64,000 nucleotides of DNA from an uncultured delta proteobacterium (GTDB lineage: Bacteria > Desulfobacterota > Binatia > UBA9968): NCBI GenBank assembly GCA_963760795.1, contig CAVXEP010000022.1:64001-128000 (forward strand), read 5' to 3'. A program made the position numbers and the translations under genes. Shown one piece after another: positions 1 through 64,000 of this stretch. The notes under the pieces were generated by a model that had not been told where the DNA came from, did no database searches, and saw only the letters and a program-made list of their open reading frames with translations. How positions within the stretch are numbered: the stretch's first letter is position 1; every line of letters begins with the position of its first letter.

Positions 1-1460
1 ATCACCGGGCGCCATTTGTCGCTAAAACAACGGCGCACGCGCGTATCTTGGGCTAATTTTTCAAGTAACATCGGCACGCGCAGCACCAATCCGACCAGCG
101 CGCGCTCGGCGACATCGTCGCGGCTTTCGCTCGGCGCCGGCGCCGCACTGGGAACCGGACGGGTTGGCTGCGCCAGCCGCGCATTCGAACTCGTCACTGG
201 ACGGCGCAGCAGTTCCTCGCGAACACCCAGGTCCGCCGCCCGGCGAATCAACAGATCGACTTCGAATGGATTGGTCACCTTAGCGAGCAACCGGCCAATC
301 TCACTGGCGGTTTGGCTCTTACCTTCGATGGTGCTGCCGTGGCGCCGCTGCAGCCAGGAAAAATAAAAATCGGCCAGAGGCACCGCTTGATCGAGCAGCT
401 TCTCCACGGCGTCCTTGCCTTGCCGGCGGACGAAGGTATCCGGATCCTCGTCTTTGGGCAAAAACGCCGCGCGGCCGAGCAAACCGGCTTCGACGAAAAT
501 CTCAAAACTGCGCGCCGCCGCATTGAGCCCGGCATCGTCGCCATCGAATAGTGCGATAATATTCTTGGTGTAACGCGAAAGCGCGCGCACATGTTCGACG
601 CTCAGCGCCGTGCCCAAAGTCGCCACCGCGTAACCGATGCCATGCTGCGCCAGTGCGATCACGTCGAGGTAACCCTCGACCACGACAACCCGGTCGGCCT
701 GGCGGATGCCCTCCTTGGCCTGGTATAGACCGTAAACCGTCGAACCCTTGTGAAACAGCGGCGTCTCGCTCGAGTTCAGATACTTCGGCATCCCCTGATC
801 CATCACCCGGCCGCCGAAGCCGACGATCTTGCCCGCCGCGTTGGCGATGGGAAACATCACTCTGGCAAAAAACTTCTCGTAATACTGTTGCGGGTTGCGC
901 TGGCCGACCAGACCCAACTTGATCGCGTCGGCCAACGCTAAACTTTCTTTCTTGACCAGACCGACCAGTCCCGAACCGCCCTGGGGTGCGAAGCCCAGCA
1001 TGAATTTGCGCGCGATCGCATCCTCGACGCCGCGCCGCTTGAGATACTCAAGCGCAGCCTTGCCCTCGAGATGATCGAACAAAATGCGCTGATAGTTGGC
1101 CGCGGCGCGCTCGTTGATGCGGAAAAGATTTTCACGCTCGCCCAGGTCGCGCTGATAATGACCCGCGTCCGATCGTTCGATGACGATGCCGTAGCGTTTG
1201 GCCACCTGCTCCACCGCTTCGGGGAAGCTCTGGTGATCGTACTCCATGAGAAACTGAAACACGCTGCCGCCGGCGTGGCAGCCAAAGCAATGATAGATCC
1301 CCTTCTCTTCGTTGACCGTGAACGACGGCGTCTTCTCACCGTGGAACGGACAAAGTCCCATGTGATTGCGGCCGGCTTTCTTGAGCGTGACGTAGTCGGA
1401 GATCACTTCGACAATCGATGCGCGATTGCGAATTTCGGCGATTTTGTCCTGACTAATCAT
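1..1460 (-). CDS. dnaG: DNA primase (runs off left edge)
   Basis: Manual translation from ATG 1460: MISQDKIAEIRNRASIVEVISDYV..GLCPFHGEKTPSF..YHCFGC (CHC2 zinc finger); downstream YLNSSETPLFHKG and VVVEGYLD (TOPRIM). Confidence 0.95.
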   Translation of the reverse strand, partial: MISQDKIAEIRNRASIVEVISDYVTLKKAGRNHMGLCPFHGEKTPSFTVNEEKGIYHCFGCHAGGSVFQFLMEYDHQSFPEAVEQVAKRYGIVIERSDAGHYQRDLGERENLFRINERAAANYQRILFDHLEGKAALEYLKRRGVEDAIARKFMLGFAPQGGSGLVGLVKKESLALADAIKLGLVGQRNPQQYYEKFFARVMFPIANAAGKIVGFGGRVMDQGMPKYLNSSETPLFHKGSTVYGLYQAKEGIRQADRVVVVEGYLDVIALAQHGIGYAVATLGTALSVEHVRALSRYTKNIIALFDGDDAGLNAAARSFEIFVEAGLLGRAAFLPKDEDPDTFVRRQGKDAVEKLLDQAVPLADFYFSWLQRRHGSTIEGKSQTASEIGRLLAKVTNPFEVDLLIRRAADLGVREELLRRPVTSSNARLAQPTRPVPSAAPAPSESRDDVAERALVGLVLRVPMLLEKLAQDTRVRRCFSDKWRPV

Positions 1461-1469
1461 GGCTAGAAA

Positions 1470-1997
1470 CTAGATCGCCTGCCGCCCTGCGCCCGGCGCG
1501 GCGCCAGCGCCGCTGAAGATTCGCTCCTTACCCGCCTTGATCAAACTTTCCCCCAGCTGAGACAGTGGCGGCACCAAATAGGCACTTGCAAGCGAGTCAC
1601 GGGTGGGCTGGGAAAGCAATGAAGATGAACTTAACAAAAAGATGGCCAGCGCCGCCAGGGCCGCACCCTTACCGACACCGATGGCGATGCCGCCAGCACG
1701 ATTGACGGTTTTCAGAAACAACATTTTTTCCGAACGGTGCAACAGCCAACCGGCCAAGCTAAAGCCGAAATAAATCACAAAAAAGATCGCGACAAAACCC
1801 GCACCCTTGAGCATTATCGGCGCAAACTTCCAATGCTGCGCGGCGTACTGCGCCGCCACACCGCCGTAGCGAGCGGCAACCAGGAAACCGACAATGAATC
1901 CGGCCAGTGATAATATTTCACGGAAGAGACCTCTGAAGAAACCACGCAAGCCAAAAATTCCAAAGACGGCGAGCAGAATCAAATCGACCCAATTCAC
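1470..1997 (-). CDS. cvpA: CvpA family membrane protein
   Basis: MNWVDL..GFFRGLFREILSL motif, several TM segments, NRAGG motif. Confidence 0.85.
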   Translation of the reverse strand: MNWVDLILLAVFGIFGLRGFFRGLFREILSLAGFIVGFLVAARYGGVAAQYAAQHWKFAPIMLKGAGFVAIFFVIYFGFSLAGWLLHRSEKMLFLKTVNRAGGIAIGVGKGAALAALAIFLLSSSSLLSQPTRDSLASAYLVPPLSQLGESLIKAGKERIFSGAGAAPGAGRQAI

Positions 1998-2162
1998 CAG
2001 CTGCCACCCATTTGCGATGGCGGCGCCGACTCTCGATCGTACACACCGCTCGCCACATTCGCACAGTCGATATCTTCTACGGCAAACTGCGGATCCGGTC
2101 GCATCGGGTTGGATCGCTCAAGCATTCGATGACCCGAGGGATCGATCCCCTGTCTCAATATC

Positions 2163-2609
2163 CTAACCGCCCAGCAACGCCTTGGTAAGATCGCTAACCC
2201 GCTTGCCGTCGCTGCGTCCCGCCACCTTGGGCATCACTAGCTTCATAATTTTCCCCAGGTCGGCAAGCCCACTAGCGCCGGCCTCTTCGATACTCGCTTG
2301 GATTGCCAACTTGATCTCTTCGTCGGTAAGTTGTTGCGGGAGAAACCCCTTGAGGATCGCGAGCTCGGCTTCTTCTCTGGCCGCCAGCTCCTCGCGCCCG
2401 CCCTTTCGATACAATTCAATCGCTTCGCCGCGCTGCTTGCATAAAGTGCCGATAATCTTCTGAATCTCATCGGCGCTGAGCGCCCGGCGCAGGCGGATCT
2501 CTTCGTTCTGCAGCGCCGCCAACAACAAGCGCAGAGTAGAGAGCGTCACCGTGTCGCCGCTTTTCATGGCGGCTTTCACGGCTTGTTGAATCTCCACTTT
2601 CAATTCCAT
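2163..2609 (-). CDS. GatB/YqeY domain protein
   Basis: KAAMKSGD..LSTLR, GREELAAREEAE, FLPQQL, GKIMK..GRSDGK; conserved position beside rpsU. Confidence 0.9.
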   Translation of the reverse strand: MELKVEIQQAVKAAMKSGDTVTLSTLRLLLAALQNEEIRLRRALSADEIQKIIGTLCKQRGEAIELYRKGGREELAAREEAELAILKGFLPQQLTDEEIKLAIQASIEEAGASGLADLGKIMKLVMPKVAGRSDGKRVSDLTKALLGG

Positions 2610-2636
2610 CGCTGTGTCTGGCTTTCGATGTCGCAC

Positions 2637-2831
2637 TTAAAACGCATGGCGCACGCGCCGCAGGGCACGTTTTTTCGCGGCAATCGCTTTTTTCTTACGT
2701 TTTACGCTAGGCTTCTCGTAATGTTCTCGTTTACGCAATTCGGCGAGGATGCCGGCTTTTTCGCATAGTTTTTTAAAGCGGCGGATGGCGCTTTCAATCG
2801 ACTCGTTATCTCGAACACGAACTCCGGTCAT
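2637..2831 (-). CDS. rpsU: 30S ribosomal protein S21
   Basis: [27 protein letters not shown]. Confidence 0.97.
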
Positions 2832-3024
2832 AGAAATGACTCACCCCCGATCCAGGCAGACCGCACATAAACCGGATTCAATTTTAACTGATAAATCCTT
2901 CAAGTCAAGTAAAACACTTTTAAATCTAACTGCTTGCATTAATTAGCGGAGGGCGAAACGGGGCTTTGAACAAGTGTTTTAGCGAGCGCTAGTAACTGGA
3001 CAAAAAGCCCCCACGTTTTGCCAA

Positions 3025-3756
3025 TCAAACAGCTCGGCCAATCAGGGATAGCTTTTCGGGATAGTCGGAAAAAATCCCCTGTACGCCCAAATCGACGAAC
3101 ATCTCGATCTCACGCCGATCGTTGACGGTCCAGACGTAGAGATCTAAGCCCGCTTGCCAAGCGCGGTGGCAAAATTCACGCTGCGCCAGCTGCTTTTGGA
3201 CATGGATCGACGTGGCGGTGAGCCGCTCGGCGGCGGCGATGGGGTCTTCCCGGCAGCCGGCTCCATGAATGACTCCGACGGCTGCCTCGGGCGCCAACTC
3301 CCGTACCCTGGCCAAGCTGCGGTAATCGAAAGACGAGATCACCGTCCGCTCCAAGTAATCGTAGTGGCTCAAGATGAACAGCAGCTTCAACTCGATGCCG
3401 GGCGGCGCACCGGCGGCGACTTTAATTTCCAGACATAGATCGACGTTGCCGGCAAAAATTTCCAGCGCCTCTTCCAGGGTCAAGATTTTCTCGCCGCGAA
3501 AGGCCGGCTTGCGCCACTTGCCGATGTCGAGGGCGCGCAATTGCGCCAGCGTCTTCTCATGAACTTTCCCGCGGGCACCGGTAGTACGCGCGAGCCGCTC
3601 ATCGTGGAACACTACCACATGGCCATCGGCGCTCAGTTGGCAGTCGAGCTCGATCATATCGGCGCCGGCGGCAATCGCATTTTCCAAGGCCGGCCGACTA
3701 TTTTCCGGGTAATGTCCCGAGGCGCCGCGGTGGGCAATTTTCTTGAACGATGGCAT
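3025..3756 (-). CDS. Glycerophosphodiester phosphodiesterase family protein
   Basis: IAHRGAS..PENS, IELDCQLSADG..VVFHD, WTVND, GIFSDYP. Confidence 0.92.
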   Translation of the reverse strand: MPSFKKIAHRGASGHYPENSRPALENAIAAGADMIELDCQLSADGHVVVFHDERLARTTGARGKVHEKTLAQLRALDIGKWRKPAFRGEKILTLEEALEIFAGNVDLCLEIKVAAGAPPGIELKLLFILSHYDYLERTVISSFDYRSLARVRELAPEAAVGVIHGAGCREDPIAAAERLTATSIHVQKQLAQREFCHRAWQAGLDLYVWTVNDRREIEMFVDLGVQGIFSDYPEKLSLIGRAV

Positions 3757-3838
3757 TGGATGGTTTTAGACTGCTGGGGATCCAAATATTACCTGCTAGA
3801 GCAAATTTTCCGCTCGTGTTCGGTAGGCAAACCCAACT

Positions 3839-3905
3839 CACCACGAAGTTCACGAAGGACACGAAGGGTTCGGATGATCGAAGCTCCAACTTCGTGCGCT
3901 TCGTT
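3839..3905. repeat. Intergenic hairpin of 9-bp-period CACGAAG / CTTCGTG units (REP-like)
   Basis: CACGAAG at 3842, 3851, 3860; inverted CTTCGTG/CTTCGTT at 3890 and 3899. Confidence 0.7.
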
Positions 3906-3971
3906 CAGGCAAAAACCGTCCGTTCTTCTTGGCTTGTGGCTGCGCCGCCCTAGGTACAGACGCGTGAAAAT

Positions 3972-4721
3972 TTAAACCGTCGCAAGCGAATTCATTTTAA
4001 GATGGAGCAGAAATTCTTTGTTGCCCTTGGGTCCCAAGAGCGGCGATTCGGTGACGGCCAGGACCCGATAGCCGCAGTCGACCGCTGCTAGAGATATTTC
4101 ATCGATGACCCGGTTGTGCTCTTCCGCCGAGCGCACCACGCCGCCTTTGCCGACTTTGCCCTTGCCCACTTCGAACTGTGGCTTGATCAGCGCCACGACA
4201 GTCCCTTCTGAGGCAATAAGCGAATGTACTTTCGGCAGGATCAATTTGAGCGAAATAAACGAGGCATCGATGGTCGCGAGTGCCGGGATGAACGGCAGAC
4301 GAGCCGGCTCCAGATACCGGATGTTGGTTTTTTCGAGAACCACGACGCGCGGGTCGTTGCGCAGTTTCCAATCGAGTTGGCCATAACCGACATCCACCGC
4401 GATGACCTTGGCGGCGCCATGAACGAGCAGACAATCGGTGAAGCCGCCGGTGGAAGCACCGATGTCGATGGCACTTTTGCCGGCGACCTCAATGGCAAAC
4501 TCGCGCAACGCCTTCTCCAGTTTGACGCCGCCGCGGCTGACATAGGGAGGCGCGGCTTTAACCGTGATCGGCGCCGCGCGGTCGATCAAGTTACCCGCTT
4601 TAGTGACCGGTTGCCGATTGACTAGAACCTCGCCGGCGAGAATGCGCCGCCGCCCCTCTTCCCGGCTCGCCACCAGTTGGCGCTCGACCAAGAGCAAGTC
4701 TAAGCGCTGCCTCTTTCCCAT
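3972..4721 (-). CDS. tlyA: TlyA family rRNA methyltransferase
   Basis: S4 domain RLDLLLV, YVSRGGVKL, DIGASTGGFTDCLL, LIKPQFE, GPKGNKEF. Confidence 0.95.
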   Translation of the reverse strand: MGKRQRLDLLLVERQLVASREEGRRRILAGEVLVNRQPVTKAGNLIDRAAPITVKAAPPYVSRGGVKLEKALREFAIEVAGKSAIDIGASTGGFTDCLLVHGAAKVIAVDVGYGQLDWKLRNDPRVVVLEKTNIRYLEPARLPFIPALATIDASFISLKLILPKVHSLIASEGTVVALIKPQFEVGKGKVGKGGVVRSAEEHNRVIDEISLAAVDCGYRVLAVTESPLLGPKGNKEFLLHLKMNSLATV

Positions 4722-6616
4722 CCCTCTCTAATTTTCTTCTTGGCACGGCGCATCATCTGCAAGGCCGCCTGAGCGATGGCATCTTTGTCGAAGCCACAGA
4801 TTTTCTTGAGCTCCTCCTGGGTGCCATGGGGAATGAATCGATCCGGCACACCGAGCCGTTTGACATCCACACCGGTAATGCCGTCGTCCGCGAGAAATTC
4901 CACCAGCGCGCTGCCGAAACCGCCGCTGATCGCATGATCTTCGACAGTGATAAGCCGCGGCACTTTGGTCAGTAGATCGCGAAACAGGTTTTCATCCAGC
5001 GGTTTGACGAAGCGTGCATTGACCACCGCCGCGTTGATACCCAGGGGGGCCAAATCTTGCGCGGCTCTAAGCGCCGGAATCGCCGTGTTGCCGATGGCGG
5101 CGATGACCAGATCGGTGCCGCCGCGCAGTAGTTCCGCTTTGCCGATCTTCACACTGTGCATCTGTTCGTCGAGCGCGACATCCCAACCTTCACCGCGCGG
5201 ATAACGCAATGAAATCGGCCCCGAATGCTCGATGGCAGTCTTGAGCATATGCTGCAACTCGTTTTCATCCTTGGGCGCCATGATGACCATGTTGGGGATC
5301 GAACGCAGATAAGCAAAATCGAAAACCCCGTGGTGTGTCGGCCCGTCAGCGCCGACCAAACCGCCGCGGTCAAGCGCCAACACCACATGAAGATTCTGCA
5401 CGCAAACATCGTGGAGAATCTCGTCGTAGCCGCGCTGTAGAAAAGTCGAATAGATCGCCACCACCGGGACATAACCCTCGGTCGCCATGCCGGCGGCGAA
5501 CGTGACCGCATGCTGTTCGGCGATGCCGACATCGTAGGTGCGCTCCGGCAACTCGCGCTGCAACTTATCGATGCCGGTACCGCTGCCCATTGCCGCGGTG
5601 ATGCCGACTATCTTGGGATTTTCCTTGGCCAGGCGAACCAGCGCTTTGCCGAAAACCTCTGTGTAGCTCGGCACCGGACTCTTGTCTTTTTTAGCTTTCC
5701 CGGTCAATACGTGAAATGGCGTAACGCCGTGAAACTTGATCGGGTCCTGCTCCGCCAGTGCGAAGCCTTTGCCCTTTTTGGTCAGGACATGAACCAAGGT
5801 CGGTCCCTCGACCTTTTTGATATTTTCCAAAGTCGCGATCATCGCGCCGATATCATGACCATCGATGGGACCGACATACTGAAAACCCAAGCTCTCGAAG
5901 AGAAATCCCGGCGTGACCAAGCTCAAAAATGAATCGCGAATCTTGCGCGCCGCGTATTTGATTTGCTCGCCGCTGGGCAAACTCTTAAGCAAACTTGAAA
6001 GATTTTTTTGCAGCCGTAGACCCAGATCGGTGGTAAACTGCCGGCTCAAGAACGACGACACCGCGCCCACCCGCGGATCGATAAAGTGCTCGTTGTCGTT
6101 GAGAACAACGATCAAGTCCCGGTCCAGATGACCGGCCGAGTTGAGTCCTTCGTAGGTCAATCCCGCACTCAAACCGCCATCGCTGATCACCGCGACGACT
6201 TTACGTTTGCCGCCGGCCAGCGCGTTGGCCTCGACCATACCGAGCGCCGCGGAGATCGATGTGCCGGCATGACCGGCGCCAAAGGTGTCGTATTCGCTTT
6301 CTTCGCGCGAGAGAAAGCCGCTCAGACCGCCCAACTGGCGGATCGTCGCCAAGCGATCGCGCCGGCCGCAGATGAGTTTATGGGCGTAGGTTTGGTGGCC
6401 GGTGTCCCAAACGATGCGGTCTTCCGGCGTATTGAAAACGTAATGCAGCGCCAGTGTCAGCTCCACCGCGCCCAAAGTTGAAGCGAAGTGGCCGCCCACT
6501 TCCGACACCACCGAGATCACTTCTTCGCGGATCTCCTGGGCCAACCGTGGCAACTCGTCGATCCTGAGTTTGCGCATGTCGCGCGGATATTCGATACCGT
6601 CAAGCAATCGCGCCAT
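4700..6616 (-). CDS. dxs: 1-deoxy-D-xylulose-5-phosphate synthase
   Basis: GGHFASTLGAVELT, WDTGHQTYAHK, DVGIAEQHAVT, DRGGLVGADGPTHHG. Confidence 0.97.
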   Translation of the reverse strand: MARLLDGIEYPRDMRKLRIDELPRLAQEIREEVISVVSEVGGHFASTLGAVELTLALHYVFNTPEDRIVWDTGHQTYAHKLICGRRDRLATIRQLGGLSGFLSREESEYDTFGAGHAGTSISAALGMVEANALAGGKRKVVAVISDGGLSAGLTYEGLNSAGHLDRDLIVVLNDNEHFIDPRVGAVSSFLSRQFTTDLGLRLQKNLSSLLKSLPSGEQIKYAARKIRDSFLSLVTPGFLFESLGFQYVGPIDGHDIGAMIATLENIKKVEGPTLVHVLTKKGKGFALAEQDPIKFHGVTPFHVLTGKAKKDKSPVPSYTEVFGKALVRLAKENPKIVGITAAMGSGTGIDKLQRELPERTYDVGIAEQHAVTFAAGMATEGYVPVVAIYSTFLQRGYDEILHDVCVQNLHVVLALDRGGLVGADGPTHHGVFDFAYLRSIPNMVIMAPKDENELQHMLKTAIEHSGPISLRYPRGEGWDVALDEQMHSVKIGKAELLRGGTDLVIAAIGNTAIPALRAAQDLAPLGINAAVVNARFVKPLDENLFRDLLTKVPRLITVEDHAISGGFGSALVEFLADDGITGVDVKRLGVPDRFIPHGTQEELKKICGFDKDAIAQAALQMMRRAKKKIREGWERGSA

Positions 6617-6617
6617 A

Positions 6618-7595
6618 TTAGGATTGTATCTCCTTGGTTAGAACTTCGCCATTCATTTTCAACGCCCGAGCGACCACCTGCCGGGTAATCGCGCGCAACG
6701 GCTCGGCGCCGGCGCCGAAGGGCGCCAACTCGCGCAAACAATGCCGGCGTAACTCCTTGAGCCGTTGCTGCGCCGCGGCAATGCCGATCACCGACGGAAA
6801 TGTCGCTTTGTTCCACTCGCTGTGTCCTGATTCGGCACGCTCGCCAGGCGCGGTCTCGCCCAAGATATCGAGGATGTCATCGGCGATTTGAAAAGCCAAG
6901 CCGAGATACTCGCCGAAGCGCGCGATGCGCTTTAGCTCCGCCGGCTTGGCGCCGGCCACCTGCGCGCCCAAGCGCAGCGAAGCGCGGATCAACGCGCCGG
7001 TTTTGCGCACATGAATATATTCGACCACGCCGATGTCGACTTCGCGCCGCTCGGCCTCCAGATCGAACGCCTGACCGCCGACTAAGCCGGCGATGCCGAC
7101 GGCGTGCGAAAGTTCATGGACCAACTTGAGGACCAACTCGGCGGGTAGACACTTTAACACCCCGGGCGCCGACAGCACATGAAAGGCTTCGGTGAGCAGC
7201 CCGTCGCCGGCGAGCAGCGCGATGCCATCGCCAAAAACTTTGTGGTTGGTCGGTTCGCCGCGGCGTAGATCGTCGTTATCGAGGGCCGGCAGGTCGTCAT
7301 GAATCAGCGAATAGCCATGAATCATCTCGACAGCACAGGCAAACGGCAGGAGCGCCTTGCGCCGCCCCGCGAAGATCTCGCCGGCGGCCAGCACCAAGAT
7401 CGGCCGGATGCGCTTACCGCCGGGGAAAAGTCCGTAATGCATCGCTTTCCAAATGGTGCCGGATTGCTCCGCGTAGCGCTTCAAGTAACTTTCGAGAGCA
7501 CGGTCCACCGCCGCGGTGCGGGAACGCAGATAGGACTCCAGATCGAAGTTCGCGGCGCTGTGGTTTGCCTTTACGGCCAGGCCAGTTTCACTCAT
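6618..7595 (-). CDS. ispA: Farnesyl/polyprenyl diphosphate synthase
   Basis: GGKRIRP, HGYSLIHDDLPALDNDDLRRG (FARM), KTGALI, FQIADDILD; directly upstream of dxs. Confidence 0.92.
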   Translation of the reverse strand: MSETGLAVKANHSAANFDLESYLRSRTAAVDRALESYLKRYAEQSGTIWKAMHYGLFPGGKRIRPILVLAAGEIFAGRRKALLPFACAVEMIHGYSLIHDDLPALDNDDLRRGEPTNHKVFGDGIALLAGDGLLTEAFHVLSAPGVLKCLPAELVLKLVHELSHAVGIAGLVGGQAFDLEAERREVDIGVVEYIHVRKTGALIRASLRLGAQVAGAKPAELKRIARFGEYLGLAFQIADDILDILGETAPGERAESGHSEWNKATFPSVIGIAAAQQRLKELRRHCLRELAPFGAGAEPLRAITRQVVARALKMNGEVLTKEIQS

Positions 7596-7691
7596 TGAGA
7601 AAATCGCTTGAATCACCCAGACTGGGAGCAATTTAGCATCCACCGGCGCAAGTCTTCAAATCAAGCTGTGCAGTATTTGCCAAAATTGCGC

Positions 7692-8516
7692 CTAAAGTTT
7701 TTGCAGGTGAGCATTTTTTGCCGAATATCCGACTCGATCGTTGGCAGGCAAAGATACCCCGCAGGCGAACAAGCCGAGTAACAAGCCGCCAACTCCGGCG
7801 CCCACCGCGATCCAGTACTGATTGAGGATGCAAAATCCCAGGGGCAGTGCGAAGTTGACTCCATAGACCCACATGGCGAAATGCATCGAAGTCTTCGGTC
7901 GCGCCACCAGCTGGTTGAGAACGATAAACAGCACCAATCCAGTAACGCCCCAACCGAAAAGATTCATCCACGGCATACCATAGTAGCTCCCCGCTTCACC
8001 CCAGACCCAATAACTGGTTACCTTGCTCATCGCCGGGTCAAGCAGCAGATCCCAGGAAACCAACAAGACCGTAGCGAGCATGATCGCTATGACACCCGAA
8101 CGGTGCTGGCAGGCCATTGTCCAGCAAGCCCAACTCATGGTGAACCAACTGAGTGGAATCAACAGCGGCACGAGCTCGAACCACTTGGGACCGAGCAGGC
8201 TTGTATAGGAGTAAGGCCCGAACGGCACGCCCCAGCCGGTGCCCATGAGCTCGCTCGCCAAACTAACCGCATAGACGACGGCAAACGCGAATAACGCCGC
8301 GAGGCGATTTCTGAGCAAGGCGTCGGCTACCACGGCAAGACCGCCGAAAAGCATATTGCCGACGGCGAAACCGTGAAACGCCCAGGTAAAGAAACGCGCT
8401 TGGGGATCGACCTGCATCAAGAGATCGGGACGCGAAGTAAAAATACCATAACCCAACAAGCTCGCGACCACGATCAGCGCCTGTAAAACTAAAAAGCCCC
8501 ATGCTACGAAGTGCAT
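7692..8516 (-). CDS. cruF: Carotenoid 1',2'-hydratase-like membrane protein (CruF / carotenoid biosynthesis protein family)
   Basis: E..G..PFGPYSYT..LGPK..VPLLIPLSW, WDLLLDPAM, YYGMPWMNLFGW; RBS GGAGGAG before ATG 8516; located in crt operon. Confidence 0.8.
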   Translation of the reverse strand: MHFVAWGFLVLQALIVVASLLGYGIFTSRPDLLMQVDPQARFFTWAFHGFAVGNMLFGGLAVVADALLRNRLAALFAFAVVYAVSLASELMGTGWGVPFGPYSYTSLLGPKWFELVPLLIPLSWFTMSWACWTMACQHRSGVIAIMLATVLLVSWDLLLDPAMSKVTSYWVWGEAGSYYGMPWMNLFGWGVTGLVLFIVLNQLVARPKTSMHFAMWVYGVNFALPLGFCILNQYWIAVGAGVGGLLLGLFACGVSLPANDRVGYSAKNAHLQKL

Positions 8517-8547
8517 CGTCGCTCCTCCATTTGAATTTGAACACTCA

Positions 8548-8715
8548 TCAATCACAAGCAGCGGGCCGCAGACACACCGCGCTAACCAACGAATCGAGGA
8601 TCCGCTGCCGCCGGCTCAATAGCGCGATCGCCAACGATAGCACCCTCGGTCGGTACACTAAGCCACGATTTTGAGAATTGAGATCCATTATCTCTTTTTC
8701 GTAACTTCGCTTCAC
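8548..8715 (-). pseudogene. Probable remnant (N-terminus only) of a methyltransferase gene
   Basis: GTG overlaps the ketosynthase stop (GTGA); MKRSYEKEIMDL resembles the RS..E.MD N-terminus of PKS-associated methyltransferases, then similarity is lost. Confidence 0.35.
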
Positions 8716-9992
8716 ACCATCGCTCCACGCTCGATGACTAAGGCGGAGTTCTTCGAACCGAAACCAATGCAATTACAGAGCGCGATATCGGTGGCTTTGG
8801 CGATGCTCTGATTGGGAATGTAATTGAGATCGCACTCCGGATCGGACTCGTCCAGATTGATCGTCGGCGGCAAAAAGCCGCCATTCATACCACAGATCGC
8901 GGCGATGACGCCCGCCGCGCCCGATGCCCCTTGAGGATGGCCGATCATCGACTTGACCGAACTCATCGGCAGCTCACGCGCCCGTTTGCCGAAGCATAAC
9001 TTGGTCGCGCGGGTCTCAGTTTTATCATTCAGAACTGTTGCGGTGCCGTGCAGCGCAATGTAACCGACTTCGTCTTTGGCCAGCCGCGCATCTTCGATCG
9101 CCAGGCTCATCGCCCGGGCGGGCTCCTCGCCGCTCGGCTCGAGACGGACACGGTGATAAGCGTCGCATGTCGAGGCATAACCGCGCACCTCGGCATAGAT
9201 CGTTGCACCGCGGATCAACGCCAACTCGCGCTCTTCGAGAATCAAAATCCACGCGCCCTCGCCGAGGACAAAGCCGTCCCGGCTCCGGTCGAACGGCCGC
9301 GACGCCCGTGCCGGCTCATCGTTGTGCGATGTCGACACCGCTTGCATGACGCAGAACCCCTGCATGATCGCCGGCGTAATCGTCGCGTCGGCGCCGCCGG
9401 TGACAAAATGATCGGCCAAGCCGAAACGAATTTGATTGAAGGCGTAGCCGAGAGCGTCGGTGGAGCTGGTGCAGCCGGTGGAAATCACATGGCTCGGTCC
9501 ATGAAAACCGAAATGGATCGATAGTTCGCTCGAAAGCGAGCCGAGGGTCGAACTCGAAACGTTGTAGGCGCTGATTTTACGCAACTGATCGCGGTAATAG
9601 AGGCGATACTGTTCCTCGACGAAATCGGCTGTGCCGCCGCCGCTGCCAAGGATCACGCCCCAGGACTGTTTTTCCTCCAAGCTCATGCCTGCCGGAGAAA
9701 CTCGGGCGCGGCGCAGCGCTTCCTGCGCGGCGGCGACCGCCAGATGCACCGCGCGACCGGTGCGTTTGATATCTTTGGCGGACAGGAAACTCTCCGCCTC
9801 AACGTTCCGAACCTCACCGGCGACGCGGCAAGAAAGCGCGCCAGCATCGAAGCAGGAGATCGTATCGATACCGCTGCTACCTCGCCGCAGAGACTCTTGA
9901 TAGGCATCGGCGCCAATACCGTTCGGGCTCACGACACCGACCCCGGTGACGACAACCCGCCGGCGTTTTGAATCAACTTCGTATCGGCTCAT
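8712..9992 (-). CDS. Beta-ketoacyl synthase (FabF / type II PKS KS-alpha-like)
   Basis: RRVVVTGVGVVSPNG, STGCTSSTDALG (Cys), RPFDRSRDGFVLGEG, HGTAT (His), KSMIGHPQGA (His). Confidence 0.9.
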   Translation of the reverse strand: MSRYEVDSKRRRVVVTGVGVVSPNGIGADAYQESLRRGSSGIDTISCFDAGALSCRVAGEVRNVEAESFLSAKDIKRTGRAVHLAVAAAQEALRRARVSPAGMSLEEKQSWGVILGSGGGTADFVEEQYRLYYRDQLRKISAYNVSSSTLGSLSSELSIHFGFHGPSHVISTGCTSSTDALGYAFNQIRFGLADHFVTGGADATITPAIMQGFCVMQAVSTSHNDEPARASRPFDRSRDGFVLGEGAWILILEERELALIRGATIYAEVRGYASTCDAYHRVRLEPSGEEPARAMSLAIEDARLAKDEVGYIALHGTATVLNDKTETRATKLCFGKRARELPMSSVKSMIGHPQGASGAAGVIAAICGMNGGFLPPTINLDESDPECDLNYIPNQSIAKATDIALCNCIGFGSKNSALVIERGAMV

Positions 9993-10043
9993 TGAATTCG
10001 GCCACATCCGTTCGCTTGCCGGCATTTCGTATCAAGCTCGATC

Positions 10044-10997
10044 TCATTGAACATTGGAATATTTCCAGATGGTTCTCAATGCACCAGGCGACCAGGGCTT
10101 AAACAAACGAGCCGGCATTGAGCGCACGAGACTTAAGACGCCACGCAGCACCACCCAAATTTTACGCGCGCCGGTGACATAAGTCCGTTGATCCCAAGCT
10201 CGCGCACCGCGTTTGACCAACAGGGAACCGATCTCGGAATAAACATGACGCGCCGCCGACACGGCGCAGGCTGAACGAAACGACAAATGCCACAAGCCGG
10301 CATCGCCCGATCGATAGTAGCGATCCGCTTCGTTGAGCAGCCGCAGCGTCAACATCGCCAACTTGTCACGATTCTCCGGCGCGCTGATTTGATCAGGAGG
10401 AATTTTTGCTTCATCGAGCCAGGCCAGCGGCAGATAGATGCGCCCCATCCCGGCATCCTCAGTGATGTCGCGGGCGATATTGGTGAGCTGCATGGCGATA
10501 CCAAGATCGGCGGCGTTGCGCAGCGCGCTTTCGTCGCGCAACCCCATCACATGGGACATCATTAAACCAACAGTACCGGCAACCCGGTAACAGTAGAGCA
10601 CGAGCTCGCGCAAAGTCCGGTATCGAGTCCCGCGCACATCCATCGCCATGCCTTCGATCAATTCGAGCGCGTAGTGCGCCGGTATGCCGTAGCGGTGCAC
10701 GATATGTTGCAGGGCGATAAACACCGGTTCTTGCTGCGGCGCAAAGGAGAAAGCCGAAGCGGTTTTCTCTTTTAGTGCTTTAAGCCTGGCTTCCAACTCG
10801 ACCCGATCATCCGCTTCGCCGGCATCATCGACTTGATCGTCGCAGTAGCGGCACCAGCCATAAAGAAACACCGCCGCGTCGCGCGTCTGAGCATCGAAGA
10901 GCTTTGCAGCCAGGGAGAAGCTCTTCGAGCCCTTGGTGATAATTTCGCGGCAATCATTGAGCGCCGCGCGCACTTCAGGGGTTAGCGCATCAGGCAT
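10044..10997 (-). CDS. crtB: Phytoene synthase
   Basis: GSKSFSLAA, LYGWCRYCDDQVD, YCYRVAGTVG, LGIAMQLTNIARDI.ED..GRIYLP. Confidence 0.95.
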   Translation of the reverse strand: MPDALTPEVRAALNDCREIITKGSKSFSLAAKLFDAQTRDAAVFLYGWCRYCDDQVDDAGEADDRVELEARLKALKEKTASAFSFAPQQEPVFIALQHIVHRYGIPAHYALELIEGMAMDVRGTRYRTLRELVLYCYRVAGTVGLMMSHVMGLRDESALRNAADLGIAMQLTNIARDITEDAGMGRIYLPLAWLDEAKIPPDQISAPENRDKLAMLTLRLLNEADRYYRSGDAGLWHLSFRSACAVSAARHVYSEIGSLLVKRGARAWDQRTYVTGARKIWVVLRGVLSLVRSMPARLFKPWSPGALRTIWKYSNVQ

Positions 10998-12522
10998 AGG
11001 ACACTTCCGCCGTTTTGACAGCCGAACTTGCCAAAACAGATTTCATATCTTCAAGAATCAAATTGGCGGTCGCCTTGCCGGAATTGACCACGCCCGGTAT
11101 ACCCGCCCCCGGATGCGTGCCGGCGCCGACGAAATAGAGCCCGCGAATATGCCGATCGCGATTGTGCACGCGAAAATAAGCGCTCTGCATCAGGCGCGGC
11201 TCCAAGGAAAATGCCGAGCCAAGATGGGCGTTGAGCTCACTCTTAAAATCGGCCGGGGTAAAAATTCGCTGCGTGACAATCGACGCGGCGAGACCGGGCA
11301 TGTAGCGCTGCTCCAAATACTTTAAAATCTTTGCCGCGTAACCTGGCCCCTCAACTTTCCAGTCGATCGCGAGCTTACCCAGATGCGGCACCGGCGAGAG
11401 CACGTAGAAGGCTTCGCAGCCTGGCGGCGCCAGCGTCGGATCGGAACGCGTCGGCGCGTGCAGATAAAGCGAAAAATCGTCGGCCAGTCTGCCACGTTCA
11501 AAAATATCGCCCAAGAGTTCGCGGTAGCGCGGTCCGAAGATGACGTTATGGTGCTGCAAATTGGGATAGGCCCGATTGGTGCCGAAGTAAATGAGAAATA
11601 GCGACATGCTGTATTTTTTATGGCCAAGCTTTCGTGCCATCGGGGCGGCACGCGGTTCGCCTTTGAGCAGCCGATCGTAGGTGTGGACGACATCGGCGTT
11701 ACTCACCACCAGATCGAAACTTTCTTCCCGCCCCGCGTTGGTTTGCAAACCCGTCACCGCGCCGTCACGGGTAACGATCCTTTCGATCTCAGCCTCGAAA
11801 CGAATCTCACCACCGAGTTCTCGGAAAAGTCTTACCAACGCCCAAACCAGCTGGCCCGTGCCGCCCTTGGGGAAAAACACTCCCCACTTGCGTTCGAGGC
11901 AATGAATCAGCGTATAAATCGACGTGGTCGTAAACGGGTTGCCGCCGACCAAGAGCGAATGAAAACTAAACAGCTGGCGCAGATGCGGATCGCGAATATG
12001 TTTGGCGACCATGCTGTAGACCGAGCGGTAAGCTTCAAGCCGAATCAACTGCGGTGCCACCGCCGCCATGCTCGAGAGATTTAAGAACGGCACATGAACC
12101 AGCTTTTCGTAACCTTCATGAAAGACTTCTTGCGAGTATTTTAAGAATTTTTGATAGCCCGCCCAATCGGCCGGCGATTTGGCGCGAATTTGCCGCTCCA
12201 GCGCGGCATCGTCGTCCGAGTAATCGAAGACGTATCCATCGTCCCAGAACAAACGGTAAAACGGGGTGACCGGCATCAGCTCGACGTAATCTTGCAGCGA
12301 TTTGCCGGCGACCGCGAAAAGCTCTTCTAGACAATGCGGTGCGGTAATGACCGTTGGGCCGGCATCGAAGGTAAATCCGTTGTCACGATAAACGTAGGCA
12401 CGACCGCCGGGCTGATCGCGCTTTTCAAAAATAATAGTGTCGCAGCCAGCCGCTTGCAGACGAATGGCGGCGGCGAGGCCGCCGAAACCGCTACCGATGA
12501 CTGCGACGCGCGGCTTATCCAT
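10990..12522 (-). CDS. crtI: Phytoene desaturase
   Basis: VIGSGFGGLA, FDAGPTVIT, FHSLLVGGNPF, QSAYFRVHN, GAGTHPGAGIPGV. Confidence 0.96.
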   Translation of the reverse strand: MDKPRVAVIGSGFGGLAAAIRLQAAGCDTIIFEKRDQPGGRAYVYRDNGFTFDAGPTVITAPHCLEELFAVAGKSLQDYVELMPVTPFYRLFWDDGYVFDYSDDDAALERQIRAKSPADWAGYQKFLKYSQEVFHEGYEKLVHVPFLNLSSMAAVAPQLIRLEAYRSVYSMVAKHIRDPHLRQLFSFHSLLVGGNPFTTTSIYTLIHCLERKWGVFFPKGGTGQLVWALVRLFRELGGEIRFEAEIERIVTRDGAVTGLQTNAGREESFDLVVSNADVVHTYDRLLKGEPRAAPMARKLGHKKYSMSLFLIYFGTNRAYPNLQHHNVIFGPRYRELLGDIFERGRLADDFSLYLHAPTRSDPTLAPPGCEAFYVLSPVPHLGKLAIDWKVEGPGYAAKILKYLEQRYMPGLAASIVTQRIFTPADFKSELNAHLGSAFSLEPRLMQSAYFRVHNRDRHIRGLYFVGAGTHPGAGIPGVVNSGKATANLILEDMKSVLASSAVKTAEVSYA

Positions 12523-13522
12523 AAGCGACTGCAATTTCCTCGCCCAACTGGCGCAGTTCGTTGAAGGCTCGCGATGACCAAGCTATATCCGACTCGCACA
12601 AGCGCTGTTTCAACCTAGCGAAGGCACGATCCAGATGCAGGCGCGCGCTTGCGCGGGTCATTGGAATCAGATCATGAGAGGCGATCCAGCTTTCCAACGA
12701 CTTGGCGTTGGGTAACTCGGCGACAGCATGGAGAAACGTTTCATACTCATAAGCGTCGGTTGAATTTGCCGCGCAAGCCCACACCCAAGAGGGGCGCGAC
12801 AGCGATAGGTCTTCAAAACGCTTTTGCGGATCGCATTTGCCGATGACATTTCCCAGGTCATCGTACATTTGTAATGCGATGCCAAGATCGACGCCAAAGG
12901 CATCGAGCGATTCAATCACGCGCTGGGGCTTGCCTGCCACGGTTCCGCCCAGCGCCGCCGCGAACCCCATCAAAGCGCCGGTCTTGAGAGTCATCCCGGC
13001 CAGGCACACTTCCGCCACCGATGTCTGCGGCAACTGCGGCACCTTGGCGCCTAGATCGAGACCTTGGCCGAAATGCGCGCGCAACAGCGTTCGGTTATAT
13101 CGCTCATACAGGCACGCCATTTGTTCAGCCGCGAGGCCGGCGTCTTTGAGCAGCTCGAATGGCCAGAAGTAAAGCCAGTTTCCAGCGTTGAGCGCCAAGG
13201 GAACTCCGTATTGCACATGCAATGCCGGCCGCCCACGGCGCATCTCGCTGCCATCCTCGATGTCATCGACGATTAACGAGCCGGCGTGCATCAGTTCGAC
13301 GACCTCTGCGCAGTCGCGGCACTGCTTTGCCGCGGCAAACGACACCGCGCGCTCATCGTGGAACAGTCGATAAGTCATCGCGACGAGTTGCGCCCGGATA
13401 CGCTTGCCCGGATTGGCCGTAAGCGCTGCCACAGGGTCGAGCAACGCTTGCCGCAGGGCACTTTCCACCGCGGCGCTATGATCGATGCCGAGAAGCTCCG
13501 CCAAACGGCCATCGGCAAACAT
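12515..13522 (-). CDS. crtE: Geranylgeranyl diphosphate synthase (CrtE-like); true start may be 13640 with a frameshift
   Basis: PGKRIR, HAGSLIVDDIEDGS.MRRG, GQGLDL, LKTGALM, QMYDDL; coupled to crtI; RBS-led out-of-frame ATG at 13640. Confidence 0.8.
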   Translation of the reverse strand: MFADGRLAELLGIDHSAAVESALRQALLDPVAALTANPGKRIRAQLVAMTYRLFHDERAVSFAAAKQCRDCAEVVELMHAGSLIVDDIEDGSEMRRGRPALHVQYGVPLALNAGNWLYFWPFELLKDAGLAAEQMACLYERYNRTLLRAHFGQGLDLGAKVPQLPQTSVAEVCLAGMTLKTGALMGFAAALGGTVAGKPQRVIESLDAFGVDLGIALQMYDDLGNVIGKCDPQKRFEDLSLSRPSWVWACAANSTDAYEYETFLHAVAELPNAKSLESWIASHDLIPMTRASARLHLDRAFARLKQRLCESDIAWSSRAFNELRQLGEEIAVAYG

Positions 13523-13664
13523 TACCGCTTCAGCGCCGGCGCCACTGGGTAGCCGGCTTGGCTTGTCATCTGATGCCGGCGCGATAGCGCCGCTTCGCCA
13601 GCGTCGTGCCGCTGTACATCGTCAATCCTTGATGTTTCATCCTATCTCTCCCCTATGAGCACAA

Positions 13665-14582
13665 TCACCCTTCCGCTGACAACAATGTCTCCGGCGGCAC
13701 TTCCAAAGCGTTGGCCATGCGCACCATAATATCCAGGGAAACGTTTTGCTTGGCGCCTTCGACGGCGATGATGCAGGCGCGCGCCACCTGAGTCACCTCG
13801 GCCAGGTGCTCTTGAGTCCATCCCCGTTTTGTCCGCAAATCGCGCACGCGGCGCGCCAGCACCATTTGATATTCTTTGAGCACTGACTTGGGCCGATCGG
13901 CGCGCAACAGCCGGCCGATGGAACTTACACCGACCATGATATCTTCAGCAATTTCACAACGCCGGCCAAGATTTTTCACGCTGGGATTGTCTACTACCGC
14001 CTGTCCGGCAATAACCACCCGGACCTCAGGCGCCGACTTTTCTAAGTCACCAATTACCAGACGAGCATTTTCAACCCCCTGCGTCATCGTCACGGATAGC
14101 CCAATCACCTGCGGGTGACGTCGATGCACCATCTCAACCAGCGCTTGGTTGGGCACATTGGCGCCGAGAAAGTCGACGTGCCAGCCCCGTGCCCCGCATA
14201 GGTCAGCCAGCATGCGAGCGCCGATGTAATGCTGCTCTCCTTCGATGCAGGCAACCATTACGCGATAGAGTGAGCGCCTAGCGGGAGGCGCGAAGTGCGC
14301 GCGCAGGCGGTCCATCTGGCCGATCACGATCTCCGTCGCCAGCTTCTGTTCGCCGACCCCGATATCACCGCGGCACCATGACTCGCCGACACCTTCGAGA
14401 GCCGGGGTGACTACTTTGAGATAAATATCGCCAAGCGTCTGCTGCGATGAGATAAGTTCGTCAGTGACCTGCCCGGCGATCTCGTGATCGCCGTTGACAA
14501 TGGCGTGGGCCAAGCGCTTTTGCTTTGCGTCGAAATATTCGGCGCTGGCATCGGCAGCAAATTTTTCCAAGGTAGCGGCCAT
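13665..14582 (-). CDS. Cobalamin-binding transcriptional regulator (B12 cap + B12 Rossmann domain, C-terminal XRE HTH)
   Basis: IYLKVVTPALEGVGESW (cap), GEQHYIG and GLSVT (B12 motif), RVRDLRTKRGWTQEHLAE..NVSLDIMVRMANALEV (HTH_3). Confidence 0.85.
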   Translation of the reverse strand: MAATLEKFAADASAEYFDAKQKRLAHAIVNGDHEIAGQVTDELISSQQTLGDIYLKVVTPALEGVGESWCRGDIGVGEQKLATEIVIGQMDRLRAHFAPPARRSLYRVMVACIEGEQHYIGARMLADLCGARGWHVDFLGANVPNQALVEMVHRRHPQVIGLSVTMTQGVENARLVIGDLEKSAPEVRVVIAGQAVVDNPSVKNLGRRCEIAEDIMVGVSSIGRLLRADRPKSVLKEYQMVLARRVRDLRTKRGWTQEHLAEVTQVARACIIAVEGAKQNVSLDIMVRMANALEVPPETLLSAEG

Positions 14583-14631
14583 ATTCAAAGCCTAAATAAA
14601 ACTAATCGAGATTCGACAATGGACCAACTTG

Positions 14632-15539
14632 CTAAAGCCCCAACGACTCCAGGGCCAGCTTAAGATTCGGATATTTGAATTTGAAACCGAGCTTGATCGC
14701 CGCCTCGGGAATCGCCCGCTGGCCGTTCAGCAACATCTCCGCCATCTCACCCACCATCAGCGCCAGTACAAATGGCGGCACCCTTGCCCACGACGGCCGG
14801 TTCAATACGCCACCCAGAGTCTTGGAAAACTCTGCCATGGTCACCGGATTGGGCGCCGTGCCATTAAATGCGCCGCGCGCGCTCTCGTTCTCGACCAGGA
14901 ACTGAATCAATCCGACCTCATCTTCGATATGAATCCACGGCATCCACTGCCGGCCCGAACCGAGCGGCCCGCCAGTAAACATTTTGAACGGCGGCACCAT
15001 CTTTTTTAACGCACCCTCGCCTTTGGCCAAGACGATGCCCGTGCGCAGCAAGCAAACCCGCACACCAAGCGATTCCGCCTTCTTCGCTTGCCGATTCCCA
15101 ATCGACGCACAGGCGCGCGAGAAAATCGTCGCCGGGTTTGCTGTCTTCGTTCAACGGTTCGTCGCCGTGGGGACCGTAGTAGCCCACTGCCGATGCACTG
15201 ATCATTAATTTCGGTTTGACCTGGGCCTTAGCGATGGCATCAACCAACGCTTTCGTCCCATCGACACGGCTCGAGCGCAGAATTTCCTTTTGCTTGGGAG
15301 TCCATCGCTTACCGGCGATCGGCTCCCCTGCAAGATTGATCACCGCATCGGCACCGTCGATGGCACGCTCCCAGTCGCCGCTGGCACCCGGCTGCCACGC
15401 CAACCACTGTTTTTTCGCTACGCTAATTTCCGCCGGTGGTCTGCGGCTAAGCAAGACTAACGCAGTGATGACTCTTCGACAACCGCTCGGTCAATAGCGA
15501 TCCGATCATGCCCGTGGCGCCGGTAAGTACGATTTTCAT
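14632..15539 (-). CDS. TIGR01777 family NAD-dependent epimerase (frameshifted)
   Basis: MKIVLTGATGMIG, AVINLAGEPI..RWT, SASAVGYYG, LRTGIVL, GPLGSGRQWMPWIHIED spread over several frames. Confidence 0.88.
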
Positions 15540-15595
15540 CTTGTGTTAATACCGCTCTCAGAATGGCTAAGAACTTCCATCAATGTACGATATAG

Positions 15596-15630
15596 TTGAC
15601 GTTTCTATCTAAAATGTTATCAATAGTCAA
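15596..15630. promoter_or_regulatory. Overlapping divergent sigma70-like promoters
   Basis: Minus: TTGACT-N17-TAGAAA. Plus: TTGACG-N16-TATCAA with TG extension, ending 8 nt before ATG 15632. Confidence 0.55.
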
Positions 15631-15631
15631 C

Positions 15632-16601
15632 ATGGACGCGAAAAAATTTTCAAATACTAATCCGAAAGTAGGAATCAGCGCCTGCCTGCTCGGACAGCAG
15701 GTACGCTTCGACGGCGGGCACAAACGCGATCTCTTTCTCACCGATCTTTTCGGCAAATTCGTCGACTGGGTAGCCATCTGTCCCGAAGTCGAAGTCGGCA
15801 TGGGCGTGCCGCGCGAGACGGTGCGGTTAGTCGGAACACCGACCGATCCGCGAATGATCGCAGAGAAATCTGGTAAAGACTGGACTGAAGCGATGCATCG
15901 CTTCGCCGCGAAACGCGTACGGGACATCGCTGAACAAACAGTTGTCGGGCTATGTATTCAAGAAAAACTCACCCAGCTGCGGCATGGAGCGGATCAAAGT
16001 CTATAACGCAAAAGGCATGGCGGAGCGGCAAGGCCGCGGCCTTTTCGCTGCGGCGCTGATGAACCAGTGGCCGCTCTTGCCGGTCGAAGAAGAGGGCCGG
16101 CTGAACGATTTAAAGCTTAGAGAAAATTTCATCGAGAGAGTCTTCGCCTACCATCGCTGGCTGCAAGCAACGTCGGAGCGAAGATCACCCGGGGCGCTGG
16201 TGCGCTTTCACACGAGTCACAAATATTTATTGCTGGCGCACAGCGAGCGTCACTATCGCCAACTCGGTCGCCTGGTGGCGGCAGCGAAACAAATATCTAT
16301 TGCCGCGGTTTACGACGACTACGGCCGGGTTTTTATGGACGCGTTAGCGGTTCACGCTACTGAGAAGTCTCATGCCAATGTCCTGGATCACATGATGGGC
16401 TACTTCTCCAAGCAGTTGACCGCCGCCGAGCGACAAGAACTGGTGCAATTAATCGGCGAATTCCGCCACCGGCTCATTCCGTTGATCGCGCCGATCACAA
16501 TGATCCGCCACTACACTAGAAAATACCAAGTTGCATACTTGCAAGGACAGCTTTATCTGGAACCCAATCCTAAGGAGCTGATGCTGCGAAACCATGTCTA
16601 A
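15632..16601 (+). CDS. DUF523 + DUF1722 (YbgA-like) protein (frameshift near 15940)
   Basis: GISACLLGQQVRFDGGHK, ICPEVEVGMGVPRE, KKNSPSCG, EEEGRLND..LRENFIERVF, ELMLRNHV. Confidence 0.9.
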
Positions 16602-16637
16602 GCGACAGGGTTTGCTCGACGGGTAACAATAACTATC

Positions 16638-17117
16638 ATGAAGACCTACTGGCTTAGAAAAACAATTTGGCTGCCGCAACCACGCGCCAAAGTGTTCGAG
16701 TTCTTTTCCAACCCCGGCAATCTCGATCGCCTCACGCCGGCATGGCTCAACTTCGCGATTCTGACACCGGCGTCGAGCAAAATGAAACAGGGATCGTTGT
16801 TAGACTATCGGCTACGCATTCGCGGCATACCGATTCGCTGGCAGAGCGAGATCGCCGTCTGGGAACCGCCGCACCGTTTCGTCGACCGGCAAACCAAAGG
16901 TCCCTACTCCCTCTGGGTCCACGAACACATCTTCGAAGAGCATGACAATGGCACACTGGTTGGCGACAACGTCGAATATGCCGTCCCCGGCGGACGCATC
17001 GTGCAGAAGTTTCTGGTCGCTCCCGATATTGAGCGAATCTTTGACTATCGCCACAAAATATTGGAAGAACTGTTCAATCCGGCGAAGCTCACGCGGTCAC
17101 AGCGATCCGGCGCTTAA
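16638..17117 (+). CDS. SRPBCC family protein
   Basis: [40 protein letters not shown]. Confidence 0.85.
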
Positions 17118-18515
17118 GGATTCGACAGCGCGCCTTTTTCTAACGCCGCCACGCGCGCGATATAAGCTTTACTGTTGAACTTGCGCGATGTACTGGCAAA
17201 GGACATATAACGGATTTTTCCGTAAATTGGCCGCTCCGGGCCCCAGGCCCGGTCATGCTTGCCGACGATCGCCCAGGCGATCCCGGCGTAACCGTTGGGA
17301 TCGCGGCCATCAGTTCGTAGCGATCGTTCAGCCGAACGGCGATCTCGAACGCATCGGCCGGCGCGGGGCTCCATTCAAGAATTTTCTTGGCCCAATACAT
17401 GCGCAGGTAGCCGTGCATCCAACCGGTCAGCACCATTTGTTTTTGCGCAGCGTTCCACAGCGGATCGTGGGTTTCGGCGTTCTCAAGCTGTCTTTCCGAA
17501 TAAATATACGGGCGCGAGTCGCGCGCATGAAGGCGCAGACTGCGATCCGCCCAAGGCGCACTGGCCTCGAAGCTGTCGTAGCTTGGATTGTAGCGGACAA
17601 AATTTATCGCCAACTCACGGCGCACGATGAGCTCCTCGAGAAACGCCTTCTTGGCGAGATCCGGTGCGCTGGCGTGTGTTGCCGCCAGCGCAACCTGCTG
17701 GACGCTGATATGGCCGAAATGAAGATACGGCGACAGCTGGCTAGTGCCGTCAATGTCCGGCTGATTGCGCTGCGTGTCATAGGCGGCAAGCCGGGTGGCG
17801 AGAAACCGGTCAAGCGGCGCTCGCGCCGCCCGCGCACCGCCAACAAATCTCGCTACCGGGAGCACCGAACGGTCGATGGGAAAATTTTCCAACAGCGAGT
17901 CATCCACGTCGACAGTTTGCAGCCCGGCGGGACAGTCGCCATTCAACGTGGGCGCTCGGATTAGTCGGAGGTATCAGAAAACCGGACAACAGGTCCCGAA
18001 TCTTCGGACGGATCGTGCGTGCCGCGTAATGCTCTTTACCGAGCAATCGGCTTGGCACGACGACATCGGCGTCCACGGTCCAGAACGGCACTCGAAGGTC
18101 GCAGCGATGCGCGCTCCTTAGCGCGTTCCGCCTCGCGCAACGGGTTCTCATCGCCGATGACCAGACAGGGGCTAACCTGCGCACAAAATCGCGCCAGGCC
18201 GTGATCCGGATATCGGCGCAAAACAAATCCAACTCGGCGTTTCCGCAGCTCGGTCGAGAGATCGACAAGCCCTTGGCGCATGAACTCATAGTGGCGAAGA
18301 TTCGCACGACCAGATCGAGGGAAAAGCTGAAAGAAGACAACGACCGGTTTGCTAAGCAGGTTGGCCGCTTCGATAGCGACGTTCAGAGCCGGATTGTCGC
18401 GCGCTCGTTGCGCTCGCTGCATCCAGTAAATGACGCAACTTCCATTATGATCCGGCGCGCCGGCTTTGCGCCGGGTTACGCGCGCATCGAACTCCAACGA
18501 TTCAAGATTATTCAT
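17114..18515 (-). CDS. phr: Class II CPD DNA photolyase (frameshifted)
   Basis: [81 protein letters not shown]. Confidence 0.92.
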
Positions 18516-18619
18516 TGGCTATATGTTCTATATTAGACTGAGATCTTCAATCGAAGATTAGCGTATGTCCAAATCATTTGCTAAAAACAATCGACTGCCC
18601 ACCTAAATGAGGCAAATCT

Positions 18620-19396
18620 ATGAACGGTTCTTCATGGAGACGTCGGAGATGCACCAGGTTTACGCTCATTGCAATGATCATGATGGCAATGCCGTTCGGT
18701 CGATTGCTATTGGCCCAGGAAGAAAACCCATTAGCTCCGGGCACCTACCGCCTGGAAATGATCATGGCGTCGACAACCCGGGTGCCGGTCTTCGGCACCT
18801 CGAAGTCGGCATCGAAGTCAGTCTCCCTAGTTGAGATCAAACGTGATGGCGCGGGGCTGATCCAAACCCACAAGACCTGCGAATTTCGTGTGCTCGAAGA
18901 CTCCAAGTTCATCAAAATGATCTTTCCCGAGAAGTTTGTCGCGGCACTGGCACGACACACTTATCCGCTGCAATTCGACAAAGACGCGCAAGGCTGGCGC
19001 TATCGCGCCGATCTTGGCATTGAACGGATCGGCTACAAATCGAACGGCAACGAAACAGCCCTGCCCGCCAAGATCGACGACCCGGCGGTTTACGACTGGG
19101 ACGGCGATGGCAAGCCGGCCGCCACACTCAAGATTTCCATCCCGCTATTACCCGACGGAGAGTTTTATGTCGTGCAACGCGGCCATTCGATCCTCAACGG
19201 CCGGATCGCCCAACCGGGAAAAATCGAGGGCGCCATCGAAACCCGCTTGTTCGAACAGCGCGTGCTCGGCGCGTGGCCAGGCTTTTTGAATCAATCGGCA
19301 GAGGTCGAACCTGATCCCAAAGAGAGCCGCTTCGTTCTGAGCCAGATCGCTGCCGGTAGCACCTGTGAAACTTTGCTATCCGCCGGCAAATCTTGA
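18620..19396 (+). CDS. Hypothetical secreted protein
   Basis: N-terminal basic plus hydrophobic signal; DWDGDGKP motif; first gene of the operon with the GT and acyltransferase. Confidence 0.7.
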   Translation: MNGSSWRRRRCTRFTLIAMIMMAMPFGRLLLAQEENPLAPGTYRLEMIMASTTRVPVFGTSKSASKSVSLVEIKRDGAGLIQTHKTCEFRVLEDSKFIKMIFPEKFVAALARHTYPLQFDKDAQGWRYRADLGIERIGYKSNGNETALPAKIDDPAVYDWDGDGKPAATLKISIPLLPDGEFYVVQRGHSILNGRIAQPGKIEGAIETRLFEQRVLGAWPGFLNQSAEVEPDPKESRFVLSQIAAGSTCETLLSAGKS

Positions 19397-19430
19397 GACG
19401 ACCGTCGCCAACCGGAAAGAATAGGACTCC

Positions 19431-20534
19431 TTGTTCGGACTATCGAAAACCAAACTGCGCATCGAGGTTTCCACGGCTTCTTCCGAGGAGCGTGTCACAG
19501 TGCTCTTGCCGGTACTGAACGAGGCCGCCCGGATCGACGCTTGTCTCACCGCATTGTGCCGACAACCGGAAGAGGTACAGGAAATTTTGGTCATCGACGG
19601 CGGCTCCATCGACGGCACTCAGGGTATCGTCCAGCGCCATCATAACGTGGATGAACGCGTAAAATTGATCGATGCCAGTCCGGTGGACCCGAGCTGGACG
19701 GGAAAAGCCTGGGGACTGCACCGGGGTTTGCAGAGTTCGTCAGCTGGCAGCGATTGGATACTTTGCGTCGACGCGGATGTCACGGTCCAACCGCAGCTGG
19801 TGCGCTCGCTGCTGCACCACGCTCAAAGAAGCGGCGTCCAGATTTTTTCAGTGGCGACCGGACAACAATTGTCGGGCAATCTCGAAGCACTGATTCATCC
19901 GGCAATGTTGACCACCTTGATCTACCGCTTCGGTTCGCCCGGCAGAGCGACCAGTAATCGCCATCGCGTTCAAGCCAACGGCCAATGTTTTTTTGCCCCT
20001 CGTCAGATCTTGCTGCGCACGGAGGCATTTCGCGCCGCGCAAGCCTCGCTGTGCGAAGACATCACCATCGTGCGCCGCCTCGCCGAATGCGGCGAACAGA
20101 TTGGCTTTTATGAATCCAATGGATTGGTCGACGTGAAGATGTATAACAGCTGGCGCGAGACCTGGAACAATTGGCCCCGTTCTCTGCCCATGCGGGATCA
20201 GTACTTCGGCTGGCGCGAGGCGGTGGCATTGTTCGGCGTGCTGATCGTCCAGGCCTTGCCTTTACCGGCGGTGATCCTTGCCGCGCTATTTCAATTACCG
20301 TTGCTGATCTTAGTAGTTGCCGGATTCTTCTTGATGATCCGATTGGGCGTCCTCTTCGGCGTTGCCCGTGCCTACCCCGATCGGCCCTGGGCCTTTTGGT
20401 TTTCACCGCTCGCCGATTTGCCGGTGGTTTTGCGCATCATTCAATTCGCTCTGCGGCGCCGTCATAGTTGGCGCGGCCGGACCTACCGCCGCGGCAAGGG
20501 CGGAATCTTCGAACCGATTGGCGACATCAAGTAA
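19431..20534 (+). CDS. GT2 glycosyltransferase, CruG-like (carotenoid glycosyltransferase)
   Basis: VLLPVLNEA, VIDGGSIDGT, WTGKAW, CVDADV, QANGQC, EDI, C-terminal TM helices and WRGR. Confidence 0.8.
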   Translation: MFGLSKTKLRIEVSTASSEERVTVLLPVLNEAARIDACLTALCRQPEEVQEILVIDGGSIDGTQGIVQRHHNVDERVKLIDASPVDPSWTGKAWGLHRGLQSSSAGSDWILCVDADVTVQPQLVRSLLHHAQRSGVQIFSVATGQQLSGNLEALIHPAMLTTLIYRFGSPGRATSNRHRVQANGQCFFAPRQILLRTEAFRAAQASLCEDITIVRRLAECGEQIGFYESNGLVDVKMYNSWRETWNNWPRSLPMRDQYFGWREAVALFGVLIVQALPLPAVILAALFQLPLLILVVAGFFLMIRLGVLFGVARAYPDRPWAFWFSPLADLPVVLRIIQFALRRRHSWRGRTYRRGKGGIFEPIGDIK

Positions 20535-20550
20535 GCAAGCCAGACATCCT

Positions 20551-21263
20551 GTGAACCGAATCGCCGACTTTGCCGTCGATCGAGCGATGCGCATGTCATC
20601 GCTCGCATCCTCACCGGCAATCGCTTGAAAACGGTTGCTCAAGGACTGGAACACTTGCCGCCGCAGGGTCCGGCGATCATCGCCGCGCGCCATTACCACC
20701 ACCTGTTTGACGGCCTGGCTTTTTTTGCCGCCGTCGAGAGGCGCTTTCATATCGTCGTGACGCTCGATTGGGCGCAAAACCGACGTACCAAATTCTTCAT
20801 GAGCAGCCTCAACACCCTCGCCCGTTGGCCGATGGTGTTACGCGAACAGGCGATCGAAAATTCCCCCCGAGAGAGCCGCCTTTACACTGCCAACGATACG
20901 CGCCGCTACCAGCTGGCCGCACTACGCCAGTCCGTCAAGCTACTCAAGGAAAATCGTCTGTTAATTATTTTCCCCGAAGGATTTCCATACGTCGATCCGG
21001 TGTTTACTCCCAAGACTCGCGCCGACGAATTCCTGCCTTTCAAACCAGGATTCGCGGCCATCGCCGAAAGCGCCGAGCGAATGATGCATCGAGCGATCCC
21101 GATCATCCCGACGGGAATTCGATACCAAATCGGATCGACCTGGCTGGCCCATCTCAGCTTCGGCCCACCCGTCTATCGGCGCGACTTCCCCTCGCGGCAG
21201 TGTTTTATCGACTCGGTTTCAGATACCGTAAAACGGCTTTCCGGCTTGCAAGCAGGGAGCTGA
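20551..21263 (+). CDS. PlsC-like acyltransferase (5' frameshift; main ORF from 20625)
   Basis: GLEHLP..GPAIIAARHYHHLFDG (Hx4D), IIFPEG, PFKPGF, PIIPTGI. Confidence 0.8.
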
Positions 21264-21280
21264 GGAGCAAACCAGCCTCG

Positions 21281-21538
21281 CTAATCGGCGTCTTCTTCGG
21301 GCAGATCATCAAGCGCCTTGAGCTGTATTTTACCTTCTTTGTCCTTGATCAATAACTCAACCTTTTTTTCAACCTCATTGAGCTTGTGATTGCAAAATTT
21401 CACCAAGCCGACGCCCTTTTCGAACGCCGCCAAAGAATCGTCGAGGGCGAGATCGCCAGATTCGAGTTGTTCGACGACCTGCTCCAGTTCGTCCAATGCG
21501 CCTTCAAAGTTCTTATGGATCGATTCTTTTTTCGCCAT
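21281..21538 (-). CDS. xseB: Exodeoxyribonuclease VII small subunit
   Basis: FEGALDELEQVVEQLESGDLALDDSLAAFEKG. Confidence 0.95.
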   Translation of the reverse strand: MAKKESIHKNFEGALDELEQVVEQLESGDLALDDSLAAFEKGVGLVKFCNHKLNEVEKKVELLIKDKEGKIQLKALDDLPEEDAD

Positions 21539-21539
21539 G

Positions 21540-22460
21540 TCATTTCTCCGCATTCTCTGCCGCTTTGTTCGTCTCCATAGCAGCCGTATGACTGGAAAAC
21601 TTGCGCAATAAATCCAACGGATCGACTCGGGTGTTGTTCAAGCGCACGCCCCAATGCAGATGCGGTCCGGTGACCCGCCCGGTGCCGCCCGAGAGCGCCA
21701 GCACATCGCCGCGACGCACCATCGCTCCCTCCTCGACCTTGAATTCCGACAGGTGAAAATACATCGAAAATAAGCTGCCGCCATGGTCGATGACCACACT
21801 GCCGCCGGCGAAGAAAAAATTCCCCACCAGAACCACCCGGCCATGATTGGTGGCGACGACTTCCGTGCTCGCCGGCGCCGAGAGGTCCGTGCCGGTATGC
21901 GGTGCCCGCGGCACGCCGTTGATAATGCGCCGCGAACCGAAAGAGGATGCCGAAGCTTCCTGGGGCACCGGCCGCATGAACGGCAGATTCCACAACCGAT
22001 CCACCGCCGTATTGGCGAAGGCATTGGCGAAGGCAGTCTGTTCGCGACGAATCTCGGCGAGCGTCTCCGGGCTCATCTGATCGAAGCTCGGCGGCACGTT
22101 GAAGGATTCTTTGTGAAACGCCTTGGCTTTGATCTTGAGCGGAATCTCGCTTTGACGCCGATCGCCGCCGGCGGTGGTCGCCTTCAACAACAACTTAACC
22201 GTCGCCGGCTTCGCTTCGACGTCGACGCCGACTAAAGCTGAATGAACTCCCTTTTCTCTAGAATGAAAGTAAATCCTCTCCTTGCCCAGCAGCCCGTCCA
22301 CTTCAAGCAACTCTTCACCGCCGACCGTGACTTCAACGAGGTCACCCTGAGATGCCTCCAACGGCTTGGGCCAGTGAATCGTCGCCGCGTTGGCAGCGAA
22401 CGACGACAGGACTGTGAAAATCACGAGCCAGAGAAAGGAGTAGACCGGCCGAGCTGTCAT
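21540..22460 (-). CDS. M23 family metallopeptidase
   Basis: HTGTD, IDHG, YFHLS, TGRVTGPHLHW; signal peptide. Confidence 0.92.
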   Translation of the reverse strand: MTARPVYSFLWLVIFTVLSSFAANAATIHWPKPLEASQGDLVEVTVGGEELLEVDGLLGKERIYFHSREKGVHSALVGVDVEAKPATVKLLLKATTAGGDRRQSEIPLKIKAKAFHKESFNVPPSFDQMSPETLAEIRREQTAFANAFANTAVDRLWNLPFMRPVPQEASASSFGSRRIINGVPRAPHTGTDLSAPASTEVVATNHGRVVLVGNFFFAGGSVVIDHGGSLFSMYFHLSEFKVEEGAMVRRGDVLALSGGTGRVTGPHLHWGVRLNNTRVDPLDLLRKFSSHTAAMETNKAAENAEK

Positions 22461-22461
22461 T

Positions 22462-23703
22462 TCATTCCTTCTCCTCCACTCGGCACAGCGCTTTGCCCTG
22501 GGCAAAGCTGACACGCAACCGATCACCCGCTTGCAGTTCCGCCGAACTCTTGACGATACGCTCCTCGGGCAACTTGTGCGCGATGCTATAGCCGCGCTCG
22601 AGCACGGCCAAAGGACTGAGTGCGCCCAAACGGCCGGCGCGCTCGGCTAAACGGTCTTTGAGCTGGCGCAGCCGTTCTTTCAGCCGGCGAGTTAGATCGA
22701 TCGACAATTCGTCGACACGCTGCTGGTTCTCGCGCAGCCTGCGGCTCGGATCGGACAAACGCTTGACCAAGCCCTCGAAGGTTTCACGCAACTGCTCGAG
22801 TTTGAAATCGATCCCACTCGCCAAGCGCACCTCTAAAGTCTCGACTTGCTCCAACAGATCGCGCTTGCGCGGCAATACCATTTCGGCCGCCGCCGTGGGC
22901 GTCGGCGCGCGCGCGTCGGCAACGAAGTCGGCGATGGTAAAATCGATCTCGTGGCCCACCGCCGAAACCACCGGAACCTCCGACGCGAAGATCGCCCGGG
23001 CGACCACTTCTTCGTTAAACGCCCATAAATCTTCCAATGAGCCGCCGCCCCGTCCGGCGATAATTACATCGACGGCAGCGAAACGGTTGAGATCGGCGAT
23101 GGCGCCGGCGATCTCCCGCGCCGCGCCGTCACCCTGAACTTTCACCGGACAAATGACGATGCGCCGGTCCGGATAGCGATCGCCGATGATGCGCAACATA
23201 TCGTGCAACGCGGCGCCTTTGCCGGAAGTAACGATGCCGATGGAATGAGGCAGGAACGGCAGCTCGCGCTTGCGTTCGCTGGCGAATAAACCTTCGGCGG
23301 CAAGCTTCTTTTTCAGTTGCTCGAAGGCCAGCGCCAGCGCGCCCTGCCCTTGCGGCTCCATGTCGTCGACATAGAGCTGCAAATCGCCGCGCACGGTGTA
23401 AACGCTCACCCGGCCGAAACAAAGCACCGCCATGCCATTGTCCGGCGTGAAGCGCAGCAGCGCCCCCTGGCGGCGAAACATCACCGCCGAGATTTGGCTC
23501 TTGTCGTCTTTGAGGGTGAAATAACAGTGGCCCGACGGCGGCATGCGAAAATTGGAAATTTCGCCCTGAACCCAAAGCGGTTCCAGCCGCGACTCTAACG
23601 TGCCTTTGATCCGCTCGTTGAGTTCGCTAATCGTTAGAAACTTGCGGGCGTCGCCGGCGAACAGCGGCAAGTCAATTGCCTTTTTCGCAATGATACGCGC
23701 CAT
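22462..23703 (-). CDS. xseA: Exodeoxyribonuclease VII large subunit
   Basis: WVQGEISN..SGHCYFTLKD, RGGGSLEDLWAFNEE, VGHEIDFT, RAPTPTAAAE. Confidence 0.97.
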   Translation of the reverse strand: MARIIAKKAIDLPLFAGDARKFLTISELNERIKGTLESRLEPLWVQGEISNFRMPPSGHCYFTLKDDKSQISAVMFRRQGALLRFTPDNGMAVLCFGRVSVYTVRGDLQLYVDDMEPQGQGALALAFEQLKKKLAAEGLFASERKRELPFLPHSIGIVTSGKGAALHDMLRIIGDRYPDRRIVICPVKVQGDGAAREIAGAIADLNRFAAVDVIIAGRGGGSLEDLWAFNEEVVARAIFASEVPVVSAVGHEIDFTIADFVADARAPTPTAAAEMVLPRKRDLLEQVETLEVRLASGIDFKLEQLRETFEGLVKRLSDPSRRLRENQQRVDELSIDLTRRLKERLRQLKDRLAERAGRLGALSPLAVLERGYSIAHKLPEERIVKSSAELQAGDRLRVSFAQGKALCRVEEKE

Positions 23704-23722
23704 ATTGCTGCGACTTTAGCAC

Positions 23723-23757
23723 AAAAAAAACGGCCCTCCGAGAGGAGGGCCGTTTTT
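23723..23757 (-). terminator. Intrinsic terminator (bidirectional form) after ctpA
   Basis: A-tract CGGCCCTCC-GAGA-GGAGGGCCG T-tract. Confidence 0.85.
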
Positions 23758-23782
23758 ATCGATTTGATATTAGTAGAAAACT

Positions 23783-25144
23783 TTACGCCGCTTTCTTCTG
23801 CACCACCTGTTTGAAGACATCCCAGCTCTTCAACAGATCGAGAGCGCGCTTGAGCTGCTGATCGTTATCGATGGTCTCGTCGCCGGTGGGACCGGAAGTG
23901 GGAATCTGCTTTTCCCGTTCGCGATCGATCTGCTCTTGTTCTTGAGCTGAATTTTGCTGCGGATTATTCAAGTGGCCCGGCAGGTTTTCCTCGCGCAGGC
24001 TCGGCCGCTTTCTATCGTCGGGTTTGCCGTCCTGCAATACGACGTTTTCGATGACGATATCCGGCACGATGCCGGTGGCCTGAATCGACCGTCCTTTGGG
24101 AGTGAAATAACGCGCCGTGGTCAGCCGCAGCGCCGAATTATCATCCAACGGCAGGATCGTCTGCACCGATCCCTTGCCAAAAGACTTGGTGCCGAGAACC
24201 ACCGCGCGCTTGTGATCTTGCAGCGCGCCGGCGACGATCTCCGAGGCGCTGGCGCTGCCGCCGTTGACCAGGACGACCAGCGGGAAATCCATCCAGGTGC
24301 CGTCTTTCTGGGCGAAGAATTTTTGCTTTTGCGATTCGATGCGGCCGTCGGTGTAAACGATCATGCCGGAGTCGAGAAACAGATCCGAGACCCGCACCGC
24401 CTGGTTCAACAAGCCGCCGGGATTGTTGCGCAGATCGAGGACTAGCCCTTTAATACCGCTCTTCTCCGCCGCCAACTTCTCCAAGGCGCGCTGGACATCG
24501 CGGTCGCTGCGTTCTTGGAACTGCGCCAGGCGCACATAACCGTAACCGGGCTCCAACGAGCGGCTCTTGACACTCTGCACGCGAATAATGTCACGCACCA
24601 AGGAGACGTCGATGAGATCGGCGGCGCCTTCGCGCCGGATCGTCAAATTGATCTTGGTGCCCTTCAACCCGCGCATTTTTTTCACCGCGTCCACCAGCGA
24701 CATGTCTTTGGTGAACTCGTCTTCGATCTTGAAGATCTGATCGCCCGGCTTGATACCGGCTTTGAACGCCGGGGTATCTTCGATGGGGGACACGACGGTT
24801 AGCATGCCGCCTTTGACTGAGATCTCGATGCCCAAGCCGCCGAATCGTCCCTGGGTATCGCTTTGCAGGTCCTTGTACAGATCGGGCGTCAAGTAGGCGC
24901 TATGCGGATCGAGGGAGTTCAACATGCCGTTGATGGCGCCGTTGACCAAGTTTTTGGTCTCGACATCCTCAACGTAGTTTTTCTTAACGATGGACAGAAT
25001 GTTGCTGAAGGCTTCCAGGCTCTCATAGTCCTGCCGCCCAACCGCCGATACGTTCGGCACCCATTGGGCGGAGACGAATAAGCCGATGCCGATGCCGAGG
25101 ACGATCAGTAGCAATGGCGTTCCATGTCGTTTCACAAGTCGCAT
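23783..25144 (-). CDS. ctpA: Carboxy-terminal processing protease (S41, PDZ)
   Basis: LDPHSAY, FGGLGIE, LDLRNNPGGLL, SASASEIVAGALQD, FGKGSVQ. Confidence 0.93.
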   Translation of the reverse strand: MRLVKRHGTPLLLIVLGIGIGLFVSAQWVPNVSAVGRQDYESLEAFSNILSIVKKNYVEDVETKNLVNGAINGMLNSLDPHSAYLTPDLYKDLQSDTQGRFGGLGIEISVKGGMLTVVSPIEDTPAFKAGIKPGDQIFKIEDEFTKDMSLVDAVKKMRGLKGTKINLTIRREGAADLIDVSLVRDIIRVQSVKSRSLEPGYGYVRLAQFQERSDRDVQRALEKLAAEKSGIKGLVLDLRNNPGGLLNQAVRVSDLFLDSGMIVYTDGRIESQKQKFFAQKDGTWMDFPLVVLVNGGSASASEIVAGALQDHKRAVVLGTKSFGKGSVQTILPLDDNSALRLTTARYFTPKGRSIQATGIVPDIVIENVVLQDGKPDDRKRPSLREENLPGHLNNPQQNSAQEQEQIDREREKQIPTSGPTGDETIDNDQQLKRALDLLKSWDVFKQVVQKKAA

Positions 25145-25209
25145 GAAATTTCTCCCTAAATAGTCGCTGACAACTAGCTTATAATTCTAGCTCAATGGTT
25201 GTGCAATAG

Positions 25210-26376
25210 CTATCGTTTCTTGAGCCATGGAATGGGATCGATGGAGCGGCCGTCCTTGCGCAGTTCAAAATAAAGCTTGGCGCCACTTAGCGAGTCGCTA
25301 TCGCCGACCCGTCCCAGGATATCGCCGCGGCCCAGCTCTTCGCCGTTTTTCCTAATGATTTCAGAAAGATGACCATAAACTGTATAGTAACGCTCGCCAT
25401 GATCGACGATCACCATGCGACCATAGCCGGTAAAGCGGTCAGCGAATACTACACGGCCTTTTTCCACCGCACGCACGCCATCGCCGAGTGGCGCGTCGAT
25501 GTCGATGCCCTTGCGGACCATCTCGGCGGCGAATTCCGGATGTTGGAATTTGCCAAAGGGCGCGCTTACCGGGCCCTTGACCGGCCAGTCCAACTGCCCA
25601 AGCAAGCTATCGAGGCCGCGCCCCGTGGAAGACGGCGCAGGTAATTCTCTCGGCCTGACAATCGCCCGGCGGGCGATTTCGTCGAGCATTTTCTGCAGCC
25701 GCTGTGCCGCCGCTGCCATATCGCGCAAGGCTTTGAGCCGGCTATCTTTTTCCTGGCGCAAACCAATTAAAAGAATTTTCTTTTTATCCATCTCCTGCGC
25801 CACCGCGGCGCGGGCCAGGACCAACAGCTTTTTTTGCGCCGCCAAGCGATCCTTCTGCTCGCTCAGTTGGCGCCGCAAACTTTCCTGGCGCTGGCTTTCG
25901 CCGTGCAATTCGCCGATCAATTCCCGGTCGAAAGCTAACGTCGCCGCGAAGTAACGCTGGCGTTTAAGGGTTGCGCTCAGAGCGCTGGCGCCGTCGACAA
26001 ACCACAAAGAACCGCCGCTGCGTTGCCAGCGGTAGAGCGCAGCCGCGCGCTGCCGAAACAATGCCTCGCGTTGGCTAATCGAGCCGTGCACCTTACGCGC
26101 CTCGGCCTCGGTCTCTTGGATCGCGCCGAGTATCGCGCTGTATTGGCCATCGGCAACCTTGAGGTCCTTGGTTTTCTTGTCGAGATCGTGCTCAATTTTG
26201 CCGAGAGCGGTGAGCACGCCGCCTTCTTTGATTTGCAGCTGCGATAGGCCTTTTTTTTCGCTCTCGATCCTTCGCTTTATGCCGTCGAGATCTTTGCTGG
26301 CAACCGCGCCCGGCACCTCTCTGAAGCCGGCCAGCAGCAACAAGAACGCGCCGATTAACGCGCGGACGCGTGCCAC
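25210..26376 (-). CDS. envC: Murein hydrolase activator EnvC
   Basis: Coiled coil plus degenerate M23 domain (KGIDI, LYFELR); follows ftsEX. Confidence 0.88.
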   Translation of the reverse strand: MARVRALIGAFLLLLAGFREVPGAVASKDLDGIKRRIESEKKGLSQLQIKEGGVLTALGKIEHDLDKKTKDLKVADGQYSAILGAIQETEAEARKVHGSISQREALFRQRAAALYRWQRSGGSLWFVDGASALSATLKRQRYFAATLAFDRELIGELHGESQRQESLRRQLSEQKDRLAAQKKLLVLARAAVAQEMDKKKILLIGLRQEKDSRLKALRDMAAAAQRLQKMLDEIARRAIVRPRELPAPSSTGRGLDSLLGQLDWPVKGPVSAPFGKFQHPEFAAEMVRKGIDIDAPLGDGVRAVEKGRVVFADRFTGYGRMVIVDHGERYYTVYGHLSEIIRKNGEELGRGDILGRVGDSDSLSGAKLYFELRKDGRSIDPIPWLKKR

Positions 26377-27279
26377 GAGCGCACCATCCCCCGCGCGGCG
26401 AATAAACTTGCCGAAGCGCCGAGCACAACGCCGATGGCCAGCACCAAAGCGATACTGGGCCCATCGAGAAACTCGATTCGGCCGAGCGCAGGAACAAGGT
26501 CAGACAGTCCGGCGGCATCGTCACGCAGCATCGCGATAAACTCCCCAAAGTACCGCTAGGCCGCCGCCCGCACCGAGCAGTCCTTGAACCAACCCTTCGA
26601 TCGCTAACGGCGCTTGGATCAGCGCTTCGCGCGCGCCGACCAGCTGCATCACTTCGATCTCTTCCCGCCGCGCCATAATCGCCAGCTTCGCCACGTTGCT
26701 GACGAGGAAAAAGGTCGCGGCAAAGAGCACTCCGGCGACCAGCCATTTGGCCCACTGCAACGCCAACACAACTAAGCTTAGTCGTTCCACCCATTGCTGC
26801 GGATAATCGATTCGGGTCAATTCCTTTTGCTGCCTTAGACGCCCAACCAACTGTTCCATTGCGGCGCTATCGCGGAAACTCGGCCGCACGGAAATTTCCA
26901 CTGAGGCAGGTAAGACATCGCGCGGCAGTCCTTCGAGCAATCCCGATTGTGCCCCTAAGCTGGCCTGAAAATCACGCCAGGCCTGTTCCTGGCTGGTATG
27001 GCGCACCTGGGCGATTTCGGGAAAGCCGTGCAGACGCGCCAGCAAAGCTTCCAACTCGACGGCGCCGATGCCCTGGGCGAGGTATGCGGTCAGTTGCAGC
27101 TGATCACCCCACCCGCGCAAAAGTTTTTCCAGATTGAGTTGGAGCATCAGGAACCCGCCAAACACACCGAGTGTCAGCGCAATCGTCAAACTGGTCAGAA
27201 CAACGGCCCAAAGAAATTGCCGCAGCCCATGGCCGGCGCGCCGAGCGACAAAACCGAGTGTGGCCATCAGAGGCGCCAC
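26355..27279 (-). CDS. ftsX: Cell division permease FtsX (frameshift near 26530)
   Basis: TM-ECD-TM layout, LPASVEI, ARREEIEVMQLVGA, IEGLVQG. Confidence 0.88.
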
Positions 27280-27956
27280 TCCGCTGCGCCGCTGCCGGCC
27301 GTATCGGCGACTATTCTACCCTGCTCGAGGTGAATCACCCGGCTGGCTATTACTCTAAAAAGATTTTCATCGTGGCTGGCAATCACGATGGTGCTGTCCT
27401 GCTTTCGGATATCTTCGAAAAGCCGCAACGTCTCGGCTGCGGCCGCGCCGTCAAGATTACCAGTGGGCTCGTCGGCCAAAATCAGTGCTGGCCGATTGAC
27501 CAGCGCGCGCGCCACCGCGACCCGTTGCTGCTCCCCACCCGATAGTCCACTAGGTTTAGCATGACGGCGAGAGGCCAAGCCAAGCTCGCCCAACAACTGT
27601 TCGGCCCTCGCCTGGGCGGCTTTTTTCGTGGTGCCAGCAATTTCCGCGGCGAGGGCGATATTTTCCAACGCGGTCAAATTCGCCAATAGCCTGAACTCTT
27701 GGAAGACCAGTCCGACTCGGCGCCGCAGTCGCGCCACGTCCGGGCCATCGAAGAATTTGAGATTCCGACCTTCGACAAGAATCTCACCTGAACTCGGTTC
27801 CTCCTCGCGATATACGAGCTTCAACAAGGTCGACTTGCCGGCGCCGTTGGCGCCGCTTAGAAGCACCAACTCGCCTTTATGAATCTCTAGATTGATGTCG
27901 TCGAGGGCGCGTAGGCCCGGCGCATAGCGCTTCGCAACATGCTGGAATTGGATCAT
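27267..27956 (-). CDS. ftsE: Cell division ATP-binding protein FtsE
   Basis: GANGAGKST, VFQEFRLL, LSGGEQQRVA, ADEPTGNLD. Confidence 0.92.
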   Translation of the reverse strand: MIQFQHVAKRYAPGLRALDDINLEIHKGELVLLSGANGAGKSTLLKLVYREEEPSSGEILVEGRNLKFFDGPDVARLRRRVGLVFQEFRLLANLTALENIALAAEIAGTTKKAAQARAEQLLGELGLASRRHAKPSGLSGGEQQRVAVARALVNRPALILADEPTGNLDGAAAAETLRLFEDIRKQDSTIVIASHDENLFRVIASRVIHLEQGRIVADTAGSGAAEWRL

Positions 27957-28112
27957 TCCGATGAAAATTCGGCTGGGAAAGTCGCGATTGACAAGAGTTT
28001 TCGGCTTGACACCGCCAACCCCGGTTGTTAAGTTCTTTAAAACTTCAAGCTCCTCAATCATCTATAAAAGATGCTCCAAGCAGTTACAAGCATTCGGGAG
28101 GTTACGGAACCG

Positions 28113-30324
28113 ATGCTGCAACACAAGCGAAAAATTTCATATCGTTTTGATCAAGCCATCCAAGTACGACGATGACGGCTACCTGATTCGTTTTTGGAAA
28201 GGCGTGTTGCCGAGCAATACGCTCAACGTCCTGCATGGCTTGACCGAGGATATCAAAGAGCGCCGTGTGTTCGGCAAGCTCGACATCGAAGTGACCACCT
28301 TCGATGAAACCGCCGAGAAAGTTCCGGTGGGCAAAATCATCCGCTGGAGTAAAGCGCCCGGCACCAAACTACTGGTGTGCATGGTCGGCGTGCAAACCAA
28401 TCAATTTCCCCGCGCTGTCGACATGGCGCGGCTCTTTCGCGGCGAAAAAATCACGGTGATCATGGGCGGCTTCCACACCAGCGGCACCATCAACATGCTG
28501 AGCGACCAGGAGCCGGATATCCAGGAACTTTTTCGTGAAGGCATCTGCGTCGTGTCCGGCGAAGTCGAAGGCAAATGGGAAGGCATTCTCGCGGATTATC
28601 TGCACGGGCAGCTAAAGCCGCTGTATAGCTTCGCCCAGGATCTGCAAAATTTGGTCGACATTGGCGAGGCGCCGCTGCCGCGAACCAGCGCGAAAACCAT
28701 GCGCCATTTCGCCTACCCGAGTTTCGCCACCGCCGACACTTCGCGCGGCTGCCCGTTCTCTTGCAGCTTCTGCACCATCATCAACGTCCAGGGACGCAAG
28801 ATGCGCGAGCGCAGCCCGGCGAGCATCGCGGCAATGATGCGGCGCAATCTTGCGAACGGCCTATCTTTTTATTTTTTCACCGACGACAACTTCGCCCGTA
28901 AAAAACTCTGGCGCGAGACCTTTGAAGAAATCATCAAGTTGCGCGATGAGGGACTCGACATCACCTTCATGATGCAGGTCGATCTGGCCCGCAAGCCGAA
29001 AGACTTCGTCACGCTGGCCGCCAAAGCCGGTTGCACTCAGGTCTTCATCGGCATGGAAAGCGTCAACCCGCAAAACCTGGCGGCCGAAGGCAAGAAGCAA
29101 AATAAAGTCGACGAATACCGCGCCATCATCAAGGAATGGCATGACGCCGGCGTTTTAGTGCATGCCGGTTACATCATCGGCCTGCCGTGGGATTCCAAGG
29201 AGCAGGTCGCCGAGGACATGCGTTTTCTTAAGGACGAAGTCGAACCGGATCAGGCGTCGTTCTTTATGCTGACGCCTCTGCCCGGCTCCCACGATCACCG
29301 CGAGATGAAAAGGCGTGGAGATTGGATGGACCCGGACTTCAACAAGCGCGATTCGTTCCACGCAACCATCAAGCATCCGCTCATGACCGCGGAGGAATGG
29401 ACCGAGGCCTACGAAGACGCTTGGAAAACCTTTTACAGCAAAGAGAACATGATCAAGGCTCTGTCCAAGTGGACCGACAATCCGAAAAACTACTGGAACC
29501 TGATGGCGATCTTCTTCTGGTACAAGAACGCGGCTTTGATCGAGAAGCAGCACCCCATGGTCGCCGGCTTCTTCCGCTTGAAAGATCGTAAAGTCCGCCG
29601 GCCCGGCTACGCCGTCGACTCGCTCCCGGTGCATCTGTGGAAACGCGCCAAAGAAAACACGGCTCTACTGATCACTTGGGCAAAATTCGTCAAGGAGATG
29701 GAAGAGGTCTGGCTGCAAACCCGCAACAAAAGCGAAACCGAAGAGCGTTGGTTGGAACAAATCCAAAGAACTCAGTCTGACATCTGGCGAGCATTACGCA
29801 TTGGCGAGATTCAGAATATTTATAACAACGCCAAAGATACCTTGCCGGAACGGGTGAGAGTTCTGTTAGCGCCGCTCGACGACCTATCGTCTCGAATTCT
29901 TTACAGCCGGCGCGATCTCAACCGCTTTTTAAAGCAATGGGAGCAACTGCGCCAAAGCATACAGGATCTCCGGCTGGGAGAATCGGAAACCGCGCGCAAA
30001 TGGCTCGACGAGATGCAGCAGATTCAGACCAGCATTCGCTTTAGCGACCGCATCAGTGAATGGCAGGAAAGTTACCAACGCCTGCGCAATTCGCTGCCTT
30101 CGAAGGCGCAACTGAGCCTGATCCAGTACGACGCCATCAATGACCGGGTGGTCTATTCGCGCCAGCAACTTCAGCGCATTTGGAGCGAGAGCGTGAACAA
30201 TTTCAAAGCCCACAAGCTTTGGGCGCTCCGGCCGTTGCAGCTCACCCGGGCGGCGATACACGATTTGTTCCTGACCCGCTCCTTCGCGGCAACCTTCAAA
30301 GAGTTTTCTAAATTGGGAGCGTAA
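28113..30324 (+). CDS. B12-binding-like radical SAM protein with long helical C-terminal extension (start uncertain)
   Basis: IKPSKYDDDGY N-terminus, MGGFH, RGCPFSCSFC (CxxxCxxC), FTDDNF, FIGMES, LTPLPGS; RBS-led ATG 28113 is out of frame, implying an early indel. Confidence 0.85.
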
Positions 30325-30363
30325 ACAGCTTCGCCGGAGCAAGTACTCAACCCGCCCGCCGGG

Positions 30364-31198
30364 TTAGTGAATTAGCACGGAGTGCTTCGCTAGATCCGCC
30401 AATTGGTCGCGAATCGCCCCGGCGTCTCGCGCATCCGGCGCCAGCCGCAGATAAGTTTCGAAGTCATCTTTCGCCTGGCCATAGCACTCAAGCCGCAAAT
30501 ACACCGCCCCACGATCGCGCACTTCTTCCACCGCATCGGGATCTAGGATAATCAGACGGTCGAGCACAGCGAGCATTTTGACCAGCTCATCGCCGCGGCC
30601 ATAGATCGCCTTGAGATTTCCGAGCATGCGTAGGAGAATCTGCTTCTTGGTCACTGGGGCGAGGAATTCGCGGCGCAAGCCGACTTTGCCGCCGTACATT
30701 TCCCGCAACATTTGGTCCAGATCTTTAGGTGATTTGATTTCGCCGCCGTTGAATGGGTCGATGACGATCTCGTTGCTCATCGATGGCAGTCTTCACCAGG
30801 AAGTGGCCGGGAAAGCCGACGCCGTTGAAGTTAAGGCCGATGCGCTGCGCTACCTCCATATAGAGAACCGACAAGGTGATGGGAATGCCGGTCTTACGTT
30901 CTATCACCCGATTGAGAAAACTATTTTCCGCATCGTAATAGGCATCGCGATTGCCGCGAAAGCCCTGCTCGTTGAACAGAACATAATTGAGCGCGGCGAT
31001 TGAACGAAACATATCCGCCCCAGCACCGCACCTTTGACCGACCGCGACGGCCAATTCATCGATGCGCCGGAGATAACTTGAGATGTCGAGATCGGGATAG
31101 TCGGCAAGGGCGATGGTCAGCGCGGCGCGGCCAAGGTCAATGGTTTCTTCCGGCCGTTCGACCGCCTGACGAAATTCTCGGTAAGGATCGGTAGCCAA
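30364..31198 (-). CDS. SirB1-like transglutaminase-core/TPR protein (frameshift near 30780)
   Basis: GFRGNRDAYYDAENSFL, TGIPITLS, GVGFPGHFLV, IDPFNGG, RMLGNLK, EVRDRG. Confidence 0.88.
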
Positions 31199-31232
31199 TG
31201 TGCGAGTTATTACAGATTTACTCGAAGAAATC

Positions 31233-31305
31233 TCACCGCAGAGACATAGAGTACACAGAGAAAGAATTCTCTCAAAACTCTGCGACCTCAGCGCCTCTGC
31301 GGTGA
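31233..31305. repeat. Intergenic hairpin of 9-bp-period GCAGAG / CTCTGC units (REP-like)
   Basis: TCACCGCAGAG...CTCTGCGGTGA terminal inverted repeat with three degenerate units per arm. Confidence 0.75.
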
Positions 31306-31335
31306 ATCGTGTCGTGACTTTTCCCGTCAACTTCT

Positions 31336-33106
31336 CTAGCGCGGTTCGGCGATGACATCGACCAAGTACGGCAGCTGCTTCTCTTTGACGTATTTGACGC
31401 CGCGCTCGATGGCCGGCCGGAGATCCGCCGGGTTGCGCACCGGGCCTTCGCTGTTGACGCCAAAGGATTTCGCCATCATGGCGAAGTCGATGGCCGGGTC
31501 GTCAACATGAGTGCCGATCGGCGCGTTCTCCACCGGCCGTTTACGAAACTTAGCGACTTCGATGCCGTGCTCTTCGGAATTATAGTAGGACTGGTTGTTG
31601 TGCATGATCATGAGCAGCGGAATGCGGTGTTTCGCCGCCGTCCAGATCGCGCTCGAAGTCATCAACATGTCGCCGTCGGATTGAATCGCCACGGCGAGCT
31701 TGCCGCTGCCCTTGAGTGCCAGAGCCGCGCCGATCGCCGCGCCTGGCCCATAGCCCAAGCCTGCGCCGCCGCTGCCGCCGAGGGATTGATTCGGCTTGCT
31801 TAAGTCCCATAGCCGGCGCGTCCAACCGTTCGAAGTGCCGTTGACGCAAACCCAGTCTTCGCGCTTGATCGCTTCGCCGATCTCCAGCGCCAACCACGCT
31901 GTCGAGATGTCTTTCTGCGAGCCTTTCGCCTGGGCGTCGCTCAGCCATTTGGCGCGGCGGCTCTTGTGCTTTTCCGACAGTTCTTTTTGGCGCGCTTCGA
32001 TGGTCGCTTTCTTGGCGCTGTCGTTGCCGATGAGTTCGCGGCACAGCCGGGTCAGTTCCGGCACCGCCACCGAGGTATCGGCGGTCATCGGAACATCGAT
32101 CGCCTGCAGCGCCTGGAAGTCGTTGGCCCAGGAGTGCACCAACATATCGTTCATCGAGATGCTGGCGATGCGCACGCCCGGGCGTGGTCACGTACTCGCT
32201 TTCGCGGGTCTGTTTGCTCACCGTGGTCAAGGCGCCAAACAGATCGCCGACGTCGAGAGCCAAGATAAAATCAGCCTTCTGGAGAATTTCCCGGGCGCCG
32301 TCGGTCACATCCAATGGATGCACCGCAGGAAAGTTGAAACGCGCGCCCTTATCGACCACCGGCGCAGCCAGCGACTTCGGCCAACTCGATCAGCATCGGC
32401 ACGGCCTTGGGATTGCGGCCGAGCATGTCGGCGACGATCAATGGATTTTTCGCATTGACGAGCATCTCCGCGGCGCGCCGCAGCGCTTCGGGATTGGCCT
32501 GCGCCGGCGCTGGCCTAGAGTGACGGCTCACGTCCGGCATGTCGACCAGGTCTTAACCGCGTCTTCTTGAATATCAGCATCGTAGTTAATATAGACCGGC
32601 GCGGTCGGATCGGTGGTGGCGATGCGGTAGCCACGGATGAATGAATCGGGCACGTCGGCCAGCGAATAAGGCTGATCGTCCCACTTGGTGTAGTCGCGCA
32701 CCTGGTTGCCCTGCACCAACGCGGTGTGGATCCAGTCGATGCGCGGCCGGCGCCGTTTCGTGTTCATCGGCCCAGTGCCGCCGAGCACCAGCATCGGCAC
32801 GCGGTCGATGTAGGCGTTGAAGATCGCCATGCTGGCATGCTGCAAACCGACCATGTTGTGGCAGATAGCGATCATCGGTTTGCCTTTCGCCTTGGCATAG
32901 CCATGGGCGATGGCCACCGAGATTTCTTCGTGATGGCAGAAGATCACTTCGGGCTTGTAGTTGCCGCCATAGTTGACGATGGAATCGTGGATACCACGGA
33001 AGGTCGCACCGGGGTTGAACGCGGTGTACTCGATGTCATGGGCTTTCATTAGATCGACGACGACATCGGAACCGAATTCCGGTTGTTTCTTTTCTACTCT
33101 GGACAT
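31336..33106 (-). CDS. Thiamine pyrophosphate-binding enzyme, ALS-like (frameshifted)
   Basis: NPGATFRGIHDS, HHEEISVAIAHGYAK, GGAGLGYG, SDGDMLM..HNN; split over four ORFs. Confidence 0.88.
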
Positions 33107-33195
33107 TACTAGACTCCTCCCTCTGATTACTGTTTCGCTCTCAATACCAGGAAACCCGCCACCTAGCTAGGGCTGATTTAAGAATTCTCGGCTGG

Positions 33196-34087
33196 CTATT
33201 TCTGCTGTAAAAGACCCTTTTCGTAAAACAATTCCAGGGTCTCCGCCAGGTCGCCGTGGCGCACGCCGCTTGCGCTAGCTTGGCCCAGGTTCAACGCGGC
33301 GATAGCGCGCAAGACCTTTTGCGCCGCCGGCGCCATAAACGAATCGAGACCATGTGAATTGAAGGTGCGTTTCAATTCGTCCATCTCCTCGGCGCGCCGC
33401 CCGGCGTGAATCTGCAAGCCGACGATGCTCGATGAAACCTTGTCAAGCAAACCGGGAAAGCTCTCCTCGTACTGAGCGCGAATTTCGTCCAGCAAGCCAA
33501 ACTTCCGCGCGCCCATGAGCAGCTCGCAAAACAATCCTTGAAACCCCTTGGTCAGCCCGGCGTAAACGACTTTGAACGCCGAAGCCTGATTGGTACCGGA
33601 GCCCAAAATCTTGAGGGGAATGTTGAAAGCTTCGAGCCCGCGCAGCCGCTCAGCCTGCGGCCCGGAAAGATAGACGATCGTGCCTTTGCCCATCTTCGCC
33701 GCGGAACCAATGATACAACCGTCGACGAAATTCACCCCCGCCGGACGTGAGAACTTTGGCGATGGCGTCGGCGGTCATCGGCGAGATCGCGTTGGCATCG
33801 CAGTAAAGTAAATCTTTTCTGCCACTCTTGAGCGCCGCCTTCGCCACTTTGGTGGCGACCTTCTTGGCGGCCGACGGCACGACGATGGATACAATCAGTT
33901 CGGTTTGCTTAACCAAAGCGTTCATCGAAGCGACCGATGCCACACCGGCGTTTTCCGCCCGCTTGCGGCTCACCTCGCCGCGGTCCTTGTCGTAAGTCAA
34001 AACTTCGACGCCGTGGCTCTTGAGCAGTTTGGCCCAATGAAAGCCCATCTCGCCGATGCTCATGATACCGATTTTTTGAAATGCCAT
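33196..34087 (-). CDS. NAD(P)-dependent oxidoreductase (6PGD-like, DUF1932 type; frameshift near 33740)
   Basis: IGIMSIGEMG, DANAISP, VDGCIIG, ASAFKVVYAGLTKG, HAGRRAEEM. Confidence 0.85.
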
Positions 34088-34533
34088 AATTCGCTTCCTC
34101 CTTGTTGCGACCGACGATCTCTATGCCATATCGGTGGGCGATTTTAAAGACAATGCTTGATTGGCCGATCCATCTATTCGAGGAACTTTCCCACGCCGCG
34201 CGGTTTACGACAAAGACGGCATCGACGCCGATGACCTGGCATTCTAAAAAAAATGGAAACGCGAAAGCCTCAGTCGACAACGGCGGCGGTATCGCCATTT
34301 CTGTATTGAAATAATGTCAAATCTACCTGCGCCATGAGGTGGTCGCGGAGCCGCGAGAGTCATACAGGGTTTACTTGCGAAAATTCACCTTAGACGGTGC
34401 CATGGCGCTTAGCCTTATGGTTATGAAGCGATTCGAGGAATTGATAGTCGGGGCGGACACAATAACTGCGGCAACCATCTACAATGCCGTTATGCGGGTA
34501 ACGTCGAGAATGGAAGACGGGCAGATAGGACTA

Positions 34534-34680
34534 ATGGAAAATCAAGAAAAGTAATTCACCACGGCCAGCTAATGGACTTCCTGGAAATATCGCGCAGCAC
34601 GGTTTATCGGCTCATGGTCAAGGGTATGCCGAATCCTGGTGGGGAGCGTTCATAGGATTCCAGTGAATTGGATGACTGGA
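34534..34680 (+). pseudogene. Degenerate excisionase-like (HTH_17/AlpA) gene
   Basis: QLMDFLEISRSTVYRLMVKGMP, then shifted frame ILVGSVHRIP; internal stop. Confidence 0.55.
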
Positions 34681-34940
34681 AAACCGAGCGGAAACAAACT
34701 GAATAATAGAGAAACGGCGAAGGTGCCGCGCACGCTGTTGCACAAATCCCTGCGGGCTCGCCTGGGTTGTACCTAAATAGACTCGCGGGCGTCGTTCTCG
34801 GTAAGGCTTTTTGTTGGGCATGATAGACGGCAAATCTTTGTTTGGTTTGGCAAATACCTCCTTTGTATTTGTCTCATTTGGGCCACTCCTATAGAGCCAC
34901 CTGCATAGCTTCCCCGCGCCGGATTCTTTTAATGTCCGTC

Positions 34941-35204
34941 TTAGGGGCTGCGTCGGATTCTTTCGATATGGGGCGAGATGGGGCCACCGCTGGTGTGCAT
35001 GGTGAAGTCGTTTTTATTTATTTTTCTCTTGGCATTTCTAATCCTCTCTTGGATAATTTCGATAATAATTGAGCCGATAAATGCGTAAATGAAAATGGAA
35101 GTAAGCAGTAGGAATGCTCCGAGTACTACAATGAACGGCGCAAAGGTAATGATAACAGCTGCCCAAAGTAAAATCTTAGGAGCTATGTCAAAATAAAATT
35201 CCAT
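34941..35204 (-). CDS. Hypothetical small membrane protein
   Basis: AT-rich 87-aa ORF with a long hydrophobic stretch and RBS AGGAAAGG. Confidence 0.45.
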   Translation of the reverse strand: MEFYFDIAPKILLWAAVIITFAPFIVVLGAFLLLTSIFIYAFIGSIIIEIIQERIRNAKRKINKNDFTMHTSGGPISPHIERIRRSP

Positions 35205-35479
35205 TTCAAATTCCCTTTCCTAGTTCGATGCCGAACCATGTGACCGATAGCCCGGTCGGTGCCAAAAAACTCGATCAACAACCAGGCGTTTTTTTTCCAT
35301 AGTTTGATCGCGTTGACCCGCTGAAATTTTTCATCCCCATACTGGCCGCGCTGGAGATGGCATTTACGACATAAAGGAATCACTGTTAAATCGTTGCGCT
35401 TTCTTCCCGGTTCCTCTGGCTTTGACAGCAATGCTTTTCGGCATAACCATGTGTCGTTGGTAAAAACAAATACGCGCAT
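35183..35479 (-). pseudogene. Phage DUF968/HNH-like protein fragment
   Basis: KRNDLTVIPLCRKCH..G.EKF motif typical of phage HNH-like proteins; N-terminal part not recognisable. Confidence 0.5.
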
Positions 35480-35712
35480 TTCAGTGCTGCAGTCGAGGCG
35501 ATTTTCACAGGCAAACTCCGTTATTGCAGTGTTGGTAACGCAGCATATGTGCCACTGGCAAGCTTGACAGTGAATGGGGAGCCATGCTCTTAAGATGCCG
35601 TTGAAGGGAGGTGCAAGCGTGCCCGAGGGATCTCCAACGGTTTACCGCCGGGCAGGGACGGGGACGAAATCACCGCGGAATTCTATGAAACTGGCCATAG
35701 TGGCCGTAGGCA

Positions 35713-35850
35713 TTGGGCACATTGAGCGCACACAACAGTCTTATGAACCTTCGGAGCGTCGGGGCCATGCTAGTATTTTTCAGTTATTTATGGTGCCCGG
35801 AGCCGGACTCGAACCGGCACAGCGCTTTCGCACCGAGGGATTTTAAGTCC
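35713..35850. repeat. 138-bp exact direct repeat (copy of 38813-38950) containing the tRNA-Leu 3' half (35791-35850); att site
   Basis: Base-by-base identity; ends at the anticodon stem TTTTAAGTCC. Confidence 0.95.
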
Positions 35851-35949
35851 GAGTCACCTTTCGCCAGACAATTTCACGTGGACGATAACGAGGCGAACTC
35901 TGAAGGTTTTACGGCTGGTGTGTGCGCTTCGGTGCTATTGGCTTTTGGT

Positions 35950-35984
35950 AGTTTGGGCACAGTGACGGGCACAGTTTGGGCACA
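35950..35984. repeat. Tandem (T/C)GGGCACA repeats, putative integrase arm-type sites
   Basis: AGTTTGGGCAC AGTGACGGGCAC AGTTTGGGCAC; GGCACAGTTTGGGCACA recurs at 38805-38821. Confidence 0.6.
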
Positions 35985-36069
35985 CTGGCCGTAGGCCAGG
36001 GGGGAGGGGGTTCGCTCCGGTTCATGATTAACGTTTGACCCTGCTAGAAGTTAAACGAAACTCTAACGG

Positions 36070-36160
36070 TAGGTACGCGACAACCAACCCATTCCCAACG
36101 GGATCAGTCTCAAACGCCATGACAATGGGAATCGTGGAAGTTACTTCTTTGGCGAAACCG
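36070..36160 (-). pseudogene. Fragment of an ABC substrate-binding protein (ABC_sub_bind family)
   Basis: AKEVTSTIPIVMAFETDPVGNGLV matches the family's TIPIV..DPV..GLV motif. Confidence 0.65.
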
Positions 36161-36304
36161 GTGATTCACGGCCCAAATAATAATGTTGTTGCGCAAAATA
36201 AGCCAGGGCCATTGTCAGGAATCTTCGTGCCTGCCGGGCTATGACAATGACCCTGGTGGTATTTCCCCAAACTCTCCCTCGGATCGGCTCGGCGAGGATC
36301 CCCA

Positions 36305-37168
36305 TTATTTTAAAGAAAGTTGCTGCGGCTCGCCGTAAATAAAGTCATCCATCATCACGATATCGTTCTTCTCATTATCATCCGGTCCCGGAGCTGCATT
36401 GCCGGTTGTGATCCGGACTCGCGCAATGGTCGCGTCGTCGAATACGATGCCGAAGAAGGAAAGACTTGCATCGCCCGGCGAGGCCGGAACGAAACTGCTG
36501 AATATTAGCTTGCCGTCCTCGTCGAAGTACTCCATCAGCGTGCTGGCCTTACGAGGACTCCCGCGCCTCTCGCCAGGGCCGATCCCATTTGGTTCGTCAA
36601 CATCTGTGAAGACCGCGCCGAAGCCACGGACCGTTGCTGGAAAAGCGCCGTTGAAGCCCGGCACGAAGAACAAGGCTTCGGTTATGTTGCTGCCTACCGG
36701 GGTGAATAGGCGCAAAGGGCTGAACGTGCTAAACGTGGTGCCATAGGTCGGATTGGTAAAAAGCCCTGCGAGGCCGTCTTGGGGCCCGCCCGATGGAGGA
36801 GCCTGCGAGAGGCCCACCCCCGGGGTCGTGAACTGGCCGCCGCGGGTATTCAGGAACACATTAAACGGCGTTACGGGATCTGTAGTTGCGTCGACACCAC
36901 CACCGCCATCCCAGTTGATCTCGCGGCGACCACTTGTGAGCGGCCCTGCCGTATTGCCGTTGTTGGGTTCTCCTAGAGCTGCACGGAACTCATCGACCGT
37001 ACCCTCAATCGAGTCTGCGGTTGGCCCGGCTGCCTGGAATACAACCGGCGGAACAAGGTTCTTGGATTTTTTGGCTTGCGTCTCCGCAGCCTGGCAAACT
37101 GGCAATAGCATCATGACCGACAACAAGCCTAAGGCGACTACGACAGCTAAAAGTACATGTCTTTTCAT
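36305..37168 (-). CDS. Hypothetical secreted protein
   Basis: Signal peptide, RBS AAGGAG, 287 aa, RREINWDG and MDDFIYGEP motifs. Confidence 0.8.
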   Translation of the reverse strand: MKRHVLLAVVVALGLLSVMMLLPVCQAAETQAKKSKNLVPPVVFQAAGPTADSIEGTVDEFRAALGEPNNGNTAGPLTSGRREINWDGGGGVDATTDPVTPFNVFLNTRGGQFTTPGVGLSQAPPSGGPQDGLAGLFTNPTYGTTFSTFSPLRLFTPVGSNITEALFFVPGFNGAFPATVRGFGAVFTDVDEPNGIGPGERRGSPRKASTLMEYFDEDGKLIFSSFVPASPGDASLSFFGIVFDDATIARVRITTGNAAPGPDDNEKNDIVMMDDFIYGEPQQLSLK

Positions 37169-37900
37169 GATTGCACTCCTTCATTCTATATTCTTTGAAA
37201 TGCCTCATGTCCGTTCCTCCTACTTCACTCCCGCCGGTGCGCGGCAATTCCGTTCGGGCTCGCCGTGTGCTGCGTGCCTGAAGATATTCTCCTCCTTTCA
37301 TGGAACAGCCGGTTAGCTTCGTGCTGACACTATCATCGAATTGAGTCGGGTCAAGTTAATTTTCGGTGAAGCACGCAAAAAGTTCGATAGGGAAATAGTG
37401 GATTCGCGTTTCGATATTCCTTAGCGAGCCTAAGGAAAATCGATTCAACGCCGTAGAGCGGTGGCATACAAATACAGCAGACACCTGGTAACTTTATAGC
37501 TCCAGCGTCCGCTGAAAGCTTCAATAAGCCGCTTGGCACCGGTCCCATCGATTTGAAGGCTCGGCTGAAATGTCCCCGGAGTGGCCTTGCCGATGAGATC
37601 AAGCACGCCGTCCCGCCGGCCTTCCCACTTGCTGAGCGGTTTTTCCCAATAGCCGCCTAACAAATCCTCGACAATCTGCAAAAGATCGAACTCGTTTTGC
37701 TGCTCGGTACCCGCGTTAAGATTATTGAAATCTTATGATTTCTGTTATCCTGTCCGAGCACAGTGCGAGTTTAGGTAAAAGCCTTCTGCCTTCGTAATAA
37801 GTGTTTTTGTGGGGCATGAGGTATAAAATGAGCGCTGAATCGACCGAGGTGACCACGTCTTACCAACCGACAGAGCAAGAACGGTCCGCGCTCGAAGCTC

Positions 37901-38784
37901 ATGCCGGCAGGAAGGAAAACGCCAACATCGCCACGGCTCAAAACGTGGGTTAAAGACAACATCCCGCAAATGGCGGTGGATCACCCAAGCGTGATGGCTT
38001 ACTTCGGCGACTTCAAAGCGCATGAAGTGGGCACGGATTTGATAAAGCGTTACGTTGCCATGCGCCAGGATCAAGGCGCGGCAAGCGCAACCATCAACCG
38101 CGAGCTGTCCGCTATCAAGCGAATGTTTAGCCTAGGAATACAAGCCGAAAAGATTTTCCGAAAGCCTTACGTTCCGATGCTGCAAGAGCACAATGTCAGG
38201 CAAGGTTTTTTTGAGCGCGCCGAGTTTCTCACCCTTCGCGCTGCGCTACCGGACTACTTGAAGCCCGTTGTGACGTTCGCCTACTTCACCGGCTGGCGCC
38301 GTGGCGAGATAACCGGACTCAAGTGGAATTATTCGATCTTGCGGCGAAGTCAGTGCGGATCGAAGGCGAATCAACCAAGATCCACAAGGCGCGGACAATC
38401 GCGCTGGACGGTGAATTGCTCGAAGCGATTCAAGGCCAATGGGATAAGCGCAAGGTGGCCGAAATTCCAGGTCAGTCCCCTGCTCTGATTTGCCAGTATG
38501 TCGTTCACCGCAATGGAAAGCCTGTCGGTGACTTCCGCGACACATGGGACAAGGCGCTGAAAGTAACCGGGCTTGCGGGTAAGATACTTTACGACTTCCG
38601 GCGCACAGCGGTTAGAAACATGAATCGCGCCGATGTCCATGAGCGGGTGGCGATGACGGTAAGCGGCCACAAGACGCGCAGCGTGTTTGATCGGTACGTT
38701 ATAGTCAGCGAAGACAATCAGCGCGAAGCAGCGCGTAAGGTTTGGGAATACGGCACGAAGCGGCGGCGAAGGTTGTCGCGTTGA
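37901..38784 (+). pseudogene. Tyrosine integrase A (N-terminally truncated, frameshift near 38330)
   Basis: ATINRELSAIKRMF, TGWRRGEI, YDFRRT (His of HxxR replaced by Tyr), SGHKTRSVFDRY. Confidence 0.85.
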
Positions 38785-38890
38785 GATCGAATCAATAATC
38801 GGTTGGCACAGTTTGGGCACATTGAGCGCACACAACAGTCTTATGAACCTTCGGAGCGTCGGGGCCATGCTAGTATTTTTCAGTTATTTA

Positions 38891-38979
38891 TGGTGCCCGG
38901 AGCCGGACTCGAACCGGCACAGCGCTTTCGCACCGAGGGATTTTAAGTCCCTTGTGTCTACCTATTCCACCATCCGGGC
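38891..38979 (-). tRNA. tRNA-Leu (TAA)
   Basis: GCCCGGATGGTGGAATAGGTAGACACAAGGGACTTAAAATCCCTCGGTGCGAAAGCGCTGTGCCGGTTCGAGTCCGGCTCCGGGCACCA: 89 nt, long variable arm, encoded CCA. Confidence 0.97.
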
Positions 38980-38990
38980 TAGCTTTAATT

Positions 38991-40150
38991 TCAACCACTT
39001 ATGGCCTCTGCGAGGTCTTCCACTTTTTCATGTCTGCACCCTGTCTGCATTTTCGCGAAGGATTCGGTCAAGTGATGGTCCTTTACGTTCACATAGCGGT
39101 CATGCATCTCGAAGGATGAATGGCCCGATGCCGCCATGACCGCCTCGCGTGGAATGTCAGCCATAGACCAGCGAGTGATGCAGGTATGCCGGAAATCATG
39201 CGGCTTCAAATCAGAGATGCCCGCCTTATCCCTCGCCATCTCGAAGGCTGTGCGGATACTTCGGATCGGCCTACCGTTGCGAGTAAATACCCGATTCGAG
39301 ATATTGGCTACCTTGGACTGCTCCGCCCTTAGTTCATCGAGTACCACCCGAAGCGCCGGCGAGATTGGCACCGTCCGCTTCTTCTTATCCTTAACATAGT
39401 CAGCCGACAACCAGATAAAACCGGCTTTCTCGTCTACCATCGCCAAAGTTAATTTTATCGCTTCACCGGACCGCAGGGCAGTTTCAAACAATGCTATAAG
39501 GACGGGCTGCACAGGCCGGGCTGAATTTTCCAGTAGCCCGCGGTATTCCTCATCGGTTACGATCCTATCTCGTTTGAGTTCCTTCTCACTCTCGAGTTTT
39601 ATCCGCGGCACTTTTTCGATAATGTCATCATCCGCCGCTAAGTTCAGCAAGTAGCGAAGAAAAGCTAATTCTCGATTCACCGTGGAAAACTTTATCTTCG
39701 TATCGGCTACAGGCTTGCCCCTGCGCATTTTTGGTTCCGCTGACCGCTTGGAGCGATACTCCATGACCTTACTTCGGTCAATATCCGAAAGCAGCATGTC
39801 ACCGAAGAATGTCTTGAGTGTCTTAAATGACCGCTTCTCGCGCTCCACGCCGCCCGCCCGCTTATGAGGGTCTACCTTACTTTTGAAATAATCGGCGCCG
39901 TATGCGCCAAAGGTAAGCCCTACTTGCGGCTTTTCCTTATCCGCGTCGAAGTCCTCGCGGCGAATATTTCGCGCTTTCAAGACGGCTAATTCGTCCTTGG
40001 CTGTCTTTAAGTCATCGCCAAGTGGGAATGTTCGCCGCTTGCCGGTCCAATCCTAAACGCACCGTAATAATTAGTGCTCCAATCACCATTGGCGATTTGG
40101 TACTGCCGCTTGTACAGATTCTTAGCAATGCGTTTCATCTGCGCTTTCAT
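38991..40150 (-). CDS. Tyrosine integrase B (frameshift near 40050)
   Basis: MKAQMKRIAKNLYKR N-terminus, STVNRELAFLR, TALRSGE, HDFRHT, SGHSSFEMHDRY; catalytic residues intact. Confidence 0.9.
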
Positions 40151-40160
40151 TGGCGAGCTC

Positions 40161-40346
40161 CTAGCGGGTTTTAGCTGCGGCCCTCGCAGCTAACTTTGTC
40201 AGTGCCTTCAAATTGGCACCACGCGGTTTATGCACCCCTGTTTCCCACCGGGCTACGGCTACTTGAGACGCCCCGATAGAATCCGCCAATTGCTGCTGCG
40301 TCATGCCTAAGGCATCTCTGATGTTTTTTACCTGCTTTGGCGACAT
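40161..40346 (-). CDS. XRE family HTH regulator
   Basis: IRDALGMTQQQLADSIGASQVAVARWETG..KP. Confidence 0.9.
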   Translation of the reverse strand: MSPKQVKNIRDALGMTQQQLADSIGASQVAVARWETGVHKPRGANLKALTKLAARAAAKTR

Positions 40347-40353
40347 GACGGTC

Positions 40354-40382
40354 TTTATATCAAACGATATAAGCCATGTAAA
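40354..40382 (-). promoter_or_regulatory. Leaderless promoter of xre-int with overlapping palindromic operator
   Basis: TTTACA-N17-TATAAA-N7-ATG; perfect inverted repeat TTATATC-AAAC-GATATAA at 40355-40372. Confidence 0.75.
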
Positions 40383-40637
40383 GCCATTCGACCTAAGATG
40401 TCCGCTTTTTTAACCACTTCTCGACTTCCACCGGATCGAATCTGATTATTTTTTTCGCTTACCGGATCGTAAGGGGATTTAAGGAAGATCACTTGAATAA
40501 GCCATACGCAGCACTGTGGATTCACTGACTTGAAGCAGCTCGCTAATCTCCTTTGGTTTATGCAATCGGTTCACGCTTTTGCCCTCGTCAACTTCCAGCA
40601 CTCATTCTTGATTTGCGTATCGGTAATGCGAATAGCG

Positions 40638-41235
40638 CTATTCCACTCCCGTTCGTACCTTGAGAAGTCTTTTGATTTCCCGTATTTCATCATTCATCGT
40701 AGGTTGCTGCTTACCCGAGAAGTCCATTTCTGTGATTATTTCCGCCAGCTGCGAGGGCTGATAATTGCCAGAGACGGAGATCGTCGTCGCGATATGTTTA
40801 TGGGCCAAAGTTTTGGCTTATGGCTTTGATCTCTTCGCCGTTCTTGCATGCCTTGAAAGCCAGGTTGATAGCGAGATGCCTGAACGTATGTGGTGGGTAA
40901 TAGGGAAGGCCAGCTTGCTGCGCACGCCTACGAAAAATGACCCTGACTCTGCCAGCGCCATGCCAGTAGGCCGGTTCGACTTCGGTTGACGACTCGAAGC
41001 TTAGCTTATCCGTCCCCTGGTCCGCCTTGGCGCGAGGAAATAGCGGGTCTTGCGAACCGAAGCCCTTCGCCTTGAGATGCTTCGACCAGTCGATAATGTA
41101 ACCAAGCAGCTTCTCATCGAAGGCAAATATCGTCGTAGGTATAAGTTTGGCGAATTTGGTCTTCACTCCCAGTCTAGGGTTCTGTACGATTAATAGCTTG
41201 GCTTCGTCAAAGCAGCCCAGTGGCAGGACGATATT
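40638..41235 (-). pseudogene. C-terminal fragment of a third tyrosine recombinase
   Basis: VKTKFAK, PHTFRH, KAISQNFG(H); frameshift; catalytic Tyr position reads Ser; N-terminus absent. Confidence 0.75.
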
Positions 41236-41422
41236 GATCGGGCTGTCTTTGATCGGCGCATTGTGGCATTTCAATCGCCCGTGGTTTTAGGCTACTGGCG
41301 CTGATCACTTACCCGCTACCGCACCCAAATCCGGCGCCCTCTCGGCGTCAATTCTCTTGGCTCGGCGCCTTGCTTTCGCGCTTCTACGTGCGGTAGAAGA
41401 ACGCTCCCCATGGAGGTTCGAC

Positions 41423-42066
41423 ATGAAACAAGCAATCAAGATACCGTTCGGGTTTATCCTAGTATTGTTGCTATCCAATTTGGCCGCCGCAACCTCCCAC
41501 GAGAACGCTTCATCCGCAGTAGCGCCGCCATGTACAGTGGCATTGCAACATACGTTTGCGTACAGGAGTAACCGCACGTTCACCAGAACTGTAAAGCAGG
41601 TCGGGGAGTTGTGCGTAGTCGGCAACTCCTATTTCGATAAGGCTGGGTGCTAGTTAAGCTGATCGCACCTGACGGTCGTGAGATAACTTCGCCGGACCTC
41701 CAGTTTCCCCAAATCGGTAAAGAGTGGCTTTCGTTTCCTTTAGTCGTAGGTAAAGAGTGGCAACATTCAGTCCGCACGCTTCAACAAATAACACGTGCCG
41801 TTCGGTCGTATGTCGATTGGTACAAGGTGGTTTCCACAGATCGGATAACAGTTCGAGCAGGTACATTTGAGACTTACAAAATAAAGTACGAGCAGCGGAC
41901 GGGGCAAGGCGTCGGGGTAAGATATTTCTGGTATTCGCCAGATGCTGAATACTACGTCAAACATCAATATGCCGGTGACGAAAGCACTCCATCTGACTTC
42001 TGGGTTAACGTTGAAGACTACGAGCTACTCTCGATTCGCCGTCCAGGAAGCAAAACAAAACAATAA
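41423..42066 (+). CDS. Hypothetical secreted protein (frameshift near 41640)
   Basis: RBS GGAGG, signal peptide MKQAIKIPFGFILVLLL, FPLVVGKEW, ITVRAGTFETYKI, WYSPD motifs. Confidence 0.65.
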
Positions 42067-42099
42067 TAAATACGGTCAGGCGTTCACCCAGCGGAAAGC

Positions 42100-42420
42100 T
42101 TGATCCCAATGCCTTCAATGACGGAACAATACAAAGACCTTTGGATTTCCGGCCATGCCACTCCCGGCTATCCCGGCGGCAATAACTCGACGCCTGGTGC
42201 CACCGTTTTGTATCAGCGCCCCGACAATTCAGTGGTGGAGCTAACGACACTGAATGTACACAACTTCGAGTTAGAGAACCGCGAGGTTGCCGAGTTGATC
42301 GGTCTGGAACTCGCTAGGCTGATCGTTGACACTTGCTATCCTGAACTTCAGCGCGAGCGGCAGGAAATAGAGCAAAAAGAACGACGGCAAATCCGACATC
42401 GCCTTATCGACGTTAATTGA
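42100..42420 (+). CDS. Hypothetical protein
   Basis: 106-aa ORF; an internal segment is duplicated at 45962-46000. Confidence 0.55.
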   Translation: MIPMPSMTEQYKDLWISGHATPGYPGGNNSTPGATVLYQRPDNSVVELTTLNVHNFELENREVAELIGLELARLIVDTCYPELQRERQEIEQKERRQIRHRLIDVN

Positions 42421-42448
42421 AATACGTGGGGCGTAGGGCTCGGCGCCC

Positions 42449-42721
42449 TCATTTCGGCTTCTGTGGGATTTTAATTATTTCATCTGCCATGCCGCGAAAT
42501 CGAGGTTTATATCTCTCATCAAGTGCGTCAATCCTCGAAATTACCTCGGCCCCCAAACGGTCTATCCAGTCTTTGAATTCTTCATCGCTGAGCCAATCTT
42601 CGTTTCGCCGCTCCTTGTTGTCTACCTCATCGATAATTGCTTGAGCTTCGCGCTTGTAGTTATCCAGCAATACCTGAAAAAGATCCTCAAACCCCATTTT
42701 GGGGATATAGAGTTCATCCAT
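42449..42721 (-). CDS. Hypothetical protein
   Basis: 90-aa acidic helical ORF; stop abuts a junction repeat. Confidence 0.6.
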   Translation of the reverse strand: MDELYIPKMGFEDLFQVLLDNYKREAQAIIDEVDNKERRNEDWLSDEEFKDWIDRLGAEVISRIDALDERYKPRFRGMADEIIKIPQKPK

Positions 42722-43002
42722 AACCAGATAACTCCAAAAAACGCTTCCATATCTCGGGTTCGCTCCGAGGTCAAGCCCCGCCTCACGGGGATGGAAAAAC
42801 CAGGGCGCTGGATTGCTTTATCTCTGTGACGTGCGGTAGAAGGCGGCGATGGATGACCAAGCACTCCGCCAACTGTGCGCTGACCTTAATGCGAAGTCAG
42901 ATGAGGATTTGGCCAATTTTCGCGCAGGGAAGGCGAGGTGGAAAAAGAAAAAGGGAGGAGTATTGGAATTTTATCTGGCCTAACGTTTTTGTTGGAGGTC
43001 AT

Positions 43003-43233
43003 ATGCTCGTACAGGTTACATACCAATCGAAACTTGACGCGGCTAATAAAGCGACCGAATTTACTCAGACAGCCTTTTTTGAAGCCGAAGGTCTCCCCGA
43101 GAAACCAACCGTTGTTAATAAATTGAAAGAAATGAGTGTCGATTTTGCCGAAGACACCCTCATAATAGCGGCCTACATTGATGAAGATGCGGACACGATA
43201 CGAAGCAACGGCTTTAGTGTAACCGAGCTCTAA
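43003..43233 (+). CDS. Hypothetical protein
   Basis: RBS GGAGG then MLVQVTYQSK; 76 aa. Confidence 0.55.
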   Translation: MLVQVTYQSKLDAANKATEFTQTAFFEAEGLPEKPTVVNKLKEMSVDFAEDTLIIAAYIDEDADTIRSNGFSVTEL

Positions 43234-43815
43234 AAAAGAATGGGCCAGGAGTGGCAACCTGACCCATTCACTCTACGGTGGGAACTTCTCCGCCCCGCCA
43301 CACGGCAGTTATAATATTCGCTTTGTCCTTATTTTCCAAGGAAAAAATCTCTCCGAGTTATCCACTTCTCAAGCCGTACCGTTCGGCGATAATAGGTTCG
43401 AACGAAAAAGTTGGCAGCGGGAGGTGTGGGAGTCCAAACGCTTTGTCATTATCACGGTTTCGTTGGCGGCTATCGGCCTTTTTCTCTATTTCACTGGGTG
43501 AGGAGCCGGGTTCTTATCAACGTTCTACGGCGCTTTCCTCTCCCTCATTAATTTAGCCCTGTAATTCAACTTCATTGATCGGATAACCCCTGATTCGTCT
43601 TCAAACGGCAAACCCCGAAATCGACTTATCGACGGTACTAAGAATCCGCGGGCGTAGGGCTCGGCGCCTACTCGACCGAGAGAATGATAACTTCCACTAC
43701 CTGAAATTTCAGCTCACCACAGATTAACTCGTTGTCTCACAAATCTGACAAGGTGCTTTTGCTTTGTCGCTTTTACAGGCTGTAGAAAGCGAAGTGTCAG
43801 AATAACAGCAAATTT

Positions 43816-44007
43816 ATGAATAAAGACGACTTAAAGCTTAAAATCCTTGAGCAATGGGCCCGATATTTGCCCAATCCAAACCGCGCCGAGTATCAAGACA
43901 AATTAAAGTTCTATGCCTGGCTCAAGGACGCTTACTCGGAACCGATTCAATGGGGGGGCTGGAACCGAAATGGAACGCTGGCAAAATATTCAAGCCTGGT
44001 TAAATAA
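43816..44007 (+). CDS. Hypothetical protein, possibly frameshifted
   Basis: 63-aa AT-rich ORF with natural-looking composition. Confidence 0.4.
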   Translation: MNKDDLKLKILEQWARYLPNPNRAEYQDKLKFYAWLKDAYSEPIQWGGWNRNGTLAKYSSLVK

Positions 44008-44205
44008 ATGAAAAGACTCTAAACCATGAGGCGTATTCCGACACTGTTGCTGTTAGTTGGGCTTGTTCTCACTCCGGTCGCGTTATGGAGCGTAATTTCA
44101 GCTTATCCATGCTAGAGACGGCCGAATTACGGCTTGAAAAATCACAGCGATACCATTTATGAACCTCAAAAATTCATGCAAATCGATCATTTGTGATCAG
44201 TTCTC

Positions 44206-45579
44206 CTATGGAACGAGAAGATGAGCACTTGCAAAAACGGAATTTTCGATCAGTGAGACGACAACGTTATGAAGATTTGGGCCACCACCGCTCCCTGTGT
44301 GTTCTTGCGGACGATATTGCGTCTCCCATTTCAGGAGCGGACGTACGACCCCTCCCCACGTGTCGGTCCAGTCGCCGCGGGCTGAATCACCATCCAGGGT
44401 GTCGTCATACACCTGAAATGCCACTACATCACGTTCGTATGCGTGGATGATCGTCGGATTTAGACTACCAATACCTACGCTGACATACATCGAGCCTTCG
44501 GATAATAAGTTACCGGGAATCCATGCTGTGCTTATGTATCTTCCCTTCGGGCGTGGGCGTCTTCGCCAAACGGCGTCATGATCCACTGCTGAAAAGGCCT
44601 CGACGCCCTGTTCGTTATAAAACTCATAAAAAGGAGACAGCACGTGCCCCCCCCGAAGCACTTCATACTCCATATCGATTCCGATTGGCTGGCGGATGTC
44701 CATTGCATCGCTAATCTGTCCATGTCCTGTCCGCACCCGCACGGCCCGCAGCCGCACGTTTTTGCCGCCTGGTGCTCGTGCCGGATCATGCCATTCTCGT
44801 GATGCGGTAGTGCCCTGTCCGGAGTTTAGATACGTACTAACAACTTTGTGCGGCGTACCATCGTCCACAATCCTGCCTTCATCCAAAACAATCGCTCGCC
44901 CGCAAAGCCGAGTAATCGCCGGCATGCTGTGAGACACAAATAAAACTGTCCGCCCTTCTTGCCCGAAGTCCTGCATCCGGGTTAAGCACTTCTTCTGAAA
45001 ACTCGCATCGCCGACAGCCAGCACCTCATCAACGATTAAAATCTCTGGCTCCAGGTGTGCCGCAACGCCAAAGGCCAGACGTACATACATGCCGCTTGAA
45101 TACCGCTTCACGGGTGTATCGAGGAACTTTTCTACTCCAGAGAAATCCACGATCTCGTCGAACTTGCGGTCGATTTCCGCTTTCTTCATCCCTAGTATGG
45201 CGCCGTTCAGGTAGATGTTCTCGCGGCCCGTGAGTTCACCATTGAAACCTGTGCCCACTTCCAACAAGCTCGCTACCCGTCCGTGAATCTCCGCCCGTCC
45301 TGCCGTTGGCTCAGTGATTCGCGAAAGTAACTTGAGCAATGTGCTTTTCCCAGCTCCGTTACGTCCGATGATTCCAAGCACTTCGCCGCGCTGGACTTCA
45401 AAGGACACGTCCTTTAAAGCCCAAAAAGTCTCGGTATGACCACGCGAGTGTCCGTTTCGCCGGAACAGGGATTTGATATTGTCCGAGAGCTGATCACGCA
45501 GGGTATCATGGCGATATCTTCCTACAGCGATCTCGTATTTTTTGGACAAGTTCTCTAATCGAATGGCAACGTTTGACAT
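44206..45579 (-). CDS. wzt: Polysaccharide export ABC ATPase with C-terminal Wzt_C domain
   Basis: FWALKDVSF, GRNGAGKST, LLEVGTGF, PVKRYSSGMYVRLAF, DEVLAVGD, VSH. Confidence 0.92.
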   Translation of the reverse strand: MSNVAIRLENLSKKYEIAVGRYRHDTLRDQLSDNIKSLFRRNGHSRGHTETFWALKDVSFEVQRGEVLGIIGRNGAGKSTLLKLLSRITEPTAGRAEIHGRVASLLEVGTGFNGELTGRENIYLNGAILGMKKAEIDRKFDEIVDFSGVEKFLDTPVKRYSSGMYVRLAFGVAAHLEPEILIVDEVLAVGDASFQKKCLTRMQDFGQEGRTVLFVSHSMPAITRLCGRAIVLDEGRIVDDGTPHKVVSTYLNSGQGTTASREWHDPARAPGGKNVRLRAVRVRTGHGQISDAMDIRQPIGIDMEYEVLRGGHVLSPFYEFYNEQGVEAFSAVDHDAVWRRRPRPKGRYISTAWIPGNLLSEGSMYVSVGIGSLNPTIIHAYERDVVAFQVYDDTLDGDSARGDWTDTWGGVVRPLLKWETQYRPQEHTGSGGGPNLHNVVVSLIENSVFASAHLLVP

Positions 45580-46341
45580 AGTTTTAAGTCACTTAAACTA
45601 ATTAGTTCTCACTGAAAAAGTCAGAAAGTTCTTGGGTGTAAATACTGGATTGATGTAGACGAAGACATGCGCAGAGCAATATCGCAGCAGCTGAGTTTGT
45701 GCAAGCCGATTTCTACAATTTTAGCTTCAGTGCCACGGCCGCAGCCCTAAGCTCTTTCTGGAGATTTACTGGCTATTAGGTTACCAGCTGCCTCGTTACC
45801 GTGACATCGATTGTATGACCCCTGTATTGGATCTTCATTGGCCGTAGCGCGCGATACACTCTAACATGAAGTGCGAACGGGCACTGTCTAGTATTCACAG
45901 TCGGCGCCTTGCTTTTACGCTTTGACATGCGGTGGAAGAACGCTCCGTGATCTGTGGTGCCGCAATAACTCGACGCCTGGCGCCTGCGTATTATATCAGC
46001 TGGCAGTTACTTACAGCCTAATGTTTTCGGCTTCCAGGTGTGTTGACGCTTTCGTCCTTCTCCCCAACAGGATCTTCCGAGAGGCTTCTCTTTTCGCACA
46101 TTGAACACAATTGAGTCTCGCCCATGCAAATACAGCAAGCGAAGTCTTCTTTAATTCGGCTATCTAGTCTGATACATGGATGTCCGCACTTTGTTCCGAC
46201 ATCAACGCCACGAGTATTTCTATCCATAAATTTTCCCTAAAAAGAGTGTTTCAACCAAGTGTGCGAACTCCACGCCCAACGACCCACCGAGTGAAGTTGT
46301 AGTTATCACGTTCTTCTGGACTGGACGTCATGATTGCCTAC

Positions 46342-46737
46342 TCAATCGAGCAGCTCCTTAGGCACATTCCCGCCGTTGGCGGCGATTTGCGCCAGAACGG
46401 TCTTGTGCAGCCAAATATTCATCTTCGCCGAATCCCCCATGAGATCCGCCGGGCAGCCCAGCTCCGTAGCCAGCTCCTTGCGCGCCGCAAAGCTGCTATC
46501 GATCTCGAGCAGCTTCAGCAGGTCGACGATGGAAGTGCGCCAGTTCAGCTTCTGCGGGTTAGCTGCCGCGCGCTGCTCCAGCTGCGCGACGACATCGACG
46601 ACCGCGACCGGCCTGGGCGGCGGCGGTGCTGCCTGACCAGCAGTGGGGCTTGCCGCCGAGGTGGGAGGCGGCGTAGCAGGGTTAACGTCCTTGCTGCCGA
46701 TGCCCAATTTCTGAAGTATATTGCTGAAGAATCCCAT
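46342..46737 (-). CDS. DUF3597 domain protein
   Basis: LNWRTSIVDLLKLL.IDSS..ARKELA, MNIWLHK..ANGGNVP. Confidence 0.9.
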   Translation of the reverse strand: MGFFSNILQKLGIGSKDVNPATPPPTSAASPTAGQAAPPPPRPVAVVDVVAQLEQRAAANPQKLNWRTSIVDLLKLLEIDSSFAARKELATELGCPADLMGDSAKMNIWLHKTVLAQIAANGGNVPKELLD

Positions 46738-47270
46738 GGCGATCTCCTCATCTTATTTTGCCTGATTGGAAGCATTAAGCATGGACAGTGAGTCCGTGTT
46801 TATTCATCACATCCTAGCAGCGAGGGCATCATCGCTTCGCCCCAGGTTATAATCGGTGTTACAGGCATCAAAATCCTCATTATCTATAAAACTGCTTGAG
46901 TCAGTTGATCACGAAGGCATGCGTACACCGCCCGTCACCCCTCGATTACGATTGATAATTTCCAATGCCAGTTCAGTCTGATCGGCAGCGTCCACTAAGA
47001 GCAGCACCTGCTCGCCGTCAAGTTCTGGGACGCCGAGAGTCTCTTGCGCATTATGAATAGAGCAACTAAAGCAACGAACGTACCAACCTTAAATGTCTGG
47101 TAGAGTAATAAAGTGTCTTGGATGTGACCCAAAGACAGGTCAATTTTCCCGAAGATGAAACGGAGCACGTGTGTCCGCATGCGAATGAAGACAAGTGTTA
47201 TAAGCAAATCGTAGATAAAGCACTGTCACGGTTGGCTCGCCCGCGATCGCTGCGAGATGTGTCCGCCACC

Positions 47271-47470
47271 ATGCTCAGGTATATCGCCCGATCCTGTCCC
47301 AAGTGCCACGACTATTTCGGCATATTCGTGAACCAAGAGCTGACGAGTAACGGCGAGCATCCGATCAACGCTTATTGTGCGGCTATCAGTTCAAAAGCTG
47401 GCGGTTAATTGAGGGTCGGAAGCGCAAGATCCACGAATATCCCGGCAGGATGCCAAAGGTGTTCAGCTAG
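47271..47470 (+). pseudogene. Small Zn-ribbon-like protein (frameshifted)
   Basis: MLRYIARSCPKCHDYFG..AYC, then shifted frame CGYQFKSWRL. Confidence 0.45.
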
Positions 47471-47701
47471 TGGACCGCTACTTAGCGCCGTTCCCGCCCC
47501 CCGGAAACTACCGTTCAGTCATTGCCCCAACGTCCGGCGCCCGTTGCAGTAAAAACAATGAAAACTGTCTAATTCGAGACAGCGCCCACCCGCATTACAC
47601 GATAGAGAGGTTCTATGAAAAAGCCCATTTCGGCCCTCATGGTCGCGCTGTTACTGGGCACCACCAGCGCCGGTCCTTGACGTGCGGTAGAAGGCGACGC
47701 T

Positions 47702-48148
47702 ATGGCTCAAGCAAAGAAGACCTATCCCGTTATCCAACCGAACGTGCCCGGAACTTTCTTAATGCCGCAGCTATTTCGCTTCGGAAGAGCCGATGATCAG
47801 CCCAAGATAGCCTTGGTATGGGTACGAGGCGAGAGCCCGGCCGGTGTTCAATTGATGCTCCGGCTATCCCACCGGGCTTGCGCTTCGTTTTTACAGTCTG
47901 AAAACGCCGATGCCGCTCTTTTGCGGGACGAGCTAGAGCTTGAAGTTGTAACTCTTCCGCCAGACGTGAAGGAATGCGCATTTCCTTTGTTGTTAGCCTA
48001 TAAGGGGCTTTTGTGCGTTGACGAGACCGGTTACATCGTGGAGTTTTCCGGAGAACGCTCCGATCAGCGGATACTGATTTCAATGTCTTCACAGGCATAC
48101 AAGAGTCTCCTTCATCACCTCAAGAAACTATTCCCCCACCGTGACTGA
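47702..48148 (+). CDS. Hypothetical protein
   Basis: 148-aa ORF with a repeated promoter motif upstream and a junction repeat right after the stop. Confidence 0.6.
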   Translation: MAQAKKTYPVIQPNVPGTFLMPQLFRFGRADDQPKIALVWVRGESPAGVQLMLRLSHRACASFLQSENADAALLRDELELEVVTLPPDVKECAFPLLLAYKGLLCVDETGYIVEFSGERSDQRILISMSSQAYKSLLHHLKKLFPHRD

Positions 48149-48298
48149 AAAATCCGGCGCCCTCTCCGGCGTCAATTCTCCCGGCTTCCACCAGGATTCA
48201 CCGCGCCCCCAGCGCTCCGCGGCCTGCTCGCTTCGTAGAAAAAATTCTTGAAAACCCCGGACTCCCCGGAATACAAGATTCGCGTCTAGGAGGTGTCT

Positions 48299-48743
48299 AT
48301 GAGCAATACTATTAACCCTAATCCTGACGGTGATTTTCCCACTCCGGGTTTTTGCATTAGGTGAAGTCTTCAAGATCGAGACTTCCGGGACTGAGTACTG
48401 CGGGGATAACGATTTTGAGAGGCTCAGCGCCACAAACAAGGTGGATCTTTGGGTCCAAGTCGTAAGCGATGAGCAGTTGACAGTTTCGACGACAGCTAAC
48501 TTTGCACCAGGCACGACGTTCACGATGCGCGGCTACACGTATTTGACCGGAGCTACTGCCGCGGCTTTTGTGGCAGGCGTTCATTTCGTCGACGATTCTT
48601 TTGCGACAATTCAAGGTACGGCGAAGTTCGATCGGCGAACCGGCGGTGTTACGAGTCTAACCGGGACTTTCATTCAAAGCGATGTGTTCTTCCCGAACTG
48701 CTTCTCTTCGGGGAAGTTCACCAGCAATAAGATTAGCGGGTAA
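48299..48743 (+). CDS. Hypothetical secreted beta-rich protein (indel just after start)
   Basis: RBS AGGAGG plus ATG 48299; shifted frame gives signal AILLTLILTVIFPLRVFA. Confidence 0.65.
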
Positions 48744-48854
48744 TTTCTTTCGGTTGTCGCCACAGAGTGAAACCCGTTTTCTACTTTAGAAGAAAATAGA
48801 AACGCACCGAGGCGCGCCGACACATCAAAAGCGAATCTAATCAAGCCGGTGGAT

Positions 48855-48886
48855 TGGTGCGAGGAGAGGGATTTGAACCCGTACGA
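48855..48886 (-). other. 3' fragment of a different tRNA (old att remnant)
   Basis: GGGTTCAAATCCCTCTCCTCGCACCA: T-loop, acceptor strand and CCA; does not match the resident tRNA-Leu. Confidence 0.7.
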
Positions 48887-49177
48887 CAAACCGGGCGTCC
48901 GATTCGATCTATTTTAGATAAAAATAGATGGCGACTGGAGTGGGGGAGGTTGCCCTGTCGAGTACGCGGCGAAAGCTGTATGGGGGCACCCACTCCCGGG
49001 TCGAATCCAAAACCGGCGAATCCATGTCTGCCATGTCTGCATTTCCACGCGGAAACGCGACTGAATAAAGACCTATGTGCGGAATGTGAAGAATGTGCGG
49101 AATTGAAATTGGAAGCAGAAACAAGGGCTTGACTGTAACCGCTTGACCCTGCACGACTTCTTACTTTCGCAGCGTAC

Positions 49178-49220
49178 GGATTTTAAGTCCCTTGTGTCTA
49201 CCTATTCCACCATCCGGGCT
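49178..49220 (-). repeat. 5' half of tRNA-Leu(TAA) left at the native locus (att site)
   Basis: GCCCGGATGG...GACTTAAAATCC then unrelated sequence; upstream TGTGCTAGAAAT promoter-like motif and the hppA terminator. Confidence 0.92.
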
Positions 49221-49274
49221 GAGACGGGAGCGGCGAGAATAATTTCTAGCACAAAACTCCTACGTGGAAAATGC

Positions 49275-49300
49275 GAAGGCCTCTCGCGGGAGAGGCCTTC
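49275..49300 (-). terminator. Hairpin terminator after hppA
   Basis: GAAGGCCTCTC-N4-GAGAGGCCTTC perfect 11-bp stem. Confidence 0.7.
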
Positions 49301-49318
49301 TTTAGTTGAACTGTTTTC

Positions 49319-51448
49319 TTAAACAAACAATGGCGCCAAGACCAGTGTGATCGTCGCCAACAACTTGATTAAGACGTGCAAGCTCGGCCCCGCGGTATCC
49401 TTGAACGGATCGCCCAAAGTATCGCCGACGACCGCGGCCTTGTGCGGATCGGAACCTTTGCCGCCACCGGCGAACTGGCCGCTCTCGATATATTTCTTGG
49501 CGTTGTCCCAGGCGCCGCCGCTGTTGTTGAAAAACGTCGCCAGCAAGATTCCCGTAATCGTACCGACCATCAAGAACGCCGCCACAGCCTCGGCACCGAT
49601 GCCGAACATACGGAAAACCAGACCGACGGCCACCGGCATGGTCACCGCGAGCAAACCGGGGACGACCATTTGCTTCAAAGCGCCGACCGTGACGATATCG
49701 ACGCAGCGACGGTAGTCGGGCTTCACCGTGCCCAAGAGAATGCCGGGATTTTCTCTGAACTGCCGGCGCACCTCGTTGATGACATAATAGGCCGCTTTAC
49801 CCACGGCTCGAATTGCGAAGGACGAGAACAGAAAAACCAGCATCGCGCCGAGCAAGCCGCCGACGAACACTTCCGGCTTGGCGATGTTGACGACTTCCAA
49901 CGGATGGCCGTAATGGGCCACTTCATCGAGATAAGCGGAGAATAGCAGGAACGCAGCCAGCGCCGCCGAGCCGATGGCGTAGCCTTTGGTCAGCGCCTTG
50001 GTCGTGTTGCCAACCGCATCCAAGCGATCCGTCTTGTGGCGCACTTCTTCGGGCTGGCCGCTCATCTCGACGATGCCGCCGGCGTTGTCGGTGATCGGGC
50101 CGAAGGTGTCCATGGCAAGAATATAAGCCGCAGTGCCCAGCATACCCATGGTCGCCACCGCGGTGCCGAACAGGCCGGCTTTTTCCACGCCGCTGTTCAG
50201 TCCAAGATAGTAGGAGGTGATAATCGCCACGGAAATCACCAGTACGGGAATCGCCGTGCACTCGAGTCCCACCGCGATGCCGGCGATGATATTGGTCGCC
50301 GGGCCGGTCTTCGACGCCTCGGCGATTTCGCGCACCGGTCGATACCTGTACTCGGTATAATATTGAGTAATGTAAACGAAGGCCTGAGCCATCAAGATAC
50401 CGACCACGCCGCAGAGGAAAAAATAAAACCAAGCCGACTCTGCTGCAGGATATTTCGCGACATCGACGGCGAGCAAGTATTTCGCGGTAAAAAAGAAACC
50501 GACAATTGCCAACGCGCTGGTGACATAATAGCCCTTGTTAAGCGCCGCCATGGCATCGCCGTCTTCTTTTGTCTTGACCACCATGATGCCGATGATCGAA
50601 GCAACCAAGCCGAGCGCGCGCGCCACCAGCGGGAAAAGAATTCCTTTCAAACCGAAATAGGGAAACAAGCCGACGCCGAGAATCATCGCGCCGATATTTT
50701 CAGCAGCAGTCGACTCAAATAGATCGGCACCACGACCGGCGCAATCGCCGACGTTGTCGCCGACCAAGTCGGCGATGACCGCAGGGTTGCGCGGATCGTC
50801 TTCCGGAATACCGGCTTCGACTTTACCGACCAGATCCGCGCCGACGTCCGCCGCCTTGGTGTAGATGCCACCGCCCAACTGGGCGAAAAGCGCGACGAAC
50901 GACGCGCCGAAGCCATAACCGACGATGGTGAACGGAATTTTTTGCGGATCATGTCCGAGCGCGTCGAGCAACGCGTACAGACCCCCGACGCCGAGAAGGC
51001 TCATGGCGACGACGAACAAGCCGGAAACCGCGCCGCCGCGCATGGCGATCTGCAACGCTTCGTTGAGACTGGAACGAACCGCAGAGGCCGTGCGTATATT
51101 AGCGCGAATCGAAACCCACATGCCGACATAACCCGCGATCAGCGAACAGGCCGCGCCGAGCACGAAAGAGAGCGTCGTCCAAAAAGCCGTTTCCATGGGC
51201 GGCACCGGGTCAGCCTTGCTCGGCGTGCGCACGAAGGCGTAGAGGACAAAAATCAAGACCGCCAAGACCGCGGACAAAATGATGATGGTGCGGTTTTGCC
51301 GCGACATAAAAGCCTCGGCGCCCTCTTTGATGGCGTCCGAGATGTCCCGCATCTTTTGCGTGCCGGTGTCCTTGCTCAGCACCTGGCGCGCCAGGTACAC
51401 CGCAAAAGCCAGCGACAGACAACTAATCACTATAACAAATGGAATCAT
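49319..51448 (-). CDS. hppA: Membrane-bound H+-translocating pyrophosphatase (K+-independent signature)
   Basis: GGIYTKAADVGADLVGKVE, EDDPRN, DNVGD, GNTTKA, GGAWDNAKK, GDPFKDTAGP. Confidence 0.95.
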   Translation of the reverse strand: MIPFVIVISCLSLAFAVYLARQVLSKDTGTQKMRDISDAIKEGAEAFMSRQNRTIIILSAVLAVLIFVLYAFVRTPSKADPVPPMETAFWTTLSFVLGAACSLIAGYVGMWVSIRANIRTASAVRSSLNEALQIAMRGGAVSGLFVVAMSLLGVGGLYALLDALGHDPQKIPFTIVGYGFGASFVALFAQLGGGIYTKAADVGADLVGKVEAGIPEDDPRNPAVIADLVGDNVGDCAGRGADLFESTAAENIGAMILGVGLFPYFGLKGILFPLVARALGLVASIIGIMVVKTKEDGDAMAALNKGYYVTSALAIVGFFFTAKYLLAVDVAKYPAAESAWFYFFLCGVVGILMAQAFVYITQYYTEYRYRPVREIAEASKTGPATNIIAGIAVGLECTAIPVLVISVAIITSYYLGLNSGVEKAGLFGTAVATMGMLGTAAYILAMDTFGPITDNAGGIVEMSGQPEEVRHKTDRLDAVGNTTKALTKGYAIGSAALAAFLLFSAYLDEVAHYGHPLEVVNIAKPEVFVGGLLGAMLVFLFSSFAIRAVGKAAYYVINEVRRQFRENPGILLGTVKPDYRRCVDIVTVGALKQMVVPGLLAVTMPVAVGLVFRMFGIGAEAVAAFLMVGTITGILLATFFNNSGGAWDNAKKYIESGQFAGGGKGSDPHKAAVVGDTLGDPFKDTAGPSLHVLIKLLATITLVLAPLFV

Positions 51449-51480
51449 GACTCCTCCTCATCCCTTGAAACAAACTTAGT

Positions 51481-52209
51481 TCAATCCGTTTTGCGCCAAA
51501 CATAAGCCACGCCGATACTCACCACGTACAACACCAACATCGGCAGCGCCAATAAACTTTGATTAATAATATCCGGTGTCGGCGTCAGCATCGCCGCTAT
51601 CACGAAAATGGCGATGATGGCGTAGCGAAATGAGCTGATCATCAAGCGATAATTCCACAATCCCAACCGCACCAGGAAAAAGGTAAAGACCGGCAGCTCA
51701 AAGGTCACGCCGAACGCCAAGACCATCCGGAAAAAAAACGTAAAATACTCGCCGATCCTGATTGCCGGCGTTACTCCCATAACGTTGTATTGCTCGATAA
51801 AATATTTAAAAGCCACGGGGAGAACGATTCGATAGCAAAAATAACTGCCGCCAAGAAAAAACAAGGTCGCGCAAACCACGAACGGCAGCACGAGTTTTTT
51901 TTCGCCACCGGATAAACCCGGCGCGATAAATCGCCAGATTTGAAAAAAAATATACGGACAGGAAAGCAGCACTCCCGCCGCGATGGCGACTTTGATCTCG
52001 CTGAAAAAGGCTTCGGTGACGCCGGTTCCTATCAAGCTCTGCCCCGGCTGCAGATTTGCCCGCAAAGGCGCAACCATAAAGTCAAAGATTGCGTTGGAAA
52101 AGAAGTAGCAAACCACCGAGCCGACAAAAACCGCGATCACCGAGCTAAGTAAACACCAACGGAGCTCCTCAAGGTGCTCCGTGAGAGTCATATTAGTATG
52201 GATCGCCAC
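51481..52209 (-). CDS. tatC: Twin-arginine translocase subunit TatC
   Basis: EHLEELR, QIWRFIAPGL, FGVTFELP, AAMLTPTPD. Confidence 0.95.
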   Translation of the reverse strand: MAIHTNMTLTEHLEELRWCLLSSVIAVFVGSVVCYFFSNAIFDFMVAPLRANLQPGQSLIGTGVTEAFFSEIKVAIAAGVLLSCPYIFFQIWRFIAPGLSGGEKKLVLPFVVCATLFFLGGSYFCYRIVLPVAFKYFIEQYNVMGVTPAIRIGEYFTFFFRMVLAFGVTFELPVFTFFLVRLGLWNYRLMISSFRYAIIAIFVIAAMLTPTPDIINQSLLALPMLVLYVVSIGVAYVWRKTD

Positions 52210-52235
52210 GCGTCAGAACTAAGCACCGAAATTGC

Positions 52236-52269
52236 AAAAAAGGGGAAGGTATTCCCCTTCCCCTTTTTT
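52236..52269 (-). terminator. Intrinsic terminator (bidirectional form)
   Basis: A6-GGGGAAGG-loop-CCTTCCCC-T6. Confidence 0.85.
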
Positions 52270-52296
52270 GGTTGGCCAAGATAAGCTCGAAAGATC

Positions 52297-52530
52297 TTAC
52301 TTGGTTTTTGCCTCTTCTTTCTTCTCCATTGGCTTCTCAGCGGCCTTATCGGCTGCCGGAGCGCCATCCTTGGCCGGCTCAGCGGCCGGCGGCGGTGCTG
52401 GCTCCACTGGCGCTGCCGGAGCTGGCGGCGGCGGTGGCGGTGCTGGCTCCTCCTTCTTGCCACAACCCACAACTGTCAAAGTAAGAGCAAACAACGCAAT
52501 CGCCGACAATGAAACAAATTTGTTCCGCAT
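52297..52530 (-). CDS. Small Pro/Ala-rich lipoprotein
   Basis: RBS GGAGG; lipobox VVGC followed by GKKEEPAPPPP. Confidence 0.8.
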   Translation of the reverse strand: MRNKFVSLSAIALFALTLTVVGCGKKEEPAPPPPPPAPAAPVEPAPPPAAEPAKDGAPAADKAAEKPMEKKEEAKTK

Positions 52531-53206
52531 ATCTTTGTTCACCTCCTTTCCCGTCACACATCCCTAGATTTAGTAGCGTTAGTGAATTTTTATTACATAT
52601 GTGGCGCGAAGTTTCAAGTAATCTGCGGACATATATCGTTGCCGGAAAGGAGTTCCAAGGCAAGAAATTTAAGCGACGGCCAAGGACAGATCACCGAATG
52701 GTCAGCGCAAGAGCGTAAGCGACCTGCCAATCGGTAGAGTATGAATGACGACGATTTATTTGCGGCTATCGTGCGCCAACTCTCCTCGATATCGACAACG
52801 ATTGTGCATATCATGTGGATAACTGCCGCGCACTTGCACGGCGCATTGCGAGAAATGCGCTTGCGCAGCCTTTTGCTCAAATTCACAGCTAAATATTAGC
52901 CAACAAATCAGCCATTTGGCATCTTGAGTCAATTTCGCCCCAAGCATCTGCAGAATTAACCATTCGCAGGTTCTTACCCGCGTCGTTCCGGTCCATGGCA
53001 GCGCACGAGCGCAGCGCTTGGCACCTGAACAGACAGCCATTGCCGACTACTTGCTTGCCGAAGCTTCGATGAGAAAGATTTTTGGACAAGAATTTATCCG
53101 GTGAAACCCGCGCGCCATGGCGGCCCATGGCTGAACAGCCAATTGCATTGACTCTCACGGTGGCCGATGTTACAAAAGGTCACGCTAATCTTACTGGAGG
53201 CATTCC

Positions 53207-53479
53207 TTGGCAGATCATCCGTCAGTTGAAAAACGCTATCGGCAAAGCGTCAAACGGCGCACGCGCAACATCGAAATCAAGTCAAAATTGCGCACGCTGA
53301 TGAAAAAAACCCGGCTCGCCATCGAGACGAAAAACCACGAGGCCGCGACCAGCCAAATCCAGGATGTGAACAAAGCCCTCGGCAAAGCCGTGAGCAAAGG
53401 TATCGTCAAGAAAAACACCGCTTCGCGGTGGCTCTCCCGCCTCTCCCGCTCCGCGAACCGCAGCAAATCGGCGAGTTAA
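53207..53479 (+). CDS. rpsT: 30S ribosomal protein S20
   Basis: KRYRQSVKRR.RN..KSKLRT, KAVSKGIVKKNTASR. Confidence 0.95.
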   Translation: MADHPSVEKRYRQSVKRRTRNIEIKSKLRTLMKKTRLAIETKNHEAATSQIQDVNKALGKAVSKGIVKKNTASRWLSRLSRSANRSKSAS

Positions 53480-53605
53480 AGAACTTCCCTGCAACGACAT
53501 CCGACAACCATCCATCGGCGGTGACGCGAGTTGCCGCCGATTTTATTTTACCGACAATGCCACGGTCGGGAATCGGCAGCCGATCCGAGGTGCGGCCAGC
53601 CGCGC

Positions 53606-54229
53606 TTAAAACATCTCCATGATCCGCTGGTGCAGCTCCTTGGCGAAGCGCTCCATCAGCCGGTTGCGGACATCCCTGCGCTCGCCTTCAGTCAATTGAA
53701 TATCGGTCATGCCCCGGACATCGCTGGAGTTTAGCGTGGCGTTGCGGAACTCGGATGAGGTGGTCACCACCGCGGCGCGCGAGCCGTCATGCAGTTCCGC
53801 CAAGCGCACACCCTGACCGCGCCAGAGAATCTCATTGGGCTCGCGCCGCCTCAGAGTAGCGTCCAAGACCAGTATCGATTCATATTGCAGCACCTCGTCG
53901 CGCCGGTTCACTGACGCCACCGAGCTCTCGATCGAACGAACCACGCCGCTAAGTATGATATCGGCCTGGTCCGCAAGATCGACGACCCGGAGCTGGCCAC
54001 GGCGGTAGAACTCACCGCGCAGCGCTGAGGTCAGCTCCTTTTCCGTACCGATATCCCGGCTGCGATTGATAAAAGGTTCGACGAAAACCGTCTGGGCATC
54101 CTTGGGCAGCAGCGACGATTGACCGACCCACTGGTAGCCGCACGCGCTGAACAGCACCAGCCCGGCGCCGGCCAGCACTAGCCGCCAACTACGCGATTGC
54201 CAAACCGACGGATTTAGCATTCTTAACAT
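53606..54229 (-). CDS. lptE: LptE family lipoprotein
   Basis: Lipobox FSACGY; follows leuS. Confidence 0.75.
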   Translation of the reverse strand: MLRMLNPSVWQSRSWRLVLAGAGLVLFSACGYQWVGQSSLLPKDAQTVFVEPFINRSRDIGTEKELTSALRGEFYRRGQLRVVDLADQADIILSGVVRSIESSVASVNRRDEVLQYESILVLDATLRRREPNEILWRGQGVRLAELHDGSRAAVVTTSSEFRNATLNSSDVRGMTDIQLTEGERRDVRNRLMERFAKELHQRIMEMF

Positions 54230-54232
54230 GGC

Positions 54233-56831
54233 TCACCCCTCCACCACGATGTTGACTAAACGGCGCGGCACGTAAACCACCCGCTTGATATTTTTCCCGT
54301 CGCAAAAACTTATCACTCTGGCATCCGCCATGGCACTGGCCTCGATGCGCTCTTGGGTTATGTCGGCGGGCACGGTCATCTTGCCGCGGACTTTACCGTT
54401 CACTTGCACGACGATCAACAACTGCTCCTCTTCGAGCGCAGCTTCGGAATAACTCGGCCATGCCACATGATCGAGACGCTCGTCATGGCCCGACTGCTCC
54501 CACAGCTCGCTGGCCACATGCGGTACGAAAGGCGCCAACAACAGCATGATCGACTCCAGCCCCTCGCGGAGGATCGCGGCGCCCGCCGCCTTTTTGGCCG
54601 GCTCTTGAGCCACGGCGCTGAGGGCGTTGAACAGCTCCATGATCGCGGCGATAGCTGTGTTGAAATGAAACCGGCCGTCGATATCGTCAGAAACTTTTTT
54701 GATGGTTCGATGAATCTTCCGGCGCAGGTCGCGCAGTTCGGCATTTGGTTCTTCGCCGGCCCCTGCCACATTCGCAACAGACCACAAGTCGCGATGTTGG
54801 TGTACCAAGCGCCACAATCGAGTGAGAAAGCGGTAGGCGCCTTCGACGCCCTGATCGCTCCACTCGAGGTCCTTTTCCGGCGGCGCGGCAAATAGGGTAA
54901 ACAGCCTGGCGGTATCGGCGCCGTAGGCAGCGATCAATTCTTCCGGATCGATGATGTTCTTTTTCGACTTGGACATCTTCTCGACCCGGCCCTTGTCCAC
55001 AGCTCGGCCACAGTGCGGACATTGCCAACCGTCTTTTTCTGACCTGATCAATTCATTGGGCAACAGCCAACCATGCTCCGCACACTTATAGGTTTCTTTC
55101 GACACCATTCCCTGGGTTAGCAAGTTAGTAAACGGCTCATCGACATGGGTCAGGCCGAGGTCACGCAACGCCTTGGTGAAAAAGCGCGCGTAAAGCAGAT
55201 GCAACACGGCATGCTCGACACCACCAATATACTGATCCACCGCCATCCAGTAGCGTCCTCGCTTGACGTCCACTGGAGCAGCTTCGGTATCAGCCGACGT
55301 GTAGCGCAAGTAATACCAAGACGAGTCGACAAAGGTGTCCATGGTATCGGTCTCACGCCGCGCCTTGCCGCCGCACTGTGGACAATCGACGTGCAGAAAC
55401 GCCGCGCTTTCTTGCAACGGCGAACCGCCTTTACCGGAGAACGGCACGTCCTTGGGCAGCTCCACCGGCAAGCGGTCCTCAGGCACCGGCACGGCGCCGC
55501 ATTTGGCACAGTAAATAATCGGTATCGGCGTGCCCCAATAACGCTGGCGCGACACACCCCAGTCGCGCAGGCGAAAGCGAATCGCTTTCTTGCCAAAGCC
55601 CCGGGCTTCGGCAAAGGCCGCGATCTTTTCCTTGCCGGCGACGTTTGGCGTGCCTGAAAACTCGCCGCTATCGTACATCACGCCTTCGTCGACGTAGGCT
55701 TCTGCCAATCCGCTGGCGGTCAGCTCCTTGTCTTTGGGTTGAATGACCACACGAATCGACAGCGAATATTTTTTGGCGAACTCGAAATCGCGCTGGTCAT
55801 GGGCCGGCACCGCCATCACCGCGCCGGTGCCGTATTCCATCAAGACAAAGTTAGCCAAATAGATCGGCATGTTTTCCCCGGTAAACGGATTGCGGCAGTG
55901 GGCGCCGGTGAACACGCCTTCCTTTTCGCCTTCGTCGGCGCCGCGCTTGGCCTGGCTAATGTTTTTAAAGCGCTCGATAAACTGCTTCACGGCGTTTTCT
56001 TGCGCGGTTCCCGCCGACAATTGCAATGCCAAGCGGATGTTCCACCGCCAACGAGACGAAGGTGGCGCCAAAGATCGTGTCGGGCCGGGTGGTAAATATT
56101 TTGAGCGCGCCGTTGTGACCGACCAGCGGAAATTCGATCTCGGCGCCAATCGATTTGCCGATCCAATTGCGCTGCATGGTCAGAACTTTATCCGGCCAAC
56201 CGGTCAACTGGTCGAGATCTTTGAGCAACTCTTCGGCATAGTCGGTAATACGAAAAAACCACTGCTCCAACTCTTTTTGCGCGACGCTGGAATCGCAGCG
56301 CCAACAAGCGCCGTCGATTACCTGCTCGTTGGCCAGCACGGTGGCGCAGGACGGACACCAGTTGACGAAGGAACTTTTTTTGTAAGCCAGCCCCTTTTTG
56401 TAGAACTGCAAAAAGATCCATTGATTCCAGCGGTAATATTCCGGCTGGCAGGTGGCCAGCTCACGGTGCCAATCGTAGGACAGACCCATGCGCTGCAACT
56501 GGGTCTTCATGTAGAGAATATTTTCCTGGGTCCAGGCTTGCGGATGCACCTTACGCTCGATGGCGGCGTTCTCCGCCGGCAGGCCGAAGGCATCCCAACC
56601 CATCGGATGAAGAACATTGTAACCGCGCATGCGCTTGCAGCGCGCCACCACATCGCCGATGGAATAGTTGCGCACATGGCCCATGTGAATGCGCCCGGAG
56701 GGATAAGGAAACATCTCAAGGACATAATACTTGGGCTTGGCGGGGTCTTCGATGACGTGAAACGCTTGCTCCTCGGCCCAGATTTTTTGCCACTTCTCTT
56801 CGATCGATTTGGCTTGGTAACGCTCATCCAT
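54233..56831 (-). CDS. leuS: Leucine--tRNA ligase (frameshift near 56020)
   Basis: [57 protein letters not shown]. Confidence 0.97.
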
Positions 56832-56841
56832 GACCGACGAC

Positions 56842-57252
56842 CTATGCAGATTTACCGGCGCTCGATTTGGCGATTTGATCGAGCACGCCATTGATGAAAC
56901 CGGCCGAATCCTCGCTGCCGAAGCGCTTGGCGATCTCCACCGCCTCGTCGAGGCTAACCGGCACCGGAATATCCGGGCAGAACACCACTTCGTAGGCCGC
57001 CAAGCGCAACAGCTCATGTTCGACTTTGGCGAGCCGCGCCAATGTCCAGTTCTCCGTGGACTGATCGATCAAGCGGTCGAGCTCCGGCCGCTGGCTGACC
57101 ACGCCGGAAACCAACCGGCGGGCAAACTCCTTGGCCTTGGCGCCGCCTTCAAAATGCTGCAGGAACAAGTCCACCGCGGCCATGGAGGAGTCGCCGGTAA
57201 TTTCGATTTGATAGAGCGCTTGGAGAGCTAGTTCGCGCCCTTTGCGGCGCAT
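56842..57252 (-). CDS. nusB: Transcription antitermination factor NusB
   Basis: [32 protein letters not shown]. Confidence 0.95.
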
Positions 57253-57336
57253 GGTGCGCGGGGCGATGGGTGCAGTGTCGGATGAATCCTGTGACAATGG
57301 TCGCTCGCGTTGACTGGCGGAGAAGCACACGGAAAG

Positions 57337-57804
57337 TTAAGCTACCTGTCGGAGCACGTTGACCATCTCGACGGCAACCAGCAGGGCCTCATAACCTTTG
57401 TTGGCATCTTTGCTGCCGGCGCGGTCCATCGCCTGTTGGACATTGTCGGTGGTCAGGACACCGAATCCCACCGGGATCTTGTAGGTCTTGACCGCGTCTC
57501 CCACCCCTTTCGTAACCGCCTCACAAACATAGTCAAAGTGCGGCGTATCGCCACGAATCACCGCGCCCAAACAGACCAGCGCGTCGTATTTGCCGCTGGC
57601 CGCCATCTTGTCGGCGACGATGGGAATCTCAAACGCTCCCGGCACCCGAACGACGGTCAAATCGCCATCCGCGCCGCCGTGGCTGGAAAAACCGTCCAGC
57701 GCGCCTTCGAGCAAGCGCTCGGTGACGAAACTGTTGAAGCGGCTGACGACGATGCCGATCTTCAACCCCTGGGCATCCGGTTTTCCTTCGAGAATATTGG
57801 CCAT
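57337..57804 (-). CDS. ribH: 6,7-dimethyl-8-ribityllumazine synthase
   Basis: [33 protein letters not shown]. Confidence 0.97.
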
Positions 57805-57826
57805 GGAGAAATGCCGTCCGCCGGGC

Positions 57827-59053
57827 TTAGCGCTTGGCGCTTTTGTCGTCGAGATTCGACAGCATATGGCCGAGCTTATGCTGCTTGGTGCGCAGGTAAT
57901 GAATGTTGGTCTTGAGCGGCTGGGCTTCCAACGGCACTCGCTCGATCACTTTCACGCCGTAATTTTCCAAACCGGAAATCTTGCGCGGATTGTTGGTCAA
58001 GAGCGACACGTTTTCGACGTGCAAATCGCGCAGGATCTGCGCGCCGATGCCATAATCGCGCAGGTCCTCTTTAAATCCCAACTCGAGATTGGCTTCGACG
58101 GTATCGCGCCCCTGGTCCTGCAGCGCATAGGCTTTGATCTTGTTAGTGAGACCGATGCCACGCCCTTCTTGATGCATATACACCAAGACGCCGCAACCTT
58201 GGTCGTCGATCCGCCGCAAGGACTCGCGAATCTGATCGCCGCAATCGCAGCGTTCGGAACCGAAGACATCACCGGTCAGACATTCCGAATGCAAACGCAC
58301 CAGAACCTTCGAAACTTTGGAAATATCGCCTTTGACCAACGCCATATGCTCGGCGCCGTCCACCGCATTGCGGTACACGATCGCTCGATATTGGCCGCCA
58401 TGCAGCGTCGGAAAGGCTTCTTCGGCGACGCGGCGCACTAAGCTTTCATTACGCAGCCGGTAGGCGATCAGGCTCGCCACCGAGAGAATTCTTAGACCAT
58501 GACGCTGCGCCAATAATTCTAACGAAGGCAACAGCGCCACCGAACCATCTTCATCCAAGATTTGGCAGATCGCCCCCGCCGGCTTGAATCCGGCAAGCCT
58601 GGCGAGATCCACCGAAGCATCGGTGCGACCTGAGCGAGCCAAGACACCGCCGCTGCGGGCCTGCAGTGGCTGGACATGGCCCGGTACCATGAGATCTTCA
58701 TGCTTGGTATGGTCGGCAACGACAGCACGAATCGTGTGCGCCCGCCCCTGGGCGGAAACCCCATGCACGCCTGGCAAATTGACCGAGAACGCCGCGCCGC
58801 AAAGGAGACCAGACAGCCGGCTATTTTCTTCAGGTACCAAAGGCACGCCCAATTCGCGGACGCGCTCGTCGGTCAAGGTCACATAAATGATCCCCCGGCC
58901 ATGATGCATCATGAAATTGATGCTTTCGGGCGAAACCCTTTCCGCAGCCATGCACAAGAATCCGTCATCCTCGGGGGTGTCCTCGTTGATCAGGATCACC
59001 ATCCGGCCGGCGCCGATATCTTCCAGGCCCTGTTCGATTGTCGCGATCGCCAT
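57827..59053 (-). CDS. ribBA: RibBA-type fusion: intact GTP cyclohydrolase II, degenerate DHBP synthase domain
   Basis: [36 protein letters not shown] intact; N-domain catalytic motifs altered. Confidence 0.88.
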
Positions 59054-59083
59054 GATTTGATTAAATTAATTTAAAACGAAACC

Positions 59084-59677
59084 TTAGCTGGGTTTTGCCA
59101 GGAAACTATGAACATATTTACCGATTAAATCGGTTTCGATGTTGACCTTATCACCAAGCCTACGGCCCTGCAAATTAGTGTGCTGCAAGGTAAACGGAAT
59201 GATCGCCACGGCAAAACGCTGGCGCCGGCACTGGTTGACTGTGAGACTGATGCCGTCCACCGCCACCGAACCCTTTGAGACCAGTAAACGCCCCAACTCA
59301 TTGGCGACTCGAAAAGTAAAGATGGTAAAGTCCCCCTGCTTTTCAATCGCCGCGATGGTGCCGACGCCATCAACGTGTCCCGTGACCAAATGGCCGCCGA
59401 GTCGCTCGTTCAAGCGCATCGGCTGCTCGAGATTGACCAGGCTACCGGGTTTGAGCGCGCCCAAGTCGGTGCATGCCAGCGTCTCTGGTGACACGTCAAC
59501 GGTGAACGCGTTTTTGAGTTTCTTGACGACGGTCAAGCAGGCGCCATTGACCGCGACGCTCGCCCCCATGGCCATCTTTCCAACCGGCAATTTGGTTCGC
59601 ACCGTCACAACCGCCGAACCGTTGCGCAAACGCAAGGCGGCGATCTTGCCAACATCTTCGATCAACCCGGTAAACAT
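59084..59677 (-). CDS. ribE: Riboflavin synthase
   Basis: MFTGLIE, SVAVNGACLTV, GGHLVTGHVDG, KGSVAVDGISLTVN. Confidence 0.95.
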   Translation of the reverse strand: MFTGLIEDVGKIAALRLRNGSAVVTVRTKLPVGKMAMGASVAVNGACLTVVKKLKNAFTVDVSPETLACTDLGALKPGSLVNLEQPMRLNERLGGHLVTGHVDGVGTIAAIEKQGDFTIFTFRVANELGRLLVSKGSVAVDGISLTVNQCRRQRFAVAIIPFTLQHTNLQGRRLGDKVNIETDLIGKYVHSFLAKPS

Positions 59678-59680
59678 TCG

Positions 59681-60797
59681 TTAACCAAACCTCATAAATA
59701 TCCCGATAGCAATAAATCTTCGCCGGACCGGCGCATGTGCGAAGCGCCGGAGCGTTAGCGCCCGCGCCATTTTGCCAACGCCAAGCGGTCCGATCATCGC
59801 CCGGCCATCAGCTCCGACGATTTTCGGCGCGTAGAACAGTTCCATTTTGTCGACGATCTTGTTCTTGAGCGCCGATGCCGCCACCTTGGCGCCGCCCTCG
59901 ATCAATACGGTAACAACGCCGATGCCGGCGAGTTTGCGCAACAGCGGCCGCCACGCCACCTGATCATTGCGGCTGGGCAAGCGCCAGACGGTCAACGCCC
60001 AACTTTTCCAACGCCCGCACTTTTTTCACTGGCGCCTGCTTCGTAGCCGCGATGATGGTTTTGCCGGCGTCGGGCAAATGCAATAGCTGCGCCGTTGGCG
60101 CAATCCGCAGCCGGCTATCGAGCACCACGCGGTAAGGATTGCGCCCACCGGCAATGCGGCAAGTTAGCAGCGGATCGTCGGCGCGCACCGTGCCCGCGCC
60201 GACCAGCACAGCGTCCATTTCATTGCGCCAGCGGTGCACCCGCGCGCGCGAGTGCTCGCTGCTGATCCAACGGGCGTCGCCGCTGGCGCTGGCGATCTTG
60301 CCGTCGAGCGTCGCCGCCAATTTGACCGTGACGAAGGGAAACCGTTTGGTGATGAATTTGGCGAAGGGTTCGATGAGCTCGGCGCATTCTTCTAGGCACG
60401 AACCTTCGGACACTGTGATACCGGCACGGCGCAATTGCTGGAAGCCTCGCCCGGCGACCAAAGGATTGGGGTCCTTGATACCGGCAACTACTTGACGGAC
60501 CCCGGCGGCGATCAGCGCCCGTGTGCACGGCGGTGTGCGTCCTTGATGGCTGCAAGGTTCAAGGGTGATATAGAGTGTCGCCCCCTTGGCCTTGGCGCCG
60601 GCTTGTTTGAGCGCATTGATTTCGGCGTGCGCGCCACCGGCAAAATGGTGATAGCCGGCGCCGACGATCTTGCCGCCACGCACGAGCACCGCCCCGACCA
60701 TCGGATTGGGGCTAGTTCGTCCCGCGGCCCGGCGCGCCAAACGACAGGCTTGGCGCAGATAGCGCTGCTCTTGCTCGGATCCTCGGGCGCCGGCCAA
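59681..60797 (-). CDS. ribD: Bifunctional riboflavin deaminase/reductase (frameshift near 59995)
   Basis: PNPMVGAV, HAE, TLEPCSHQGRTPPC, K.A.TLDGKIA, LIEGG. Confidence 0.95.
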
Positions 60798-60799
60798 CG

Positions 60800-61303
60800 C
60801 TATTCCCTTCTCGGGCGTGAGTCGCCGGGTTTGGTGTGCGGCCCACTCTTGCGCTCTTTGATCAGTTCTTCGAGTTCGACCATGAATTCGCCGATGTCTT
60901 TGAACGACCGGTACACCGAGGCAAAGCGCACATAGGCCACTGGATCGGTATCATGGAGTTCGCGCATGAGCGCTTCACCGATAACCGAACTGATGATTTC
61001 TTTTTCGCCGCGCTCTTGCAACGTGCGTTCAATGCGGTCGGCGATCGCTTCAATGGTATTGATGCTGACCGGCCGCTTCTCGCAGGCGCGCTTGAGACCA
61101 TTGATGATCTTGACCCGGTCATAGCCTTCGCGCCGGCCATCCTTCTTGACCACCAGCGGCATCATTTCCTCAACCCGCTCGTAGGTGGTGAAGCGCCGGG
61201 TACAGCGCTCGCACTCGCGCCGGCGGCGCACCATGTTGCTGTCCTTACTCAAGCGCGAATCGATCACTCGATTCTCGATCTCATGGCAAAAGGGACACTT
61301 CAT
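60800..61303 (-). CDS. nrdR: Transcriptional repressor NrdR
   Basis: [34 protein letters not shown]. Confidence 0.97.
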
Positions 61304-61314
61304 AGTTTAAAAAG

Positions 61315-61401
61315 TCGAGGATGGAGGATCGAAGATCGAATGTCTTACTTGGCCATCCTCGATCGTCGATCTTCGGCCTGCTATCCTCTATCTCAATCCT
61401 C
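61315..61401. repeat. Intergenic hairpin of heptamer tandem repeats
   Basis: TCGAGGA TGGAGGA TCGAAGA ... TCCTCGA TCGTCGA TCTTCGG. Confidence 0.7.
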
Positions 61402-61423
61402 CCTCAGCGACCCAAACCGACGG

Positions 61424-62677
61424 CTAAGCCTTCGCTAAACGGTGCGGATAGACGGGAAATTTCTTACACAGCGCGCCGACATCGTCGGCCACTGCGCGAA
61501 GTTTGCTTTCGTCACCCACGGCGCCCAACGCCCGGGCGATCAAGGCACCGATCTGGGTCATTTCTTTTTCTTTCATGCCGCGGCTGGTCACCGCCGGTGT
61601 GCCAATGCGTATGCCACTGGTGACAAACGGCGAGCGGGTATCGAAGGGAATGCCGTTCTTGTTGACGGTGATGCGCGCATTGTCCAAGGTCTCCTGGGCA
61701 ACTTTGCCGGTGATCTCCGATTTGCGCAGATCCACCAGCATCAGATGATTGTCGGTGCCGTCGGAGGTCAAACGAAAACCATTGGCCATGAGCGCTTGCG
61801 CCAAAGCCTGGGCATTTTTGACGATTTGTTGTTGATAGATCTTGAACTCCGGGCTCAACGCCTCTTTGAGCGCCACCGCTTTGGCGGCGATCACATGCAT
61901 CAACGGTCCGCCCTGCATGCCGGGAAAAACCCGGCTGTCAACAATCTTCGCATGCTCCGATTTACACAGCATCATGCCGCCGCGCGGCCCGCGCAAGGTC
62001 TTGTGGGTCGTCGTGGTGACGAAATCGGCGTAGGGCACCGGACTCGGATGCAGCCCCGCCGCTACCAAGCCGGCGATATGCGCCATGTCGACCATTAATA
62101 ACGCGCCAATATCATCGGCGATCTTACGAAAGCGCGGAAAGTCGATGATGCGAGGATAAGCGCTGGCGCCGGCGATGACCAACTTGGGCCGATGCTCCCT
62201 GGCCAGCCGTTCGACCTCATCGTAGTCGATGGTTTCAGTCTTCTCGGAAACGCCGTAGGGAATCACGTTGTAGATAAAACCGGAAAAATTTACCGGACTG
62301 CCCATCGACAAATGGCCGCCGTGAGCCAGGTTCATGCCGAGATAGCTGTCGCCCGGTTTCAACACCGCAAGGTAAACGGTCATGTTGGCCTGGGAGCCGG
62401 AGTGCGGCTGGACATTGGCGTGTTCGGCGCCGAACAGCTCTTTAGCCCTGGCGATCGCCAGTGATTCGACTTCGTCGACAAACTCACAGCCGCCGTAATA
62501 TCGTTTGCCCGGATAACCCTCGGCATATTTGTTGGTCATCACCGAGCCCTGAGCTTCCAGCACCGCTTCGCTGACGACGTTTTCCGAGGCGATGAGTTCG
62601 AGATTACCCTCCAAACGCCGGGTTTCCCGTTGAATTGCGGCGAACACATCCGCGTCTACCTGTTCGAGAAATGACAT
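61424..62677 (-). CDS. glyA: Serine hydroxymethyltransferase
   Basis: [37 protein letters not shown]. Confidence 0.98.
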
Positions 62678-62696
62678 GACTTTTCCTTTGAAAAAT

Positions 62697-63167
62697 TTAC
62701 GGTTTTGGCTGATCTTTAGAGCCCTTGGCAATTTCCTGCTCAACCTGAGTAATCTTATCGACCCGGTGCTGGTGGCGGCCGCCGGCAAATTCCGTGGTTA
62801 GCCAGGTATTGATAATCGCTTGCGCCAATGGTGCGGCGGTTCTGGCGCCGCTTAGAACCAAAATATTGGCATCGTTATGCTCTCGGCTCGAACGCGCGCC
62901 ATCAACATCACCTACCAACGCCGCGCGCACGCCAGGAAATTTATTAGCGACGATGGACATGCCGATGCCGGTGGTGCAGATCAACACACCGCGCTCGGCT
63001 TGGCCGGCGGACACTCGTTCGGAGACTCCCCTGGCATAGTCGGGATAGTCCACCGACTCCCGGCCCTGGGTGCCAAGATCGCAGACCTCCACGCCCGTGG
63101 CGCGCAGGTAGCCGACGAGAAAATCTTTTAACTCCACACCGCCGTGGTCACAGCCGATGGCGATCAT
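62697..63167 (-). CDS. rpiB: Ribose 5-phosphate isomerase B
   Basis: [35 protein letters not shown]. Confidence 0.95.
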
Positions 63168-63342
63168 GATGTCACGCTGTCCACGCCTGAGATCATAGCC
63201 CGACGCAATTCAGAAAATGCCAAATGCCAAAGCTCAGGCAACGAGTAACCTGCGCTTCAGCGACTCGAATACGATATTGCAGTGACAAAGTCCGCGGCGC
63301 TGGCCGCCGGTTCACTGAGCAGCGGCGTACGGACAAAGGCGG

Positions 63343-63579
63343 TTATCGATGCGCCTCGATGTAGGTGATGATGTCCTGAACGGTCTTGATCTTCTCGGCG
63401 TCTTCGTCGGAGATTTCCATCTCATATTCCTCTTCCAGCGCCATCACCAGCTCGACGATGTCCAACGAGTCCGCGCCCAAATCCTCGATGAACGAAGCCT
63501 CCGGGGTTACCTCTTCGGCACTTACGCCGAGTTGCTCGCAAACTATTTCCTTCACTCTATCCTTAATCGATCCCGCCAT
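63343..63579 (-). CDS. acpP: Acyl carrier protein
   Basis: [19 protein letters not shown]. Confidence 0.97.
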
Positions 63580-63604
63580 CTTCACTTACCTCCTCTTAAT
63601 ATCC

Positions 63605-64000
63605 TTACATGTATAGTCCGCCGTTGACGTTAAATACTTGGCCGGTCACATAGCTGCCGGCAGGTCCGGCTAGAAACACAACCATATCGGCGACTTCCTG
63701 GCAAGTGCCGAAGCGCCCCAAGGGAATGGAACGGAGAAAATCCTCGCGCAAGTTATCCGGCAAGCGCACCGTCATATCGCTATCGATGAAACCCGGCGCA
63801 ACCGCGTTGACGGTAATGGCGCGCGACGCCAATTCCCGCGCCATCGCTTTGGTAAAGCCGATAATGCCGGCTTTGGACGCGGCATAAAGCGACTGCCCGA
63901 CGTTGCCGGTTTGGCCAACCACCGACGACAGATTGACGATACGTCCCGCCCGCTGCTTGATCATTTGGCGCGAGACGACTTTGGTGCACAGGATCGTGCC
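63605..64000 (-). CDS. fabG: 3-oxoacyl-ACP reductase (5' part outside window)
   Basis: GRIVNLSSVVG, YAASKAG, NAVAPGFI, NGGLYM; upstream of acpP. Confidence 0.93.
   Translation of the reverse strand, partial: GTILCTKVVSRQMIKQRAGRIVNLSSVVGQTGNVGQSLYAASKAGIIGFTKAMARELASRAITVNAVAPGFIDSDMTVRLPDNLREDFLRSIPLGRFGTCQEVADMVVFLAGPAGSYVTGQVFNVNGGLYM

Follow-up and report, generated by a model that had tools for sequence, protein, structure and literature searches.

The stretch of DNA analysed here, hereafter the window (64,000 nucleotides), carries on its minus strand a gene for a 305-residue regulator (13665..14582), in which, as read from the ORF, its translation, the Pfam matches and the homologues, a cobalamin-binding module is followed by a C-terminal helix-turn-helix (HTH) of the XRE type. 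The gene is part of a putative operon on the same strand, the first member of which encodes an SDR/DUF1731 (epimerase-like) protein (14632..15539; Pfam and tblastn of an intact orthologue); in the assembly this SDR gene is split into three frame pieces, and short-read contigs are without one base at 15088/15092 and at 15463/15464. Downstream of the regulator lie the genes for GGPP synthase, crtE (12515..13640; Pfam and orthologue start), crtI (10990-12534), crtB (10044-10997), a beta-ketoacyl synthase (8712-10025) and a Caroten_synth protein of PF04240 (7695-8615), all on the minus strand and, from crtI onward, assigned by Pfam and by the conserved order in relatives. The crtE ORF of the window itself spans 12515-13522; its orthologues start at an upstream ATG with a ribosome-binding site, which corresponds to window position 13640, 24 nt past the regulator stop, and a 1-base shift is found near 13585, where contigs of runs X1 and X2 are missing a base (13585/13587). 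The nominally intergenic stretch at crtE is mostly coding.

On the plus strand, Pfam identifies a divergent unit (15596..17117) composed of a DUF523 (2-thiouracil desulfurase-like) domain fused to DUF1722, the fusion being interrupted by one frame shift (tblastn), and then an SRPBCC protein (16638-17117). It is followed on the minus strand by a DNA photolyase gene in four frame pieces (17132..18515), identified by a Pfam DNA_photolyase match on the N-terminal piece and by tblastn of an intact orthologue. Among the 29 related loci, 27 repeat the order SDR, regulator, crtE-crtI-crtB; of the two exceptions, one has the contig end at this point (L003) and the other has just a piece of crtB downstream (L033). 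Two RNA libraries yielded contigs, 88-96% alike, that cover the regulator and bridge both the SDR/regulator and the regulator/crtE junctions, which is a weak hint of transcription, as these contigs come from relatives and may stem from DNA.

The regulator starts at an ATG; an in-frame TTG at 14588 would give a protein of 307 residues, and in the numbering of that longer form Pfam places B12-binding_2 at 24-95 (4.3e-11, 43.3 bits, cut-off 23), B12-binding at 109-199 (3.4e-19, 69.3 bits, cut-off 32.1) and HTH_31/HTH_3 at 244-301 (4e-9 and 1.1e-8). With 35.4 bits for HTH_3 (cut-off 23) and 37.1 bits for HTH_31 (cut-off 27), the C-terminal domain belongs to the XRE/Cro-C1 class, and there is no MerR family, hence no match to the N-terminal winged-helix of CarH/LitR, among the Pfam matches of the 305-residue protein. 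In the 305-residue numbering used from here on, the four-helix cap (B12-binding_2, residues ~22-93; 14304..14519, minus strand) contains G66-E-S-W69, C70 and Q79-K80, so that the motif known as W-x9-EH reads W-x9-QK. The Rossmann domain (B12-binding, residues ~107-197; 13992..14264, minus strand), recognized by Pfam, its motifs and a fold match, contains E116-Q-H118-Y-I-G121, G140xxxP144, S163-V-T165 and A192-G193. The HTH (HTH_3/HTH_31, residues ~242-299; 13686..13859, minus strand), supported by Pfam, PDB profile matches and invariant columns, is preceded by a conserved linker (P231, L235, Y238). As in CarH/LitR, a cap and a Rossmann domain are both present, and the protein fits the spacing of the B12 motif given in the available text of PMC9304148 (D/ExHx2G-x41-SxT/V-x22-27-GG), the last element being AG in the window protein and GG in most homologues. 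With the stop codon of the upstream SDR/DUF1731 gene at 14632-14634, 49 nt from the regulator ATG, and only ~21 residues ahead of the cap, there is no room for an N-terminal DNA-binding domain. The original prediction had described most of this correctly: the cap and Rossmann domains first with the XRE HTH at the C-terminus, an upstream gap of about 50 bp with no space for a MerR domain, ExHxxG and SxT retained alongside W-x9-QK and a Cys after the Trp, and a position directly ahead of crtE-crtI-crtB, which holds in the window and in 27 of the 29 related loci.

Judged from profile and fold comparisons, the sensor module is nearest to proven light-responsive modules, namely those of photocobilins, CtMerR and Thermus thermophilus CarH (TtCarH). 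The best PDB profile matches are the photocobilins 8J2X/8J2W (2e-27) and the CtMerR domain 8JBS (7e-27), followed by TtCarH (1e-13), whereas AerR (7TE2) is a weak match (4.8e-4); in fold, the model matches CtMerR 8JBS with a TM-score of 0.83 and the TtCarH domain 8C31 with 0.82. The name given automatically by JGI, that of a methyltransferase corrinoid protein (MtbC/MttC/MtaC), is ruled out by the scores (TIGR02370, 55.6 bits against 215.3; MtbC, 41.7 against 350), by the fold (TM 0.51-0.54 to 7XCN/4JGI) and by the gene context, there being no methyltransferase gene among the conserved neighbours of the regulator. The HTH matches C.AhdI (1Y7Y, 6.6e-11) and SinR (3QQ6, 2.6e-4). In the AF2 model the cap block reaches a pLDDT of ~90 and the HTH part is weak (36-60); a single-sequence model with a pLDDT of 49.7 was left out of the analysis.

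A homodimer predicted without ligand scores 0.60, while the best of three controls scores 0.00. Of 30 proteins solved as same-chain pairs, 20 attain this value of 0.60, as does 1 of 23 single-chain structures. At least 94% of contacts are shared between the dimer runs, the partner pLDDT is at least 83, and cap residues 75-95 of one copy are predicted to contact Rossmann residues 135-155 of the other, the HTH being absent from the confident interface. The predicted dimer has the head-to-tail arrangement of CarH, and because of that the passing score may reflect likeness to solved dimers.

The promoter region between the SDR and DUF523 genes contains a candidate operator (15584..15601, no strand assigned), a degenerate 18-bp palindrome with the family consensus AGTCAAnTATAnTTGACT, which is found in the window and in all 27 related loci that reach the divergent promoter. 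Its exact pattern has a single occurrence in each of 25 syntenic loci and none in 59 other loci; the version present in the window's own clade is degenerate, departing from the strict form by three mismatches. Its arms are back-to-back, outward-reading TTGAC boxes resembling -35 elements. No copy with up to three mismatches is present in the promoter region of the photolyase or in 18516-18619, the latter having been proposed as a second EMSA target. A repeat search of the small intergenic regions found no inverted repeats of 8 nt or longer, and in 8000-19000 a simple promoter scan found no promoter-like sites, terminator-like sites being at background level.

Taken together, these features make it probable that the regulator represses the carotenoid operon in a manner dependent on AdoCbl and light; it would be a one-component light sensor-repressor that combines the sensing module of CarH with another type of output domain at the other terminus. 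Against this reading weigh the QK in place of EH, the poor HTH part of the model and its absence from the confident dimer interface, the degenerate state of the palindrome in the window's clade, and the missing copy at the photolyase promoter. We infer that it binds cobalamin, responds to light, occupies the palindrome and represses. In the dark, the N-terminal module would hold adenosylcobalamin, with His118 as the lower ligand and the adenosyl group under the W69 cap, and the loaded protomers would pair head-to-tail, which would set the two C-terminal HTH domains on the single palindrome at 15584-15601. The palindrome overlaps the putative -35 boxes, arranged back to back, of both divergent promoters, so its occupation would silence SDR-regulator-crtE-crtI-crtB (and possibly the ketoacyl synthase and Caroten_synth genes) in one direction and DUF523/DUF1722-SRPBCC in the opposite direction. 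Light would then cleave the Co-C bond and loosen the oligomer, leading to derepression of carotenoid and photoprotection genes; since the regulator gene lies inside its own operon, it is proposed to be autoregulated. The source genome encodes a PduO-type adenosyltransferase (1.4e-62), an AdoCbl-forming enzyme, and contains three cobalamin riboswitches.

The homologues (195 at E<=1e-3, of which 120 are listed) show that the regulator represents a widespread, conserved family, in which the domain order is reversed relative to CarH/LitR and an XRE domain replaces MerR. Among the matches listed, 116 of 120, from independent assemblies, carry both the cobalamin and the HTH domains, which rules out an assembly artefact or a chance fusion; a length of ~300 residues is shared by 125 of the best 150 distant cluster representatives. 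Distant members (~30% identity) adjoin other classic light-response genes: homologues in SAR202 Chloroflexota, among them two copies in the cultured Ca. Lucifugimonas marina, have fasciclin, GTP cyclohydrolase I (folE), SRPBCC and photolyase neighbours, and another (locus L038) has amine oxidase, DUF1365 and DUF3833 neighbours. The distribution is patchy rather than a lineage trait, with matches at E<=1e-40 in 2 of 200 other genomes in a phylum-wide sample, both over the cobalamin module only.

All 15 nearest homologues share W-x9-QK. Across 119 close homologues in the same gene order, however, the motif ends in EH in 51, EK in 42 and QK in 26, and EH is found in 69 of 75 wider-family representatives with a readable motif. 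In a FastTree tree EH is the basal and outgroup state, and the change from His to Lys is repeated. W-x9-QK is thus a clade variant and not a family trait. The upper-ligand chemistry suggested on its basis is possible as a speculation, but is not required, because EH is basal and commonest in the wider family and QK is limited to a clade. It is rather unlikely, in our view, that the crt-linked clade has its own photochemistry and output logic, in which the near-invariant Cys70, replacing His132 of Thermus CarH, would bind cobalt via its sulfur once photolysis has occurred and give a thiolato-cobalamin light state that is perhaps redox-responsive, Lys80 would stand in for the His of the motif both in the adenosyl pocket and at the dimer interface, and a dimer would sit on one palindrome in place of a tetramer on direct repeats.

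The altered motif also raises the question of whether the QK clade has lost AdoCbl-specific sensing and become a CarA-like, B12-independent repressor, a constitutive dimer that represses the operon and receives light or another stress signal via a separate factor such as an antirepressor. [quoted passage not shown] While a dimer predicted without any ligand would suit such a repressor as well, W69, the lower-ligand motif, SxT, GxxxP and (A/G)G are invariant or nearly so across EH, EK and QK members, suggesting that a bound corrinoid is under continued selection, and the replacement is repeated and always Lys, which looks like tolerated function rather than decay. With no CarS-like partner evident in the conserved gene set either, a B12-independent repressor seems improbable.

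A cobalamin-dependent but light-independent sensor, which would report B12 supply or redox state (for example via hydroxocobalamin or Cys70, in the manner of AerR) and tune isoprenoid and carotenoid genes, draws on the Cys after the Trp, present in 116 of 119 close homologues versus 6 of 75 wider-family representatives, and on the weak match to AerR, a protein of other ligand chemistry. The residue after the Trp varies among proven photoreceptors, however, being His, Arg, Gln or Tyr in those covered by the available text of PMC11796333, and the module resembles photoactive domains much more than it does AerR. The conserved neighbours moreover form a light set (photolyase, DUF523/DUF1722, SRPBCC and carotenoid genes, with folE and photolyase in Chloroflexota), and this sensor, too, is considered improbable.

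As for the palindrome, it is possible in principle that it represents just two back-to-back -35 boxes and no operator, with the regulator acting elsewhere or as an activator. Both arms do read as outward TTGAC, and on the DUF523 side a 16-nt spacer and then a TG-extended -10 can be read in the sequence, a convincing -10 for the SDR-side promoter having not been found. The window site is the best match of the position weight matrix (PWM) genome-wide, but its 22.5 bits are barely above the permuted-matrix controls (up to 21.7); the case for an operator rests on positional conservation and not on the PWM score. It has to be noted, however, that all 28 sites have an invariant TATA in the centre, between the two arms (1.84 bits per position), which -35 boxes alone would leave unexplained, and that each genome has a single site, in nearly all cases next to the regulator gene. 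In 60 related genomes, 15 sites were found, all within the window's genus (none in 30 genomes outside it); 12 of the 15 share a contig with the regulator, at a distance of 0.1-2 kb, a further two belong to fragmented genomes and fall on short contigs, and the last lies elsewhere. A second high-scoring site in the source genome (C2:5688, 22.3 bits) is placed at the 3' end of a hypothetical ORF, and none of the genes near it is light-related; the whole-genome scan appears to support one clear site. With its 18 bp and two-fold symmetry, the palindrome has the form of target expected for a dimeric XRE protein; promoter boxes without an operator are considered improbable.

To our knowledge, all B12 photoreceptor-repressors studied so far use an N-terminal MerR-type domain. 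If the light- and AdoCbl-dependent repressor proposed here is real, the cobalamin light module would be a portable input, able to control another type of DNA-binding domain at the opposite terminus and to act on a simple palindromic operator, and could serve synthetic biology as a compact, possibly dimeric green-light switch. One would also expect light to induce pigmentation and photoprotection in uncultured bacteria of soils and sediments, and SAR202 Chloroflexota to have a light regulon, the latter being testable as one SAR202 member is cultured. The natural series of EH, EK and QK, together with the Cys beside the Trp, could reveal which cap residues AdoCbl photochemistry needs.

In the literature searched, there was neither a paper on a cobalamin-domain regulator with an XRE domain nor an experimental description of such a family, although Fig. 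9/Fig. S9 of PMC11796333 may already show the architecture. An earlier survey, P2TF (2012), counted 2 of 37 proteobacterial B12-domain regulators as lacking MerR, the replacing domain being unnamed. The SignatureFinder study (FEBS J 2024, PMC11796333), as far as its available text goes, lists cobalamin-domain fusions, none of them tested there, and defines a signature of light-responsive domains (GxxW, EH, GxxH, GxxxP), of which the regulator has three of four elements (G66xxW69, G115xxH118, G140xxxP144), with EH replaced by QK. Because the filter requires EH, it would miss the QK protein; EH-bearing members of the family may be in the SignatureFinder network.

Compared with known systems, the best profile and fold matches are CtMerR of Chloracidobacterium thermophilum (8JBS/8JBT) and the photocobilins (8J2W/8J2X/8J2Y), which the available text of the same study treats as a second group of light-responsive domains. 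In these, too, the residue after the Trp is not His, but EH is retained in every one; CtMerR carries a MerR domain at its N-terminus and the photocobilins a C-terminal globin-like domain for biliverdin, in place of which the regulator has HTH_3. AerR/PpaA proteins have a SCHIC-type module with no DNA-binding domain, whereas the regulator has an HTH of its own. Myxococcus xanthus CarA, which represses carotenoid genes, likewise has a CarH-type module with an incomplete W-x9-EH, but is of the MerR type and has lost the Trp while keeping EH, whereas here the Trp is kept and EH changed. XRE/Cro-C1 repressors such as C.AhdI (1Y7Y) and SinR (3QQ6) share the HTH_3 class and the expectation of a palindromic target, but are without a cobalamin module and their HTH is usually N-terminal, the regulator differing in both respects.

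For the M. xanthus carotenoid operon, the available text of PMC9304148 mentions crtE-orf9. With CarH/LitR (T. thermophilus CarH, PDB 5C8D; M. xanthus CarH), the regulator shares the four-helix cap and Rossmann domain, the His lower ligand, the location at carotenoid genes within the operon that it putatively regulates, and the predicted head-to-tail dimer; M. xanthus carH reportedly lies inside the carB operon. It differs from CarH in scoring 61 bits against a cut-off of 400 for the NCBIfam CarH equivalog NF052513, in having W69-x9-Q79-K80 in place of an intact W-x9-EH and Cys in place of His132, and in lacking the MerR winged-helix, its DNA-binding domain being XRE-type and C-terminal. The CarH operator consists of tandem direct repeats, whereas the putative operator here is a single palindrome.

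The regulator gene (13665-14582, minus strand) is an intact open reading frame of 305 aa with an ATG start, an in-frame TTG two codons 5' of it being the alternative. Its Pfam matches over the cut-off comprise B12-binding_2 (the four-helix cap), B12-binding (the Rossmann domain) and an XRE-type helix-turn-helix at the C-terminus (HTH_3/HTH_31), with no MerR family among them, and only about 21 residues lie N-terminal to the cap. The original prediction of a cap and Rossmann domain placed first and an XRE helix-turn-helix placed last, without MerR, is thus borne out, and the motif residues that it named are all found at their positions: G66xxW69 followed by C70, Q79-K80 in place of the EH of CarH, E116xH118xxG121 and S163xT165. 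The spacing agrees with the classic B12 motif as given in PMC9304148 (D/ExHx2G-x41-SxT/V-x22-27-GG), the final element being AG and not GG.

That the fusion might be an assembly artefact can be dismissed, as it recurs in homologues: a word-indexed search returned 195 of them at E ≤ 1e-3, and B12-binding and HTH_3 are both present in 116 of the 120 listed, the other four being fragments of 178-266 aa. Searched exhaustively, the 50%-identity representatives include 10,368 matches with E ≤ 1e-3, of which 82 reach E ≤ 1e-30; 125 of the best 150 cluster representatives are 270-335 aa long, most of these align over almost their entire length, and their C-terminal 70 residues, read by eye, show conserved HTH sequence in almost all. 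The fusion is real and widespread, and the regulator is a well-supported member of a large overlooked family, homologues of which carry automatic names such as "MtbC1/XRE family regulator", "MerR light-induced regulator" and "cobalamin-dependent protein". NCBIfam holds no model for the family, the top match being CarH with 61 bits vs a cut-off of 400. At E ≤ 1e-40 the protein occurs in 17 of 30 other species genomes of the window's GTDB genus and is absent from the 6 other genera of the GTDB family and from 24 genomes in the order's other families.

In a scan of the genome collection, tblastn confirmed 402 relatives, and the 80 best were retained; 29 loci among these 80 (L001-L028 and L033, whose MAGs carry labels such as delta proteobacterium, Thermodesulfobacteriota, Syntrophobacter and Binatia) share the gene order of the window, in which a photolyase gene converges with a DUF1722/DUF523-SRPBCC pair that is divergent from SDR(DUF1731)-regulator-crtE-crtI-crtB (and ketoacyl synthase). 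The predicted placement of the regulator directly ahead of crtE-crtI-crtB is therefore seen in the window and in the syntenic loci; crtE follows it immediately in 27 of the 29, the exceptions being L003, where the contig ends, and L033, which has only a crtB piece next. Orthologues place the crtE start at an ATG with a GGAG-type RBS, in the window 24 nt past the regulator stop, and the regulator-crtE gap is largely coding. Because the gap between the end of the upstream gene and the regulator start codon is 49 nt, the gap on the crtE side is small, and no convincing terminator was found, the genes SDR-regulator-crtEIB look like one operon transcribed from the divergent promoter.

Several neighbours are read in pieces when compared with intact orthologues: SDR in three (frame shifts at 15088 and 15463), DUF523/DUF1722 in two (about 15940-15965) and photolyase in four (17311, 17922 and 18105-18142), with one further shift in the crtE N-terminus (13585). 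At three of these sites (13585/13587, 15088/15092 and 15463/15464), short-read contigs that are 90-96% alike and stem from two independent DNA runs are exactly one base shorter. The most probable cause of the shifts is thus erroneous insertion of single bases in the long-read assembly, not pseudogene decay. The regulator itself is intact, and its length and motif match independent assemblies, e.g. the homologous proteins P0001 (98% identity) and P0002-P0009 (91-92%). Elsewhere in the window (26195-28061, minus), a further gene seems to have been broken up by frame shifts, as three open frames (224, 264 and 264 aa) overlap there on the same strand.

On the strand of the regulator, Caroten_synth (PF04240), a second polyprenyl synthase and DXP synthase (4703-8615, minus) continue the carotenoid cluster, so that precursor-supply genes are in line with the pigment genes. 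The cluster is also adjoined by a 258-aa protein without Pfam family, a GT2 glycosyltransferase and an acyltransferase (18620-21263, plus), and 18 of the 29 syntenic loci have the first two beside the cluster as well; these proteins may modify the carotenoid, e.g. into a glycoside ester. Homologues in SAR202 Chloroflexota, at about 30% identity and with two copies in the cultured Candidatus Lucifugimonas marina, are divergent to fasciclin, GTP cyclohydrolase I, SRPBCC and photolyase genes, and in a Deltaproteobacteria-labelled MAG (L038:2703-6552) a homologue has an amine oxidase-DUF1365 pair and DUF3833 as its neighbours. Both fasciclin/folE/SRPBCC/photolyase and amine oxidase/DUF1365/DUF3833 are sets that stand under light-responsive regulators in other bacteria (CarH/LitR regulons). 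Because the neighbours of these distant members resemble light-regulon genes elsewhere, the photoprotection association extends, by analogy, across the whole family.

A profile built from 22 family members and searched against solved structures matched the photocobilins 8J2X and 8J2W (E about 2e-27), the CtMerR cobalamin domain 8JBS (7e-27), 4JGI (2e-20), the methylamine corrinoid protein 7XCN (2e-16) and TtCarH (1e-13). The AF2 model of the regulator, made from 22 sequences (mean pLDDT 77, about 90 in the sensor and 36-60 in the HTH), superposes on CtMerR with a TM of 0.83 and on the TtCarH domain with 0.82, vs only 0.51-0.54 for methyltransferase corrinoid proteins. Three of the four elements of the SignatureFinder light-responsive domain signature (GxxW, EH, GxxH and GxxxP; PMC11796333) are present. 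The predicted homodimer scores 0.60, the best of three controls 0.00, and passes a mark that 20 of 30 proteins solved as one-chain pairs attain, as does 1 of 23 single-chain structures, with at least 94% contact agreement between runs and a partner pLDDT of at least 83. In its interface, cap residues 75-95 (K80 and L81 among them) face a Rossmann stretch of the partner, residues 135-155, that contains the GxxxP loop. CarH, CtMerR and photocobilins pair head-to-tail in this way too, so that the pass may stem from likeness to those dimers and not be independent evidence. Adenosylcobalamin should be available to the host, judging from a PduO-type adenosyltransferase and three cobalamin riboswitches in its genome, in which (at 88.9% completeness) no MerR-type CarH is evident, the only other strong B12-binding match lying in a 645-aa frame.

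The cap pair could be read in 119 close homologues: EH in 51, EK in 42 and QK in 26. On a FastTree tree of 119 rows, a quick tree whose long outgroup branches make change counts rough, the outgroup and the basal clades carry EH, at least 6-8 switches between EH and EK are counted, and QK arose at least 2-4 times inside Lys lineages, the window's clade holding 18 QK and 2 EK. In the wider family, EH is found in 69 of 75 representatives with the motif located by pattern, a pattern that matched nothing in 50 further representatives. In published structures the motif Glu hydrogen-bonds the adenosyl ribose and the His shifts upon illumination (PMC11796333). Read from these alignments, QK is a recent, recurrent and conservative swap in an otherwise canonical family with the same gene context, one in which Gln79 can still hydrogen-bond and Lys80 lies at the predicted dimer interface. 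The pair had been put forward as evidence of a different upper-ligand chemistry, which is possible but not needed for a swap whose three states all occur in close homologues; QK by itself does not indicate new ligand chemistry. That AdoCbl sensing is retained in this regulator is not assured, because the W-x9-EH motif is reported as crucial in CarH (PMC9304148).

The most intriguing feature of the regulator is the near-invariant Cys after the Trp (116 of the 119 close homologues, Arg in 3), at a position where the wider family has His most often (25 of 75), as in TtCarH, and Cys in 6 of 75. Proven photoreceptors have His (TtCarH), Arg (CtMerR) or Gln and Tyr (photocobilins) there, and only His gives the bis-His light state (PMC11796333). 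In the light state, cobalt might be bound by its sulfur; special ligand chemistry in the regulator is, in our estimate, improbable.

In the divergent SDR/DUF523 intergenic region, an 18-bp palindrome (consensus AGTCAAnTATAnTTGACT; 15584-15601 in the window) is present at a conserved position in 27 of 27 related loci that include the region, as well as in the window, its central TATA and arm bases being invariant or nearly so (up to 1.84 bits per position). A single copy of the exact pattern is found in 25 syntenic loci apiece, while the remaining 59 loci retrieved have none; three further syntenic sites are degenerate variants, and two syntenic loci stop short of the region. The 60 related genomes hold 15 sites, every one of them inside the window's genus and none in the 30 genomes outside it; 12 lie about 0.1-2 kb from the regulator gene on the same contig, two are on short contigs of fragmented genomes with the regulator undetected there, and one is elsewhere. 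From this co-occurrence we infer that the regulator is the protein binding the palindrome. The window copy is degenerate, with three mismatches vs the strict palindrome, and has a PWM score of 22.5 bits, permuted-matrix controls reaching an only slightly lower 21.7. The one other site in the genome with an operator-like score (G000:C2:5688-5705, or L082:1500-1517; 22.3 bits), at the 3' end of a 132-aa hypothetical ORF and without a light-related neighbour, is probably chance. The photolyase side (18516-18619), which the original prediction proposed as an EMSA target, is without any palindrome copy.

Both arms of the palindrome read TTGAC outward, followed on the DUF523 side by a 16-nt spacer and a TG-extended -10 (read by eye); no good -10 was found on the SDR side in the window's clade. 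A dimer on the palindrome would cover the -35 boxes of both divergent promoters. At 15596-15640 (plus), the DUF523 ORF as called mechanically begins with a TTG (15596) that belongs to the -35-like arm itself, and with the -10 around 15615-23 and an ATG at 15632, both read by eye, the DUF523/DUF1722 mRNA may be nearly leaderless. The SAR202 intergenic regions L031:9791-9923, L034:9810-9941 and L029:5240-5370, where a homologous regulator faces a fasciclin-folE-SRPBCC-photolyase operon, carry by eye an inverted repeat TACACA-N11-TGTGTA and repeated TGTGTAAA words, which would make another candidate operator, distinct from the palindrome and suited to a recognition helix that has diverged.

The function that we regard as most likely, with moderate confidence, is repression of carotenoid and photoprotection genes in one operon, dependent on cobalamin and light, in which the regulator would act via its C-terminal XRE domain on one palindrome. 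Of the original prediction's interpretation, the conserved cobalamin regulator and its linkage to light genes stand, and the special chemistry drawn from QK is not needed. A literature search that covered the running text of papers returned no description of a cobalamin-XRE regulator and one related sentence in print. Compared with CarH/LitR, the sensing half would work like that of CarH, whereas the output half belongs to the XRE family, and the regulator falls outside CarH/LitR because it has neither a MerR domain nor EH and scores far below the curated CarH cut-off. What is new is the output domain, the domain order, the putative operator type and the unusual cap variant, the principle of the sensor being already known.
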